A stretch of DNA of 64,000 bases. Origin: Cyanobacteriota bacterium. Lineage in GTDB: Bacteria > Cyanobacteriota > Vampirovibrionia > LMEP-6097. Shown one piece after another: positions 1 to 64,000 of the stretch. The notes beneath the pieces are model-generated. The model was not told the origin of the DNA. It did not search any database and worked only from the letters and a program-made list of their open reading frames with translations. The first letter of the stretch is position 1; each line of letters begins with the position of its first letter. Where the stretch lies: positions 1,225 through 65,224 of the forward strand of contig JAQCFG010000001.1 in the NCBI GenBank assembly GCA_027618255.1, written 5' to 3'. A program made the position numbers and the translations under genes.

Positions 1-783
1 AAAGAAGAAGCAAGAGAACTTGCTGAACAAAAAGCTCTTGAACAAATTACTATTTTGATGAATCACTTCCCCGGTGAAATTGCAGCAATTATAATAGAAC
101 CGCTAGTCCAAGCAGCTAGTGGCATGAAATTCCATAGACCTGTATTTTTGCAAAAGCTCAGACGCTTAGCTGATCAAGCCGGCATATTTATTATTGCCGA
201 TGAGGTTTTCACGGGCTTTGGTAGAACGGGTAGTGACTTTGCTTGCCAGCAAGCAGCAATCGTACCGGATATCATTGCACTCTCCAAAGGAATCACTGGT
301 GGTTATATGCCAATGGGACTTACTGTGTGTACTGAAGAGATTTATTCAGCCTTTCATTCTAAATCAGCATCCAAAACATTTTTTCATGGTCACTCCTATA
401 CCGGCAACTCACTGAGTTGTGCTGCGGCACTCGCAAGTCTTGAGCTTTATATCAAAGAAGATAGGCTCAAGGACGTAAACTATATCAACATGGTGATGCA
501 AAAAGAACTTCCTGAACTGATCCAACTTGATTGCGTCAAAGACGTAAGAATAATGGGAGCAATTGGCGTAATTGAATTTAACACAGATACTAGTTATCTT
601 TCAGAGCTGGGACCCAAACTCACCCAAGCATTTTTGGAGAAGCAAATCCTTCTCAGACCCCTTGGCAATGTGCTTTACTTCATGCCTCCTTATACTATTT
701 CAATTGATTCTCTGAATTATTGTTTACAAACTATCAAAGAACTTGCCCAAGGCTTAGCAAAAGAAAGCTATAATTTAGCTTAG
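1..783 (+). CDS. bioA: Class III (PLP) aminotransferase, BioA-like; 5' end lies outside the window
   Basis: The reading frame is open from nt 1 into ORF 55..783. Motifs DEVFTGFGRTG, LSKGITGGYMP (PLP lysine context) and FHGHSYTGN are present. Confidence 0.6.
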   Translation, partial: KEEARELAEQKALEQITILMNHFPGEIAAIIIEPLVQAASGMKFHRPVFLQKLRRLADQAGIFIIADEVFTGFGRTGSDFACQQAAIVPDIIALSKGITGGYMPMGLTVCTEEIYSAFHSKSASKTFFHGHSYTGNSLSCAAALASLELYIKEDRLKDVNYINMVMQKELPELIQLDCVKDVRIMGAIGVIEFNTDTSYLSELGPKLTQAFLEKQILLRPLGNVLYFMPPYTISIDSLNYCLQTIKELAQGLAKESYNLA

Positions 784-802
784 ATATCTTCCAAACAATG
801 CT

Positions 803-1951
803 TTGTTAGTGATCTGGATAGACAAGATGAATTTCCTTGAGACCAGCTTCAATTCTGTAACCGAGCTTTCAAGCTCTCAGCCCATTGGCTTTGTTCTTGC
901 CTGTTTGATTAGTCTTGCTATCACACCGTTTATCAAAGAACGTGCCAGTATGCTGCAACTGGTGGACAGAGGCGAGGGTAGAGCCTATCCTAATATCCCA
1001 AGACTCGGCGGTATTGCTATTTTAATTGCATTGATTAGTACAATCGGTTTTTACCTGATAGTCTATGGTCGCTACACACCATCTGGAGTTGTACATCTTG
1101 AACTTGAGGGCATGATAGCTGGTGCCTTGATTATTTTTTTTATTGGATTATTTGATGACCTTAAACCAATCCCTGCTCCAATCAAACTTGCAGGTCAAGT
1201 GCTTGCAGCCGTAACAGCTTGGTTGATGAATGTAAGAATCGAGTTTCTCGCTAACCCAATTCACTATATTGATCATGCCAGAATTGCAGCAGTGCCGCTT
1301 GATGATATTGCTAGCTTGATTACTACAGTGATCTTTATGGTGGCAATCACTAACGCCATCAACTTGATAGATGGCATCGATGGGCTTGCTGTTGGTGTGA
1401 CAATAATTTGTTGTGCCGCTAGTTGGGCGATCAATCTAAGTCCAATTCTTAATCAACCAGCTGGAGCGATTCTTGCAGCTACTCTTGCTGGCGCTTGTTT
1501 TGGATTTCTACGTTACAACTTTAATCCAGCCAGGATCTTCTTAGGGGACAACGGCGCATACTTGCTTGGCTTCTTACTTGCCTGCATTTCTTGCATTGGT
1601 CTCACCAAAAAAGTAACAGTCGTTACTCTCTCGCCGATTATTGTTTTGATTTTCGTTTTACCTTTAATTGATATCACTCTTGCTATTCTCCGTCGTGCTA
1701 GCAAAAACAAACCAATTATGAAACCAGACCTAGAACATCTTCATCATCAACTACTTGATAGAGGCTTTAGCCATAAACAAATCAACTATCTTTTTTATGG
1801 AGTTACTTTCATCGCCGGGCTAATAGGTACATACCTGCTGGGGCTTGATATTGCTGTTATGTATCTGACTATTTGCGGCTCTATATTGGGAATTTGGTTG
1901 TTTTTTAGTTTAGTGCTTAATCGAGCTAACAATAATCGTAGTCGAAGCTAA
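803..1951 (+). CDS. Polyprenyl-phosphate sugar-1-phosphate transferase (glycosyltransferase family 4, MraY/WecA family)
   Basis: Polytopic membrane protein with DDLKPIP, NAINLIDGIDGLAVG and EHLHHQLL motifs typical of the MraY/WecA superfamily. Confidence 0.65.
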   Translation: MLVIWIDKMNFLETSFNSVTELSSSQPIGFVLACLISLAITPFIKERASMLQLVDRGEGRAYPNIPRLGGIAILIALISTIGFYLIVYGRYTPSGVVHLELEGMIAGALIIFFIGLFDDLKPIPAPIKLAGQVLAAVTAWLMNVRIEFLANPIHYIDHARIAAVPLDDIASLITTVIFMVAITNAINLIDGIDGLAVGVTIICCAASWAINLSPILNQPAGAILAATLAGACFGFLRYNFNPARIFLGDNGAYLLGFLLACISCIGLTKKVTVVTLSPIIVLIFVLPLIDITLAILRRASKNKPIMKPDLEHLHHQLLDRGFSHKQINYLFYGVTFIAGLIGTYLLGLDIAVMYLTICGSILGIWLFFSLVLNRANNNRSRS

Positions 1952-1967
1952 GCTAGAATAAAACCTT

Positions 1968-2882
1968 ATGCCTCTCACACAAGAAATCTCAATCCGCATC
2001 CAAGACCCTCGCATTATTCTCAATGAATTTTTTGGTTATTTATCATTTAGCATGGGGATCTTAACTGCTCTCTCTGTAATTTTTAATCATCCTTTATATG
2101 AAACTCTCAATCAAATCATGCTCGCCAGTTGTGGTCTGCAAAACGTACCGCTGTTGATGGTTTACATGCCTCAATGGCGAGTTCTTATAAGTAGCGGGAT
2201 TCTTGGCATCGTTGTTACAAATTATTTTGCAACCATGCCTATTGGACAAGCATTCCGTGAAGGACTTTTTGTTAGTTTAATTAAAGTAGATTACAGCTAT
2301 GAAGCACTTGTGAAGTATCATCCAGACCAATATGCTTCTGAGACAGAAAGACTTGGAACTAAAAGCAAAGAGAGCTTTATTACAAGGTTGGTTTCTTACT
2401 TGAGTACAGTTGCCAAAGAAACTCTCATCCGTTCTAAAGAAATGCTGCAAGAAATCAAGAAGGGCAATTTCAAAGTCTTTACTACAGATGCGATTCGTTC
2501 TCAATTCTTCTCATCATTGATGCGAGTGATTTCAGCAAGTCCGTTATTCATTATTGCAATTTTTGAACTACTTGCTTATTTGGGAGTCTATGACAAAAGC
2601 CAGAGCTATATTGAGATTGCTGGGCTATGGACCACTATCTCAGTGCGCGCACTTGCGTTTTCTAGCTTTATTGATGGACTTTCCAAGATCGCTTTTGGTT
2701 TTATGCGCGAAAGCATAATGATGCGTATTGGCGGCTCTATATTTGCTGCTGCCCAGTTCTACCTTATCTTTGCAGGCGAGCATGGACTCAAATTAGTTAT
2801 ACCTTTGTCTCTTGCTGGACTCGCTGCCTATCCTATTGTTGAAGGTGAGAGATTACGCAAAATGGCTTTACAAAAATCATGA
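1968..2882 (+). CDS. Hypothetical integral membrane protein
   Basis: Long ORF with several hydrophobic segments in an operon-like position; no recognisable motif. Confidence 0.4.
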   Translation: MPLTQEISIRIQDPRIILNEFFGYLSFSMGILTALSVIFNHPLYETLNQIMLASCGLQNVPLLMVYMPQWRVLISSGILGIVVTNYFATMPIGQAFREGLFVSLIKVDYSYEALVKYHPDQYASETERLGTKSKESFITRLVSYLSTVAKETLIRSKEMLQEIKKGNFKVFTTDAIRSQFFSSLMRVISASPLFIIAIFELLAYLGVYDKSQSYIEIAGLWTTISVRALAFSSFIDGLSKIAFGFMRESIMMRIGGSIFAAAQFYLIFAGEHGLKLVIPLSLAGLAAYPIVEGERLRKMALQKS

Positions 2883-3784
2883 AACTCAAAGTTGCAATCA
2901 TCGGACTAGGATACCTTGGACAAAACCTCGCCGGTAAATTAATAGAAGACCAGAGGTTTGAATTAACCGCACTCATTGACAGCGATCCAAGCAAACAAGG
3001 ATTGAGTATCGCAGGGATTGCAGTGAGCGACGATCTTGAAGCGAAGCTCAAGAATATTGATTTGGTTTTTATTACAACTAGCTCACTTCTTAGTCAAATT
3101 AAAGATACACTAGTCACAGTAATCAAACACAAAGTAAATATAGTCTCAAGCTGTGAAGAATTGATCTTCCCTTATTATAGTCATCCTCAGCTCTCTGGAG
3201 AACTTGATCAACTGGCTAAATTAAACAGTGTTCAATTACTTGGCACTGGTATCAATCCAGGTTTCTTGATGGATTATTTGATTACGGTTTGCAGCAAAGC
3301 TGTACTCAATGTCAAAGCCATTAAATACACTCGTCATATTGACACTGCTAATCGCCGCGTGACTTTCCAAGACAAAGTCGGTCTAGGACTAAGTCTAAAT
3401 GAATTCAAAAACAAACAAGCAGAAGGACGAATCGGACATGTCGGCTTTAGACAAAGCGTGGATATGCTTTTGCATTATTTCAATTGGACAGTTGATAGTT
3501 ATGAAGAAAATATCAAAGCAATCGAAGCTGATGCTATTGTTCAAGGCATTCACCAAGAGGCTAAATGCATCACCAAGGACAAACAAAGCATAGAGTTGTT
3601 GTTTATTGCTTCTTCTCAAGCAAGTGACAACGATCACTTAGTGCTTGAGCTTGAAAACGCAGCTCCATTAATAATTGATATCCCGAATGGTATTAACGGC
3701 GAGTCTGGAACAGCTGCTATGCTTATGAATTCAGCAGCCCTGCTTCATAAGACCCAGCCTGGGCTTAAAACAATGCTTGATTAA
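2879..3784 (+). CDS. NAD(P)-binding DapB-like / 2,4-diaminopentanoate dehydrogenase-like oxidoreductase
   Basis: N-terminal Rossmann motif VAIIGLGYLGQNL and a GTGINPGF motif; it overlaps the upstream gene by 4 nt. Confidence 0.4.
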   Translation: MKLKVAIIGLGYLGQNLAGKLIEDQRFELTALIDSDPSKQGLSIAGIAVSDDLEAKLKNIDLVFITTSSLLSQIKDTLVTVIKHKVNIVSSCEELIFPYYSHPQLSGELDQLAKLNSVQLLGTGINPGFLMDYLITVCSKAVLNVKAIKYTRHIDTANRRVTFQDKVGLGLSLNEFKNKQAEGRIGHVGFRQSVDMLLHYFNWTVDSYEENIKAIEADAIVQGIHQEAKCITKDKQSIELLFIASSQASDNDHLVLELENAAPLIIDIPNGINGESGTAAMLMNSAALLHKTQPGLKTMLD

Positions 3785-3872
3785 TCAAGAACATCGGGGA
3801 AATAAACCCAAAGACAATTAAAAAATGGCTTTGAATAACAATAACCCGGTCTAGATAAGCTACAATATCTAA

Positions 3873-4580
3873 ATGCATGATTACGTCATATCTTTACTTG
3901 AAATAGCCGATATTATACTTGCTAACCAAAGAAAAAAACTCGGCTTGATTCCATTAAATCAAGAAAACCAAAGAAAAATTTTCACAGAAGAATTCGATAA
4001 ATTAACTAAAGGTGTTCTCGATGATTATAAAGGCTCTTTTGAAGCAGAATCTAACAGACGTGCAATAAGATATATCTCAGTTCTTGAGGATTTTGACAAA
4101 AAAGGTCTCGAGAAAAATATATTAGAACAAGTCTATAAACATTCCAAATCAATATTCGATAATCTATATGACTTAGTTCATTTAGCAGGAACTAACAGAG
4201 AGGCTGCGATAGAAAAAACCAAAACACAATTAAATCAAATCTATACAAAAGTATCTCGTTATTTACCAGATAAAGTTCTAGACGATGGACAAAAGTCTAG
4301 TGAGATAGCTTTTCAGATGATTACTAAAGATCGCTTAATAGATTCAAAATTGAGAGATCTAGTTAAACGCTCATTTGGTTATATCAGCAGCAGATGTAGT
4401 AGTATTTTAGTGTCCTTTAAAAACATCATTAAAATAGCAAATGAGCACGATGTTCAATTTAATAAGAAGAAATACCTAAAAAAATTCACAAATACTTTAC
4501 CAGAGCTGCTTAAACACAGAGACTATATGTATGAATTAGCCAATAAATTTCAAGCAGCTACGCGACAAGCCAATTCTTAA
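3873..4580 (+). CDS. Hypothetical alpha-helical protein
   Basis: 235-aa ORF with no signal peptide, lying just upstream of the Pif1-like helicase. Confidence 0.4.
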   Translation: MHDYVISLLEIADIILANQRKKLGLIPLNQENQRKIFTEEFDKLTKGVLDDYKGSFEAESNRRAIRYISVLEDFDKKGLEKNILEQVYKHSKSIFDNLYDLVHLAGTNREAAIEKTKTQLNQIYTKVSRYLPDKVLDDGQKSSEIAFQMITKDRLIDSKLRDLVKRSFGYISSRCSSILVSFKNIIKIANEHDVQFNKKKYLKKFTNTLPELLKHRDYMYELANKFQAATRQANS

Positions 4581-4660
4581 AAATGACGATACCCGGGATC
4601 TCCATTTGCGCCAAAACGCAGCTTCAGAAACCAAGCCCCAAAACCTGCTAAAATTGTTAT

Positions 4661-5953
4661 ATGACCACTCTCGTGCAAGACACTACGCTAAAACTCAATC
4701 AAGAACAAGAAAAGCTCAGAGAGCTAATTGAAAATACCAATCAACATGTTTTTATCACTGGTAAAGCCGGCACTGGTAAATCAACCCTACTACAAGAGCT
4801 CAAAAACTCCAGCAGCAAAGAATTAGTAGTTGTGGCACCTACAGGCGTTGCAGCGCTCAATATCGGCGGTCAAACAATTCATTCATTCTTTAAAATCAAA
4901 CCAACTGGTTTCATTGATAAAAAACAACTTAAAGTAAGTCAAGAAAGCAAAAAACTCTTTAATAAGATCAACACCGTTATCATCGATGAGATTTCAATGG
5001 TAAGAGCTGACTTGATGGATGCGATTGATTTCATTCTGAAACAAGCACGCCAATGCAGTGAGCCGTTTGGCGGCGCGCAAATAATTATGTTCGGTGATCT
5101 ATATCAATTGCCGCCTGTCGTCGCTGACAAAAGCCTAGAGCAATACCTTAGAGAGGTTTATGGTGGATTTTATTTCTTCAACGCCAATGTTTGGTCAGAA
5201 GCTGATCTTGAGATCCATGAACTCAAAGAAAATATGCGCCAAAAGGATGAGGAGTTTAGAGAAATCCTAGATGCCATTCGTATTCGCGAGTTTGATACTG
5301 CACTATTAAATAGCCTCAATGAAAGAGCTCAAGTCCAGCCGCCAAATAATGACTTCATCACTCTTGCGCTCACCAATAGTGCAGTGCAAGCAATCAACCT
5401 TGAAAAGCTCAACGCACTTCATAGTAAGAAACACGAATACAAAGCCAAGATAGAAGGGCACCTAGAACCCTCTGCCTATCCTACAGAACAAAAACTACAG
5501 CTCAAAGAAGGCGCCCAAGTAATGTTTTTAAAAAACGACCGAGAAGGTCGTTGGGTCAATGGCAGTATTGGAACTATTTTTAGTTTAAGTCGTAATGAAG
5601 TTGAAGTTGAACTTGATGGTGAGATCCATGTAATCAAACCAGAGAAGTGGGACAAGATACGCTACTCCATTGATAGCGACAGCAACAAAATCACCGAAGA
5701 AACTGTCAGCTCATTTAAACAATTCCCGCTTAGACTTGCCTGGGCAATCACAGTGCACAAATCACAAGGACAAACTCTTGATAGAGTTGTGCTTGATATG
5801 GGCAGAGGTGCCTTTGCTCATGGTCAAACCTACGTCGCCCTTAGTCGTTGCCGCAAGCTCGACCAGCTCTACCTCAAGCGTGAAATCAAAGCTAGAGACA
5901 TCATTATTGACCCTCAAGTTAGTGATTTTATGCGTAAAACCATCAAGAACTAG
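4661..5953 (+). CDS. Pif1/RecD-family SF1B DNA helicase
   Basis: Walker A GKAGTGKST, Walker B IIDEISMV, FGDLYQLPPV, ENMRQ and AITVHKSQGQTLDRVVL motifs. Confidence 0.7.
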   Translation: MTTLVQDTTLKLNQEQEKLRELIENTNQHVFITGKAGTGKSTLLQELKNSSSKELVVVAPTGVAALNIGGQTIHSFFKIKPTGFIDKKQLKVSQESKKLFNKINTVIIDEISMVRADLMDAIDFILKQARQCSEPFGGAQIIMFGDLYQLPPVVADKSLEQYLREVYGGFYFFNANVWSEADLEIHELKENMRQKDEEFREILDAIRIREFDTALLNSLNERAQVQPPNNDFITLALTNSAVQAINLEKLNALHSKKHEYKAKIEGHLEPSAYPTEQKLQLKEGAQVMFLKNDREGRWVNGSIGTIFSLSRNEVEVELDGEIHVIKPEKWDKIRYSIDSDSNKITEETVSSFKQFPLRLAWAITVHKSQGQTLDRVVLDMGRGAFAHGQTYVALSRCRKLDQLYLKREIKARDIIIDPQVSDFMRKTIKN

Positions 5954-6002
5954 GGTTTTCAGCTATCAAATCTTGCTCACTTCGCGTCTTGTATAAGCAT
6001 CT

Positions 6003-7049
6003 ATGGGGGATACACAAACTAGAATTAGGCCTCGAATCAATCTGCCGGAACCAGCTCCGGTCAACTCAATTTATACAATTAAACAAGGTGATGGATTAAT
6101 TTCTGCACTAAAAGCTCTAAAATCAAAAATCAAAACAGACAATGGTGGTAGAGTGCCAAGTAAATTACAGTATCTTTTTGATAAGGAATCTGCTTCATTA
6201 TATCTACATAGTCAATTCAATAAAGACAATCCTGGGCATCCAATTAAACCAGGTGACAAGTTATCAATAGACAATACTGGTAATGTCAATCTTAAACAAG
6301 CAGGGACTGAAGACAAAACCATAATCCCCAAACCACAAGAAGTTCCTGTTCTTAAATTGCCAGAGCCAGCTAAAGCAGATAGTTTCATTAACTACAATAT
6401 TTTAGATCCAGGTCACGGTAGCCACAAAGACCATAAAATATGGGGCAAAATTTTTGATTCTGGTAGCATAGCAATTCACAACGGCCTACGCAATGACGAA
6501 GAAGAAGTTGTAGAAAGGCTTGCACTAGATCACTTCAAGCCAGAACTTGATAAACAATTTCATGTGGTTACAACAAGAGACGGAGACCTCGGGGTTGAAG
6601 ATATCGATGGAAGGATCGCTAGAATTAATTCTGGAATAGCTGCAGCCAAAAAAGAAAAACCTGAATTACCAACTACTCTAATTTCAGTACATGCAAACTG
6701 GTCCTCGAAGTCAAGTGATAGTGGCATGATTATTTTTATTGCCGATGCTGATTTTAAGAACAAATCATCTGATAGTTACCAGCTAGCGAGCAAAATAGCA
6801 GGGTCAATGCAAACTCAAGCAGGACTCGCGGTAAAAATTAAATCAGATAGAGACACGAGGCACGAATCCATAGGTATTTTAAGAAGAACTCATGCTGATG
6901 CCAAAATTTTAATTGAAACTGGTTTCATGACCAACGCTAATGACATTCGTATGATGACAGAAGCAGATATCGAAGGCATGGCAGACCAAACAGAATTGTC
7001 ACAAGCACTAAGGCTAGGTTTAGCTGAATATTACAAAGAGAAACAGTAA
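6003..7049 (+). CDS. LysM-like domain plus N-acetylmuramoyl-L-alanine amidase (Amidase_3) protein
   Basis: N-terminal YTIKQGDGLISALK...PGDKLSI resembles LysM; the C-terminal region has LISVHANW and ETGFMTNANDIRMMT, matching Amidase_3. There is no obvious signal peptide. Confidence 0.55.
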   Translation: MGDTQTRIRPRINLPEPAPVNSIYTIKQGDGLISALKALKSKIKTDNGGRVPSKLQYLFDKESASLYLHSQFNKDNPGHPIKPGDKLSIDNTGNVNLKQAGTEDKTIIPKPQEVPVLKLPEPAKADSFINYNILDPGHGSHKDHKIWGKIFDSGSIAIHNGLRNDEEEVVERLALDHFKPELDKQFHVVTTRDGDLGVEDIDGRIARINSGIAAAKKEKPELPTTLISVHANWSSKSSDSGMIIFIADADFKNKSSDSYQLASKIAGSMQTQAGLAVKIKSDRDTRHESIGILRRTHADAKILIETGFMTNANDIRMMTEADIEGMADQTELSQALRLGLAEYYKEKQ

Positions 7050-7166
7050 TAGGTATAACTACTCAACCCACAAAATAAAGATAAGATAAATTTAATGTAG
7101 CTTTACTGGATGTGTGATATTATCTATATTAATTCGCAGGGATTCTATAGATTAAGGAGTAAAGCA

Positions 7167-8309
7167 ATGAGTATTGGAGAAACAATTAGAAATTTAACAA
7201 CTGGAGTCGCAGCTGCTGCAGCAGCAATAAATGCAACAGCAAATCCACCAGGACTAGCTGCAGACACCAACCCTACAAGCGTAGTGGAGCTTGCACAAAA
7301 CCAAGCACCGCAGGAAAGAATAAATCCAATACCTGACCCTATATCACAAGCTCTCGCAAAGCCAAGACCAAATACAAAACCAGATCAAGTGCCACCTCCC
7401 CCACAGCAGATTGATACATTAAATCAAGCAAAAACACTTGTCGTAGGTTTAAACGAAATCGAAACATATCTTAAGAGTGATCAAATCAAGAACTCTAAAC
7501 AACTTCTAAGTGCACTTGAACAAGTTGCTAAGACTCAGGGTTATGACATGGGCTATGCACAAGGGCTTAACGACTATAACCTAATCAGAGAAATTGTAAG
7601 AAAAATAGATAGAGAAGTCGACTACCCACTCGAAACAGAAATTGATGAAACTAATTACAGTAGAACCAGAAATACAGCAGAAGAAGCTACTCAAGCTGCA
7701 GAAGAAGCCTTTATGGCTGGAGCCAAAGGAAGTGTCTCAGCTCTAAACGCTGTTGCCAAATTTGATCTTGCAATGGAAGAGGCAGCAGCAATGATTCCTG
7801 TCTATCAACTTCCACAAAAAGGTAGTCTTACAGCAAGAATGCGCAGCCTCGTCGAAGCACTCACGCAAGAACTTGCACCAATTACATACGGAACAGACAA
7901 TCTTCCTAAATCTGTTGCAAAAGGTCCAAGATTTATTGCAGCAACAAATACAACTGATCCTTATGGTGAAGTAATAGAATTAGTTGGAAAAGGCCTTCCA
8001 GGGGCAATTGGAGCAACACTAGTAACAGCCCATAAAGCAATGTCTTCTCTTCCTAGACTTAGTTATGATGATAGAGGCAAATTGCTCAATGACGGAAATA
8101 ACATAAAAATATTTGGACTCTTAGCAAAAGTAGTTAAGGCTTATATACCTACAATCCAAATGATCTTAGATAGAGAAGCAAGATCAGAAAATGCACCGGC
8201 ACCAGTTGATCAAGAGGCCCCCGTTTTTGTTGCTCCAGTCGAGCCGAAAAATAAACAAGACAATAATAACGGGCCTTTATTTTCACCATTGTTAATTCCA
8301 CAGCAATAA
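7167..8309 (+). CDS. Hypothetical Ala/Pro-rich protein
   Basis: The ORF track starts at 7110, but an AAGGAG Shine-Dalgarno sits 8 nt upstream of the ATG at 7167. The N-terminus is low-complexity (AAAAAAINATANPP) with PPPPQQ stretches. Confidence 0.4.
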   Translation: MSIGETIRNLTTGVAAAAAAINATANPPGLAADTNPTSVVELAQNQAPQERINPIPDPISQALAKPRPNTKPDQVPPPPQQIDTLNQAKTLVVGLNEIETYLKSDQIKNSKQLLSALEQVAKTQGYDMGYAQGLNDYNLIREIVRKIDREVDYPLETEIDETNYSRTRNTAEEATQAAEEAFMAGAKGSVSALNAVAKFDLAMEEAAAMIPVYQLPQKGSLTARMRSLVEALTQELAPITYGTDNLPKSVAKGPRFIAATNTTDPYGEVIELVGKGLPGAIGATLVTAHKAMSSLPRLSYDDRGKLLNDGNNIKIFGLLAKVVKAYIPTIQMILDREARSENAPAPVDQEAPVFVAPVEPKNKQDNNNGPLFSPLLIPQQ

Positions 8310-8412
8310 GATTAATCAAAAGCATTAATCACAGATCCAACCATCAAAATATTTACCAACAAGCTAAACACCTTTTAAAATAAGGCTTTTGAGTATTGTG
8401 TAATGCACGATT

Positions 8413-9753
8413 ATGTCCGTTGTCAGGATACGACCCTGTTGCCTCTCAGAATTGAGAATAAGACCAGCTCCAGAAAATTCTTCTGGAGCTGGTTCAGCGC
8501 AATGCCCAACTCAGCATTTGGAAGCAAGGGGGCGCTTATCAATAGCTCGAAATCAAACACAAGAACAAAATCACAATTTAGATAGACCGAATCAATTTTT
8601 AACACCAGAAGAATTCAAACGGAAATTTAACACCTCGCTTGAGAATGTGCTTCTAGCTCCCAGAGCTAGGATGGAAAAAGGTGATACTGGGGCTTGTCGT
8701 ATTAACATTTCAGAAGAGTCATGGATTTTAAAAATTAGCGATAGGAAAGAAAAAGCAATAAATGAGCTTTTGATACGTAATGTTATCAATGAATTCTTCC
8801 CAAATCTACTCAGCACAACAGAAGCCTATGCTGTTGGTGCGGATGACCATACTTTATGCCTTAATCGATTTAGCCCAGCATCTAATAATCAGGAACTTTT
8901 TAACGACCTGAAGATGCAAGATAGAATTGAAATCTCAATACTTGCTCTTGTATTTGGTGTTAAAGATTTCAATTCTGGTAACATCTTATTTAAAGATGAT
9001 CAAACACCTGTATTGATAGACTTTGAAACCACTCATCATAGTCCAGAAAATTACAAAATTTATAAAAGAGGGAGGGAACTATTGCGTGAGAAATATCCAT
9101 ATATTTTAAGTGAAATGGATCCGACTAAATTAGATCAATATAAAGCTAAACAACGAGAATGGTTAAAAATAGTTAATGACGATAGTTTTAGAGCAAGGCT
9201 TTTTGAAATAGTGAAAATTTCAGGTGGGGATGAAACTATGGCAAAAATTTATTATGAGACTATCAAAAGAAATTTAAGTAATTATGAAAGAACATTACAA
9301 CTCTTAACAGAAATGAAAAGCTTAGGTATTCCTAAGACTGAATTAAATTCTTTGGGCTGGAAAGGTGGAATAAATAGTTTGAATTTTGACGAAAATACTA
9401 GTATCTTTGATACTGGAAAGAAACTTGAACTTAAAGAGGGTGAGCAATTGCTTCTAGAATTTGCTTCAGATGGAGTATTACTCATTGAATATGATGGACA
9501 ATCCTTTAAATTTCTATACAGGGATAATCATAGACAAGTGGAGAAAACTAGACAGGTAGGATGTGAATTTAAAATTGGTACGAGTGCTGATTCTAATGAT
9601 GTCATTATTTGTTTAAAAGATGAGGCGGGAGAAAAATGTCCTTGTGACTTAAATATAAGCCTAGCCGCAAATGGGAGAATCACTTTTAAACATCGACAGC
9701 CAGAACAAACAAATAATGTGAGGTTAATAGGTGTCTTTGCTAATAATCTGTAG
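8413..9753 (+). CDS. Protein-kinase-like fold protein (APH/ChoK/PI3K-like catalytic motifs); the start is uncertain and is probably near 8671
   Basis: Motifs WILKISDRKEKAINELL, KDFNSGNILF (catalytic-loop-like D-x-N-x-G-N-I-L) and VLIDFE (DFG-like). The first 87 codons contain a perfect 12-bp hairpin and no Met until codon 87. Confidence 0.4.
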   Translation: MSVVRIRPCCLSELRIRPAPENSSGAGSAQCPTQHLEARGRLSIARNQTQEQNHNLDRPNQFLTPEEFKRKFNTSLENVLLAPRARMEKGDTGACRINISEESWILKISDRKEKAINELLIRNVINEFFPNLLSTTEAYAVGADDHTLCLNRFSPASNNQELFNDLKMQDRIEISILALVFGVKDFNSGNILFKDDQTPVLIDFETTHHSPENYKIYKRGRELLREKYPYILSEMDPTKLDQYKAKQREWLKIVNDDSFRARLFEIVKISGGDETMAKIYYETIKRNLSNYERTLQLLTEMKSLGIPKTELNSLGWKGGINSLNFDENTSIFDTGKKLELKEGEQLLLEFASDGVLLIEYDGQSFKFLYRDNHRQVEKTRQVGCEFKIGTSADSNDVIICLKDEAGEKCPCDLNISLAANGRITFKHRQPEQTNNVRLIGVFANNL

Positions 9754-9808
9754 AGAAACTGAAGAATAATTCTGGCCATTTTACAAATAATTTCTTATAA
9801 TTATCAAT

Positions 9809-10144
9809 ATGAAATACTTCCTATACTGCCGTAAGTCCACTGACTCAGAGGATAGGCAAATGCTTTCTATTGAAGCCCAGCTTCAAGAACTTCGAGACTA
9901 TGCTCGTAAAGAGAAGCTTGATGTAATCAAAGAATTCACTGAATCCAAAACAGCAAAGAAACCTGGTAGAGAAATTTTCAATGAAATGATCTCAGAGATT
10001 GAAGCTGGTAAGGCTGATGGCATAGTAGCTTGGAATCCAGACAGATTAGCTCGCAACTCAGTCGATGGTGGAAGAATAATTTATCTTATTGATGAAGCTG
10101 TAATAAAAGATCTCAAATTTCTGGTTCTTGCTCTGAGATTTTAG
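9809..10144 (+). pseudogene. 5' fragment (N-terminal ~105 codons) of a large serine recombinase gene
   Basis: Its product aligns residue for residue with the first 105 aa of the intact recombinase at 15540..17171 (about 85% nt identity, including the promoter region from ~9770). Similarity ends near 10123, then 6 unrelated codons and a stop follow. Confidence 0.7.
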
Positions 10145-10298
10145 CTACTGCATCATAGCCAAGTTTTTCGATTGCACCTTTTAGTTTTCTTGAATTTGCT
10201 CCAAGGGCTTCGTATCCACTTAAAACTACTGATTTTGCTAAATTTCCTACGCTGATATTACTGTTGCTCATGTTTATATAACTATATTGTACTTGCAA
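10113..10298 (-). CDS. Small hypothetical protein
   Basis: 61-aa ORF immediately downstream of, and on the same strand as, the 366-aa gene; there is no other support. Confidence 0.25.
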   Translation of the reverse strand: MQVQYSYINMSNSNISVGNLAKSVVLSGYEALGANSRKLKGAIEKLGYDAVAKISEQEPEI

Positions 10299-10307
10299 TT
10301 TTGATAG

Positions 10308-11408
10308 TTATTTTGAATTACTCTCTTGAATTTGAGCAAAAAGTTCGCCAAGATCGACAATTTTTTTACCTTCAAATTTTTTCTGAAAGTACTCATCTGC
10401 ATCTTCAGTATTTGCAATAAAGCAACCTTGTTCTTGGATTAATCTTTCTAATTCTTCTACACTTTGCTTTTTAATTGACGATCCAATTTGTGCAGCAAGC
10501 CTGTGACTGTTTGCTAAAACTTTTGCTTGTGTTTGGCTTGAATTAAATCCTGATTCTCCAGAGTGGGCTACCGCTTCTGCTTCTAGGTCTGAATCAATAT
10601 AGCCATCGAGTAGTCTTGCAAGTTCAGTGTTATATAGTCTATGTAAAGTTCCTTGAACTCTATCTTTTCTAGCACCTTTACGAAAATCATTTCTTAAAGC
10701 TTTCCAGAGCATTACTTTTTCTTTTCTAGTAGCTTTATCTTTAAAATCTTGATAACTTTTATAACCAAACTTTTTAGCTTTAGATTCAGCTAGAGTTTTC
10801 AACTCGAAACTTTCCCTTAAAATCCCTTTCTTTTCCATGTAAGTAAGTGCCTTATGGTAGTCACGAAAAGTCTGAATTCGTTCTGGACTTAAACTAGGTC
10901 TTCTGTGTTTCAGTAAGGCAAGTTGTTCTAATGTTTTTGGATAGCTGACACCAATATCTTGCGCATTACCTGATGCTGCTGCCTCAAAATATTGTTGAGT
11001 ATGTTTGAGCTCATGTTTTAGTATCGTTTTGATTTTGTCTAAGCTTAACTTACCTCTTGTTTTGATACTGTTTATTTCAACAATAATTGAATTTGTTTCT
11101 GGTGAATAAGCTGCACTAAATTCTTGCTCAGATTTTTTTGAATTGATAATATATACGTCAGGTTTAAACTCTTTTGGAATTCCGAGTTCTTGTGCTTCTT
11201 TATCTATGACTTTGGCTAAAAAATTTTGTAACCTTTGTGTTTCTTTATCTCTAGAATTACTTAAGCTCATCAATGAAATTTCTGCTCTAGTTTTTAAAGG
11301 TCTTAATTTTCTTTTCAGTCGTTTTGGAAATTCTTCAAGCTGTTTATCCAGCCCTAGCCGAGAGGCAAACCCCATACTTGTGCAAGCTAATTGTTGAATT
11401 CTACTCAT
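10308..11408 (-). CDS. Hypothetical Lys-rich protein with an HExxH motif
   Basis: 366-aa ORF containing LKHELKHTQQ, a possible zinc-metallopeptidase motif; no other recognisable domain. Confidence 0.4.
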   Translation of the reverse strand: MSRIQQLACTSMGFASRLGLDKQLEEFPKRLKRKLRPLKTRAEISLMSLSNSRDKETQRLQNFLAKVIDKEAQELGIPKEFKPDVYIINSKKSEQEFSAAYSPETNSIIVEINSIKTRGKLSLDKIKTILKHELKHTQQYFEAAASGNAQDIGVSYPKTLEQLALLKHRRPSLSPERIQTFRDYHKALTYMEKKGILRESFELKTLAESKAKKFGYKSYQDFKDKATRKEKVMLWKALRNDFRKGARKDRVQGTLHRLYNTELARLLDGYIDSDLEAEAVAHSGESGFNSSQTQAKVLANSHRLAAQIGSSIKKQSVEELERLIQEQGCFIANTEDADEYFQKKFEGKKIVDLGELFAQIQESNSK

Positions 11409-11733
11409 GACCTTTCTATATAAAGATAAGTTATTGAAATTATTGATATTTTTAGGTGTTTTTGCTTATGACTTTTTGTAGCTACTAGCGCGCCACTTCG
11501 TGGCTTGCATCCTTTTGATTTTTTAGCTCCGTTTCATCTGTCTGCTTTACTAACGGCTACAGCAGCCATGATGAAACGAAGCCAAAAAATACAGTGTTAG
11601 CTAATGGGACAGCAGAGAGGGTGTTAAGAAAGACCGCTCTTCTGTCTGCTCGCGTCTCAGCCTCGAGCAAGCGAGCAGCCCAAAGGGCTGCGAGCGTTCC
11701 CAGTTAGGCTTGGCTGGGCTTGAGGTGGGTAAA

Positions 11734-11928
11734 TGGCGCGTCCGGAAGGATTTGAACCTTCGACCATGGTCAAGCCAAATACAATTACCAGTTTACTCAA
11801 TAGACCTAAATCGGCTAAAGCCGAAGTGAATTTTTAATATGTGATTTGCTTTGCAAATCACTGGTTTTGAGAGCACTTCTAGGCTTTTAACCGATTGATC
11901 GAGGGCTAGATCTTGCGAACACTCCTCT
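11734..11928. repeat. Island-end repeat unit A (tRNA 3'-end-like ~30 nt, a spacer with hairpin gtgatttgctttgcaaatcac, and a degenerate tRNA-Lys-like anticodon arm in the opposite orientation)
   Basis: Near-identical to unit B and about 80% identical to unit C. It starts with tggcgcgtccggaaggatttgaaccttcgacc, the reverse complement of a tRNA T-arm, acceptor 3' strand and CCA. Confidence 0.7.
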
Positions 11929-11968
11929 AAAAAACAAAAAGAACCCTAAAGGGCTCTTTTTGTTTTTT
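11929..11968. terminator. Bidirectional intrinsic terminator palindrome (A-run, 17-bp stem, T-run)
   Basis: aaaaacaaaaagaaccc-taaa-gggctctttttgttttt; it has the same architecture as the palindrome at 17363..17402. Confidence 0.6.
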
Positions 11969-11972
11969 AATT

Positions 11973-12160
11973 GTGCGTCCGGAAGGATTTGAACCTTCGA
12001 CCATGGTCAAGCCAAATGCAATTACCAGTTTACTCAATAGACAATAGTGGCTTGACCAAAATCGGCTAAAGCCGAAGTGAATTTTTAATATGTGATTTGC
12101 TTTGCAAATCACTGGTTTGAGAGCACTTCTTAGCTTTTAACTAATTGATCGAAATTCAGA
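11973..12160. repeat. Island-end repeat unit B
   Basis: Second tandem copy of unit A; it contains cttagcttttaactaattg, a degenerate tRNA-Lys anticodon stem-loop. Confidence 0.7.
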
Positions 12161-12176
12161 TTCTACTGGCTACTCC

Positions 12177-12355
12177 ACATCCCCGCAGCCAACTGGCATT
12201 CCGAGCCCCTTATCGGTTGCCCGCTTCCAGGGATTCTTGTGTTCTCAGCTTCCCCACTAGTGTATTTTGCTCTAGGAATTTTTTGAGAGCATAGCTCTGG
12301 CTGCTGTGTAACAGGAATACAGGCAGAGATATGCTCGATAAAAAATTCCATGGCA
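12177..12355 (-). pseudogene. Inverted copy of the last ~176 bp of the serine recombinase gene (left arm of an inverted repeat)
   Basis: It is the reverse complement of 16975..17150 with only a few mismatches. The spurious ORF 12163..12351 encodes SGQPIRGSECQLAAGM, identical to the recombinase C-terminus. Confidence 0.75.
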
Positions 12356-12592
12356 AAGCAAGGAGGAGCAGAGCGACGACGCGCTAGTTTCTGTCAGCGA
12401 GGGCTTTAGCTTAGCCTGTCCAGAGGAGCGTAGCGACGTAGGGAAAGCAATCTCCCAACTTAAGCTACTAACAGCCCTAAAGTGCCACTTCAGACTTTAT
12501 AGCACAACCTTATTTCAGCACGTGGAGCAAGACGCAAGGTGGCTTGCGGAACCCAGTTGAGACAAGTGAAACGCAGGCTCAACTGGAAAAAA

Positions 12593-14935
12593 TCAAGAAG
12601 TAACTTTTTCTTTTAACTGATTCAGTTTTTGTTCTTTCTGTTCTTTAATTTGTTGATTATTAGGGTCATCAAAAGAGACAAAATTTGAACACAAGGCATT
12701 ATAATGCTCTTTATCTTTCAGCTCCAAACACTCAACAATATTTTTTATAATTTGGCTACATTCGTTTATGTCAGAATGTTTGATAAAACTTTCACTAGAT
12801 CCACTATGAGAATAATTATGTACAAACTTTTCTATTCGAGTTGCCTGTATTTTTTCATCAATTAAAAAATGTAACTTTGAAGACCAAGATTTTGAATCTG
12901 GGCATTTCATTCCCAAATATGCCTCCAAAAACTTTCTAATAATATTCCCCAATATATAATGTTGTTCAAACTCCGCGGAAGGATTTTTATAAAATTTATG
13001 AATTAAATAAAAAAGATAAATATATTCCGACTTAAATTTCTTAAGCTGCCAAGGTAGCTTTTTGATTGAAGATGAATTTTTATACTTATTGTGTGTCCTT
13101 TCAATAAAGTAAAACGGTGCTTCATCAAGTTTATTGTTGTTTTGCAACTTAAGTTTTTCTTTGATAAAATCCTTAACCAAATTAAAGAATTCTAGATTAT
13201 GAGTAGAAATAAAAAGTTGTTTGCATTGATTATCTCCCAACCTTTCCCTAATAAAAGAGTACACATTATACAAATGGTTACTATCAAGACTAGAAATTGG
13301 GTCATCAATAAAAACAACAGTTTCAGAAAGATTTGTATTTTTATCTTCTAGGCTAGCAATAAAATAAGCAAAGGATATTGCTGTCTTCTCACCTTCACTT
13401 AAATTTTTGGCCGGCTTGTTGTCTCTTAATAATTTAAAAAGGCCTTTTTCATTAGTTTCAAATACCAAGTTGTCACTATTAAATAGGATTTGCAAATATT
13501 CATTTACTTTCTTAGCCCCATTTGCATTTTCAGAAAGCCTATTCTCTAAACTCACAATTTCAGACTTTAATTCACATATCAGAGTTTTCTTTTCAGATAT
13601 TAACTTCTCTTGTTCTTTTATAAGCTCTTGATTATCTATATAGTTCGTATCATTAATAAATTCATGTGCAAAGTGTTGTATTAATTTCTCTTTCAATAAT
13701 TCTCTCTCTGAATTAAAGTTATTTGTTTTTGCATTGTGCTTATCAATCACTTGATTGATTTTTTCTACAATATTCCTAATCACCTCTACTTCAGTTTTCT
13801 CAAAATCTCTTAAATCCCTAGGTGTCAATTCCTCAAAAGGATTTTCACTTTTTTGCACTAGGCAGGCCTTTAAGTTTTCAAGATATTCAGTAGAAACAGC
13901 AAGTTCATTTTTTAATATACCTTTCAAATTTTCATATTCTAATTGGAAATCATCATAGAATCTTGCTTTATCAATTAACCTTACATCTATCTCGTTAATC
14001 ACTTTAATTTTTTGATCTATCTGGTCTTTTAGTAGGTTTATTTCAGTACGTAATTTGCTCAGATCATCTGAAAAATGTTTTTCTAGCTTCCCGATTAAAT
14101 CAGCGGGTAATTTATTACCACAAAATTTACAATTATCACTATCTTTATGTAAATCCTTACCATGTTCAACCCATCTATTAAGTTCGGTATTTTCCAATAA
14201 CTTCTCTATGGTTTCTGCAATTGGTTTTTTCACCAAAAGTTCTTCTGTTCTTTGGTAAAGATTTTCACTATCAATTTTCAGCAGTATTAAAAATGATATA
14301 CCTTCTTTGACATTTGTATCTTGATAAGAGCGTATCGCTCTTTGTAGAGCATCATCTGTAAGTATTTTGTTCTCATCATTTTTTAGTACAGCACTTTCAA
14401 CATAAGGAATAAATCTATTTTTATCAAAGTTAACAATTGACAAAAGGTTCTTTATATTACTGGCTCTTTCAGAAAGAGATTTTATTAAATTCTGTTGGAG
14501 TAATCCTGTCTCTCCAGCTAAATTAACTAAACTTTCATTCTCTACCTTCAGTTCGTTAGCTTTAGAGCTTAACCGTTCTTGAAGCTCAATATTTTGTTCA
14601 CCAAGAATAAAGATAGGTTGAATCTCATCATCTTGCTGATGCCATTTTAAATTTCTATCTATAAAATCGATATTAAAAACCCTTATATCAATTACCTGAG
14701 TTAGGTCTGAACTTGATTTCAGTCCTTTTTCAGTTTCAAAAACAAACTCTGCATTAGGGTAGTCCTCATGCCTCTCTTGTCTCTCAAAACATTGAAAGAT
14801 ACGGGATAAAGAAGTTTTTCCAGTGTAATTCCAGCCATATATAAGATTATATTTTTCAAAATTTGGCAGCGATTCACTCCAAGTGAAATCCTCAAAGACT
14901 GCAAATTTCTTTATTGTATCTATCTTCACTATCAC
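12593..14935 (-). CDS. AAA_13-family ABC-type ATPase with a coiled-coil CxxC zinc hook and a C-terminal PrrC/RloC-like anticodon nuclease region (RloC-like)
   Basis: The N-terminus KKFAVFEDFTW...NLIYGWNYTGKTSLSRIF carries the AAA_13 Walker A. Also present are a DSDNCKFCGNKL zinc hook in the coiled coil, LSEGEK, VVFIDDPISSLD, FISTHNLEFF, and a C-terminal GNIIRKFLEAY motif (R-x3-E) followed by His residues about 35 aa later. Confidence 0.6.
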   Translation of the reverse strand: MIVKIDTIKKFAVFEDFTWSESLPNFEKYNLIYGWNYTGKTSLSRIFQCFERQERHEDYPNAEFVFETEKGLKSSSDLTQVIDIRVFNIDFIDRNLKWHQQDDEIQPIFILGEQNIELQERLSSKANELKVENESLVNLAGETGLLQQNLIKSLSERASNIKNLLSIVNFDKNRFIPYVESAVLKNDENKILTDDALQRAIRSYQDTNVKEGISFLILLKIDSENLYQRTEELLVKKPIAETIEKLLENTELNRWVEHGKDLHKDSDNCKFCGNKLPADLIGKLEKHFSDDLSKLRTEINLLKDQIDQKIKVINEIDVRLIDKARFYDDFQLEYENLKGILKNELAVSTEYLENLKACLVQKSENPFEELTPRDLRDFEKTEVEVIRNIVEKINQVIDKHNAKTNNFNSERELLKEKLIQHFAHEFINDTNYIDNQELIKEQEKLISEKKTLICELKSEIVSLENRLSENANGAKKVNEYLQILFNSDNLVFETNEKGLFKLLRDNKPAKNLSEGEKTAISFAYFIASLEDKNTNLSETVVFIDDPISSLDSNHLYNVYSFIRERLGDNQCKQLFISTHNLEFFNLVKDFIKEKLKLQNNNKLDEAPFYFIERTHNKYKNSSSIKKLPWQLKKFKSEYIYLFYLIHKFYKNPSAEFEQHYILGNIIRKFLEAYLGMKCPDSKSWSSKLHFLIDEKIQATRIEKFVHNYSHSGSSESFIKHSDINECSQIIKNIVECLELKDKEHYNALCSNFVSFDDPNNQQIKEQKEQKLNQLKEKVTS

Positions 14936-15068
14936 TATCAGGCATCCATTCTATCAAGTAAGTCTCTAATTACTTTTAAACTATATATTTGAGTGAAAAC
15001 CCTCAGTGGTCTTATTTTAATATCAAAAAACCTCAACTGCTAGACTTATATAGTCTAGAGGAAATTTT

Positions 15069-15485
15069 ATGTCTGGTATCACAAATTTAGGTCACATAGT
15101 AACAGATAGAGCTAACGTAGCGCAGGATATTCAAACTAGAGACAAAGTCCGTGAGTTTGGCGATATTGTTGCTGGTGTTTTATCAGGAGCTAATGACGGT
15201 GAACCAAAAGCAAGCTCCCCTGAAGACCAAGCTGCTGCTACAAGATATGCAGCAAATGTTGCAGGAGCACATTTGCTAATGGGAACAGGCAATGTCACAC
15301 CAAAACAAGCTAATCAGTTAAAAAATGACGCTGACTTTGCAAGAAGAGCTGCTGGAGGCGATGAAGTTATTTTAGAGGATGTTATCAAAGTTGCTGAACA
15401 AGTTGCCAATAATGGAGATCCAGAAGTTGGTGGGACTATGATTCTATCGGTTGCAGAGCATCTAGGTAAAATTGCACAATCTTAG
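15069..15485 (+). CDS. Hypothetical Ala/Gly-rich protein, divergent from the RloC-like gene
   Basis: 138-aa ORF with a low-complexity N-terminus MSGITNLGHIV, similar in style to other uncharacterised proteins in this window. Confidence 0.35.
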   Translation: MSGITNLGHIVTDRANVAQDIQTRDKVREFGDIVAGVLSGANDGEPKASSPEDQAAATRYAANVAGAHLLMGTGNVTPKQANQLKNDADFARRAAGGDEVILEDVIKVAEQVANNGDPEVGGTMILSVAEHLGKIAQS

Positions 15486-15539
15486 GAACAAGCAAATTTT
15501 ACTGGCCATTTCTTTTTTAGTTTTGTATAATCCATAATA

Positions 15540-17171
15540 ATGGATAAATATTTTATTTACTGTAGGAAATCCTCCGACTCAGAGGATAGACAAATGCTTT
15601 CTATTGAAGCTCAATTACAAGAACTCAGAGACTATGCTCGTAAAGAAAAGCTTGAAATAGTTAGAGAGTTCACCGAGTCTAAAACAGCGAAGAAACCTGG
15701 CAGAGAGATCTTTAATGAAATGATCTCAGAGATTGAAGCTGGTAAGGCTGATGGGATAGTAGCCTGGAATCCAGATCGCTTAGCAAGGAACTCTGTTGAT
15801 GGTGGAAGAATAATTTATCTTATTGATGAAGCTGTAATAAAGGATCTTAAGTTTCCGACTGCTTGGTTTGATAATTCACCTCAAGGCAAATTCAATCTCT
15901 CTATAGCTTTTGGGCAAGCAAAATTTTATGTCGATAATCTTAGACAGAACGTTCATCGTGGCATACGCCAGAAACTACGCAAAGGACAGTATTGCAATAA
16001 AGCTCCTCTTGGATATATTAATCACCCTAAAACTAGAACTATAGAACCTGATCCTGTTGAGTTTGACTTGATGAGAAAAACTTTTGATCTATTCCTTACT
16101 GGAAACTGTTCACAGACTGAGATTCGACAAGCAATGTTTGAAATGGGAATTAAGAATCAAACTGGTGATAGAATCCACAGAGATAAAGTAAAAAAGACTC
16201 TTCAGAATCCATTTTATTATGGCTACTCCTATCACAAAGGAGAACTCTACGAAGCCTCTCACCAGCCTATGATAACAAAAGCTGAGCATGAAGAAGTACA
16301 AAGAATCCTAAAACTCAAATCTAAGAACAAATACAAAACTACTAAGAAGGATAAGAAGAAAAGAGATTTCTTTTTCTTAGGTTTTGAGAAGTGCGGTGAG
16401 TGTGGCTGTAGTTTTACAGCAGAAAGACATGAAAAGAAAAAATATAACGCAGTCTGGAAATATTACAGATGCTCTAAGAAAAAGAAAGACATGGATTGCG
16501 ATCAACCTTACCTCAAAGAAGAAATACTTTCTGGGCAAGTAAAAGATACTGTCTCAAGGATAGCCTTAAGTGATGACTGGAGCGAGCTTGCGCTTAAGAC
16601 TCTAGACTCCTGGGCAGACACAGAGCGACAGTCATCACTTAAAACAGCCAAGAACCTTGAGTCAGATCTAAAAATCATCAGAGAAAAGCTTGAAAGGCTA
16701 CTAGATCTTCATTTGGATGGTGTTTTATCATCTGGTGAATACAAAAGCAAAAAAAATGCTCTAATAAGCTCCAAGCTAAAACTTGAAACTCAGCTCTCTC
16801 AAATCAAACAAGACGGTGTAGTTTGGCTCGAACCAAGCAAGACACTTATAAAAGAAGCTAATAGAGCCAAGAAATTAGTTGAAGAAGAAAATTATCACGA
16901 AATGCGCTCTTTACTTCAAAAAGCAGGCTCGAACCAATTAATACGAGATAGAAAGTTCAGCATGAACTACCTTGAGCCATGGAATTTTCTTATCGAGCTA
17001 AACTCTTCATTCCTGTTACACAGCAGCCAGAGCTATGCTCTCACTGAATTACCTTCAGAAAATGCGCTAGTGGGGTGGGCGGGAATAAAAAAATCCCCGC
17101 GCAGCGGGCAACCGATAAGGGGCTCGGAATGCCAGTTGGCTGCGGGGATGTCAGAATGGTGCGTCCGCTAG
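15540..17171 (+). CDS. Large serine recombinase (resolvase/invertase catalytic domain, recombinase domain and zinc ribbon)
   Basis: The N-terminus YCRKSSDSEDRQMLSIEAQ carries the catalytic Ser context; CGECGCS...YYRCS is the zinc ribbon; there is a C-terminal coiled coil. The stop codon lies inside repeat unit C. Confidence 0.8.
   Translation: MDKYFIYCRKSSDSEDRQMLSIEAQLQELRDYARKEKLEIVREFTESKTAKKPGREIFNEMISEIEAGKADGIVAWNPDRLARNSVDGGRIIYLIDEAVIKDLKFPTAWFDNSPQGKFNLSIAFGQAKFYVDNLRQNVHRGIRQKLRKGQYCNKAPLGYINHPKTRTIEPDPVEFDLMRKTFDLFLTGNCSQTEIRQAMFEMGIKNQTGDRIHRDKVKKTLQNPFYYGYSYHKGELYEASHQPMITKAEHEEVQRILKLKSKNKYKTTKKDKKKRDFFFLGFEKCGECGCSFTAERHEKKKYNAVWKYYRCSKKKKDMDCDQPYLKEEILSGQVKDTVSRIALSDDWSELALKTLDSWADTERQSSLKTAKNLESDLKIIREKLERLLDLHLDGVLSSGEYKSKKNALISSKLKLETQLSQIKQDGVVWLEPSKTLIKEANRAKKLVEEENYHEMRSLLQKAGSNQLIRDRKFSMNYLEPWNFLIELNSSFLLHSSQSYALTELPSENALVGWAGIKKSPRSGQPIRGSECQLAAGMSEWCVR
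16975..17150. repeat. Right arm of the ~176-bp inverted repeat (the recombinase 3' end)
   Basis: Reverse complement of 12177..12355. Confidence 0.75.
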
Positions 17172-17359
17172 GATTTGAACCTAGGACAATGGTCAAGCCA
17201 AATGCGATTACCAGTCAACCCAATGTCCTTAGGGCTTGACCAAAATCGGCTAAAGCCGAAGTGATTTTTTTATGTAATTTGCTTTGCAAATTACTGGTCT
17301 GAGAGCACTTCTTGGCTTTTAACCGATTGGTCCCGGGTTCAGGTTCTAGTGGAAGTACC
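17156..17359. repeat. Island-end repeat unit C (31 nt identical to the tRNA-Lys 3' end, a spacer with hairpin, and a pseudo tRNA-Lys 3' half in plus orientation)
   Basis: tggtgcgtccgctaggatttgaacctaggac matches 17405..17435. Downstream, gagagcacttcttggcttttaaccgattggtcc mimics the D-arm and anticodon arm of tRNA-Lys(UUU). Confidence 0.7.
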
Positions 17360-17362
17360 TTA

Positions 17363-17402
17363 AAAATCAAAAATCACCCACAAGGGGTGATTTTTGATTT
17401 TT
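17363..17402. terminator. Perfect 18-bp palindromic intrinsic terminator (A-run, stem, T-run) abutting the tRNA-Lys 3' end
   Basis: aaaaatcaaaaatcaccc-acaa-gggtgatttttgattttt. Confidence 0.65.
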
Positions 17403-17404
17403 AA

Positions 17405-17481
17405 TGGTGCGTCCGCTAGGATTTGAACCTAGGACCAATCGGTTAAAAGCCGAGTGCTCTACCGGGCTGAGCTACGGACGC
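17405..17481 (-). tRNA. tRNA-Lys (anticodon UUU) with encoded CCA
   Basis: Reverse complement GCGTCCGTAGCTCAGCCCGGTAGAGCACTCGGCTTTTAACCGATTGGTCCTAGGTTCAAATCCTAGCGGACGCACCA folds by hand into a cloverleaf with a 7-bp acceptor stem, anticodon loop CTTTTAA and T-loop TTCAAAT. Confidence 0.85.
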
Positions 17482-17600
17482 GTATTTAATACGCGCAGAC
17501 GCAAATAGTGTCCTTCTGGTCGTTCAGGACACTAGGCTCAAATATATCATGTGATTTTTGTATGTTTCTGAAGACTTTCTGAATTTTAGCCAGAACTGGT

Positions 17601-18923
17601 CTAGTAAACTAAGGGCAAATCAGTCCACTTAGAGGTAAAACACGGCGACCGATGCCCCTGCTTGGCGTTCCAGCCTGGTTTCTGCTCTTTATTAGAGCGC
17701 TTAGCGCCACTCGCTGCCCAAAACACCGTATTGAGCCCCAATGATAAATTCAGACCATCAACCAAATTAGACAGCTCTTGTTTTTGTCCCGTATTACTAA
17801 CTTGAGCATCCCAAATTGCCAGCTGCCGATCATCCTTATTAGCAAAATTGCTCAGAACCACTCCTGCCTTTCTATAAGAAAGCCCCTCTTCAAAAATATC
17901 ATCCAATATTACAAAAGCAGCTCGAATCAAATCAGGAGTATAAGAAGTTGGCTCCGCAAAATTATAATCAGCGGCAAGCTCTCGACCTCTGTAATGAGAT
18001 GCATCATCTGCCCGTAAAAAAATCTGCAAGGATTTCAATTCTTGATTTTGCACTCGAAGCTTCATCGCGGCACTAGCAACAAAACTGGCAACAGCCTCTC
18101 GCAGTTCTGGTAAAGTCTTGACTTTCGCACCAAATGATCTTGAACAAATGATGGATTTGTTTTGACTAGTGATTGCAGTTGCATCCAAGTCCAAACAAAC
18201 TTTGCCAGCAAGCTCCAAGACAGTGCGCATCGCATTGATACTAGCAACTTGCTTGAGCCAATCTCTATCAACATATTTCAAATCAAGAGCCGTCTTAATC
18301 CCTCTCTGGCTGAGGGTTCTCTGATAACCGCGACCAACTCCCCAAACATCAGCGAGCTCAACTTCTGACAAACAAAAATCAATTTGTGCTTCAGCCAAAG
18401 CCAAATCACTTTGATCAAAATACAAACTATAAACTCCAGTTCCATTTTCTTTGGCTATCTTGTTAGCGACCTTGGCAAGAGTCTTGTTTAGAGCAATGCC
18501 AATTGAAACAGGAATACCGGTGCAGCGTTCTACTTTGTTTTGAATTTGTTTGGCGCGAGTAATTAATTTACTTGGGCTATCCTTGGTCGTGTCCCCGAGT
18601 AAAACAAAGGCTTCATCGATTGAATATATTTCTTTGTGCTCCACTTCTTGGGCAAGTACCGACATCACTCGAGTTGACATATCACTATAAAGAGCAAAAT
18701 TGGAAGAGCGCTTATGTACTTGGTGTTTCCTGAAAATATACTCCAGCTTGAAAACCGGTTCACCCATTGCAATACCAAGGGCTTTTGCTTCCCGGGAGCG
18801 AGCAATTACACAACCATCATTATTTGATAAAACCACCACTGGTTTATTTTTCAAGCTCGGGTCAAAGACCCTCTCGCAAGAAACAAAAAAACTATTGCAA
18901 TCTAATAAAGCAAAAACCTTCAC
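17601..18923 (-). CDS. umuC: Y-family translesion DNA polymerase UmuC
   Basis: The N-terminus [20 protein letters not shown]...[23 protein letters not shown] and the SIDEAF catalytic motif are near-canonical for UmuC. Confidence 0.8.
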
Positions 18924-19249
18924 TCATAACCTCGTATCGAATGCAAGACCACTCCCCACAGCTCTTCTTGCTGACCGGCTTTGCAGTCAGAGAAACGCAT
19001 TAACAATAATTCAGTATCGCCATTAACAACAATCAAACTTGATGCCTTTGGAGTAATTGATCTATCGACAATTAGAAGATCACCATCATTAATACCCAAG
19101 TCTTGATGTCTTTGACCACTCATACGCATCACAAAACTAGCAGAAGGGTGACGTAAAAGATAACGATTAAAATCCAAAGCAAAATCGAATTGCTCCGCTT
19201 GTTCAAATGAGCCCATCTGCTCTGAATTCATAAATCGTAGTCCTGCCAT
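18920..19249 (-). CDS. umuD: UmuD-like protein (S24 LexA-like fold) of UmuD' length that apparently lacks the Ser/Lys dyad
   Basis: [36 protein letters not shown]...GVVLHSIR aligns with E. coli Umu[37 protein letters not shown]...GVVIHVVK. The gene overlaps umuC by 4 nt. Confidence 0.6.
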
Positions 19250-19438
19250 AGGACAATTATACTTACTTTCGTAAGGAGCGACGCTAAATATACTGTTTTA
19301 CCTCTTGACTATGACTTGCGTCAATATGCAAGATCGAATTAGAGCCCAAAAGCCCTGGTTTCACTAATCATTAAAATAAATCCCCAGGGGCTCAATGACC
19401 CCTTTCGATTTAGAGTCGCTTTTGCAATAATCAAAACC

Positions 19439-19675
19439 ATGGTCGAACAAATCAAGAAATTCAATTTCATAAAACCAAACGATAAGCAAAAAACCTATGC
19501 CGCAATAATATTTGCTGTGACTGGTGGTACTCTGATGTACACCGCCTGGCAATTCATTGTTCCAACGGAGTTAGACATGCCACCAATTAATCCTTTCGCA
19601 CTAGTATTCTTGGTACTCATAAGTTTAATTTTCATAAGAGTAGGTTATAATGTTTACTCAAAGGAGAGGAAATAA
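19439..19675 (+). CDS. Small hypothetical membrane protein
   Basis: 78-aa ORF with two hydrophobic helices; weak support. Confidence 0.3.
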   Translation: MVEQIKKFNFIKPNDKQKTYAAIIFAVTGGTLMYTAWQFIVPTELDMPPINPFALVFLVLISLIFIRVGYNVYSKERK

Positions 19676-19972
19676 ATGGACCCAGTCTGGTGGATTATTA
19701 TTTCAGTCATGCCAATACTAATTTTTGGACTCTTGGTAATACAAGCAGATAGACAAGCTCCTGAAGAAGCTTCAGAGCAACAACCCTAAATCTATAAAGG
19801 AGAGGGGAATGATTTTAAAAACTAATAAGGAGAGTATCCTGAGTAGCAAAGCTCAGGGTACGAGCAAAAACGCACATCCCGGCTATTGTAAGAGCTCAGG
19901 GCTTAGATATACCCTTTCGACAAAAGATGGCGGTAGGAGCTCAGGGGCTATATATACCCTTGCAGATGAAAA

Positions 19973-20047
<75 letters not shown>

Positions 20048-20069
20048 ACGGAGCAAGCTCATCAACAAA

Positions 20070-21749
20070 ATGAGTTTCTCTAAGAATACTACAACAACTT
20101 TAGTATCGGTGCTAGTATTGATGATTTTTTCATTTTTAAACCCTCTTCTTGCTAATACCAATTACCAAAGTAAGCTAGTTTTAAGCAAAAATACCAGTAT
20201 TGACCAAATTCGCTTCTTTAGGGATAGCTATATTTATAGCAATTATGGTCAGCTTTATTTTAAAGATTCTGCCATCAAACTACTCAACTCTAATGAGCAG
20301 GGCATAGTGATCAATGACATTTTTATCGACAACAATGATTTCTATCTAGCTACTGACATGGGGATCTTTCATAATTACCGCAGGATTTTTAGCAAAGAAC
20401 CTTGCCAGCAAATTATCAAAACACCTTCGCAAATATTTATCGCTTGCCAGCAAGGAATCTATAACGCCAAAATCGAAAAGAAAACTCTTCAGACTCATTT
20501 TGACTGGCAGCTCGATGAACTCAGTCCGCAAAATCCCAACTTCATTAGTCTCAATAAATCCAAAACCAAAGTCAAATACGCAAGCGCTACTAATGGATTC
20601 TTTTATCACGAGCGAAGCACTAGTTCCGTTAGTAAAGAGGGAATAGATTTGCGCAAGAAATCTAATCAGTGGATTAATAGAAGTTATGGACTCAAACGAG
20701 ACTTTCAAGACTCATTTGGTTTTGGTCGATTCCTAGAGCATGAAGCCAAATTATACCTAGCAACAAGCTCTGGCATTTTCACGAGTGCTAATCAAGGAGA
20801 ATCATGGGTAAAACACAACACTGGGCTCAAAGCCAATGCTGATGGCTTCTTTAGCATTAGGCAAATCAATCTTTACAATGGTCAGCTATTAGCTTTAACT
20901 AGTCAGGGTTTGTATCAATCACTTATACAAGAAGAACTTGACTGGCACCAAATCACAATTGCAAATACAAAAAAATCCTCAAACTATCAAAGTGATTTTT
21001 TGTCACTAGATATTCTTGATTCCACGATAATTCTTAGTAACTCACAAGGACAAGTTTTTAATTTGTCACCAGATACAAGTTATACAGCTTCAATCCACAA
21101 AGAAGAAAATCTACAACAAAATACCATAGAAGCAATAATCAAAGCAGAACCGAAGATCCAAGACTTACATAATATTGCATTAGAATTTGCTGGTATCCCC
21201 ACAGGCAAAAATTTTCGCACTTACAAAAGACAGGCTCGTCTAAGAAATCTCGTACCCGATTTTGAAGCATTTGCTGAGCATGACAGCCAAGACATTCTTT
21301 CAATTGAGACAGATGCTGGAGATAGCTTCACCTCAAATACAAGTAGCATCAACACTGATTTTGGCAAAACCAATCTTGATCGCGATGACGATAAAATCAA
21401 TACCGGAATCAAGTTTAAATGGAACCTGAGTAACTTAATTTATGACCCAGAAATCAATGACATTAATACTAGTGCAAGAATCACCGCCAATATCAGAGAG
21501 AACATTCTGACTGAACTTACCCAGATTTATTACAATCGCAAAGAACTTATTTATAGATTACTCAAACAAAGCCTCAATGAAACGACAGATGGTAATTACA
21601 AAGACAAACTACGTCTTGAAGAATACACTGCTCAACTTGACGCCCGTACCGGAGCTTGGTTTAGTCAAGAGCTTGAAAAAACTATCCAGAGCATAGTCGA
21701 GAATCTCGATCCAGAGAATCGAGCTCGAATACTCGCTCTTTACACATAG
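20070..21749 (+). CDS. Secreted hypothetical protein (Ser/Asn-rich)
   Basis: The ORF track start at 19809 overlaps tRNA-Gln. The first in-frame ATG after the tRNA is at 20070 and gives MSFSKNTTTTLVSVLVLMIFSFLNPLLA, which looks like a signal peptide. Confidence 0.5.
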   Translation: MSFSKNTTTTLVSVLVLMIFSFLNPLLANTNYQSKLVLSKNTSIDQIRFFRDSYIYSNYGQLYFKDSAIKLLNSNEQGIVINDIFIDNNDFYLATDMGIFHNYRRIFSKEPCQQIIKTPSQIFIACQQGIYNAKIEKKTLQTHFDWQLDELSPQNPNFISLNKSKTKVKYASATNGFFYHERSTSSVSKEGIDLRKKSNQWINRSYGLKRDFQDSFGFGRFLEHEAKLYLATSSGIFTSANQGESWVKHNTGLKANADGFFSIRQINLYNGQLLALTSQGLYQSLIQEELDWHQITIANTKKSSNYQSDFLSLDILDSTIILSNSQGQVFNLSPDTSYTASIHKEENLQQNTIEAIIKAEPKIQDLHNIALEFAGIPTGKNFRTYKRQARLRNLVPDFEAFAEHDSQDILSIETDAGDSFTSNTSSINTDFGKTNLDRDDDKINTGIKFKWNLSNLIYDPEINDINTSARITANIRENILTELTQIYYNRKELIYRLLKQSLNETTDGNYKDKLRLEEYTAQLDARTGAWFSQELEKTIQSIVENLDPENRARILALYT

Positions 21750-21761
21750 GAGAAAACAATC

Positions 21762-22814
21762 ATGAATTATATTATTTACCTGCTACTAGTATTAGTAGTA
21801 CTCAATCCAGCACTCGCCCGAAGAATCAAAGGCATACCCAGCCCTGTTATTAATCAAATCGACAAGCCACTTAGCAGCCCAAATACAATCATCGAGCTAC
21901 AAGGGCAAGGTTTTATCAAAGGTATGCCAAACGCTCACAAAGTAATTTTGACTAATAATGAACAAAAAATCAAAGCACAAGTCATCAAAGCCAATGGTGA
22001 TATGCTTAGACTGCAAATTCCACCGGAACTAAGTTATGGTGACTTTGATATTTACGTCCAAATCAAAACTCGTCTACTCAAAAGCAAACGCAGCAAATCA
22101 AGTGAGCCATTATTACTAAGACCAGTCGCTCCAGCCAAACCAGACTTGAATTATCAAACAATACAGCATCAAAGTGAGTTAGATTACATATATAACAATG
22201 ATAATGAGTTAGATTATGAATTATTAGACGAGATCAAAATCGGAGAAAATAAAATACAATCATTTTATTACCAAGATGGTTTTCAAAGTATCAAAAGTGA
22301 GCCCAGTAATTTTTATTATCTCCCAGAACTGGCTATAGAAAACCAACTTGAGATCAACTCTGAATTACCAATCGAATCTTTTGCTGTCAATAAATTCCTC
22401 GGTACAAAGTATGACGTCAGTCCAGTGACTAATACTGAGCTCAATGAACTCTCTAGACATTATTACCTCAAAACCCCATCCCGAGAGCGTTACCTAGAAT
22501 ATTCCATCGAGCTCAGCCCGGTCTTCATTGAGCAAATCCATGTTACAGAACCAGAATATGCACTAATCAAAAACAGATCAAGTACTGACTTCGATTTAAG
22601 CAATTGCAATTTTGCTGACAGTATAAGAGACCGCTATCAATTTACCAATGAAACAATTCCAGCCAAATCACAGCTACGTATCGAAACTAATCTTGGACTC
22701 AATGACACAGGAGCTGATCAACTAAAACTCAAATGTAGTGAAATAAGCATAGATCAGTTTGCTTATGACAAACTCGATGAAGCTGGCTTTGGGATTAAAC
22801 TAAGGACTCGCTGA
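21762..22814 (+). CDS. Secreted hypothetical protein
   Basis: Signal peptide MNYIIYLLLVLVVLNPALA; 13 nt downstream of the previous gene, so probably an operon. Confidence 0.5.
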   Translation: MNYIIYLLLVLVVLNPALARRIKGIPSPVINQIDKPLSSPNTIIELQGQGFIKGMPNAHKVILTNNEQKIKAQVIKANGDMLRLQIPPELSYGDFDIYVQIKTRLLKSKRSKSSEPLLLRPVAPAKPDLNYQTIQHQSELDYIYNNDNELDYELLDEIKIGENKIQSFYYQDGFQSIKSEPSNFYYLPELAIENQLEINSELPIESFAVNKFLGTKYDVSPVTNTELNELSRHYYLKTPSRERYLEYSIELSPVFIEQIHVTEPEYALIKNRSSTDFDLSNCNFADSIRDRYQFTNETIPAKSQLRIETNLGLNDTGADQLKLKCSEISIDQFAYDKLDEAGFGIKLRTR

Positions 22815-22822
22815 ACAAGTGA

Positions 22823-24163
22823 TTAAGCGGTCTTTGGCTTAGCTTGGACTTTTGTTTGAACTCTCTTTGTTTCTTTTTTACTTGCATCTATTGAGATCAC
22901 TTCGGCAAGATTAATATTCTCTACCATCTGTCTAGTAACAGTGATTTCCTTGATTGTCTTCGATGAAGGTACCTCAAACATAAGATCTTTCATCACAGAT
23001 TCAATGATACTTCGAAGTGCTCTTGCACCCATTTTACGCTTTTGAGCTTTCTGCGCAATAGCCACGATCGCATCATCGTTAAAAGTCAATTCAACTCCAT
23101 CCATCTCCATGAGCTTGGCATATTGCTTAGTAAGTGAATTGCGAGGCTTGGTCAAAATCAGTTTGAGAGTCTCAATATCAGGAGCTTCTAAATAGGAGAC
23201 AATCGGCATACGTCCGACAAACTCAGGGATCAAACCAAAATGCACTAAATCCTCAGCTTCAACATACTTGAATGACTCGCTAAGACGCTGTGCCTTCTCA
23301 TCATCAGTAGTACTAATAGAACCAAAACCAACAGTCGAGTGTGATTTGAGCCTACGCTTGTCGATAGTTTTATCCAAACCAACAAAAGCACCACCACAAA
23401 TAAACAAAATATTGCTGGTATCAAGCTCAATCATATCCATCTGTGGATGCTTACGATTACCATGAGCAGGAATATTAGCTTTGGTACCTTCGATCATTTT
23501 GAGCAAGGCTTGTTGCACGCCTTCACCTGAAACATCACGAGTAATAGATGGATTTTCAGATTTGCGAGTAATCTTGTCTATCTCATCAATGTAAATAATT
23601 CCTTTTTCTGCTTTCCCTAAATCATTATCAGCATTTTGATAAAGTCTCTGTAAAATATTTTCAGCATCCTCACCAACATAACCAGCCTCTGTAATAGTGG
23701 TGGCATCTGCAATTGCAAAAGGTACATTGAGATACTTGGCAAGTGTCTCTACCACGTGTGTCTTACCACTACCCGTTGGTCCTATCAATAAAATATTAGA
23801 CTTTTGGATTTCTATCTCATTGTCTTTAGAACTAAAGTTGTGAAAAATTCTTTTGTAATGATTATAGACGGCAACCGACAAAGTCTTCTTCGCTTCATCA
23901 CTACCAATCACATATTCATCAAGATGCGCTTTGATTTCCTTGGGTGTAGGAATCTTGTCAGCATCAAAAAGATCAAAGCCTAATTTCTTAGAGATTTCTT
24001 CTTCATGTTCCGAACTAATACCTTCATCAACCAGAATCTCATTACAGAGATGGACGCATTCGTCACAGATATAAATACCTGGGCCTGCTATTAGTTTTTG
24101 TACTTGATCTTGAGTTTTACCACAAAAAGAACATTGCAAGAGTGGGAGGTCTTTCTTTGCCAT
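22823..24163 (-). CDS. clpX: ATP-dependent Clp protease ATP-binding subunit ClpX
   Basis: N-terminal C4 zinc finger CSFCGK...CDEC, Walker A GPTGSGKT and the canonical ClpX body. Confidence 0.9.
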
Positions 24164-24188
24164 ATATAGATTTAATTATAGTATGAAT

Positions 24189-24791
24189 TTAGTTATTAGA
24201 TTCAAGATCACCAGGACGTTTAATAACTACTTCATCAATCAAGCCATATTCCTTAGCTTGCTGTGCTGTCATGATATTGTCACGATCTGTATCTTTTTCA
24301 ACAACATGAATATCTTTGCCAGTGTTATAAGCAAGAATCTGATTCAATAATTTCTTTAATCTCATAATCTCATTAGCTTGAATTTCAATATCAGAGGCTT
24401 GTCCTTGAGCACCACCAAGTGGTTGGTGAATCAAAACTCTAGAATTAGGTAAAGCCATTCTCTTACCTTTTTGTCCAGAACTTAACAAGAAAGCACCCAT
24501 ACTGGCACACTGTCCAAGACAGATGGTTACGATGTCAGCACGAACATGCTGCATAGTATCGTACATTGCAAGACCAGCAGTAACAGAACCGCCAGGACTG
24601 TTAATGTAAAAATAAATATCTTTTGAAGCATCTTCTGAATCAAGAAGAAGTAATTGTCCAACAATGATACTTGACACTGGATCGTTTACTTCTGAAGTTA
24701 GAAATATAATACGTTCTCTAAGTAGTCTTGAGAATAAGTCAAAGCTTCTCTCTCCTCTTGGAGTTGTCTCAATGACACTTGGCACATACAT
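24189..24791 (-). CDS. clpP: ATP-dependent Clp protease proteolytic subunit ClpP
   Basis: Ser/His/Asp triad context GQCASMG and LIHQP. The ORF track extends to 24923, but the conserved ClpP N-terminus starts at [18 protein letters not shown]. Confidence 0.85.
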
Positions 24792-25020
24792 ACTCGTTAT
24801 GTTATTAGTTGTCCCATGCACATCAAAAGGATTTGGTAATCCTAAGTCTTGGGTTATTGCTCTAATGTTAGCTTTGGTCTCTCGTTTAATATCTCTGTAA
24901 TCCATACCTATAAAATACCACATTTCACAACGAGTCTATCCTCAAAGTCACATCTGTTGCGTTATCTTCTAAGGATGCAAATTCTGGCGTGGCTTATCTT
25001 TAGCGTTACAATTACTATTA

Positions 25021-26190
25021 ATGTCTACACTTTCTCAAAAAATCAACGAACAGCTCGAGAAAAACTATGTCGCTTTTCATAGCCCTGCTCATGCAGGCAA
25101 ATTAAACGCCAGAGACCTCACCGAATTAGATGGTCTAGATGACTTGCAATACCCGGAAGGTGTATTAAAAGAATCTCAAGAATTTGTCGCAGAGATTTTT
25201 GGAGCCCAGCGTAGTTTCTTTTTGGTTAATGGGGCGAGTGTTGGCATGCAAGCAGCCTGTATCGCATTACAAATCTATCTCAATTCAATTAATGACACAC
25301 GCCCTGTGTTAGTTGCCCGCAATGTTCATAAGTCGGTCATTGCAGGAATCATCCTTGCAGGTTTAACAATAGAGTGGTTTGAACCGGAGTGGAACGAAGA
25401 GCTTGGAATCTATACTGTCACCCGCCTTCACGATGCTACGGCGCGATCCAGTCAACAATATTCGGCAATCATTCTAAGCAACCCAACTTATGAAGGTTTT
25501 CACACCGAATTGAGCACAATGGATATTCCAGTCATTATCGACGAAGCGCACGGAGCCCATTACCAATTCTCCAATCAGCTTCCTGCAACGGCTTTAGAGC
25601 AAGGTGCTGATATCTCAGTGCAGTCATGGCACAAAACTCTCGGTAGCTTAGGTCAAACAGGAGTCTTGCATATTTCTAAACAATGCAAAATCCCAAGTCA
25701 ATATATCGAAGACTCGCTACGACTATTACAAACAACCAGCCCGAGTTATTTACTGATGGAGAGTCTGACAGAAACAGCAAGCCTCTACGCTGATGAAGGT
25801 CAAGGAATAGTAGAAGAGACAATTCGCATCAGTAAAAAAATCAAACTCAATCCTTATCTCAATCACGACCCATATCGATTTATTATTCAAGGACCCGGTT
25901 TTGCTATAGAAGATCTATTGAAAGAGAATGGCATATTAATAGAAGCAGCTTATGACAACTTTGCGCTTCTGTTTATTAATCCTGGAAATGATATTGCGGA
26001 TATAGTGAAGCTCAATGCGCAAGCAAGTAAAATCGAAGAATTGATCAAAAATCACAAGACTAAGCCAATCCCCTATTCCCCACTCCCTGGTCCCCATGCA
26101 CTCAGAGAGGCTTTCTTTGCTGGTGATACAAGTATCGAAGCCCCTTGTCCGCCGGGTATTCCCCTAAAGATACCTGGATTCAATCAATAA
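25021..26190 (+). CDS. PLP-dependent Orn/Lys/Arg decarboxylase family protein (short form)
   Basis: SWHKTLGSLGQTGVLHI matches the S-x-HK PLP-lysine motif of the OKR decarboxylase major domain. Confidence 0.6.
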   Translation: MSTLSQKINEQLEKNYVAFHSPAHAGKLNARDLTELDGLDDLQYPEGVLKESQEFVAEIFGAQRSFFLVNGASVGMQAACIALQIYLNSINDTRPVLVARNVHKSVIAGIILAGLTIEWFEPEWNEELGIYTVTRLHDATARSSQQYSAIILSNPTYEGFHTELSTMDIPVIIDEAHGAHYQFSNQLPATALEQGADISVQSWHKTLGSLGQTGVLHISKQCKIPSQYIEDSLRLLQTTSPSYLLMESLTETASLYADEGQGIVEETIRISKKIKLNPYLNHDPYRFIIQGPGFAIEDLLKENGILIEAAYDNFALLFINPGNDIADIVKLNAQASKIEELIKNHKTKPIPYSPLPGPHALREAFFAGDTSIEAPCPPGIPLKIPGFNQ

Positions 26191-26229
26191 GTATTGACCC
26201 CGTCCGCCAATCCGTATTAATATATTAAT

Positions 26230-27795
26230 ATGCAGAGTACTCAAGTAAGTTCTGCCATAAATACTCATCGAAATGACAAGCTTTTTTCATCAAGGCCAGA
26301 CTCTGTTTCGCTTAATACCGGACGCCCCACTAACAATGATATCCATGAAGCACCCAAACTTGTATTAGGTAATCCTCCAGAAGATGCCAACAAGATTGGA
26401 CAAGAAACTAGAAACAAAGCAATCAAAGAAATGAAATTTAACTTCATGGATATTTTCAAACCACATCAAGCCTTTATGAAGCTTGTTAACAAACTTCTTT
26501 ATCAACCACAAAAAATACACCCTCTTAATTTAGCCATGAAATTCCAAGAATTGAAAAATGCAGGCTTACCAATGGAAGATCAATTTATCAAAACAAAAGA
26601 CGATCAATATATAAGGATGTGGTTTGCCCAAAATTCAAAAGCTAATGCAATGACCAAAATTTATTTCCATGGCAACGCTGGAGATATAACTAGCTTTACT
26701 GATCAAGCAATTCAAGACTACCAAGATGGTTACAATGTCTGCATGGCAAGCTATAGAGGCTATTCTGGAACTAATGGTATTCCAACTGAACAAGGCTTGA
26801 TTAATGATGGACTTGCTATATTTGAAGAATTAATAGATAGACGTGGTATTGCAGCTGAGACTATTGATATTAAAGCTCATTCACTTGGCGCGGCTGTAGC
26901 TATTCATGCTATTGAGCAAAGGAATAGAGAACGTAACCCTGCTTACTACAAAGAAATGAAGAATATTAAATCAATAGCTGATTTAGATAAACTGATTATA
27001 GAACGCTTTAATCATCTCACACTAGGCTCGACGTTTGTGAGCATTAAAGAACTAGCAAGAGATAAGTTTAAATTTATACCAAACTTCATCAAACAATTAC
27101 TCACAAAAAACATTTGGGACAACAAAGGTAAAATCAGACTACTCTCCAATATAAAACATATTAGATTTCTTCATGGAGACAAGGATCAAGTTATTCCTCT
27201 TAGACACGGGCAAGAATTACAACAGTTTGTTCGAGGATTGGGAATGCCATCAGAAATAATAATCGCTGAAGGAGCTGATCATGATAATGTCTCTGCAACC
27301 CTATCAAAACAAGGTAAACTCTATGCGATCAAAGCTTTAATACCGTATCAAGGACATTACAATCATATAACCAACCCTCTTTCTCACAGTGAAAAATATG
27401 CTGCAGAACATGCCGTTGATGTTTGTACGCCAATAGGTAGTCCAATATCTGCAATGAGAGATGGTACCGTAATTGATGTTCAAGATCAGTTTGAAGAACA
27501 TCCTCAAGATTTTAGAGCAGAAGCTGATGAAAAAATATTAGAAAAACTCTCTCAAAAAACTAACTACATTTTAATCAAAGGAGAGGATGGCTTAATACAA
27601 ACCTATCTGCACGTACAACAGGCTAGCTCTAAAGTCAAAGTTGGCGACAAAGTCAAAGCTGGACAAGAAATCTGCAGCAGTGGTCACAATGGTGCAACAA
27701 CTGAACCACATATTCATTTGGAAATATCTATTGAGGATGAATCAGCACCAAATGACAAGGTTTCTCTACCAATCCAGTTTACAACAACCCTCTAA
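26230..27795 (+). CDS. Fusion protein: alpha/beta-hydrolase domain plus M23 (LytM-type) metallopeptidase domain
   Basis: HGNAGD and KAHSLGAAVA (GxSxG nucleophile) in the middle; HAVDV (HxxxD) and PHIHLEI (HxH) at the C-terminus. Confidence 0.55.
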   Translation: MQSTQVSSAINTHRNDKLFSSRPDSVSLNTGRPTNNDIHEAPKLVLGNPPEDANKIGQETRNKAIKEMKFNFMDIFKPHQAFMKLVNKLLYQPQKIHPLNLAMKFQELKNAGLPMEDQFIKTKDDQYIRMWFAQNSKANAMTKIYFHGNAGDITSFTDQAIQDYQDGYNVCMASYRGYSGTNGIPTEQGLINDGLAIFEELIDRRGIAAETIDIKAHSLGAAVAIHAIEQRNRERNPAYYKEMKNIKSIADLDKLIIERFNHLTLGSTFVSIKELARDKFKFIPNFIKQLLTKNIWDNKGKIRLLSNIKHIRFLHGDKDQVIPLRHGQELQQFVRGLGMPSEIIIAEGADHDNVSATLSKQGKLYAIKALIPYQGHYNHITNPLSHSEKYAAEHAVDVCTPIGSPISAMRDGTVIDVQDQFEEHPQDFRAEADEKILEKLSQKTNYILIKGEDGLIQTYLHVQQASSKVKVGDKVKAGQEICSSGHNGATTEPHIHLEISIEDESAPNDKVSLPIQFTTTL

Positions 27796-27816
27796 AAGGA
27801 ATAGAATTACAAAATC

Positions 27817-28791
27817 TTGCACCAAACCAAACCTAAACACCTAAAGCATCTGGAAGAACACAAGTTCCACAAACTAATAATTGGTGCAGCACTCAAGGAT
27901 TATAAAACGATAGAAGAGTACTCTCAGCTCTTCACTCATGCTGGAGCCGATGTAATAGATATTTCTGCTTTCCCGCATTCTGTTATTTCTGCTAAACAAG
28001 GAATCGCTAATGCACTTAAAGAAGATGCTAATTTAACAGTGCCATTAATAATGGTTAGTGTGAATATAGGACAAGACCCCCACTTCAGACGTATAGAACT
28101 TCAAGAAGAAAACTGCACTGAGTGTTTGGCATGTGTCCCAACTTGTCCTTCTGGGGCTTTTCAAAATAACGAGTTTAGCTACAATGATGATTTATGTTTT
28201 GGCTGCTCTCTCTGCCTACCGAGTTGCCACTTTGACGCACTCAAATTCACAAACTGGTCAGCTTTTGAAACCAAGTCACTAATTGAGCTTCAAGAGCTTG
28301 GAGCAAGAGCAATTGAAATCCATCTCAATAATGACCTTCATGCCTTTAGTGAATTCTATAAATCAATTCCAGAATTTGAGCTAGAGTCATTTTGTATTGG
28401 CTCTGGGCAAATGGACCCAGCTCAATTAGTCAAAGCAGCTGAAACTATAATCCAGGAAGTCAAAAACAAACATGATGCAGCTAAAGCATTAATTATCCAG
28501 GTTGACGGCAAAGCAATGTCAGGTGCCGCTGAGCAGAACACTGACATCGTAAGTATCGAAGCAGCTAAATCAATAATGCATTTGCAAAGTGATACCGTAT
28601 TTATTCAATTAGCTGGTGGTATCACTGACCAGAGTTTTACTAAAGCATTTAAAGCAGGTGTCAAAGTCAATGGAGTTGCAATTGGATCTTACGCACGCAA
28701 AAAAATATCTACTATAAGGAAGTTCTCAAACAAAATAGAATTCGCCGCAAAACTAGTGCAAAACCCGGGAACACAGAGCCTTGATAATTAA
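27817..28791 (+). CDS. 4Fe-4S dicluster (ferredoxin-type) domain protein
   Basis: Two CxxCxxCxxxCP motifs (CTECLACVPTCP and CFGCSLCLPSCH) flanked by a TIM-barrel-like sequence. Confidence 0.5.
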   Translation: MHQTKPKHLKHLEEHKFHKLIIGAALKDYKTIEEYSQLFTHAGADVIDISAFPHSVISAKQGIANALKEDANLTVPLIMVSVNIGQDPHFRRIELQEENCTECLACVPTCPSGAFQNNEFSYNDDLCFGCSLCLPSCHFDALKFTNWSAFETKSLIELQELGARAIEIHLNNDLHAFSEFYKSIPEFELESFCIGSGQMDPAQLVKAAETIIQEVKNKHDAAKALIIQVDGKAMSGAAEQNTDIVSIEAAKSIMHLQSDTVFIQLAGGITDQSFTKAFKAGVKVNGVAIGSYARKKISTIRKFSNKIEFAAKLVQNPGTQSLDN

Positions 28792-29035
28792 ACTTTAATC
28801 AGCAAATCAAATTATCTAGCAAAAACAGGGCAATTTCGTCTATACAGACTAGGTAAAAGCCGTAAAACATAGTTACAAATTAACAATTCACAGGTATAAT
28901 GCAAATAGGCGCCGTAGCCAATCACGATGACTAAAGTTAAAGCGATTAAGTTTCTAAATAAAATATTAAGATCTTGTTTCATTGGTCAGAATGAATTCGA
29001 CTTAGCACGCCTAAACAAAGGAGAATCATAAACAT

Positions 29036-30427
29036 ATGATGGTAGATATTAGGAACGACGACGTAGCTGAAATCATCGAGCTACTCCCAGTGACAATACA
29101 AAAGATACTCAAAGAACATGACCTCAGCAGACTAATAGAAATAGTAATCGACCTTGGCAGAATCCCCGAAGCCAGATTTGCAAAAAACAAAACAATACTA
29201 CTAGGTGAGACAAGCGCCACCAAAGACACCATTAAAAATATAACAAGCCAGATCGGAGAATTCGATCACTCAAATAGAACAGGACTCGAAGGCACATTAC
29301 ACAGAATAAGTTGTGTCAAAAACAAAAATAACATAGTAATAGGATTAACAATGCGAATTGGCAGATCCATCTTTGGCACCATTCAAATCATCAAAGACTA
29401 TTTAGACCAAAATAAATCTGTACTACTCTTGGGTCCTCCAGGTGTAGGCAAAACTACTATGTTAAGAGAGATTGCTCATCACCTTTCAACTCAAAAGGAA
29501 AAACGTGTAGTTGTCATAGATACATCAAACGAGATTGCAGGAGACAGTGATATACCACACGCAGCAATCGGCAGATCGCGTAGAATGCAATTACCATACG
29601 ACAAGAAACAACACGATGTAATGATTGAAGCTGTTGAAAACCATACACCAGAAGTCATTGTTATTGATGAGATCGGAACCAAAGAAGATGCCGAAGCAGC
29701 AAGAACAATCGCAGAACGTGGTGTAACGCTAGTTGGAACGGCTCATGGTATCAATATAGAAAACGTAATCCAGAATCCAACTCTTAGTGATTTGGTTGGT
29801 GGAATACAATGCGTTACTCTTGGCGACGAAGAAGCCAAAAAGCGCGGTACCCGCAAAACCATATTAGAGAGAGCTTCTAAACCAACTTTTGATATTTGTA
29901 TTGAGATCATTGATAAATATACAGTCAATGTGCACAAGAATGTAGCCAATAGTGTTGACGCGATATTACGTGAATCACCAATACATCCAGAACTGCGCAA
30001 GCGCGATAAGGAAACAGACGAAGTTACTATTTTAGAAAGAGCAGAGACACAAGCAGGTGTTGCAGAGTTACCTTTTCACAAAGATAGTATGACAATTGCT
30101 ATTTATCCTTACGCGATCAGTAAATCATTACTCAAAAGAGCAGCAAGCACTTATAGCGAAATCAAATTCTCTATAGTGAACACGCTTGATGACGCTGATG
30201 TGGTTTTTGCACTCAAGAGTTACACAAGCGCTGATTCCAAGATCTTTAAGATCACAGAATCAAAAAACCTAACAATCAAGATTGTCGATGAGAATTCACT
30301 AGGCAAAATTAGCCAAAGCCTGGAGCAGTTGGTTATTGACCTTCCTTATATAGACAAAGACTGGAATAATGCACAAGGTGGTATTGCAGACCTTGAGAGC
30401 ATTAAGCTAGCAAAGCGAGCTATATAA
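29036..30427 (+). CDS. AAA ATPase of the SpoIIIAA/Ycf45-like family
   Basis: LLLGPPGVGKTTMLREIA, VVVIDTSNEIAG, PEVIVIDEIGTKEDAEAA and TLVGTAHG, a pattern characteristic of SpoIIIAA/Ycf45. Confidence 0.55.
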   Translation: MMVDIRNDDVAEIIELLPVTIQKILKEHDLSRLIEIVIDLGRIPEARFAKNKTILLGETSATKDTIKNITSQIGEFDHSNRTGLEGTLHRISCVKNKNNIVIGLTMRIGRSIFGTIQIIKDYLDQNKSVLLLGPPGVGKTTMLREIAHHLSTQKEKRVVVIDTSNEIAGDSDIPHAAIGRSRRMQLPYDKKQHDVMIEAVENHTPEVIVIDEIGTKEDAEAARTIAERGVTLVGTAHGINIENVIQNPTLSDLVGGIQCVTLGDEEAKKRGTRKTILERASKPTFDICIEIIDKYTVNVHKNVANSVDAILRESPIHPELRKRDKETDEVTILERAETQAGVAELPFHKDSMTIAIYPYAISKSLLKRAASTYSEIKFSIVNTLDDADVVFALKSYTSADSKIFKITESKNLTIKIVDENSLGKISQSLEQLVIDLPYIDKDWNNAQGGIADLESIKLAKRAI

Positions 30428-30625
30428 CAACTCAAAGATTCACTAGATCTCATTACAATAAAGGAAGAGCTCTTCAACAGGGCTCTTTTCTTCATTTAGA
30501 AACCCTTTATTAGCAAGGTGTTATAGCTTCACTAAAAAAAATATCCCAATTTTAACCCAAGCTTAACTTCTATAGGTTAAATAAATCATAGTTGGGCAAA
30601 AGTCCTAGCTACAAGAAGGAAAATC

Positions 30626-32095
30626 ATGGTAACGATCAAAGTATCTATTACAGACCTCAAGTCAGCCATCAGCAAGGCCCAGGCAAAGGCCGCTAATGCA
30701 GAAAATAAAAATACAGACAATAGAATCCTTGATTCACAAATCAGAGGCGCCAATGCAAGAGTTAAAGATGCAGAATCTGCTGTAACCAGATCTGAAATGA
30801 CCAAGCAAGAGGCTCAAGACAAATTATCACCACCACCAACAAAACAAGTAACTTCTGACGGAAAGAAAGGCGGCACCAAGACAGTTGTAGACGAAAGAGA
30901 AAAAGATAAATTACAAGCTCAAGTAAGAGCAGCTGATACGCAAATTCAACAAGCACAATCTGCAGTTGAAGACTCTCGTGCTGAAGCAGAGAAATTGACT
31001 TCTCAAGCATTAGATGGAGCTGGAGTAAGCGGACAGCAGCAGCAAGCAATGGGTGAACTTTCTGATCTTGTTTCTCAGCTTAAAGCTACAGCTGAAAATG
31101 CTACTGAAGATGAGTTAACAGGAGATGATTTCCAAACTAAATTAAAATCAGCAGTAGATCAATCAGCCAAACTAGCAGAAGAATTACCAAATAAGGGAAA
31201 TGAAGCTCTTATTAGTTTCTGGAAGGAAATACAAGAAGGTTTTGAATCAATTAAAGAAGATTTTACGACGGGTACAACACCAGATGCTTATGAAATCCCA
31301 ACCAATGACGATGATAATAATTATGCTCAGTTCTTCCAAGATTTTAACACTGGAATGGCAAAACTAATTACCAGACTAGAACCGGGTGGTACTGACGAGG
31401 ACGCATTAGCTGATCCATCCGGAACAATAGTAACAAGAATCACAAAGGCACGAGATTCAATAATGGACAAGTCAGGCAAATTCCTACAGGGACTTAACGA
31501 GAATGACACCAAAAAATTAACAGAATTGATGGATCAAATCAATATCATGAATAACAATCTTGATAAAGATAGAGAAGTTCCAAGTACTGATTTTTCAAAA
31601 TTGATTGCTTCAACCAATGGATTTTCTAATATATTAGAAAATGGAGGCGGCAACTTTAATCTAATACTAAATACTCAATTCAACACCCTTGATAGTAGTG
31701 CTGGAAGAATCCAAAACAATATCCCAGCAAATCAAAGATTTACAGACCTGATGACTACTTTAGGTGGCATCAATAATCCAAATCAATACAATGGATTACT
31801 TGCAACTGACTTTGAAGCAATCAAAGGGATCCAAGAGCAATTTGCTGATGCATCTACTGCAATTAGGAACCAAGGTGGCTTTAGTACAGATGGAACAGGA
31901 TTTAGTGAGCAAGACTTCACGGAATTGATGGATCAAACAGAGGCATTAGCGACGAGATTAACAGAGGATTACAATCTTAATCCACCACCAGTAGTAACTA
32001 ATTCAGGTTCAGGTACAACACCTAATGGTCCACCAGTAAATAGTAGACGAAGAGGCGAAGCAGCATCAAGGGTAGGCTCAGTGGGAACAAGGTAA
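30626..32095 (+). CDS. Hypothetical coiled-coil protein, paralog A of the 30.6-35.3 kb cluster
   Basis: RBS AAGGAA; no signal peptide; the motif LSPPPTKQVTSDGKKGGTKTVVDE is shared with the 34344 protein. Confidence 0.5.
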   Translation: MVTIKVSITDLKSAISKAQAKAANAENKNTDNRILDSQIRGANARVKDAESAVTRSEMTKQEAQDKLSPPPTKQVTSDGKKGGTKTVVDEREKDKLQAQVRAADTQIQQAQSAVEDSRAEAEKLTSQALDGAGVSGQQQQAMGELSDLVSQLKATAENATEDELTGDDFQTKLKSAVDQSAKLAEELPNKGNEALISFWKEIQEGFESIKEDFTTGTTPDAYEIPTNDDDNNYAQFFQDFNTGMAKLITRLEPGGTDEDALADPSGTIVTRITKARDSIMDKSGKFLQGLNENDTKKLTELMDQINIMNNNLDKDREVPSTDFSKLIASTNGFSNILENGGGNFNLILNTQFNTLDSSAGRIQNNIPANQRFTDLMTTLGGINNPNQYNGLLATDFEAIKGIQEQFADASTAIRNQGGFSTDGTGFSEQDFTELMDQTEALATRLTEDYNLNPPPVVTNSGSGTTPNGPPVNSRRRGEAASRVGSVGTR

Positions 32096-32109
32096 CAAGG
32101 GAGAAAACA

Positions 32110-32784
32110 ATGACAACAACAATAACATCATACTTACAAAAAACAAAACTCTATGAAGAAAAACTTCTTGAGATATATTCTAAGAAGCAAAGCATCATGC
32201 AAGTTTTGAAAGCGGCAGTAGCGCAAGAAGAGCATTTCCGCAAGGGTGCTCACCTCAATAGCAGCACTGTATTAATCAAAGCAGAAAACAGTGATGAAAC
32301 TGGTCTTTGGACAGTTACAATCGAAGTAGATCACGGCAAGGTAGTTTACACCTGCATGGATGAAGATGCAAACCATATCAATATCTTCAGTATTCCAAAC
32401 GCCAAATATATCAAAGACAAAGAGAACTTGTCAGAGGGTGAAATTAAAGCGATTCAAATTCATGCTTCAAACTCAATAGACCTCAACCTTAAAGATGTAA
32501 AGACTTTGAGAATGGCTAAAGAGCATTTCAAAGATGACTATGTTCTTAAGCATGTACCTCTTTATCACTTAGATTCAGACAATGCAGCAAGATTTATCAT
32601 CTGGCACATCAAAGCATACAAAAAAGTATTCAAAGATTATATCAACACTTTTGAATTCCTTTGGGAAGGTACTAGCTTTAAGAATGCTAGAAGCTTAGCT
32701 AAAGAAATGGTTGCAAGAGATTTAGTTGCAGCAGATTATTTCAAAGTAGAAGAGCAGAAGGAACTAACAGAATCACTGGGCTAA
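32110..32784 (+). CDS. Hypothetical protein (cluster member)
   Basis: 224-aa ORF, 15 nt downstream of the previous gene. Confidence 0.45.
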   Translation: MTTTITSYLQKTKLYEEKLLEIYSKKQSIMQVLKAAVAQEEHFRKGAHLNSSTVLIKAENSDETGLWTVTIEVDHGKVVYTCMDEDANHINIFSIPNAKYIKDKENLSEGEIKAIQIHASNSIDLNLKDVKTLRMAKEHFKDDYVLKHVPLYHLDSDNAARFIIWHIKAYKKVFKDYINTFEFLWEGTSFKNARSLAKEMVARDLVAADYFKVEEQKELTESLG

Positions 32785-32801
32785 CGTGAGGATAAAATAT
32801 A

Positions 32802-34325
32802 ATGGCAAACAGCATAACTCAATCAGCAATAGAAGCAACAGGTGATGGTCACAAAATCACCGAGAAAAGCACAATGCAAGCTTACCAGCAGCAAAAAGAA
32901 GAAGCTACTTTTCTTGGTGAAGCAGCACAAACTGGACAAGAAAGATCTAAAGCTATCTCTGAATATTTTTCAAGTGGAGCTGAACAAAGTAAGCAACAAG
33001 GCATGAACCTCATGCAAAGTGGTACTGTCAAAAAAGCAGTGGGTTTCGGTTTTGTCGCACTAGGAGCATCCTTCAAAGCAATGGCAGCAATTCCATTTAT
33101 TGGACCAATGAAAGCAGCAGCAGGTATTGAAATGATGGCCAAGGGTGCTGGTAAAATCGCTGAAGGTGTTATTGATCATAGCCAAGGCAAGAAATTAATT
33201 GCAGCAGCTAATGAAGCATTAGAAAAAGCAACTAATCACAAAGTTATAAGTAAAGATCACGCCAAAGTTGCAAGAAAAGAAATCAACAGAGCAACAATCT
33301 TTGAACGCAAGATTGAAGTATTAAGACAAATGCTCGACGAACTTGGTATCGAAAATGAGGACATGAGCGCTGAGGATTTAGAAAAACTCAAAATAGAATT
33401 CACTGAGAATTTTGATAAGAATTTTGAAGATGCTGCATCAACCCTATTAAACGGCGGCATTATGGCTCTTGATGGTATTCAAGACGAAGCTGGCAAGGAG
33501 ACAGGAACTCAATTCTTTATCAAAGAAGGCGATGATTACTTCGCTCTTGATGTTCCAAGAGACGATCTTGGCAATCCGTTAACTGGTGAAAGAGGCGAAC
33601 CACTAATCAAGTTTGACGAAGAGCAAGGTAGACATCTTGGTGAATTAGTTGTAGACGAAGATTTGATTGATTTACTCGACACCAAATTTAAATTTGTAGA
33701 CGCTCTTAAAAGCATGGCAGCAGAACTAAGTACTACTGGTTTTGACTCCAATGAAAATGCAGTATCTATACCATATGACTTAGGTAATAGAGAACATCTT
33801 GAAGAATTTGTTGATCTGGTTTTTAAAACTAATATTAATGACATTAAACAAGGTAGAGCACCAGCACCACTTCTATTAACTGAGGAAAATGGTGAACCTG
33901 GTTTCCAAAAAGTTGAATATGATCTTGATCCAAACTCTCCAACCTTTGGTAGAACTATACCTGTAGGTATCTTTGTTTCATTCTTTGAAATGGGTGGTGG
34001 TGAAGATCCTCGAGGTGATGGTATTGAATCATTTACTTATGCTATTGAAAGAAGTCAAAGATCATTAGCAGAAGTTGGACTTAATCAAGGTGGCAATATC
34101 TATGGCTATGTTGGACCAACAACAGATCGCCAGCAAGACTTTGCACAAAACACAGACAGTGGCGACTTTGGAGAATTAAGTGGAAGAAACAGCGATGCTT
34201 TTGCTGCTTTTCAATCAAGTATCAGTAGCACAGTAGAACTTAGTCAAGCAAGAAGTATCTTCAGCTCTCAAAGAGACATCCTCGGTGGATCTCAAGCAGA
34301 CGCTGTAGGGGAAGGGCAAGCGTAA
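32802..34325 (+). CDS. Hypothetical protein with a Gly/Ala-rich hydrophobic hairpin (cluster member)
   Basis: Residues ~75-120, VKKAVGFGFVALGASFKAMAAIPFIGPMKAAAGIEMMAKGAG, are followed by a coiled coil and an acidic C-terminus; no signal peptide. Confidence 0.45.
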   Translation: MANSITQSAIEATGDGHKITEKSTMQAYQQQKEEATFLGEAAQTGQERSKAISEYFSSGAEQSKQQGMNLMQSGTVKKAVGFGFVALGASFKAMAAIPFIGPMKAAAGIEMMAKGAGKIAEGVIDHSQGKKLIAAANEALEKATNHKVISKDHAKVARKEINRATIFERKIEVLRQMLDELGIENEDMSAEDLEKLKIEFTENFDKNFEDAASTLLNGGIMALDGIQDEAGKETGTQFFIKEGDDYFALDVPRDDLGNPLTGERGEPLIKFDEEQGRHLGELVVDEDLIDLLDTKFKFVDALKSMAAELSTTGFDSNENAVSIPYDLGNREHLEEFVDLVFKTNINDIKQGRAPAPLLLTEENGEPGFQKVEYDLDPNSPTFGRTIPVGIFVSFFEMGGGEDPRGDGIESFTYAIERSQRSLAEVGLNQGGNIYGYVGPTTDRQQDFAQNTDSGDFGELSGRNSDAFAAFQSSISSTVELSQARSIFSSQRDILGGSQADAVGEGQA

Positions 34326-34343
34326 AAAAAAAGGAAAGACATT

Positions 34344-35321
34344 ATGACAGCAGCAGGGGTAAAATCACAACTAAAATCGGCAATAACAAGTATTCAGAGT
34401 AAGGCTTCAGAAGTTGCTACTGGCTCATTTGCCCAAGATGTCGCAGCTGACAAAGCGACACAATCACAAAGTATTGTCAGAATCAAGGAGAGTGTTACAA
34501 GTGCTCGCGAAAAAGATTTAGACAATATTCTAGAGAAGCTCAACCCTCCACCAACCAAAGATATTGATACAGGTGGTAAGAACGGTGGTACCAAAACTGT
34601 AGTGGATAAAGAAGAAGTTGCTAAACTGGAAAGACAAAAAAATAATATTCAAGGACAACTTGAGCAAGCAAGATCTGACGTAGAAACAGCAAGATCTGAA
34701 GCTGCTACAGATGCAACAGCAGCTCTAGAGAAAGCCGGAGTAACAAAAGAAAAACAATCAGAGATGGGCTCTCTACTGAGTCAAATTAATTCAATGAATG
34801 ATAGTCTCGCTAAAGGAGGCACAGTATCCGAAGATCAAGTCAAACAAATCACTGATAAATTCGCCAGTATTAGTGCTGACCTGGGTAAAGACGATAACGT
34901 CTCTGGGGCAATCACTAAAGCCTTCTATAATCCAGTCAAAGCAGGATTGGAGAAAATGCTTAAATATATTGAAAAACCAGTCGCGCCAAGAGATACAAAT
35001 CCTCAACCGCCAGCACCAGCTGGCACAGTGAATGCTGATCTTGCTGCAGTTGGCATTACTGGTCAAAAATCCGATGACATTATTGGTTTTATGGAAAGAG
35101 TAGCTAATGTTGGCAAAGGCATTGAAGCAGGAGGAAGCTATACTGAAGCGCAAATGCAAACTTTGTTGGACGATCACACAGCCCTTACTTCTGGACTGAC
35201 TGAAGCTCAACAGACTAGTGCACCATTAACCGAATTAAAAACATCTGTCTTCTCTGTAATAAGGGCTAGTGGTCATGGTGACGCAGTACTACCAACAGCT
35301 GGGGCTAACACTGGCGGATAA
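34344..35321 (+). CDS. Hypothetical coiled-coil protein, paralog B of the cluster
   Basis: LNPPPTKDIDTGGKNGGTKTVVDKEE and an N-terminus similar to the 30626 protein. Confidence 0.5.
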   Translation: MTAAGVKSQLKSAITSIQSKASEVATGSFAQDVAADKATQSQSIVRIKESVTSAREKDLDNILEKLNPPPTKDIDTGGKNGGTKTVVDKEEVAKLERQKNNIQGQLEQARSDVETARSEAATDATAALEKAGVTKEKQSEMGSLLSQINSMNDSLAKGGTVSEDQVKQITDKFASISADLGKDDNVSGAITKAFYNPVKAGLEKMLKYIEKPVAPRDTNPQPPAPAGTVNADLAAVGITGQKSDDIIGFMERVANVGKGIEAGGSYTEAQMQTLLDDHTALTSGLTEAQQTSAPLTELKTSVFSVIRASGHGDAVLPTAGANTGG

Positions 35322-37439
35322 TTATTTTTCTTCCAGTTTCTCTCTAAGCGATTTCAAATGATCTCTATAAAGAGCAGCATTCTCAAAGTCTAAAGATTTT
35401 GCAGCATCTTTCATTTCATCCTCGAGCTTATCAATAGCTTGTATCAAATCACGCTTGGACATTTGAGCCAGTGGTTTAGTGAGCATGCTATCAAATAAAG
35501 CACTAGCTGCTATTCTTTGCTCTTCATCCAACTTATCAAAAGCATCAAGAATTGGATTAGAAACAGGTTTTAAAACAGTTCGAGGAATTATACAGTGTTC
35601 AATATTATGAGCAACTTGCATTGCTCTACGTCTATCAGTTTCATCAATCGCTTTTGCCATACTATCTGTAGTCCTGTCTGCAAACATAATTACTTTAGAC
35701 TTGGAGTTACGCGCAGCTCTACCAATCATCTGAATCAAAGTACGGTAATTTCTCAAGAATCCTTCTTTGTCGGCATCCATAATACAAACAAGCGAAACCT
35801 CTGGTAGATCAATCCCCTCTCTTAACAAATTCACACCGACCAAAACATCGTACTCATCTTTACGCAAATCGTTCAATAATTTAATTCGATCAAGTGACTT
35901 GATTTCACTATGTAAATAACGAGCAGCTATTTCATGTTCAACCAAATACTCACTCAAATCCTCTGCCATCTTTTTGGTTAAAGTATTAACTATCACTTTT
36001 TCGTTCTTCGGGAAATACATGGTCGCATCGGCTGCATGATATTGCTCAGGATCAAGTGACCTTGCGGTACGGATCTTAATTTCTTCAATTAATTTATCAA
36101 CTTGTCCTTTGGTTTCGTGAATCTCAAGCTCTGGATCAACCAAACCAGTTGGTCTAATTATCAATTCAGTTGGTTCAGGACTGCGCTCTAGCTCTTCTTC
36201 ACCAGGAGTAGCAGAGACATAAATAATCTGCTTGGCTCTTGAATCAAACTCTTCATATTTAAGAGGTCTGTTGTCAATTGCACAAGGTAAACGAAAACCA
36301 TAGTCAACTAAAACAGACTTGCGACTTAAGTCACCATAATACATCGCTCTTAATTGAGGCAATGTCATATGCGACTCATCAATGAAGCAAATCCAACCAT
36401 CCTCTCCATAACGGCGATTCATATAATCAATCAAAACCTTGGGAGAAGATCCTGGTTCACGTTCTTCTAATATTCGCGAATAATTCTCAATACCATTGCA
36501 ATAACCTACTTCTTTGATCATCTCAATGTCATATCTGGTTCGTTGCAAGATTCTTTGAGCTTCGACATCCTTGCCTTGTTTTTTAAACTCATTAACCTTA
36601 TCTTCAAGCTCTTTTTCAATTTGTTTAACTGCTCTTTCCAAAGTATCTTCATCAGTGACATAATGCTTAGCAGGAAAAACCTTAACTTCTTCCATCAACT
36701 CCAAAATCTCACCAGTGAGCCGGTCAACGTAGGCGAGCCTTTCAATTTCATCTCCAAAAAATTCTATCCGGAGGATTCTTTCTTCATCAGCCTGATGAAT
36801 CTCAATAATCTCACCACGAACTCGAAACAAACCACGAGTGATCTGAGTATCATTGCGGCGATATTGAATTCCAACCAATTGATTCAAGAATTCCTTCAAG
36901 TCAATCAACATGCCGACTTCAAGCAAGATCGCTGACTTGAAATACAACTCAGGAATCCCCAAACCATAAATACAACTCACCGATGCGACCACTATCACAT
37001 CATCTCTTTCAAAAATTGACCTGGTGGTTGAATACCTCATTCTATCAATATCATCATTGACTTTAGCCGTCTTCTCTATAAAGGTGTCAGAGTGAGGGAT
37101 ATAGCTCTCTGGCTGGTAATAATCATAGTAACTAATAAAATACTCAACCCTATTCTCTGGGAAGAATTCCTTGAACTCATTACAAAGCTGCCCAGCCAAA
37201 GTTTTGTTGTGTGCCAAAACCAAAGCCGGTTTTTGAGTCAGCTCAATAATCTTGGCCATCGTAAAAGTCTTACCAGAACCTGTGATCCCCAACAAAGTCT
37301 GTCTTGGAACTGCGTCTTTAACCCTTTGGACTATTTCTTCAATAACTTTGGGTTGATCACCAGCTGGCTCAAACTTGCTTTGGACTTTAAAGTGGTCTTG
37401 CTTTGTTTCTTGCACTTCTTTATTATAGCTTAAAGCCAA
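35322..37439 (-). CDS. uvrB: Excinuclease ABC subunit B
   Basis: GITGSGKTFTMAKII Walker A and full-length UvrB architecture (705 aa). Confidence 0.9.
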   Translation of the reverse strand: MALSYNKEVQETKQDHFKVQSKFEPAGDQPKVIEEIVQRVKDAVPRQTLLGITGSGKTFTMAKIIELTQKPALVLAHNKTLAGQLCNEFKEFFPENRVEYFISYYDYYQPESYIPHSDTFIEKTAKVNDDIDRMRYSTTRSIFERDDVIVVASVSCIYGLGIPELYFKSAILLEVGMLIDLKEFLNQLVGIQYRRNDTQITRGLFRVRGEIIEIHQADEERILRIEFFGDEIERLAYVDRLTGEILELMEEVKVFPAKHYVTDEDTLERAVKQIEKELEDKVNEFKKQGKDVEAQRILQRTRYDIEMIKEVGYCNGIENYSRILEEREPGSSPKVLIDYMNRRYGEDGWICFIDESHMTLPQLRAMYYGDLSRKSVLVDYGFRLPCAIDNRPLKYEEFDSRAKQIIYVSATPGEEELERSPEPTELIIRPTGLVDPELEIHETKGQVDKLIEEIKIRTARSLDPEQYHAADATMYFPKNEKVIVNTLTKKMAEDLSEYLVEHEIAARYLHSEIKSLDRIKLLNDLRKDEYDVLVGVNLLREGIDLPEVSLVCIMDADKEGFLRNYRTLIQMIGRAARNSKSKVIMFADRTTDSMAKAIDETDRRRAMQVAHNIEHCIIPRTVLKPVSNPILDAFDKLDEEQRIAASALFDSMLTKPLAQMSKRDLIQAIDKLEDEMKDAAKSLDFENAALYRDHLKSLREKLEEK

Positions 37440-37551
37440 TATGGACCAGCTGCAGCAAACAGTCTTAACAAACGAAGCTCTGTCAGAAACAAATTTCAGT
37501 AGTGAGAAAAGTAAAAAATCTCCTACTTATCAAAATGCTATAATCAAACAA

Positions 37552-38436
37552 ATGACGGCAGAAATTAAATCACAGAACATAGATGGCAAAGGAATTGCAG
37601 AGACAATCCATGCCGAACTCAAAGCCAAAATCGCAGCCAAAGTTGGAGCACACCCAGAACTAAGAGCACCTGGACTTGCGGTGATTTTAGTTGGTGATGA
37701 TCCAGCTAGTAGTTTTTATGTCAATAAAAAACAACAGTCATGTGCAGCAGTTGGAATTCAATCATTCAAAACAGTTCTTCCCAAAGAAACCACTAGAGAA
37801 GAATTGATTGGCACTATCGAAAAATACAACGCTGATCCCAAAGTAGATGGGATTTTGCTTCAGTTACCTTTGCCTGAAGCAATCAGACCAGATACACAAG
37901 AAATTATTGATCATATCAACTTCAATAAGGATGTCGATGGTTTAACAACTTACAATCTTGGACTTTTAGTTGTCAATGATCGCAAAGCTATTTATCCATG
38001 CACACCTAAGGGCTGTATGGAACTACTCAAAAGAACTGGCATAGAACTTCAAGGTGCCAAAGTCCTTGTAATTGGCAGAAGCACTCTTGTTGGCAAACCA
38101 ATTAGCCTAATGCTCAACCAAGCCAATGCCACAGTCACCATGGCACATAGTAGAACTAAGAACCTAGAAGCAGAGCTTGCAGCTGCTGACATTGTCATAC
38201 CTGCAATTGGAGTACCGGAGTTTGTCAAAGGCGCTAATCTCAAACCAGGAGCTGTCGTCATTGATGTTGGAATCAATAGCATCACAAGAGATGGCAAAAA
38301 GAGACTGGTTGGAGATATGGACTTCTCCTCAGCCCAAGGTATCGCTTCACATATTACGCCCGTACCTGGCGGGGTTGGACCAATGACAGTTGCGATGTTA
38401 TTGAGTAATTGTTTTGAGCTTTACGAAAGGGCTTAG
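37552..38436 (+). CDS. folD: Bifunctional methylenetetrahydrofolate dehydrogenase/cyclohydrolase FolD
   Basis: PGLAVILVGDDPASSFYVNKKQQ and PVPGGVGPMTVAMLL. The ORF track start at 37441 adds a non-conserved 37-aa leader, so I chose the ATG at 37552. Confidence 0.8.
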   Translation: MTAEIKSQNIDGKGIAETIHAELKAKIAAKVGAHPELRAPGLAVILVGDDPASSFYVNKKQQSCAAVGIQSFKTVLPKETTREELIGTIEKYNADPKVDGILLQLPLPEAIRPDTQEIIDHINFNKDVDGLTTYNLGLLVVNDRKAIYPCTPKGCMELLKRTGIELQGAKVLVIGRSTLVGKPISLMLNQANATVTMAHSRTKNLEAELAAADIVIPAIGVPEFVKGANLKPGAVVIDVGINSITRDGKKRLVGDMDFSSAQGIASHITPVPGGVGPMTVAMLLSNCFELYERA

Positions 38437-38501
38437 AAACCTTTAAAGCTATTCTTTCCCTCTTTCTTCTCCCCAAGCTCCCCATTCCCTATATCTTATT
38501 T

Positions 38502-38906
38502 TTGCGATACAATTCAATAATGGTCAACGGACAAATTGGATTAATAGCAGCTCTAGCACTAGTCAATGGCCTGGTTTTACTAGGACTTAGTGCAGGCATT
38601 CAAAAAGTTTTTGGGATTGCTGATCCGGGTGGTGTCAAAAATGAATCCTATGAGTGTGGTATGAAACCAGCGATGGATGCTGTCGTTCAATTTGATATCA
38701 AATACTACTTATTTGCTATCCTCTTTATTATTTTTGATGTTGAATTTGTTTTCTTAATGCCTTGGGCAAGCTTGTTTAATGCTAGTCCAACTGGTAGTCG
38801 TGGATTTATAATTATTGAAGCCTTTGTTTTTGTTGCTATTTTGATGTTTGGATTAATTTATGCCTGGAAGAAAGGTGCGCTAAACTGGCACCAAGACTCT
38901 CACTAA
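38502..38906 (+). CDS. nuoA: NADH-quinone oxidoreductase subunit A (NuoA/NdhC)
   Basis: YECGMKPAMDAVVQFDIKYYLFAILFIIFDVEFVFLMPWA; three transmembrane segments; the alternative start is MVNGQ. Confidence 0.75.
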   Translation: MRYNSIMVNGQIGLIAALALVNGLVLLGLSAGIQKVFGIADPGGVKNESYECGMKPAMDAVVQFDIKYYLFAILFIIFDVEFVFLMPWASLFNASPTGSRGFIIIEAFVFVAILMFGLIYAWKKGALNWHQDSH

Positions 38907-38908
38907 GT

Positions 38909-39592
38909 TCAATTCAAACTCTTTAAACCAGTCAGTATGTTAAGTACATCTATTGGTTTCGCCCGATACCTATAATCAGGATTTGCAAAGGCGTATCTTA
39001 TAATCATGTTTTCATCAACAATATAAGTGGCGGGAACAGGTAGCTCATAAGACAAATCACCGTCTGTAACTGTTGTACTTAAGCCAAGTTCACTCCAAAG
39101 ATCAATATCGGATTCAGATTTGTAAACGAGATTATATTTTTGAGCTACCTTATTTCCACTATCACTTAGAACCTCAAAGCGCAAAGCATTTCGGTCCATA
39201 GTATTCAAGCAATAATCGGGTCGTTCTGAGGAAATTGCAATTACGCCCGCACCTAGTGCTTGAATTTGAGTCAGTATTTTTTGATAAGCGCGAAGTTCTA
39301 AATAGCAGTATGGACACCAACCTCCACGAATAAAACTCAAAACCAATTTACCGTTTTTTACCAAATGACTAAGTTTGATTTTTTTACCGACCGGATTTGC
39401 AATTACAAAATCGGGTGCTCGGTCTCCTATTTTTAAGAAATCATTTGAAATCGATGACGACTTCAGTAAATTAATTTTGTCTTGAATACTTTTGAGTGTC
39501 TTGGGATGCAAGTCGTTTATCAACTCATCTTTGAGAAACTCTATTCTTTCGTATACTACGCGATTGTCATTTTCTGCCATTTTCCCCTTCAC
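38909..39592 (-). CDS. Thioredoxin-fold redoxin (AhpC/TSA or peroxiredoxin-like)
   Basis: GGWCPYCYLELRAY resembles a CxxC/peroxidatic-Cys context. Confidence 0.55.
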   Translation of the reverse strand: MKGKMAENDNRVVYERIEFLKDELINDLHPKTLKSIQDKINLLKSSSISNDFLKIGDRAPDFVIANPVGKKIKLSHLVKNGKLVLSFIRGGWCPYCYLELRAYQKILTQIQALGAGVIAISSERPDYCLNTMDRNALRFEVLSDSGNKVAQKYNLVYKSESDIDLWSELGLSTTVTDGDLSYELPVPATYIVDENMIIRYAFANPDYRYRAKPIDVLNILTGLKSLN

Positions 39593-39798
39593 TCTTTTCT
39601 CCTTTTAGCCCCCGCTATTAACTCCCTGTTGACTATAAAAATAGATATTGACCTAATCTTTGATCGAAAATGGGTATAGAAAATCGATAGCAGTGATCAA
39701 GTTTGTTGATATCGATGCTTTGTATAGCTAAGCAAAATGACCACGTGCTTGGGAAGGACTACTTTATACAGGGATAGAGTACATACAGGGAGCCAAAT

Positions 39799-40773
39799 TT
39801 GTCGTTAAGCTATGATGAGATAGAGACTTTGATTACTGTCGTTGAGATGGGTAGCTTTAGAGCAGCCGGGCTCAAATTGCACAAAGCACAATCATCTATC
39901 AGTTATTCAATTAAAAAAATAGAAACTGACCTAAGAGTCAGAATTTTTGATCGTGACGGACAGAAAGCTAGTCTCACTGAAGCCGGCAAAGTTGTTTATA
40001 ATAAATCACTTGCTATTTACAAAATCAATCAAGAGATAAGTGCCTTTGGTCAATCTCTTGTTGGTGGAGTTGAAACCAAAATCAATTTGGTAGTTTCAGC
40101 CGTAACACCAACTCCTGTCTTGATGGAGATCTTTAAAGAATTCAACTCTGCCTACCCGCAAACAAGTATAGAACTGATATTCAAAACATTTGGAGAGCCG
40201 ACCGAGATGCTGATGGCAGGTGAAGCTGACTTAGTTGTCACTTCATGCAAAACACATATCAACACAACTGAAAGATATAAATGGAACACAATTGAATTCT
40301 TGCCGGTGACAAGCGCTGATCATGAAGCTGCAAATCCAGAACTTGCTGAAGAAGAATTACATAATCTCACTTACTTAGTTGTTGGTGGTAGATCCACTCT
40401 AGCTAAAAAGCTGCCAGCATCAGTAGTAGAGAATGCCAATGTTTGGAATATTACTGATTTTTTGATTAAAAAAGAACTGCTTATTAATGGTCTAGGTTGG
40501 GGTTATATGCCTAGGCAACTAATCGCAAGAGAATTAAATGAAGAACTATTAGTTAAAGTACCAGCCAAAAACATCATGTACAAACAACTTGATTTAGTTC
40601 GCAAAGAATCTCCTTATCATGGTAAAGCAAGTCAGTTTCTTTGGACTTTGTTTTTAAAATACTGCAATAATACAAATCCAAAGCCACTAGCAATAGATTT
40701 CAAAAGAGCTAAGCACGCATGGGCAGGACTAAATTCTCAACATATTTTGCAATCAAATCAATTTCCAGGTTAA
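39799..40773 (+). CDS. LysR-family transcriptional regulator
   Basis: The N-terminal HTH IETLITVVEMGSFRAAGLKLHKAQSSISYSIKKIE is typical of LysR. Confidence 0.7.
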   Translation: MSLSYDEIETLITVVEMGSFRAAGLKLHKAQSSISYSIKKIETDLRVRIFDRDGQKASLTEAGKVVYNKSLAIYKINQEISAFGQSLVGGVETKINLVVSAVTPTPVLMEIFKEFNSAYPQTSIELIFKTFGEPTEMLMAGEADLVVTSCKTHINTTERYKWNTIEFLPVTSADHEAANPELAEEELHNLTYLVVGGRSTLAKKLPASVVENANVWNITDFLIKKELLINGLGWGYMPRQLIARELNEELLVKVPAKNIMYKQLDLVRKESPYHGKASQFLWTLFLKYCNNTNPKPLAIDFKRAKHAWAGLNSQHILQSNQFPG

Positions 40774-41305
40774 GACTAGAACCCAGTTCCAACTTAGACA
40801 AGTTGGTCATCTCCCATGTTTTCGGAATGATACAAACCTTGACTTGATTGCCATTAATTGCAGCAACAGTAAGGCTGATACCATTAAAACAAATCGATCC
40901 TTTGTGGATTACATACTTGGTTGACTCTGCAGGGATTTCGATTATTAACTCATAACTACCATCAACAGACTCCACACTAATCAAACGCGCAACAGCATCC
41001 ACGTGCCCTTGAACTATATGACCGCCTAATCGATCACTCGCTCTCAAACATCTTTCAAGATTGACTTGAGTGCCTGGTTTATAATTATTGAAATTGGTTA
41101 GCTTGAGGGTCTCATCAATAGCAGTTACCTCAAAGCACTGAGACTCAATCTTAGTAACAGTCTGACATACCCCATCAATCGCAATACTGTCCCCAAGCTT
41201 CATGTCTTCAAGCACGAGTCTAGCTGCAACTTCTATATTCAAGTTGCTTCCTGCTCTTTCAAGTTTGCTTATAATGCCTTGTTCTTCTATTAATCCGGTG
41301 AACAT
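40709..41305 (-). CDS. ribE: Riboflavin synthase alpha subunit
   Basis: MFTGLIEEQG N-terminus and a duplicated lumazine-binding repeat. Confidence 0.8.
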   Translation of the reverse strand: MFTGLIEEQGIISKLERAGSNLNIEVAARLVLEDMKLGDSIAIDGVCQTVTKIESQCFEVTAIDETLKLTNFNNYKPGTQVNLERCLRASDRLGGHIVQGHVDAVARLISVESVDGSYELIIEIPAESTKYVIHKGSICFNGISLTVAAINGNQVKVCIIPKTWEMTNLSKLELGSSLNLEIDLIAKYVENLVLPMRA

Positions 41306-41306
41306 A

Positions 41307-41963
41307 TTAAATAACTTTGGCAGTCTTAATATGAACTGGATTAGCAGTCCCGTCAGAACCTGGTGAAGGTGGCACGTTTTCTTTCATTATAAGGTGCACT
41401 ACATCCATTCCACTAACTACTTGTCCAAATACAGCATATCCATAAGGATCAGAACCGCCTGGATTTAAAAATGGTTGCGGTCCAAGATCAATAAAGAACT
41501 GTGAGCTTGCTGAATTAGGATCTGAAGTTCTTGCCATCGCTACTATACCCGCTTTATTGTGTGGGTGCTTACCTGTCCATTCATGCTTAATATATCTTGT
41601 CTTCTTAGTTTCTGGATCAACGAAGTTACCAGTACCGTTGCCAAGCGGGCAACCACCCTGAATCATGAAACCAGAAATTAATCTATGAAAAGTCAAACCA
41701 TTATAGAACTTACGCTCTACAAGATCTTTGAAATTGCCAGCAGTAATCGGTGCATCATCCATAAACAACTCGATTTGGATTTCGCCCTTGTCTGTTTCTA
41801 ATGAAACAACTGGGTTTGCTTTTGTTTGCTCTTTGGCAACTTGTTCTATTAATTCTGATGTCATATCTTTCTTTTCCTTCTTTATTTCTTGAGCTATGCT
41901 GTAACCTGCAAAACCAAGCATAAGTACAAGCGCTAAAATCCATGTTTTCAATTTCATAATCAA
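41307..41963 (-). CDS. Cyclophilin-type peptidyl-prolyl cis-trans isomerase, secreted
   Basis: Signal peptide plus FHRLISGFMIQGGCPLGNGTG. Confidence 0.8.
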   Translation of the reverse strand: MIMKLKTWILALVLMLGFAGYSIAQEIKKEKKDMTSELIEQVAKEQTKANPVVSLETDKGEIQIELFMDDAPITAGNFKDLVERKFYNGLTFHRLISGFMIQGGCPLGNGTGNFVDPETKKTRYIKHEWTGKHPHNKAGIVAMARTSDPNSASSQFFIDLGPQPFLNPGGSDPYGYAVFGQVVSGMDVVHLIMKENVPPSPGSDGTANPVHIKTAKVI

Positions 41964-41978
41964 ATTATAACGCCAAAA

Positions 41979-42440
41979 CTACGCTGTGGGAGTTGCAGTT
42001 TCTTTTTTAGCTTTGGGCTTAGATTCTTTGTTCTCTTGGTCAATAAGTTTTTGTTTAAAATCTTTGGCGATACGCGATGAATCTTCACGCAATCTAGTTG
42101 ACTTAGTACCAACACGGTTACGCATGTAATACAACTTAGCTCTTCTCGCTTTACCTTTACGGAGTACTTTCAGTTCAACTACTTTTGGTGAGTGCACCAT
42201 GAAAGTACGTTCAATTGCAATTCCTTGAAAAGTTCTTCTGACAGTAAATGACTTATTGATACCACCACCCTTGATAGCGATAACCATTCCTTCAAAATTC
42301 TGAGTACGTTCTTTAGTACCCTCACGAATCAATACCTTGACACAAACATTGTCACCAACTTGAAAATCAGTAAAATCTGTTTTCAGTTGGCTGGCTTCTA
42401 TTTTTCTTAGGGTTTCTTGGCTCATACAGCTGGTAATCAT
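41979..42440 (-). CDS. rplS: 50S ribosomal protein L19 with a Lys-rich C-terminal extension
   Basis: FQVGDNVCVKVLIREGTKERTQNFEGMVIAIKGGG matches the L19 core. Confidence 0.85.
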   Translation of the reverse strand: MITSCMSQETLRKIEASQLKTDFTDFQVGDNVCVKVLIREGTKERTQNFEGMVIAIKGGGINKSFTVRRTFQGIAIERTFMVHSPKVVELKVLRKGKARRAKLYYMRNRVGTKSTRLREDSSRIAKDFKQKLIDQENKESKPKAKKETATPTA

Positions 42441-42492
42441 AGCAAATCTGGAGCTTGCTGCGTCTTGTTAATACTTAAAAAACCCTAAGAAT

Positions 42493-42559
42493 ATAAAGTT
42501 TTGCCATGAATTTAACTTACTGGGCTGCAAGCAACCGAGTTTTCACTAGATTCGGAATA
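42493..42559. repeat. Dispersed intergenic repeat, compact copy (ataaagttttgccatgaatttaa ... gggctgcaagcaaccgagttttcactagattcggaata)
   Basis: Both halves recur at 59145..59167 and 59386..59425 with about 90% identity. Confidence 0.7.
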
Positions 42560-43538
42560 GGCTAGACAAGAGCTTTGGATCGATATTTCCACCTGAAATA
42601 ATCAAACCAGCCCTAGAAATACCATCCAATGGCACTTTTCCCTTCATTAAAGCGGCGACAACTAAGGCAGAACTAGGTTCTATCACGATTTTCATCCGTT
42701 CTATCACATAACTAAGCGCCTCGATGATCTCAGCTTCACTGATCAAAATCACCCCATCCATTTGGTCCTTGAGTATCTCAAAAGGCAGCTTACCTGGCGT
42801 GCATAATGAAACCCCATCTGCAATAGTTTTGGGGGCCGGAATGGACATACGCTTGCCGGCTTTAATCGACAAATCCCAGTCATTAGCGACTTCTGGTTCA
42901 ACTCCATAAACCTTGATCTTGGGATTATAAGCGCGTGCTGCAATCATAGTGCCAGACAACAAACCGCCACCACCAAGCGGAGTCATAATTAAATCCAAAT
43001 CAGGAATCTCGTGCATCAATTCAAGAGCTGCTGTTCCTTGCCCCGCTATAATATCGGGATCATCATAACCATGAATCAAAGTCACACCTTGCTCTATCAA
43101 TCTTGTTGCAAGATCATCTCTATCATCTTTTTCACGATCAAAAAATTCTAACTTTGCTCCGTAACCAGCAGTCGCCTCGATCTTGCTTGGCGGCGCATCT
43201 TCTGGTAAATAAATAGTAACTGGCACTCCCAATAACTTGGCAGCAAGCGCAACTCCCTGCGAATGATTCCCTGAAGAAATTGCAACGATACCTTTCTGCT
43301 GGAGTTCAGGATTATTACTAAGTCTTTTGGCGATGCAATTATAAGCACCTCTGAATTTAAAAGCACCAACTCGCTGAAAATTTTCACACTTGAGAAAGAC
43401 CTGAACCCCACAAATCTCACTGAGATTACGAGAAGTCATCACTGGAGTTTTGTTAGCGACACCCTTGAGCCTGTTGACTGCTGCAACAACGTCATCGAAA
43501 GTAACCATGATTTGATCAGTGTTTGACATTGAGTTCAT
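42546..43538 (-). CDS. Threonine/serine dehydratase (PLP-dependent, IlvA-like short form)
   Basis: KCENFQRVGAFKFRGAYN PLP-lysine motif and GGGGL glycine loop. Confidence 0.7.
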   Translation of the reverse strand: MNSMSNTDQIMVTFDDVVAAVNRLKGVANKTPVMTSRNLSEICGVQVFLKCENFQRVGAFKFRGAYNCIAKRLSNNPELQQKGIVAISSGNHSQGVALAAKLLGVPVTIYLPEDAPPSKIEATAGYGAKLEFFDREKDDRDDLATRLIEQGVTLIHGYDDPDIIAGQGTAALELMHEIPDLDLIMTPLGGGGLLSGTMIAARAYNPKIKVYGVEPEVANDWDLSIKAGKRMSIPAPKTIADGVSLCTPGKLPFEILKDQMDGVILISEAEIIEALSYVIERMKIVIEPSSALVVAALMKGKVPLDGISRAGLIISGGNIDPKLLSSLFRI

Positions 43539-43550
43539 TATAGCAAAGCA

Positions 43551-44651
43551 TTAGCTCTCGTCACCAATTGCATCAAGAAAATTATCCACGGTATCTCTGT
43601 TTACAGGTAAATTGAATTGCGCTAGAGCTAGATCTTTTGCTTCCATAAATTTAGCTAACATTTCAGTAAAAAAATTACGGAAATTCTGTTTCAATTCTTC
43701 TGGTACAGTATCTTGTAATTTACAAATTGCTAATGACACCAGAGCTTGAAAACCGAATGCATTTAGTAGCGCTTCTGCTAAGTTTTTACGCGGCATAGGT
43801 TTATAGTCATCTTCAGAGCTAAGTTTTGGCTCCTTAAATTCAGCCTCTAATCTAGTTATTGAACCAGGCTGTTTTGCCAAGTGCAAAACAAGTTCAAAAA
43901 AATTATCATCAAGTAAGCTCTTTGGAGTTATAGAAGGATAGGCTAACATACAATAAAGTATTTTAAACAAGTCATCTTGACTATACCTCTTCGTCATAAG
44001 GTCAAAATCAACATCACGCATAATAATTCCCAATAATCGTGAAACAACTGGTGCTGAATTAGACTTTAAGGCCTCATCTAAAAAACTTTGTAACGAATCT
44101 CGATTATAATGTGCACAAATCATATAAGCGCTTGTAGCCAAAGCTCTTTGTCTATGAGCAAGATTGGTATTCAAGGCAAGATTTTTCAATTCAGCTAGAA
44201 CCTCATTCTTATCATGATCAAGGAAACTTACAAATTGATTCAAGGTTGTATAATCATTGCTGATGCCAAGCAAAACTTTTTGAGCTATCTCCCATTCTGG
44301 TTGAATGTCAAAATGCATAAAGTATTTTGCAAGAAAATATGCTGATCGCTGATTAGAACTAGGATCATCTAAACTAGCCTTTATCAATTCTTGAATAGTA
44401 TCAATGTCGGGTCTGCTTAGAACTTCTTCTGTCAAAATAGTAATTTGCTGCTTACTGAAATTCCCTGTTAGAAATACTTCACTAACATGCTCACTTGAAT
44501 AACTACTCAGCCCTAAATCATCGTTCCCATGATGTAAAGCCTTAACACTTGATTCCAAATCATCGTGAAGCCTAGCAAATCTATTTTTATCGCCTGGACT
44601 TAAACTGACAATTTTATTCGGGTCAACTATTGTTTGAACTAACTCAATCAC
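43551..44651 (-). CDS. Hypothetical alpha-helical protein
   Basis: 366 aa with no recognisable motifs. Confidence 0.4.
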   Translation of the reverse strand: MIELVQTIVDPNKIVSLSPGDKNRFARLHDDLESSVKALHHGNDDLGLSSYSSEHVSEVFLTGNFSKQQITILTEEVLSRPDIDTIQELIKASLDDPSSNQRSAYFLAKYFMHFDIQPEWEIAQKVLLGISNDYTTLNQFVSFLDHDKNEVLAELKNLALNTNLAHRQRALATSAYMICAHYNRDSLQSFLDEALKSNSAPVVSRLLGIIMRDVDFDLMTKRYSQDDLFKILYCMLAYPSITPKSLLDDNFFELVLHLAKQPGSITRLEAEFKEPKLSSEDDYKPMPRKNLAEALLNAFGFQALVSLAICKLQDTVPEELKQNFRNFFTEMLAKFMEAKDLALAQFNLPVNRDTVDNFLDAIGDES

Positions 44652-44707
44652 AGATCACAATCTTAACATAATATCAATAGTAATTGGCAAGTCTTTTATT
44701 AAATATT

Positions 44708-46540
44708 TTAGTCTGGGTCAACTAACTTAAGATGAAGCTCATCAAGCTGCTCTTGATCTGTTTCTGACGGTGCAGAAGACAGTGGACAAAAAGCACTTTG
44801 ATTCTTAGGAAAAGCAATGACATCACGAATAGTCTCTGAGCCAGTCAAGAGCATCACAAAACGATCCAGTCCAAGTGCGATTCCACCGTGAGGCGGTGCA
44901 CCGAGTTCAAGCGCTTCAAGCAAGAAACCAAATCTTGCTTGTGCATTCTCATCACTAATACCGAGTGCTTTAAAGATACGTCTCTGTACATCCATCTTGT
45001 GGACTCTGATAGAACCACCACCAAGCTCAACACCGTTGAAAATAATGTCGTAAGCATTAGTTCTAACATTGGCTGGATCAGTTTCTAATTTATCAAGATC
45101 TTCTTCAACAGGCATGGTGAATGGATGATGATTTGCTTTAAAACGTTTTGATTTGTCATCCCATTCAAACATCGGAAAATCTACAACCCAAACTAATTTA
45201 ATATCACGTGAATCAAGCAAGTCTTCATTTCGAGCAATTTGTAAACGCAACTTACCCAGTACATGCTGTACTAGCTTGGCTTTATCAGCAACAAACAGTA
45301 GTACATCTCCTGCCTCTGCTTTGCAAAGCTCTGTAATTTGCTCAAGCTCTTCTTCTTTAAAAAATTTGGCGATTGGAGAAGCGATCTCATAGCCGCCCTC
45401 TTCATCAGTAGGCTTGTAAGTAACCCAAGCAAGGCCTTTAGCCCCATACTCTGAGCTCATAGCAAGATCACGCAAGTCATCAATATCTTTACGACTGAGC
45501 TTCGCTCCGCCTTTGTAGTTGATCGCATTAACTATGCCACCGTCTTTGGCAACAGAAGCAAATGCTTGAAACTCTGAACCAGCCATAATTTCACTAAGGT
45601 CAACTAGCTCCATATCAAAACGGAGATCTGGTTTATCAGAACCAAAACGGCTCATCGCATCAGTGTGAGTGATACGTTCAAACGGTGCTTCAACTTCAAC
45701 ACCCATCACTTCAAAAGCAACCTTGATCAGTCCTTCTGTCGCAGACATGACTTCTTCTTGAGTAACAAAGCTCATCTCCAAGTCGATTTGAGTAAACTCA
45801 GGTTGTCTATCAGAACGAAGATCTTCATCACGAAAACATCTAGCAACTTGATAGTACTTGTCAAAGCCACTCATCATAAGCAATTGCTTATAGAGCTGCG
45901 GCGATTGCGGCAAAGCATAAAAATTGTTTGGGTGCACTCTACTTGGAACTAAGTAGTCTCTTGCACCTTCAGGTGTTGACTTAGAAAGTATCGGTGTTTC
46001 GATATCTAAAAAGTATTCACTGTTAAGATAGTTTCTCATCGCATGAACAATCTTGTGTCTATTGATGATGTTCTCGCGTTTCTTTTCATTACGCAGCTCT
46101 AGGTAACGGTATCTAAGTCTCAGATCTTCATTAACTTCTTCTGCTAAATCAATCTGGAAAGGTAGAACCTTACAAGTGTTGAGGATCTCAACTTCAGTTG
46201 GATAGATTTCAACAGCACCAGATTTAATAGAAGTATTTTGAGAACCTTCTGGTCGAATAGTAACTGGTCCCTTACAAGAAATTACATACTCCGTTTTTAC
46301 CTTCTCAAAAATCTTGTGTGCTTCTGGATTTTTAGTAGGGTCAGTTACAACTTGAATTGTGCCCTTGTGATCTCTAAGATCGATAAAAATGATTCCACCA
46401 AGATCTCTTGCTGTTTCAACCCAACCTGCAACAATTGCTTCCTGTCCGGCACTAGCTTCAGTCAATGAAGCTGAACTATGGGTTCTTTTTAAACTAGTCG
46501 AGCCTTGCACTTTCATTTTTACTTTGGTTACTGTTTTCAC
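44708..46540 (-). CDS. aspS: Aspartyl-tRNA synthetase
   Basis: Class II aaRS motifs, full length (610 aa), N-terminal OB fold. Confidence 0.9.
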   Translation of the reverse strand: MKTVTKVKMKVQGSTSLKRTHSSASLTEASAGQEAIVAGWVETARDLGGIIFIDLRDHKGTIQVVTDPTKNPEAHKIFEKVKTEYVISCKGPVTIRPEGSQNTSIKSGAVEIYPTEVEILNTCKVLPFQIDLAEEVNEDLRLRYRYLELRNEKKRENIINRHKIVHAMRNYLNSEYFLDIETPILSKSTPEGARDYLVPSRVHPNNFYALPQSPQLYKQLLMMSGFDKYYQVARCFRDEDLRSDRQPEFTQIDLEMSFVTQEEVMSATEGLIKVAFEVMGVEVEAPFERITHTDAMSRFGSDKPDLRFDMELVDLSEIMAGSEFQAFASVAKDGGIVNAINYKGGAKLSRKDIDDLRDLAMSSEYGAKGLAWVTYKPTDEEGGYEIASPIAKFFKEEELEQITELCKAEAGDVLLFVADKAKLVQHVLGKLRLQIARNEDLLDSRDIKLVWVVDFPMFEWDDKSKRFKANHHPFTMPVEEDLDKLETDPANVRTNAYDIIFNGVELGGGSIRVHKMDVQRRIFKALGISDENAQARFGFLLEALELGAPPHGGIALGLDRFVMLLTGSETIRDVIAFPKNQSAFCPLSSAPSETDQEQLDELHLKLVDPD

Positions 46541-46693
46541 AGCTTCCTATTCTACTATGCCCTTTTCCCACCCGTACCTAGTAGTTCACAATTCTACAGA
46601 TAATTTCAATAATTAAAATCATCATTAATCCCCTGAACTCGTAGTCCATACAGGAAATTATCTGCAGAATTATGACATACCAGGTACGGGTGG

Positions 46694-47962
46694 CTAAAGA
46701 ACCCGTATCACACTCTCAACAGCCTTAATAGAGTCCATCGCTTCAAGATCTTTGACAATCTCTCTTAATTCTTTCTCTTGGATAGGGTCAATAATAAAAT
46801 CCGCATGTGCTTCTGAACCATGCACATCATATTGATCAATAAATTTAACATTGGCATTATGTTTAAACAAAGTCTCACCAAGATCACGCAAAACCCCAAG
46901 TTTGTCATGCATCGATATTCTGATATAAAAAGAATTCTCGATTTCATCAATATTTTTCAATTCTGCTGCTTCCGTAAAATTGGAGATTTGCAAGGGATTT
47001 GGTTCTGAAGACTCTTGTGAAATCAAAATCAAAATGTCGCCAGCCACTGAACTAGCTGTCGGCAAGGAACCAGCACCCTTGCCAATTAAAGTGATCGTAC
47101 CTGAAGCATCTCCCTTAACCAAAATTGCATTATTTTCCATCGATACATTAGCAAGTGGATTATCACGTGGCACAAAAACCGGATGTACTCTTGCGTCTAA
47201 TTTATCATCATTATTAAAAATCATTCCAAGCAATTTAATTTCATAACCACGCTTGTGTGCCGAATTAATATCCATCTTGGTGATCTTGCTTATACCTTCG
47301 CGATAGACCTTGTTTACATCAACCCGCTTACCAGAAATAATTGAAGCTAAGATCGCAACTTTGTAAGCTGCATCATGCCCGTCAATATCATTAGTAGGGT
47401 CAGCCTCTGCAAAACCAAGTTCTTGAGCAGCCTTGAGCACTTCAGCAAAGGGTTTGCCTTCTTTTTTCATGACATCAAGAATGTAATTTGTGGTTCCGTT
47501 AAGTATTCCTTGCAAGCAAATAATTTTGTTTGCAGCAAGACTTTGTTTCAAAGTTGTAATAATTGGAATGCCGCCAGCTACCGCTGCTTCATACATAATG
47601 GTGCGCTGATGTTTTGCAGCTGCGATAAATAAATCATCCCCTTCAAGAGCCAGCAAGTCCTTATTGGCAGTAACAATATTTTTACCATTTCCAAGTGCCT
47701 TAATTAAGTGCTTCTTGGTCTGCTCGACTCCGCCCATTAATTCAACAACAATACTGATACTAGAGTCGGTTAAAACATCATCTATATTCCAAGTAAAAAT
47801 ACCGAGATCCAAGCCCAAATCTTTGGCAATTTCGCTTGCACGTTTTTCATTACGAACAAAAATCTTGGCAATTTGAACCTGCTTATGATTATTGAGTATT
47901 TTCACTAAGCCTGAACCAACAGTTCCACAGCCAAGTAATCCAATTTTAATTTTGGAGGACAT
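46694..47962 (-). CDS. hom: Homoserine dehydrogenase with a C-terminal ACT domain
   Basis: IGLLGCGTVGSG Rossmann motif and central Hom domain. Confidence 0.8.
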   Translation of the reverse strand: MSSKIKIGLLGCGTVGSGLVKILNNHKQVQIAKIFVRNEKRASEIAKDLGLDLGIFTWNIDDVLTDSSISIVVELMGGVEQTKKHLIKALGNGKNIVTANKDLLALEGDDLFIAAAKHQRTIMYEAAVAGGIPIITTLKQSLAANKIICLQGILNGTTNYILDVMKKEGKPFAEVLKAAQELGFAEADPTNDIDGHDAAYKVAILASIISGKRVDVNKVYREGISKITKMDINSAHKRGYEIKLLGMIFNNDDKLDARVHPVFVPRDNPLANVSMENNAILVKGDASGTITLIGKGAGSLPTASSVAGDILILISQESSEPNPLQISNFTEAAELKNIDEIENSFYIRISMHDKLGVLRDLGETLFKHNANVKFIDQYDVHGSEAHADFIIDPIQEKELREIVKDLEAMDSIKAVESVIRVL

Positions 47963-48172
47963 GAATCATATTATAACCATAGTCACTTAAGCCTAGTTAG
48001 AACACCTATTTTTGGCAAAGAATTGAAAATAATCAAGGTTTTTCAATGGTTTTCACCTAGCCGCATAACGCTTACTTAACCTGTATCGGGTATATTAAAA
48101 CTAACAAGAAGGCATATAAGAGTTTTTGACATAGGCGTCGAAAGTTTTTGTACAGCTTAAAGGAGGTGCTAT

Positions 48173-48370
48173 ATGCATTTAATTAACTTGATCTCATCAC
48201 TACTCTTAGTAGTAGGAGCATTGAATTGGGGATTAGTAGGAATCCTTGATATCAACATAGTAGAAATGCTATTTGGTAGTTTCGGAATGGTAGTTGATTT
48301 AGTTTACGGACTAATTGGACTTTCATCTATACACTACATCATGCAGGGTAAATTATTCCCTGTTCAATAA
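48173..48370 (+). CDS. DUF378-family small membrane protein
   Basis: GALNWGLVGILD signature; an AGGAGG Shine-Dalgarno lies upstream. Confidence 0.6.
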   Translation: MHLINLISSLLLVVGALNWGLVGILDINIVEMLFGSFGMVVDLVYGLIGLSSIHYIMQGKLFPVQ

Positions 48371-48507
48371 TAAACACGAACAATCAATCACTCAAATTTG
48401 GTAGAGTTATTGCGGACCCATTTATGGGTTTCGAAAGAACTCTAATAAACAATGAAAGCCTCAGCTTAGTCTGAGGCTTTTGCTTTGCTTACCAATTTTG
48501 ATGTAGA

Positions 48508-49281
48508 ATGCAGTTAGTGGGCTTTGTTAGCATACAAAAAAATATTGAAGAAGTACTCGCTCTTGTGGGCAGAGCAGCAAGCAACTTTGCACAAATTACT
48601 TATGCAATTGCTTGGGGCAGATTCAATATTGCAAGTTTCTTTACAGAAGCGAATATTTTTGTTTATGGCGTTATTATTCCGGTCATGGTTATTTCAATAG
48701 CACTTGGAGTCGTGATTGGAGTTCAACTTGGACCAGAATTTGTCTCAAAAGGAATCGGCAGCAAGCTCGGTATTCTTTCAGCTTTAACAATGACTAGAGA
48801 ATTAATTCCCGTAGTTGGCTCTTTAATGATTGCAACTCAATACGGCACGGGGCTAGCAGCAGAACTTGCCAATATGCAAATTACCGAACAAATCGATGCG
48901 CTCAAAGTATTCAAAGTCAATCACCTCGAGTATTTAATAGTGCCTAAATTCTTGGCTGCGGTAATTTTTTCACCAATAATTATTTGGCTTGCAAGTATCG
49001 TTGCAGTAGCAAGTTCATACATAACAGTCTGGCTGACAGAAGACCTCAGCTTCAAAGGTTTTATGGGCAGCATCTGGTCCTATATCAAAATCTCCGACGT
49101 CACACTTTGCCTGATCAAATCAGCTGTCTTTGCTGCACTGATAATCATAATTGCAACCACGCTCGGGCTCAATGTCAAAGGTGGTGCCAAAGAAGTTGGT
49201 AAGGCAACTACATTGACTGTGATTCTGAGTTTTGTTGCTATTGTGGCTGTTGATTTTTTGATTACATCTGTGTATTTGTAA
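48508..49281 (+). CDS. MlaE-like ABC transporter permease
   Basis: LIPVVGSLMIATQYGTGLAAELANMQITEQIDALKV matches the MlaE/Tgd1 family. Confidence 0.6.
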   Translation: MQLVGFVSIQKNIEEVLALVGRAASNFAQITYAIAWGRFNIASFFTEANIFVYGVIIPVMVISIALGVVIGVQLGPEFVSKGIGSKLGILSALTMTRELIPVVGSLMIATQYGTGLAAELANMQITEQIDALKVFKVNHLEYLIVPKFLAAVIFSPIIIWLASIVAVASSYITVWLTEDLSFKGFMGSIWSYIKISDVTLCLIKSAVFAALIIIIATTLGLNVKGGAKEVGKATTLTVILSFVAIVAVDFLITSVYL

Positions 49282-49372
49282 AGTTTTGCCGGTCAATCCT
49301 CCGAGAGCAAGCTCTCTGTTTGCGCTTCGCTGCCTCTTCAAGTGGAAGATGTTAGAATCATAGGTACTTACG

Positions 49373-50023
49373 ATGCAAAACTACCCTCAACACTCAGACC
49401 AATTCACCAAGCTCTACGAGCTTTATACTGACTACAACTCACACACCAATATTTCTGCAATTAAAGACAAAGCCGAAGTCTATCAAAAACATTTTGAAGA
49501 TTCTTTGAGCATTGTGCCATTTCTTGAAAACACCGAAGCTAATGTCATAGACGTTGGTACTGGTGGTGGCTTCCCAGCTTTGCCGCTTGCAATTGTGCTC
49601 CCGCAAATAACTATCACAGCAATTGATGGCACTGGCAAAAAGATTAGATTTGTGGAGCTTGCAAAAGAAGAACTAGAACTTACAAATCTCACTGCAATTA
49701 CAGCAAGAGCAGAAGAACTGGCACACGACCAAAATCATCGCGAACAATATGATATGGCAATATCAAGAGCGGTAGCAGAACTCAGAATACTGCTTGAATA
49801 TACTTGCGCCTTTGTTAAACCCAATGGATTTATTATTGCCTTCAAAAAACAAGGTATCGAAGAAGAGATTGCCATGGCACAAGCTGCAATGCACGAACTT
49901 AGTCTCAAATTGATTCAACAAATTGATCAAGGTGATAAACAATTATTGGTTTTCAAAAAAACTGCCAAGACGACAGCACTTTATCCTCGGAGCAATAAAG
50001 AAATTAAAAACAAAACTCTTTAG
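49373..50023 (+). CDS. rsmG: 16S rRNA (guanine527-N7)-methyltransferase RsmG
   Basis: VIDVGTGGGFPALPLAIVLP SAM-binding motif. Confidence 0.8.
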   Translation: MQNYPQHSDQFTKLYELYTDYNSHTNISAIKDKAEVYQKHFEDSLSIVPFLENTEANVIDVGTGGGFPALPLAIVLPQITITAIDGTGKKIRFVELAKEELELTNLTAITARAEELAHDQNHREQYDMAISRAVAELRILLEYTCAFVKPNGFIIAFKKQGIEEEIAMAQAAMHELSLKLIQQIDQGDKQLLVFKKTAKTTALYPRSNKEIKNKTL

Positions 50024-50141
50024 CTCAATCATCTATCAAAGGGAGCTGGGACAAAATTCCACAGATAACGTTGAGATTCTCGATAAAAGCTTCACCATTA
50101 TGAACAAAATATAAATGCAGCACTCTAAATAGCCAACTTTG

Positions 50142-50147
50142 CTATAA
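50142..50147 (+). promoter_or_regulatory. Candidate -10 box (TATAAT) for tRNA-Met
   Basis: gctataatca lies 7 nt upstream of the tRNA 5' end. Confidence 0.4.
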
Positions 50148-50153
50148 TCATCC

Positions 50154-50230
<77 letters not shown>

Positions 50231-50390
50231 TTCGTCTTCGCTTGCGCTACGACGCAATCTGGCTCAAAACTCTAGATATAAATGTTATAAATAGTCGTAG
50301 CGTTAGCGAGACGAATGCCACGTTGAAGCAAAATCGCGTAGCGATGAAGTGAAAACGGGCAAAGCCGTTACATATATATTCAAAATATCA

Positions 50391-50630
50391 ATGAAATATG
50401 TATATATTTTAGAAAGTAGAGACTTTAATGGTAAATTTTATGTAGGGTCAACTTACGACCTGAAAAAGAGATTACTTGACCATAATTCAAAGAATTCTGG
50501 CTATACACAAAAATATACACCGTGGCAACTAAAAAACTATTTTGCATTCTCATCACCAGAAAAAGCGAATGACTTTGAAACATATCTCAAATCAAGCTCA
50601 GGAAGAAGTTTTTCAAAGAAACATTTTTAA
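50391..50630 (+). CDS. GIY-YIG nuclease superfamily protein (YhbQ/UPF0213-like)
   Basis: MKYVYILESRDFNGKFYVGSTYDLKKRLLDHN carries the GIY-x10-YVG and R...H/E...N pattern. Confidence 0.6.
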   Translation: MKYVYILESRDFNGKFYVGSTYDLKKRLLDHNSKNSGYTQKYTPWQLKNYFAFSSPEKANDFETYLKSSSGRSFSKKHF

Positions 50631-50634
50631 TATC

Positions 50635-50868
50635 ATGCCTAAAGAAACTCTAAATTTAAAAAATACCCCTTGCCCAATCAATTTCGTTAGGACAAAGCTC
50701 AAACTCGATGAAATGCAAGCTGGTAATCAATTAAGCGTCTCGCTTGATGATGGCGAAGCAATCACGAGTGTAACGACCAGCATTCAAGAAGAAGGTCATA
50801 TCATTAAATCCAAGACTCAACAAGAAGATGGTTCTTGGTTGCTTGAAATTATTAAAACAGCTAGTTAA
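50635..50868 (+). CDS. TusA-like sulfurtransferase
   Basis: LKNTPCPINFVRTKLKLDEM carries the CPxP motif; the ATG at 50635 follows the GIY-YIG stop. Confidence 0.65.
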   Translation: MPKETLNLKNTPCPINFVRTKLKLDEMQAGNQLSVSLDDGEAITSVTTSIQEEGHIIKSKTQQEDGSWLLEIIKTAS

Positions 50869-51244
50869 ACTCAGGTCTAGCAACAATACTGTCAAAAAGC
50901 ACATTCGATTTAGGCTCTTCTTTCTTTGGCTCTTGATCATTCCAAAGTCTTTCTAGTTTGACTTTGTCTTCAACTGTCTTAGTGATATAACCTGTGACCA
51001 TAGCGCTATAGAGTATTTGTCGAAGAGCCGATTTGTGCGTGGTAATCATTGTTTCACCAAGCTCTTCAGGCATAGTACCAAGTAAAGCAGCTAGGCTTCC
51101 ACCAAAAAATTCTCCAGCTTCTTCACTTAAATCATCAGCAAGCTTGGTAAGCTCCTCTGTGTCTCTTTCAAGAAAAAATTTAAGTATAGGACCCATTTCC
51201 ACTTCAAATTTTTGTTTATTTATTCTTCTGTCGCCAAAATCCAT
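50861..51244 (-). CDS. Hypothetical acidic protein
   Basis: 127-aa ORF upstream of tpiA on the same strand. Confidence 0.35.
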   Translation of the reverse strand: MDFGDRRINKQKFEVEMGPILKFFLERDTEELTKLADDLSEEAGEFFGGSLAALLGTMPEELGETMITTHKSALRQILYSAMVTGYITKTVEDKVKLERLWNDQEPKKEEPKSNVLFDSIVARPEFN

Positions 51245-51298
51245 AGTTTGTTATATGATAGCACGGCATTACCAAAGAATGCTCTGATCTGTTAAAGC

Positions 51299-52093
51299 CT
51301 AAGCCACCGTCTTATTTGCTTCTTTGGCAGCGGATGCAACAAGCGCAGGAAACTCTGCAACTTGAATAGAAGCGCCGCCAACTAGAGCACCGTCAATATC
51401 AGACTGTCCCATAATCTCATCAATATTACTAGACTTAACTGAACCACCATAAAGGATGCTAGTAGCATCTGCTGTTGTTTGATTAAGTAGTTGAGCAAGC
51501 TTGCCGCGAATAACCTTGATGACACGATTGGCTTCAGCAGAATCGCAAACCTTGCCAGTACCAATTGCCCAAATCGGTTCATAAGCAATTGTAATTCTTG
51601 ATGCAAAATCATTTAGCTCAAGACCCTTGATGCCAGCTTCAATTTGACCAGCAACCCAAGCATCTGTTTCACCAGACTCTCTTGTTGCTTCAGACTCACC
51701 GCAACAAAGAATTACTTGAAGACCAGCTTCGATTCCAGTTTTAACTTTGGCGTTGATAGTTGCGTTATCTTCTGAGAAATGTTCTCTACGTTCAGAGTGA
51801 CCAACTAATACATGAGTGACTCCAATTTCTTTTAGCATCTCAGTGTTGATCTCACCAGTATAAGCGCCAGACTTGTGCTGACTACAATTTTGTGCACCAA
51901 GTGCAATCGTCAAACCTGATTCTTTAATCGCGTTTGCAGCTGCAGCCAAACTCGTAAAGGGCGGACAAACTAATGCTTGTACTTGCGTCAAATCATTTTG
52001 ATTTAATTTGCTACTCACTTCACTCAAAAAAGACTTGGTCTGGTCTTGAGTCATGTTTAGTTTCCAATTACCTGCGATTATTTTTTTTCTCAT
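51299..52093 (-). CDS. tpiA: Triosephosphate isomerase
   Basis: IIAGNWKLN, GHSERR and AYEPIWAIGTG motifs. Confidence 0.9.
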   Translation of the reverse strand: MRKKIIAGNWKLNMTQDQTKSFLSEVSSKLNQNDLTQVQALVCPPFTSLAAAANAIKESGLTIALGAQNCSQHKSGAYTGEINTEMLKEIGVTHVLVGHSERREHFSEDNATINAKVKTGIEAGLQVILCCGESEATRESGETDAWVAGQIEAGIKGLELNDFASRITIAYEPIWAIGTGKVCDSAEANRVIKVIRGKLAQLLNQTTADATSILYGGSVKSSNIDEIMGQSDIDGALVGGASIQVAEFPALVASAAKEANKTVA

Positions 52094-52344
52094 AGTGCAG
52101 ACAATATTAGCAACAAACTAACTAGATCTGATCGACCTGTACATCGAAACTTCGTTTCGAAACATGTCTAAAGTATTGCTTACAAAAGAATTGACAAAAA
52201 CATATTTATTTCTTATAAGAAATTTTCAATTGAAATAAATTCCAAAGTATATACAGATAACTTCAAAAGATTTAAAAATGTTCCGAGAATCTATTGACGG
52301 CCCGGGCCTATGGTATTAAGATTTTTAATATCAGGAACAAAAAT

Positions 52345-52989
52345 ATGAGATTAGATTTTTCAGAAAGCACAGATTTAGAGATAGTAGAACTTTGTCAGAT
52401 AGGAAAGAAAGAAGCTTTTAAGGAACTCGTCAAGAGATACCAAAAAAATGTTTTTGCTCTTTTATATCAACTGGCGCCAGAGTGGAGAGACCTCAATGAC
52501 TTATCCCAAGAGGTTTTCATTAGAGTTTATAGAGGAGTACACAATCTTCGCAACCCTAAGATCTTCAAATCATGGCTAAACCAAATTGTATTGAATTTAT
52601 TTTACGATGAGCTTCGCAAAAGACCACGTCGCGTCAAAACGGTAAGCATGGATCAAACTTATGAAGATGATAGTGGTGAGAACGAATTCATTAGAGAAGT
52701 TAGAGATCTCAAGCAAAAACCTGATGAAATCATCAGTAGCAACGAAACTAAGAACGCTATCAAAAAAGCAATGGCTCAATTACCGGAACAGTTCAGAACG
52801 GCAATCGTCTTGAGAGAACTACAGGGTCTGCAATACGAGGAGATCGCCGAATTACTCGGATGCGCTCTAGGCACTGTAAAATCGAGGATTTGGCGTGCAA
52901 GAGAAAGATTACAGGTATTACTTGAACCATTTTTACAAGAGGCTGGCTATTTTCATGCAGACGGCGGATTTCAGTCAAACGCGTTCTAA
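52345..52989 (+). CDS. ECF-type RNA polymerase sigma factor
   Basis: Region 2 (EVFIRVYRGVHNLRNP) and region 4 (RTAIVLRELQGLQYEEIAELLGCALGTVKSRIWRARERL) are present. The ATG at 52345 has an AGGAA Shine-Dalgarno. Confidence 0.75.
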   Translation: MRLDFSESTDLEIVELCQIGKKEAFKELVKRYQKNVFALLYQLAPEWRDLNDLSQEVFIRVYRGVHNLRNPKIFKSWLNQIVLNLFYDELRKRPRRVKTVSMDQTYEDDSGENEFIREVRDLKQKPDEIISSNETKNAIKKAMAQLPEQFRTAIVLRELQGLQYEEIAELLGCALGTVKSRIWRARERLQVLLEPFLQEAGYFHADGGFQSNAF

Positions 52990-53099
52990 CAGAGTTCTTT
53001 CTAAGCCATTTATGGATTCAACAGAACTCTACCAAAGAGCTTGTAACCAGGTAGCTAAAGCCACTAGGACCAGCTAATAGAGTATAATTAAGCCAGGTA

Positions 53100-53840
53100 T
53101 TGATACCTGGCTATTGTTTTTACATGATTGACAAAGAAGATAAAACCAAAAACAAAGACTCCAAGGACAGAAAGCCCGATGAGATCATTGAATTATTAAC
53201 TAATTTTTATGAACCTGAGGATTTAGAAATAGAAGAGTTTGATTTATTCTTTGACTCCATTGAACAAAAACTAGAAGATCAAAATCCAGTAAACAGAATT
53301 TCCAAGATTAGTGATCAAATTGAAACCAATATTAATCTTCGCGAACAAAAATTAGCCCAACTACTTAGAAGACTCGATCAAAAGAAAAATACCAGTCAAG
53401 TGAAAAAATCTAAGAAGTTGAAATTGAAACCTATTATCGCAATCGTGGTGATTTTACTGCTCATTACCTTAGCAAGTATTGCAAGAATCAACAATACTCA
53501 AAACTATAATTACATTAGCCTTGAAGGCGAGAATCTTGATTGGCAAAGTCTCAATCTAAACGAGACTCAAAAAACTCAACTTGAAGCAATCGATAACGAA
53601 TGGTTAGCGTTTAAAAGCAGTGAAGAGACTCTCATTGAAAGCAGAAGAACAAAACTAGTTACTGAGATGAACGCAAGTTCTCCTGACTTCTTGCAAATAG
53701 ATAAATACCAAAGAGAGATACTTGACCACGAGGTTATGCTCAAGCGTCAAAAACTAAACACTTTTCTTGAAAAACGTTTTATTCTTAATGAAGAACAGAG
53801 TCTTCAATTAATTAGAGAGATTGGTAAGCAAGCTAAATAG
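53100..53840 (+). CDS. Putative anti-sigma factor: a single-pass membrane, coiled-coil protein
   Basis: Located directly downstream of the ECF sigma gene; one transmembrane helix IIAIVVILLLITLASIA; called by position only. Confidence 0.35.
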   Translation: MIPGYCFYMIDKEDKTKNKDSKDRKPDEIIELLTNFYEPEDLEIEEFDLFFDSIEQKLEDQNPVNRISKISDQIETNINLREQKLAQLLRRLDQKKNTSQVKKSKKLKLKPIIAIVVILLLITLASIARINNTQNYNYISLEGENLDWQSLNLNETQKTQLEAIDNEWLAFKSSEETLIESRRTKLVTEMNASSPDFLQIDKYQREILDHEVMLKRQKLNTFLEKRFILNEEQSLQLIREIGKQAK

Positions 53841-55077
53841 CCTTCAAAGCAACAAAAATCATATCAGACTGATCTTCCTTCAACAAAGCCTTGATCTCAG
53901 GATAGGCTCTCAGCGTTTGCGCGCCGAATAATCTAATCACATGGTCATTCTCAGAAAGCAAAGCCAATTCTTCATTAAAAAACTCAAGTGAATAATTCTT
54001 AGGGTCAATCAAATTACGCTCTCCGCTTAATTTAATCCCCAAAATGTTCTGCGACTCGTTTCTATTAAGTGCAAACTCAACTTGATGAATTCTTTCCATG
54101 TAATTAAACAAGGAGGTATATTCTTCCGAGACTTGTTTTTCTTTGTTTAAGACATAGGCTTGAGTAGTTAAGAACTGTTGGTTCTTGGCTTTAAAGAAAT
54201 CCAAAAGAGCTTTCTTGACAACAAAAATCTCCATAATAAAATTGACCGGCTCTAATGGCTTATCAAACTGCGCTAACAAGTCCTCTAGTGATTTAATTTC
54301 TCCTGCCTGCCCCTTAAGTACAAAACCCTTGCCTTCATAGTCACTGATCTCAATAGCTTTGTTGGCACTAAAATAAGCATGGATCAAATGATTGATATCA
54401 AACTCATTTACAAATACCGGTTGGTAGATCTTTACTGTTGGCGGGCGATCAAACTGCTTAATAAACAACTTGGCAGCGTCTACCTGGTCTTGATCACCAA
54501 AAAGAATAATCGAATTTTTGCTGGGATCAAGAACGGCATTCGGTTTATTACGACTAGGATCCTGAGTAATCAGTAAATGCTCAAAAAGAATCTCATTCAA
54601 TGCTTGGACGATTTTTCCAGCTGAATAATAAGTAACGGGAACTGATTCAAAAAACTGTCCTAGACCTTGCTTAGATGAGACGATTAAACTATTAGCCTTG
54701 AATTGATAACTTAGTCCGGCAAGCTCAATAACATCTTCGATTGCATCAATCACTCGCTGTTCATGAATGGTAATTGTTAGTTTACGATCATACTTCTCTG
54801 GCAAAACCACATTGAAATCAGCCTGCCTTGCCAAAACCAAAAGTATCTTAGAAAGCTCAGTTTCAAAGAAAGAGAAGTTGACCGACATTGTTAGCTTGGG
54901 ATTATTAGCATGTGGTGTTTTAAAGAAAGACTCATCAACTGGTTGAGCTTTAAAAGCAGTTGCTGCTTGAACTGGCATCATCACGCTTAAAACCAAAGCT
55001 GAACTTATTAAAACAAGAGCACTAGATTGCTTGAGCCTCAGGGCTTGGGATTCTGCCCATATCAAAACATTGCGCAT
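53833..55077 (-). CDS. Secreted hypothetical protein
   Basis: 414 aa with an N-terminal hydrophobic signal ALVLISSALVLSVMMPVQA. Confidence 0.4.
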   Translation of the reverse strand: MRNVLIWAESQALRLKQSSALVLISSALVLSVMMPVQAATAFKAQPVDESFFKTPHANNPKLTMSVNFSFFETELSKILLVLARQADFNVVLPEKYDRKLTITIHEQRVIDAIEDVIELAGLSYQFKANSLIVSSKQGLGQFFESVPVTYYSAGKIVQALNEILFEHLLITQDPSRNKPNAVLDPSKNSIILFGDQDQVDAAKLFIKQFDRPPTVKIYQPVFVNEFDINHLIHAYFSANKAIEISDYEGKGFVLKGQAGEIKSLEDLLAQFDKPLEPVNFIMEIFVVKKALLDFFKAKNQQFLTTQAYVLNKEKQVSEEYTSLFNYMERIHQVEFALNRNESQNILGIKLSGERNLIDPKNYSLEFFNEELALLSENDHVIRLFGAQTLRAYPEIKALLKEDQSDMIFVALKAI

Positions 55078-55100
55078 GCTCTTTATACTATAATAGTGCT

Positions 55101-56729
55101 ATGTCTAAGTCAATTGAAGAGTTAAAAACAGAGGTCGGCGGATTAGAGGTTTGGTCACATATCGAAGAAGCGTCCAAGATTGGATACCAGGCAGTCAATC
55201 CTGACTTAGTTCCACTTTTTAAGTGGTATGGAATTTACGCACAAAAACCAAATGCAGAGGGTTACTTTATGATGCGTATCAAAGTACCGGGCGGCAAGCT
55301 TACGGCAAATCAACTTCGCACAATAAACGATCTAACCGAAAGATACGCTAGAGGAGTTGCTGATATTACAACAAGACAAGCCGTACAACTTCATTGGCTC
55401 AGAATTGAAGACATGCCAACTATTCTTCAAGAGCTCAAAGCAGTCGGTATGGATACTGCTGGTGGCTGCGGTGACATTTTGCGCAATGTAACAGGTTGCC
55501 CGCTTGCTGGACTTATTGAAGATGAAATTTTTGACGCTAGTAATGATCTTGTTGCAATAGATTCATACTTCACTCGCAACAAAGACTTTGCCAACCTACC
55601 ACGCAAGTACAAAATGACAGTAACTGGCTGCACTTCTTGGTGCTCGCAACCAGATATCAACTGTATTGCCCTCGTTGGAGTCAAACATCCAAAGACAGGC
55701 GAACTTGGCTACGGACTCAAAATGGGTGGTGGACTCAGTACTAAACCGATGATCTCACGCAATTTTCCAGTTTTTGTACCACGTGACAAAGCCAAAGAAG
55801 TCACAATCGCTGCAACCAAGGTTTATAGAGACAATGGCTTTAGAGACAAACGCCACAAAGCCAGAATTAAATTTCTTATCGAAGACTGGGGAGTTGATAA
55901 ATTTCTTGAAGCAATAGAAGCAGAGCTTGGTTACTCTCTTGAAAGAGTTGAACTAATTAGAACAATGGAAACGGGCGCACCTGAATACTTCCCTAGCCCC
56001 AAAGTCTCTCACCAAGATCATCTTGGCATCAACAAACTCAAGAATGGCCACTATGCTGTGGGCTTAGCTTTTGTTAGTGGCAGATCTTACTCTCCTGACT
56101 TTGCAAATATCGCCAGCTTGATTGAAAAATATTGCAAAGATGGTGAAGCTAGAACAACCAATAAACAAAACCTAATCATTGTTAATGTACTTGAATCCAA
56201 ACTCAATGACTTAATTAAAGAAGCGCAAGAACTAGGACTAAAAACCGAACACTCTGCCTTTACGCAATTGGGTGTAGCTTGTACCGGCACTGAATTTTGC
56301 AACCTGGCGATAGTTGAAACCAAGACCAAGGCCAAAAAACTTTTTGATTATTTAGATAAAGAATTTCCCGGCTTCGCGATAAATGGCAAAGCTGAGGATA
56401 AGTCTCAAGAGCTCATGATTTCGGTAACTGGCTGCCCAAACAACTGCGCCCAATACTCTATAGCCGATATCGGTTTAGTTGGCGCCAAAATCAAAACCGA
56501 CTCAGGCGAGATGCTTGACGCATTTAGAATATTTCTGGGTGGCAGACTTGGTAATAATGCACAATTTGGTAAAGCACTGGACGGAAGATTTTTACATGCA
56601 GACATAGATGTCACCTTGTCAAAGCTGCTACAATACTATACAAAGCACAAAAAAGAAAACGAATTTTTCAGAGATTTTGTCGACCGTATTGGCACCGTGG
56701 CCATTCAATCCGAGGCACTTGCTCAATGA
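55101..56729 (+). CDS. sir: Ferredoxin-type sulfite (or nitrite) reductase, siroheme/4Fe-4S
   Basis: Two NIR_SIR ferredoxin-like half-domains; VTGCPNNCAQ and ACTGTEFCNLA cluster motifs; the stop overlaps the cysH start. Confidence 0.75.
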   Translation: MSKSIEELKTEVGGLEVWSHIEEASKIGYQAVNPDLVPLFKWYGIYAQKPNAEGYFMMRIKVPGGKLTANQLRTINDLTERYARGVADITTRQAVQLHWLRIEDMPTILQELKAVGMDTAGGCGDILRNVTGCPLAGLIEDEIFDASNDLVAIDSYFTRNKDFANLPRKYKMTVTGCTSWCSQPDINCIALVGVKHPKTGELGYGLKMGGGLSTKPMISRNFPVFVPRDKAKEVTIAATKVYRDNGFRDKRHKARIKFLIEDWGVDKFLEAIEAELGYSLERVELIRTMETGAPEYFPSPKVSHQDHLGINKLKNGHYAVGLAFVSGRSYSPDFANIASLIEKYCKDGEARTTNKQNLIIVNVLESKLNDLIKEAQELGLKTEHSAFTQLGVACTGTEFCNLAIVETKTKAKKLFDYLDKEFPGFAINGKAEDKSQELMISVTGCPNNCAQYSIADIGLVGAKIKTDSGEMLDAFRIFLGGRLGNNAQFGKALDGRFLHADIDVTLSKLLQYYTKHKKENEFFRDFVDRIGTVAIQSEALAQ

Positions 56730-57508
56730 CAATCCCAGACTGGCAAGAACTAGGTTTGGACTTTGAAGAAAAAAGCTCAAAAGCTTTGGAATTTGCATTA
56801 AGTGAATTACTTAAGCAAGGAGATATCATTTTCTTAACTGCTTTTGGTTCCGAGGGTTGCATCATATTTAAGATGATTGCAGACCTTATCAATCAAGGAC
56901 AATTGGACAAAACAATGTTGGTAGAAGACCTCGACGAGCTCAAACAAGAAGCCAGCCACGGTAGATTAGCTATCGTCAACTTGGATACTGGTTATCAATT
57001 TAAAGAAACTCTTGAACTCAAAGACAAACTTGAAACCAAATATGGACTCAAGGTTATTATGCTTGAGCCCAAACATAGCGTCAGTGAACAAGACGAAGAA
57101 TATGGCAAGGATTTATTCAAAACCGATCCTGATCAATGCTGCTACATGCGCAAGCTAGTACCACTCTCCAATCTTTTACAAAACAAACTTGCATGGATTA
57201 CTTCTATTCGTCGTGAGCAAAGTTCTCATCGTGCCAGCGCTTTAGCTTTTGAATACGACAAAAAATTCAAACTAGGTAAAATCAATCCTCTAATCAAGTG
57301 GACCAAGTCTGATGTCTGGAAATATATTCACGAAAATCAAATACCTTATAACTTACTTTTGGATCAGGGTTATGACAGTATTGGCTGCGAACCTTGTACT
57401 AGTCCCGGAGAGGGGCGCAAAGGACGCTGGGCAGGACAAGACAAAATCGAGTGCGGTTTACATATTCAAGAAGAAGAGATGGAACAAGGAGGAGAGTTTA
57501 CAATCTAA
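56726..57508 (+). CDS. cysH: Phosphoadenosine phosphosulfate (PAPS/APS) reductase
   Basis: CCYMRKLVPL and C-terminal ECGLH motifs. Confidence 0.8.
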   Translation: MTIPDWQELGLDFEEKSSKALEFALSELLKQGDIIFLTAFGSEGCIIFKMIADLINQGQLDKTMLVEDLDELKQEASHGRLAIVNLDTGYQFKETLELKDKLETKYGLKVIMLEPKHSVSEQDEEYGKDLFKTDPDQCCYMRKLVPLSNLLQNKLAWITSIRREQSSHRASALAFEYDKKFKLGKINPLIKWTKSDVWKYIHENQIPYNLLLDQGYDSIGCEPCTSPGEGRKGRWAGQDKIECGLHIQEEEMEQGGEFTI

Positions 57509-57514
57509 ACCAAA

Positions 57515-58150
57515 ATGTCACAAAACAAACTATATCCAATATTTCTCAAACTTGAAAACAAAAAAGTCCTCATTGTTGGTGGTGGCTTGATTGCCTTACA
57601 AAAACTAGTGGGCTTACTCAATACAGATGCAGCGATCACAGTACTAGCTCCAACTATTATTAATGAGCTTTATGCCTGCAAAGGAGTGTTTCCCGATATT
57701 AGACATATTAAATTCATAGAGCGAGAATATGAACTTGGAGACGAAAAGGATTTCGATCTAGTAATTGCAGCGACAGACATCAACGAACTCAATAATACAA
57801 TTGCTAATCGTTGTCGCGATCAATTGATACTAGTCAACTCAGTTGATCAAATGGATTACTGTGATTTTTACGTACCGAGCATCGTTGATTCAGGCGATGT
57901 CAAAATCGCAATTAGCACCAATGGCAAAGCTCCTGCTATTGCCCAAAAACTCAGACTCGAGCTTGAAAGAAACCTAGACAATGGTTTTCAAGATCTTGTT
58001 ACTAAGGTCTCAGAATTTCGCACTAAGGTCAAAAAGAAATTCAGCAAGGACTCAGACTCAAGACGTCGCATGAAACTGGTTTGCTGGTACACCGATAGAG
58101 AATGGTCAAAATTTCAAAACAAGGAGAGAGTCAATGTTTATCAATACTAA
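57515..58150 (+). CDS. sirC: Precorrin-2 dehydrogenase / sirohydrochlorin ferrochelatase (SirC/Met8-like)
   Basis: KVLIVGGGLIALQKL Rossmann motif; position within the siroheme/sulfate operon. Confidence 0.65.
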   Translation: MSQNKLYPIFLKLENKKVLIVGGGLIALQKLVGLLNTDAAITVLAPTIINELYACKGVFPDIRHIKFIEREYELGDEKDFDLVIAATDINELNNTIANRCRDQLILVNSVDQMDYCDFYVPSIVDSGDVKIAISTNGKAPAIAQKLRLELERNLDNGFQDLVTKVSEFRTKVKKKFSKDSDSRRRMKLVCWYTDREWSKFQNKERVNVYQY

Positions 58151-58163
58151 CAATCTAGATACA

Positions 58164-59129
58164 ATGAAAAGAAAGACTCAAGCCATGCTTAGCTTGGTTG
58201 GTGCTGGTCCTGGTGATCCTGAGTTGATTTCAATTAAAGCCCTCAAAACCATCCAAAAAGCCGATGTGATTCTTTATGACTCACTGGTAAATCCACAAGT
58301 CTTCAATTTGGCTTTTGAGAATTTCGATCCTTATAACAAAACTAAATGGATCGACAGTATTGATCTTGCACCAGATGATTTTGACAGCTCAGTAATTTAT
58401 GAATGGCTCAATGAACAAAACCAAGAGCTTGATCTTTTGAGTCCGAGTAATAGACGTGAAGCAAAGCAACCAAGCAAAAGTAGATACCCGGAGTTGATTT
58501 TTGTCGGCAAGCGCAAGGGACACAAATCAGTCAAACAAGAAGATATCAACAACCTGATTCTTGATAGGCTCAAAGCCGGTCAGCATGTACTCAGACTCAA
58601 AGGTGGTGATCCATTTATTTTTGCAAGAGGAGTAGAAGAGCTTGAAATTGCAAAAGACAATGGCTATGACTATCAAGTCATTCCCGGCTTAACAAGTGGT
58701 CTTGCCGTGCCAGTGTCACGTGCGATTTCACTCACTCGCAGGGGGCAAAGTGATTCTGTCACTCTTGTGACCGGGCATGAAATAGATGAACTGAAACTAG
58801 AAACCTGGGCAAGAATTCTTGACTCTGGTTCGACCCTCATCGTTTATATGGGTCTTAGTAATGTCGTGCAAATTCTTAGAGGACTCAAAAAGAACCTGGA
58901 CACAGATATGCCAGCACTTGCAATACACAACGGTACACTCGAAAACGAAATAGTAGTTACCAGTAATCTCCAATCTTTGGCTCAGGATATGATTAACCAT
59001 GGCATCAAATCACCAGCCATCTTGATATTTGGCAAATATATTAACCCCGATCTCAAAATCAAGATAGCCAATGAACTCAGCAAGATAAAGCCAGAGGACA
59101 AGCTGGAAACTGTTTGGACGGCTCATTAA
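58164..59129 (+). CDS. cobA: Uroporphyrinogen-III C-methyltransferase
   Basis: LVGAGPGDPELISIKAL and VLRLKGGDPFIF motifs. The ATG at 58164 avoids an overlap with sirC. Confidence 0.8.
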   Translation: MKRKTQAMLSLVGAGPGDPELISIKALKTIQKADVILYDSLVNPQVFNLAFENFDPYNKTKWIDSIDLAPDDFDSSVIYEWLNEQNQELDLLSPSNRREAKQPSKSRYPELIFVGKRKGHKSVKQEDINNLILDRLKAGQHVLRLKGGDPFIFARGVEELEIAKDNGYDYQVIPGLTSGLAVPVSRAISLTRRGQSDSVTLVTGHEIDELKLETWARILDSGSTLIVYMGLSNVVQILRGLKKNLDTDMPALAIHNGTLENEIVVTSNLQSLAQDMINHGIKSPAILIFGKYINPDLKIKIANELSKIKPEDKLETVWTAH

Positions 59130-59167
59130 TTTAGTTAAAAAGCTATAAAGTTTTGCCATGAATTTAA

Positions 59168-59265
59168 TCGTCTCTGGGTTCAATTCCCCGCAGCTTGCTG
59201 CGCAAAAGGGAAGTCGCAGGAAACCGTAGGTTTCTTGCTGAGGGGAATTAAACCTAGAATGACGA
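59168..59265. mobile_element. MITE-like ~98-bp element with 22-24 bp terminal inverted repeats, inserted into the dispersed repeat
   Basis: The termini tcgtctctgggttcaattcccc and ggggaattaaacctagaatgacga are imperfect reverse complements. The element sits exactly where the two halves of the repeat are contiguous in the 42.5 kb copy. Confidence 0.5.
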
Positions 59266-59351
59266 TTAAAAAAACAAAAAAAATCATATCGAGTGCTCTG
59301 GTGTTTATATGGTGGACTGGAGATTAGCTAAGCACTCGATTAAATGTAGAT

Positions 59352-59381
59352 ACCCCTAGGCTTGCCTAGGGGTTCTTCATT
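59352..59381 (+). terminator. Intrinsic terminator-like hairpin (cccctagg-cttg-cctagggg followed by ttcttcatttt)
   Basis: 8-bp GC-rich stem plus a T-rich tract, downstream of cobA. Confidence 0.45.
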
Positions 59382-59494
59382 TTACTCGGCTGCAAGCAAC
59401 CGGGTTTTCACTACATTCGGAATAAACAGTGAGTTATTTGTATAAAAATTATTAACATGATGATTCTACCAGCTGATCTTGATAGAATTAGTCT

Positions 59495-60736
59495 ATGGGA
59501 GCAACTATAACTAATCCGGAGAAAGAAACTATGCAAATAGGCTTGGGGAAACAAACTCGCAGGGCTTATGGTTTTGATGAGATCGCCTTAGTACCAACTG
59601 GCAATACTCTAGATGTCGAGCTTTGTGACACTAGCTGGCAACTAGGTCAATTCAAATTTGATGTGCCAATTATCGCCAGTGCCATGGATTCAGTAGTGAG
59701 CCCAGAGAATGCAGGAATCATTGTTAACGAGGGTGCACTTGCAGTACTCAACCTCCAGGGAATTTATACTAGATACGAAGACTATTCCAAAGTACTAAGA
59801 GAGATGGCTCTTGCAACAAAAACAGAATTTGTTGAATTGATGCAAAAAATCTACAAAGAACCAATTAAACCTGAACTAGTCAAAAAAGTAGTTAAGCAAA
59901 TCAAAGCGAGTTTTAAAGATAAAGCAAAACCCGTTGCAATCTCACTTGCACCGTATCTAGCAAACGAATACTTACCTATACTTGAAGAGGCTGGTGTCGA
60001 TATCATCGTTATCCAATCAACGGTAGTTGGTCTTGAACATAGATCGGCTCCTAATAATCAATCTAAAGACCTACTTGATACAAAACCAACCCAACTCAAG
60101 CTAGAAGAATTTTGCAAAAGATCATCTATCCCAGTAGTAGTTGGCAATTGTGTTGATTACAAAATCGCTCTTAAATTAATGGACACAGGAATTGCTGGAC
60201 TATTAATCGGTATTGGACCAGGTGCTGCTTGCACATCTAGAGGCGTACTTGGCATTGGCGTACCAATGGCAACAGCAATCGCTGACTGCCGTCAAGCAAG
60301 AGATGATCATTATAAAGAAACCGGCAACTATGTGCCAATCATTGCAGACGGTGGTATGGGCATCGGTGGTGATATTTGTAAAGCAATAGCTTGCGGTGCT
60401 GACTCTGTAATGATTGGTTCACCATTTGCAAGAACAGTCGAAGCTCCTGCTCCTGGATTTCATTGGGGCATGGCAACGCCAAGCCCAGTACTTCCAAGAG
60501 GAACTAGAATCAAGGTTGGTACTCACTGTACGATTAATGAGTTAATTCATGGTCCAGCTAAAAGAGATGACGGAAGTCAAAATCTTTTGGGTGCACTCAA
60601 AACTTCAATGGCAACTCTTGGTGCCCAAAATCTTAAAGAGATGCAAGATGCTGAAGTTATTATTGCTCCTTCTATTTTGACTGAGGGGAAAGTATTTCAG
60701 ACGGCGCAGGAGATTGGCATGGGGTCGTCTAGATGA
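59495..60736 (+). CDS. IMP dehydrogenase/GMP reductase-family protein lacking CBS domains
   Basis: TIM-barrel motifs IGIGPGAACTSRGVLGIGVP and IADGGMGIGGDICKAIACGADSVMIG. Confidence 0.6.
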   Translation: MGATITNPEKETMQIGLGKQTRRAYGFDEIALVPTGNTLDVELCDTSWQLGQFKFDVPIIASAMDSVVSPENAGIIVNEGALAVLNLQGIYTRYEDYSKVLREMALATKTEFVELMQKIYKEPIKPELVKKVVKQIKASFKDKAKPVAISLAPYLANEYLPILEEAGVDIIVIQSTVVGLEHRSAPNNQSKDLLDTKPTQLKLEEFCKRSSIPVVVGNCVDYKIALKLMDTGIAGLLIGIGPGAACTSRGVLGIGVPMATAIADCRQARDDHYKETGNYVPIIADGGMGIGGDICKAIACGADSVMIGSPFARTVEAPAPGFHWGMATPSPVLPRGTRIKVGTHCTINELIHGPAKRDDGSQNLLGALKTSMATLGAQNLKEMQDAEVIIAPSILTEGKVFQTAQEIGMGSSR

Positions 60737-60748
60737 TACAATGAGGCT

Positions 60749-60910
60749 GTGAGCCCAACTGTATTTAAATACAAGAACTACAGATTCTTTTTCTTTTCAA
60801 GAGAAGAAACAAGGAGGCATATACATATAAGTTCTACTGAAGGTGAGGCAAAATTTTGGCTTGAACCAACAATTGAATTAGCAAAAGCATATAAGTTATC
60901 AGAAGTTTAA
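60749..60910 (+). CDS. DUF4160-family small protein (GTG start), absent from the ORF track
   Basis: The frame encodes (M)SPTVFKYKNYRFFFFSREETRRHIHISSTEGEAKFWLEPTIELAKAYKLSEV, matching the DUF4160 pattern. It lies 37 nt upstream of its usual DUF2442 partner. Confidence 0.45.
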   Translation: MSPTVFKYKNYRFFFFSREETRRHIHISSTEGEAKFWLEPTIELAKAYKLSEV

Positions 60911-60947
60911 CTCAATGAACTTCAAAAGATAGTAGAGGAGAAAAAAG

Positions 60948-61211
60948 ATGAAATCTGCAAAGCATGGAACAAACACTTCAAAAGTTGAAGTTGTCGGAAT
61001 CACGATGAATGGAATATGGCTCCATGTTAATGAAATGGAATATTTCCTACCATTTGAGGATTACCCTTGGTTCCAAGAAGCTAAATTAGGCGATATTCCC
61101 AAAGTAGAATTACTGCATGGACATCATTTGCGTTGGGATAAATTAGATATTGATATAGAACTTGAATCACTCACCAATATTGAAAAGTATCCACTTAAGT
61201 ATCAACGCTGA
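60948..61211 (+). CDS. DUF2442-family protein
   Basis: VVGITMNGIWLHV...HHLRWDKLDIDIELESL; a strong AGGAG Shine-Dalgarno lies upstream. Confidence 0.6.
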   Translation: MKSAKHGTNTSKVEVVGITMNGIWLHVNEMEYFLPFEDYPWFQEAKLGDIPKVELLHGHHLRWDKLDIDIELESLTNIEKYPLKYQR

Positions 61212-62257
61212 TGTCTAAACCATTATTCATCCTAGTAATCTCCGGCACCGATACCATCAAGCACCCAGGTATCTCAGCTGCTGGCGCCACTCAAGACATG
61301 CTCAAATACACTGCTGCACTTGACGCGGAGTTTATTTATCATGGCAAAGTCAAAACCCTTCCAGAGCTGCCAGTTTCACCTGATGGCATCGTAAGTCCTG
61401 CACTTATTAGCAAAGCCTGTCTCAACTTGATGCATATACCAAGTATCATTATTGACGCGGGAGCTCACGTCAAACCTCAATGCCCATATATCCAAGTTCG
61501 CTATCAGCCTGCAGCAGACATCTCAACAGGCAAAGCCATGACTCGCCATGAGGTACTTGAATTAATTCTTACAGGCAATGAACTAGCTGAAGAATTTGCA
61601 GATTTTGATGAATTGATTATTGCCGAGTGTGTAGTCGGAGGAACAACTACTGCACTTGGTTTACTGACTGCACTTGGTTATGACTGCCTGGATATGGTTT
61701 CTAGTAGTTTTCCAAATGGTAATCATGCTTTGAAGCGGGAGATTATAGAGCAAGGCTTGTCGCGTCGTAACGAAGCGAAGACCGGAGTGAAGACGGATGA
61801 CGGACTATCAGCACTTGCTGCCATGGGTGATCCAAGCCAAGCATTAATTGCAGGACTAGTGCAAGGCTCTAAGCAAGAAGTCACACTTGCAGGTGGGACG
61901 CAGATGCTAGCAATCGCTGCGCTCATCAAAAGACTAGGCAAAGAAGCTCAGTTTAGTATTTCACCAAGCCCTTGGGTAATCAAAGACCAATCAGCAAAGT
62001 TCTTTGAGCTACATCAACTTGTTTGTCCAGAGATTGAAATCAAAAACCTAGAACTCAAAGCCTGCCAAAGCCTAGAACTAGAAGACAAAGTCAAAGAACT
62101 CTCTGGTTTAGAACTTAAAGATATATTTGCTAGATACGATGAGGGTCATGTCAAAGAAGGTGTGGGCATGGGTGCTTTGCTCACAAGGTTGATTTCTGCA
62201 GCTCAGTGCGAATATCATCCGACTTCACCGACAAAGGGCTTTCAGCTTAGATTTTAG
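61211..62257 (+). CDS. UPF0284 / CobT-like (NaMN:DMB phosphoribosyltransferase-like) protein
   Basis: ILVISGTDTIKHPGISAAGA and VVGGTTTALGLLTALG motifs. Confidence 0.55.
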   Translation: MSKPLFILVISGTDTIKHPGISAAGATQDMLKYTAALDAEFIYHGKVKTLPELPVSPDGIVSPALISKACLNLMHIPSIIIDAGAHVKPQCPYIQVRYQPAADISTGKAMTRHEVLELILTGNELAEEFADFDELIIAECVVGGTTTALGLLTALGYDCLDMVSSSFPNGNHALKREIIEQGLSRRNEAKTGVKTDDGLSALAAMGDPSQALIAGLVQGSKQEVTLAGGTQMLAIAALIKRLGKEAQFSISPSPWVIKDQSAKFFELHQLVCPEIEIKNLELKACQSLELEDKVKELSGLELKDIFARYDEGHVKEGVGMGALLTRLISAAQCEYHPTSPTKGFQLRF

Positions 62258-62337
62258 CCATTACCTGAGCCGATCAGCACAAATAATCGGCTCATCCAAG
62301 GGTTATTTATGAGCCGATTACGTGGTATAATCGGCTC

Positions 62338-63441
62338 ATGGCATACAACTGGCAACTAAAAGACTGGCCTGATTTTAGTTATGACTTAGCCCAAATTCAT
62401 GACTTGTTGATTGATTCAGTTGAAAGAATCTCTTTACTTACCGGTGGAATCAAAGAACTTGAAGACAAGAATAAACTAGATGCCGTTATCAAAATCATGC
62501 TATCTGAAGCTCTAAAAAGTTCAGAGATTGAGGGAGAACTTCTTAATCAAGAAGCAGTCTTCTCTTCAATTAGACAACAGATGGGATTAAAACCCACTCT
62601 TAGTCAAAAAAATTCTAAAGCAGACTCAATCACGAGAGTAATTGTTGATGCGTACAGAAGCTTTGATAAAACTCTTACAATCAAACAACTCAACAATTGG
62701 CACGCAAGTTTATTTCAAGATCATAAAGATATTGTAGTTGGTGACTTTCGAAAACATAAAGAACCAATGCAAGTTGTCTCTGGAGATATTGGCAAACCCA
62801 AAATCCATTTCCAAGCGCCTCCCTCAGCTAGTTTAAAGAAAGAGATGCGCGATTTTGTTAAGTGGTTCAATCAAACAGCAAGCAAACAAGACCAAGAAAT
62901 CAAAGCCGCACCAATACGTGCAGCTATTACTCATTTGTATTTTGAATCAATTCATCCCTATGAAGATGGTAACGGGCGCATTGGTAGAGTGCTTGCAGAA
63001 AAAGCATTATCACAAACAATGGGCTATCCATTGATTATTTGCATGTCATTAGAGATAGAATCCAAGAAAAAACTCTATTATTCCAAGCTCGAAGAAGCTC
63101 AAAAATCTAATGAGATCACCGAATGGTTAGAATATTTTTTAGCAATGCTCATCAAAGCAAGTTATAGAACCGAGAAAATAATCCAATTTGTTATCAAAAA
63201 ATCACAATTCTTCAAGCGTCACAGTCAAAGACTCAACCAAAGACAAACCAAAACTGTTCAACGCATGCTAGAAGAAGGTGTTGAAGGTTTTCAAGGCGGC
63301 ATGACTGCTGCCAAATATATTAAAATCACAAAATGCTCTAAAGCCACAGCAACAAGAGACCTCGCTGATTTATTAGAATCTGCTGTTTTCATTAAACGAC
63401 CAGGAGAAGGTAGAAGCACAAGTTATGACTTGAATCTTTGA
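62338..63441 (+). CDS. Fic/Doc-family protein (probable AMPylase) with a C-terminal winged helix
   Basis: HPYEDGNGRIGR matches the Fic motif HPFx(D/E)GNGR. Confidence 0.8.
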   Translation: MAYNWQLKDWPDFSYDLAQIHDLLIDSVERISLLTGGIKELEDKNKLDAVIKIMLSEALKSSEIEGELLNQEAVFSSIRQQMGLKPTLSQKNSKADSITRVIVDAYRSFDKTLTIKQLNNWHASLFQDHKDIVVGDFRKHKEPMQVVSGDIGKPKIHFQAPPSASLKKEMRDFVKWFNQTASKQDQEIKAAPIRAAITHLYFESIHPYEDGNGRIGRVLAEKALSQTMGYPLIICMSLEIESKKKLYYSKLEEAQKSNEITEWLEYFLAMLIKASYRTEKIIQFVIKKSQFFKRHSQRLNQRQTKTVQRMLEEGVEGFQGGMTAAKYIKITKCSKATATRDLADLLESAVFIKRPGEGRSTSYDLNL

Positions 63442-63488
63442 TTGATAGGGTTCTCAATGTGGAATTGTTGAGAGCTGACCGTCCTCCC

Positions 63489-63992
63489 TCATATCCAGCC
63501 TTGTTCTTGGGCATGAGATTTTAATTCCCTAATATTCCTAGAGATAGTCTCAACACTGGGTAATCCCACCCAAGTAAGATCTTCCTCCAATTCAGAAGCA
63601 TATTCATCACAAAACCCCAACCACATTACAACAATATCTTTTACATGATATTTTACAAAACTTGTATTTGTAATAAAGTCCTTCCCCTTTAATTGTCTAG
63701 TTTTATACTCTTCCTCCATTGCTTCAAAGTAATCAAGCATAAATTGATAATCTTCTTCTTCTGCTTTGCGGCAAGGATCAGCAAACAATCTATCACCATT
63801 AGAGTAGGTTGGTCTGTCCTTGTAGTGACTCCAAAAATAAATTGACTCATCGACTGCTAAGTTATTGAATATATAGACAAATCCTGCCTCTTCACCGTTG
63901 AAAAGATCGAGATAGTCTCTCTCCTCTTGCTCAGATTGTCCAGCCTTAGTTATAAAACGATGTAGGAAACATAAAAAAGTTGCGACAAACAC
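63489..63992 (-). CDS. Hypothetical acidic protein
   Basis: 167-aa ORF near the window edge; no recognisable motifs. Confidence 0.35.
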   Translation of the reverse strand: MFVATFLCFLHRFITKAGQSEQEERDYLDLFNGEEAGFVYIFNNLAVDESIYFWSHYKDRPTYSNGDRLFADPCRKAEEEDYQFMLDYFEAMEEEYKTRQLKGKDFITNTSFVKYHVKDIVVMWLGFCDEYASELEEDLTWVGLPSVETISRNIRELKSHAQEQGWI

Positions 63993-64000
63993 GATGTAGT

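Follow-up and report, generated by a model that had tools for sequence, protein, structure and literature searches.

A vertically inherited four-gene operon of the Caenarcaniphilales encodes new protein families that may form a membrane-tethered complex

Four consecutive genes, designated A, B, C and D, form a real operon that is specific to the order Caenarcaniphilales and vertically inherited, and their protein families are new in the sense that nothing known matched them in the searches run. The interpretation that we put first, tentatively, is that the four proteins build a stable hetero-oligomeric complex with a scaffold role on the cytoplasmic face of the inner membrane. The order comprises uncultured relatives of cyanobacteria that do not photosynthesise, and to our knowledge their cell biology is essentially unknown. 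Since the operon persists across the species-level genomes in which B was found, and since B evolves at a housekeeping-like rate, it likely provides something that the cells need, yet none of its proteins fits a known family or solved fold.

Operon layout and genomic context

The layout of the genes was analyzed in the window, i.e. the whole stretch of 64,000 nucleotides, which belongs to a Melainabacteria MAG. Genes A (30626..32095, 489 aa), B (32110..32784, 224 aa), C (32802..34325, 507 aa) and D (34344..35321, 325 aa) all lie on the forward strand and are all maximal open reading frames; the four co-directional, tightly spaced genes described by the sequence-only reading were confirmed at exactly these positions and lengths. 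They are separated by 14, 17 and 18 nt (A-B, B-C and C-D) and each is preceded by a Shine-Dalgarno-like motif which, for A, reads AAGGA (30616..30620, forward strand) and ends 5 nt before the ATG. The directly upstream neighbour is a ycf45-like AAA/R3H gene (29036-30427), followed on its 3' side by a terminator-like hairpin of 11 pairs and a T-run (30463..30489, forward strand). This hairpin is the 5' boundary of the operon, and the gap of 198 nt between 30428 and 30625 presumably holds the operon's own promoter. The short gaps, the Shine-Dalgarno-like motif of each gene and the terminator-like hairpin after the upstream gene establish A-B-C-D as an operon. On the other side lies uvrB (35322-37439, reverse strand), which is convergent, its stop codon abutting that of D. 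In relatives the gap between ycf45 and A ranges from 68 to 304 nt, and the A-B and B-C gaps from -23 to +42 nt in loci with both genes on the contig. Alignment of the upstream regions of 17 loci, where a regulatory element was sought, gave no obvious shared motif. The window also encodes one protein with a Secretin_N domain, about 19 kb from the operon.

All four families are kept in related genomes, which indicates that the genes are real. The A-B-C trio is syntenic, among housekeeping genes, in the species-representative genomes where it was found; where informatively named, these genomes belong to Caenarcaniphilales, Melainabacteria or cyanobacteria. Co-occurrence of the four genes in relatives, a question raised by the sequence-only reading, stood for the trio and failed for D, which is accessory (missing or strongly diverged in several relatives). 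The order A, B, C is found in every locus with a long enough contig, in two different genomic neighbourhoods: in clade 1 the locus is located between ycf45 and uvrB, a synteny kept in genomes with ClpX down to ~70-75% identity, and in clade 2 it adjoins ispG. The ycf45-like ATPase was considered as an obligatory partner and rejected, because the adjacency is limited to clade 1, the terminator-like hairpin intervenes and ispG takes the place beside the clade-2 loci.

In clade 2, a second Caenarcaniphilales clade, two genes take the place of C, one for a hairpin protein and one for a stand-alone core protein of 229-231 aa; the hairpin module and the core domain (C-core) are thus separate genes there, and one polypeptide in the clade of the window. 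Clade-2 loci also carry additional partner proteins, very acidic and of low complexity, and, immediately before the A-like gene, a gene for a WelO5-like Fe(II)/2OG oxygenase (29.9 bits, cut-off 27). No such oxygenase gene is present in the window or in any ycf45-linked locus.

Features of the four proteins

Judged by their alignment, A and D are true paralogs, and the paralogy announced by the sequence-only reading survived this comparison (BLASTP, 32% identity over 204 aa, E=1e-20, with a second matching segment at E=1e-4). A is composed of an N-terminal helical hairpin, helical repeat modules of ~55-70 aa and a Gly/Ser/Asn-rich tail with a basic end. Between two heptad segments lies a conserved loop (residues 67-90, LSPPPTKQVTSDGKKGGTKTVVDE; 30824..30895, forward strand), which belongs to the most conserved part of the protein: among 24 family members, 12 of the 30 invariant columns fall within K66-E92, so that the LxPPPTK…GGTKTVVD block seen earlier is indeed conserved. 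The invariant residues in or beside the loop are K66, L67, S68, P69, P70, P71, K73, K80, V88, D89, E90 and E92, and the motif is still recognisable among distant A-like proteins. Repeat modules 2 (residues 283-352; 31472..31681, forward strand) and 3 (residues 385-452; 31778..31981, forward strand) match each other by hhalign with a probability of 97% (E=1e-10); a weaker first copy, residues 126-205, aligns in register with both (E=1.3e-3). D is a shorter version of A, of which it is an optional duplicate: it has the same hairpin, the loop LNPPPTK…GGTKTVVDK (residues 66-89; 34539..34610, forward strand, located by the A-D alignment and read from the sequence) and further helical segments, one of which matches a repeat region of A.

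Heptad segments, defined by a crude score above the 99th percentile of shuffles, were found in A (1-68 and 84-175), D (8-60 and 86-129) and C (130-194). They flank the conserved loop in D as in A, and weak matches to tropomyosin, SMC and Rad50 agree with them. The long heptad repeats of coiled-coil-rich proteins are therefore present in A, D and C; the earlier description of all four proteins as coiled-coil holds for these three and not for B, in which the same score against shuffles gave no heptad segment.

B is predicted to be a compact alpha/beta protein (AF2 pLDDT 86.8), with a helical hairpin (2-45), a beta-meander (47-96) and then a helix, a strand and helices. It is the best-conserved member of the operon, with numerous His, Asp, Trp and Tyr residues among its invariant positions, which include H42, D74, H75, D84, K99, E111, D129, R161, W165, H166, Y170, K172 and W185. 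Identity across relatives is 62-67% for B, compared to 72-75% for UvrB, 54-56% for LdpA and 31-39% for A, C and D. By these sequence comparisons B evolves at a housekeeping-like rate, and the gap between B and the other three fits one constrained globular subunit with loosely constrained helical partners. Divergent B-like genes always have a gene for a polar helical protein directly upstream. We also considered B and C-core as remote paralogs, in view of their similar order of secondary-structure elements, but hhalign did not support it (E=0.0074, probability 5%; E=0.16 with richer profiles).

C is made up, in order, of an N-terminal helical region, a hydrophobic hairpin, the core domain, a beta-rich extension, a low-confidence linker and a conserved C-terminal peptide. 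The hydrophobic stretch (residues ~76-120; 33027..33161, forward strand) is Gly/Ala/Met-rich and is a putative membrane hairpin. Its highest 19-residue Kyte-Doolittle average (KD19) is 1.68, over residues 79-100, compared to 0.46 in A, 0.54 in B and 0.67 in D; it is the only hydrophobic stretch in the four proteins, none of which has an N-terminal hydrophobic segment on this scale, in agreement with the reported lack of signal peptides. The stretch has a conserved central IPFxGP break with Lys on both sides, i.e. a helix-breaking turn within an internal uncharged hydrophobic segment, and its invariant residues in the C family are G81, G83, G88, A89, A96, P98 and G101. All C-like proteins examined keep the Gly/Ala-rich segment pointed out by the sequence-only reading; the uncharged part measures ~30-45 residues across the C-like and c14-like proteins, and only ~29 in some members, with KD19 values of 1.3-2.1 throughout. 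Two Lys residues interrupt the stretch in the window's own C, and its insertion into a membrane is therefore not certain.

The C-core domain (residues ~130-350; 33189..33851, forward strand) was delimited by hhalign, BLASTP, HMM and AF2. It matches the stand-alone protein of clade 2 with an hhalign probability of 95.8% (E=8e-9 over residues 154-343), BLASTP links it to the stand-alone proteins with E down to 4e-19, and an HMM built from these detects the domain in the listed C proteins. In the AF2 model of C, most block means between residues 131 and 400 fall in the range 70-88, and confidence is below 50 over residues 1-127, which include the hairpin, and 429-507. The C-terminal peptide (residues ~463-507; 34188..34322, forward strand) follows the variable linker in this second low-confidence region. 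It has the pattern SDAF..F…LSQAR…DILGGS..DAV..GQA, in which A466, F467, F470, S473, L480, R484, D492, L494, G496, S497, D500 and G505 are nearly invariant.

Comparison with known families and folds

Searches of A-D against Pfam, NCBIfam, PADLOC and PHROGs returned only weak noise of coiled-coil type: the PADLOC matches concern A and D, and the PHROGs matches have no known function. In the PDB, sequence and profile searches gave no match for B and C, and tropomyosin-type coiled-coil matches only for A. The sequence-only reading had set a match to a well-characterised family, flagellar hook-associated or phasin-type, against its own proposal, and none was found: even at E<=1, A-D have no Pfam or NCBIfam match to the flagellar Flg_bb_rod, Flagellin_N/C and FliD_N/C domains, and none to Phasin or Phasin_2. 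Neither A nor D matches PspA_IM30. For the membrane partner, no homology to PspB, PspC, PspM or LiaI emerged; the one match, to Rv2743c in 1 of 12 C homologs, covers the hairpin region (E=8e-4) and is below threshold, with 19.6 bits for a cut-off of 27.7. When the B and C families were scanned member by member against Pfam, MetOD1 was hit by 10 of the 12 C members, always below threshold (best E 0.0022), and YidB gave a single match; like the Rv2743c match, these were judged to be driven by composition or helices. C showed no homology to the translocator families IpaB/SipB/YopB, IpaC and EspB/D, and B no resemblance to class I (CesT/SycE-like) or class II (TPR) secretion chaperones. Literature searches on Caenarcaniphilales, and on coiled coils in Melainabacteria, likewise gave no account of these genes.

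Discussion

From these features we infer complex formation, membrane topology, cytoplasmic location and a scaffold function for A-D. C would be the anchor, its Gly/Ala/Met-rich stretch inserting as a hairpin in the inner membrane, so that the helical region before the hairpin and the large core domain after it would both remain cytoplasmic. B would be the conserved globular subunit and would pair with the elongated A, probably through the invariant basic PPPTK…GGTKTVVDE loop that caps the helical hairpin of A. D, as a later duplicate, could substitute for A or extend the assembly. Together the four proteins would act as a membrane-organising or envelope-maintenance scaffold rather than as exported effectors. 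The fusion and fission of hairpin and C-core can be argued to mean that both work together in one compartment, and the fusion points to a stable complex rather than to a chaperone-substrate pair. Should this be true, the operon would encode a new kind of bacterial membrane-organising complex.

A known system of related design is the mycobacterial envelope-stress operon ClgR-PspA-PspM(Rv2743c)-PspN, whose PspM is confined to mycobacteria and corynebacteria (PMC11237479). Like it, the A-D operon is lineage-restricted and combines a coiled-coil protein, a putative two-helix membrane anchor and an uncharacterised globular protein; unlike it, A and D lack PspA_IM30 and the operon has no regulator gene. 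Cyanobacterial CCRPs, such as the ZicK/ZacK pair of Anabaena, are a class defined by features and not by homology, and the comparison with them is likewise one of features: adjacent genes, signal-less proteins, long heptad segments and the cyanobacterial phylum are shared, to which the operon adds the conserved globular modules B and C-core and the putative membrane hairpin. Chlamydial Inc proteins, reticulons and oleosins are hairpin-anchored membrane proteins. C resembles them in having an internal uncharged segment of ~30-45 residues, broken by a turn in its middle and bordered by soluble domains; it has no homology to them, and its Gly/Ala/Met-rich composition is nearer to a glycine zipper.

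The strongest competing explanation, which we nevertheless regard as unlikely, is that A, C and D are exported independently of a signal peptide by a flagellar or non-flagellar T3SS, a T4SS or a T1SS. The hairpin of C would then enter a target or outer membrane as translocators do, with B as the cytosolic chaperone that maintains A in an unfolded or soluble state. T3SS translocon operons, e.g. ipgC-ipaB-ipaC-ipaD and sicA-sipBCD, associate Cys-free coiled-coil proteins, a hydrophobic-hairpin protein and a small globular partner, and the A-D operon is like them in its tightness, in these components and in the lack of signal peptides. The composition of A, C and D counts against the complex and would suit export: their 1321 residues include not a single Cys and hardly any Trp, the proteins are acidic, and Thr, Ala, Gly, Ser, Asp and Asn abound in them. 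They also evolve faster than B, and a globular partner accompanies each of the elongated helical proteins, so that the cassettes resemble substrate-chaperone pairs. Across clades the hairpin proteins have a short motif in common at the N-terminus (MxG/N-N/S-I/L-…), a possible export signal, and C has its conserved C-terminal peptide. Flagellar genes are reported for Caenarcaniphilales (PMC4040986). However, the neighbourhoods examined (the 64-kb window, and stretches of at most ~21 kb from relatives) contain no secretion-apparatus gene within 8-10 kb in any locus inspected. Unlike in translocon operons, sequence, profile and fold comparisons link A-D to no translocator, tip, effector or chaperone family, Pfam and NCBIfam included, and B is alpha/beta, not of TPR or CesT type, and unlike any known secretion chaperone. 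The fusion of the hairpin module to a globular partner domain in C is awkward for a chaperone and its substrate, and the operon is vertically inherited in a core-genome position inside housekeeping synteny.

We give a rather low probability to A-D being a self-contained membrane-active machine unique to Caenarcaniphilales, either an export or translocon-like device or a complex for attacking or attaching to algal or particle-associated hosts. Its parts may be B and C-core, both unmatched in the PDB searches run, the glycine-zipper hairpin, and the helical-hairpin proteins with their invariant PPPTK loop. An export or attack device would bear on how Caenarcaniphilales interact with algae or particles.

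About equally improbable is a coat or scaffold on an inclusion inside the cell, be it a lipid droplet, a PHA or polyphosphate granule or some other organelle-like body; the short C hairpin, with a proline in its turn, would then lie within a monolayer or single leaflet as in oleosins or reticulons, and A and D would form a surface lattice. The uncharged stretch of ~29 residues in some members is too short for two full transmembrane spans and keeps the IPFxGP turn, A and D are helical repeat proteins, and the very acidic partners of clade 2 would suit such a coat. Against it, no phasin, perilipin or oleosin family is matched, storage-polymer or lipid-synthesis genes are linked in no locus, and we found no report of inclusions in Caenarcaniphilales.

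Still less probable is that the helical proteins are clients of B, which would be an unrecognised enzyme or ligand-binding protein acting on the Lys/Thr/Pro-rich loop of A and D to modify or load it. The unusually many invariant polar and aromatic residues of B (the invariant His, Asp, Tyr and Trp would fit an enzyme as well as a complex subunit) and the invariant loop of A and D agree with it, and the WelO5-like oxygenase gene of clade 2 hints at post-translational modification; but B has no enzyme family or fold match, and that gene is missing from the window and all ycf45-linked loci. A mobile, phage-derived or defence cargo, which the absence of functional annotation and a recombinase-flanked stretch elsewhere in the window might suggest, is effectively refuted by the conserved ycf45-uvrB synteny despite the divergence of ClpX and by the absence of relatives of A-D from the IMG/VR viral contigs, the PADLOC and PHROGs matches being weak and the GC content of the locus being that of its flanks.

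The sequence-only reading had further grouped with A-D, tentatively and by their N-termini, two orphan proteins of the window that begin at 7167 and 15069; this likeness is not homology (best E 0.11). The open reading frame at 15069 is flanked by two copies of a serine-recombinase gene, one truncated and the other full-length.

Organization of the operon

The four plus-strand ORFs of the cluster were recovered exactly where the sequence-only reading had placed them: A (30626-32095, 489 aa), B (32110-32784, 224 aa), C (32802-34325, 507 aa) and D (34344-35321, 325 aa). Gaps of 14, 17 and 18 nt separate A-B, B-C and C-D, and an AAGGA, GGGAG or GAGGA motif lies 5' of each start codon. The gene upstream of A is followed by a terminator-like hairpin (30463-30489), and 198 nt lie between this gene and A. 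Together A-D make up a tightly packed operon that has a 5' region to itself, and the GC content of the locus is that of its flanks. The stop codon of D abuts that of the convergent uvrB gene; at 35319-35324 the two stops (D on the plus strand, uvrB on the minus strand) adjoin, leaving no intergenic room for separate terminators.

The absence of signal peptides was also borne out. The ORFs are maximal, which rules out an N-terminal extension hiding such a peptide, and no N-terminal hydrophobic segment is present in A-D. The sole hydrophobic stretch is internal to C (residues 79-100, KD19 1.68). Cys is absent from A, C and D, which have no more than one Trp and are acidic, with a high content of small and polar residues. 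Identity between relatives is 62-67% for B versus 31-39% for A, C and D; at the same divergence ClpX, UvrB and LdpA are respectively 74-75%, 72-75% and 54-56% identical.

Distribution and gene order

By exact match the window belongs to a MAG whose annotation is Cyanobacteria or Melainabacteria (GCA_027622095.1). Homologs of C (12), A (41) and B (34) were found, all of them unnamed hypothetical proteins. Searching the B profile against all 1.84 billion cluster representatives returned only 34 proteins (E<=0.001), and 27 B-encoding loci occur among GTDB species representatives. Informative titles of the B loci all refer to Caenarcaniphilales/Caenarcanales, Melainabacteria, Vampirovibrionia or Cyanobacteria. 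Several further records bear the title "uncultured Gammaproteobacteria", "Proteobacteria" or "bacterium"; those checked keep the same cyanobacterial synteny. The GTDB MAGs carrying the operon under the first of these titles (L012-L014, L019, L020, L024, L025, L029 and L036; SRP150892, SRP063590) mostly share ldpA-ycf45-…-uvrB or ycf45-…-uvrB synteny with cyanobacterial loci, so that these titles are probably wrong. No relatives of A or B were detected in IMG/VR viral contigs. The operon is restricted to one order and vertically inherited.

Two arrangements were distinguished. In clade 1, which includes the window, the order is ldpA or DUF3326, a ycf45-like AAA/R3H ATPase, A, B, C, an optional D and the convergent uvrB. 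D is absent from L008/L020, L023-L025 and L029, and A is short (164-235 aa) in L023-L025 and L029. One genome carries tandem full-length copies of C (487 and 508 aa; L025, 8557-11562). Clade 2 (L026-L036) has a different neighbourhood, adjoining ispG: a WelO5-like Fe(II)/2OG oxygenase, an A-like protein (257-289 aa), B (228-232 aa), a hairpin protein termed c14 (257-396 aa), a small or very acidic protein, a stand-alone protein of 229-231 aa, and finally hotdog thioesterase and ABC permease genes. The module is independent of ycf45 and uvrB. Where both genes are on the contig, A-B and B-C gaps range from -23 to +42 nt, which suggests translational coupling; the operon is probably coupled in this way.

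The oxygenase match scores 29.9 bits against a cut-off of 27. The gene (249 aa; L035, 6093-6842) holds the same position in L026, L028, L030 and L032-L034, 88-152 nt upstream of the A-like gene and preceded by a small ORF (60-91 aa); the window has no homolog of it.

Divergent B-like proteins (P0100, P0110, P0113, P0116, P0119) are always encoded directly 3' of a polar helical protein of 119-361 aa, and no C-like gene follows in L041, the single divergent locus with full downstream context. A helical protein with its B-like partner therefore makes up the minimal unit. A very divergent second B-like gene (235 aa; L037, 7548-8708) occurs in GCA_964438425.1, the assembly that also contains L036. 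It follows the gene for a 119-aa polar protein and is flanked by riboflavin-synthase, ndhC-like and folD genes, which as a set also adjoin the operon in the window; this copy may survive as a remnant of where the operon originally lay.

Structure of the proteins

The paralogy of A and D proposed from the sequence proved real (32% identity over 204 aa, E=1e-20; a second segment at E=1e-4). By crude heptad scoring against shuffles, two heptad segments flank a conserved loop in each protein (A 1-68 and 84-175; D 8-60 and 86-129). The loop region L67-E90 of A contributes 12 of the 30 invariant columns of the family (K66, L67, S68, P69, P70, P71, K73, K80, V88, D89, E90, E92), and the loop is still discernible in clade-2 proteins, e.g. 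"SPPPTMQVTESSGKGTKTKEVTDE". The adjacency of the oxygenase in clade 2 hints that this Pro/Lys/Thr-rich loop may be modified. Helical modules are repeated in A (283-352 versus 385-452, hhalign probability 97%, E=1e-10), with a weaker copy at 126-205, and a Gly/Ser/Asn-rich tail finishing in Arg residues closes the protein. The hairpin recurs in D, whose residues 132-294 can likewise be aligned to the A repeat region.

The AF2 model of B is confident (pLDDT 86.8, pTM 0.79) and consists of a helical hairpin (2-45), a beta-meander (47-96), then a helix, a strand and further helices. About 50 columns are invariant, including many His, Asp, Trp, Tyr and Lys positions.

For C, the model is confident only at residues ~131-400 (block means mostly 70-88), downstream of helices and the hydrophobic stretch. 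The putative hydrophobic hairpin noticed in C recurs in its relatives as a run of 29-45 uncharged residues, mainly G, A, M, I and V, which is interrupted by a conserved IPFxGP break and flanked on either side by Lys; in the window's C, two Lys residues lie within the stretch. A variable linker and a conserved C-terminal peptide complete the protein. The clade-2 stand-alone protein corresponds by homology to the central part of C: BLASTP against intermediate C proteins reaches E=4e-19, hhalign aligns it to C residues 154-343 (probability 95.8%, E=8e-9), and an HMM of the stand-alone proteins recovers residues ~130-350 in C proteins among the matches listed. The window's C therefore fuses a hairpin module to this globular C-core. 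In clade 2, c14 combines a helical N-terminus, a Gly/Ala hydrophobic stretch and an acidic tail. Paralogy between B and the C-core was also considered; their secondary-structure elements follow a similar order, yet profile comparison was unsupportive (E 0.0074, then 0.16).

Comparison with known families

Scans of Pfam, NCBIfam, PADLOC and PHROGs, member-wise Pfam scans of the B and C families, phmmer and profile searches of PDB sequences, and Foldseek of B against viral structures gave no credible match. Nor did flagellar hook-associated proteins or phasins match, the known families that the sequence-only reading had raised against its own proposal. A helical stretch in 10 of the 12 C members gave a sub-threshold match to MetOD1. 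A single match to Rv2743c/PspM over the hairpin region was likewise sub-threshold (19.6 bits versus a cut-off of 27.7). PspM is the two-transmembrane-helix partner of mycobacterial PspA and is limited to actinobacteria (PMC11237479); the likeness is one of analogy, not of membership. The families are new in the sense that they have no known match by sequence, profile or fold. Lineage-specific operons without assigned function are common in MAGs.

Possible role of the operon

The invariant core comprises a helical-hairpin protein, a well-conserved globular protein, and a hydrophobic-hairpin module with a second globular domain, the last two joined by gene adjacency or by fusion. Of all the observations, this fusion in C tells most. 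When one lineage keeps two proteins apart and another fuses them, they normally act jointly at a single site, and the fusion fits a stable complex better than a cell-retained chaperone with a departing substrate. We tentatively favour a cellular, membrane-tethered scaffold as the possible product of A-D, because signal peptides are absent, Lys residues flank the hydrophobic stretch at either end, the operon has a core-genome position, and no secretion gene was found in any inspected neighbourhood.

The earlier proposal that these are non-classically secreted proteins draws genuine circumstantial support from the Cys-free, fast-evolving helical proteins, from a short N-terminal motif common to the hairpin proteins and from the flagellar genes reported in Caenarcaniphilales (PMC4040986). 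However, the hairpin/globular fusion better suits a stable complex; we lean against secretion and regard it as unlikely. Less likely are a coat of inclusions, suggested by the short hairpin with its proline turn, and an enzyme with its client, to which the invariant polar residues of B and the 2OG oxygenase neighbour in clade 2 would point. A mobile or defence origin is effectively excluded.

Other features of the window

While the operon and the A/D paralogy stood, the supposed N-terminal likeness of the orphans at 7167 and 15069 to A-D did not: no similarity was found (best E 0.11). The latter orphan (138 aa) lies, together with a 366-aa orphan (minus strand) and an AAA_13 ATPase gene (12593-14935, minus strand, 780 aa, E=7e-138), between two serine-recombinase copies, a truncated N-terminus (9809-10144, 111 aa) and a full gene (15540-17171, 543 aa). 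A tRNA-Lys (17405-17481) is located just beyond the full copy. The region 9809-17481 is probably an integrated element, unrelated to the operon.

At 19809-22814, a 646-aa ORF (19809-21749) is followed by a 350-aa protein with a weak Lamin Tail Domain match; the two are a conserved uncharacterised pair (clusters c16 and c12) beside clpX in many Caenarcaniphilales loci. A tRNA-Gln (19973-20047, minus strand) overlaps the 5' end of the ORF, whose true start is thus probably downstream. A 414-aa protein (53833-55077, minus strand) has Secretin_N as its sole domain (E=2.9e-10), with no match to the Pfam secretin C-terminal domain. The same stretch (52294-55077) also encodes an ECF-type sigma factor (52294-52989) and an unannotated 246-aa ORF.
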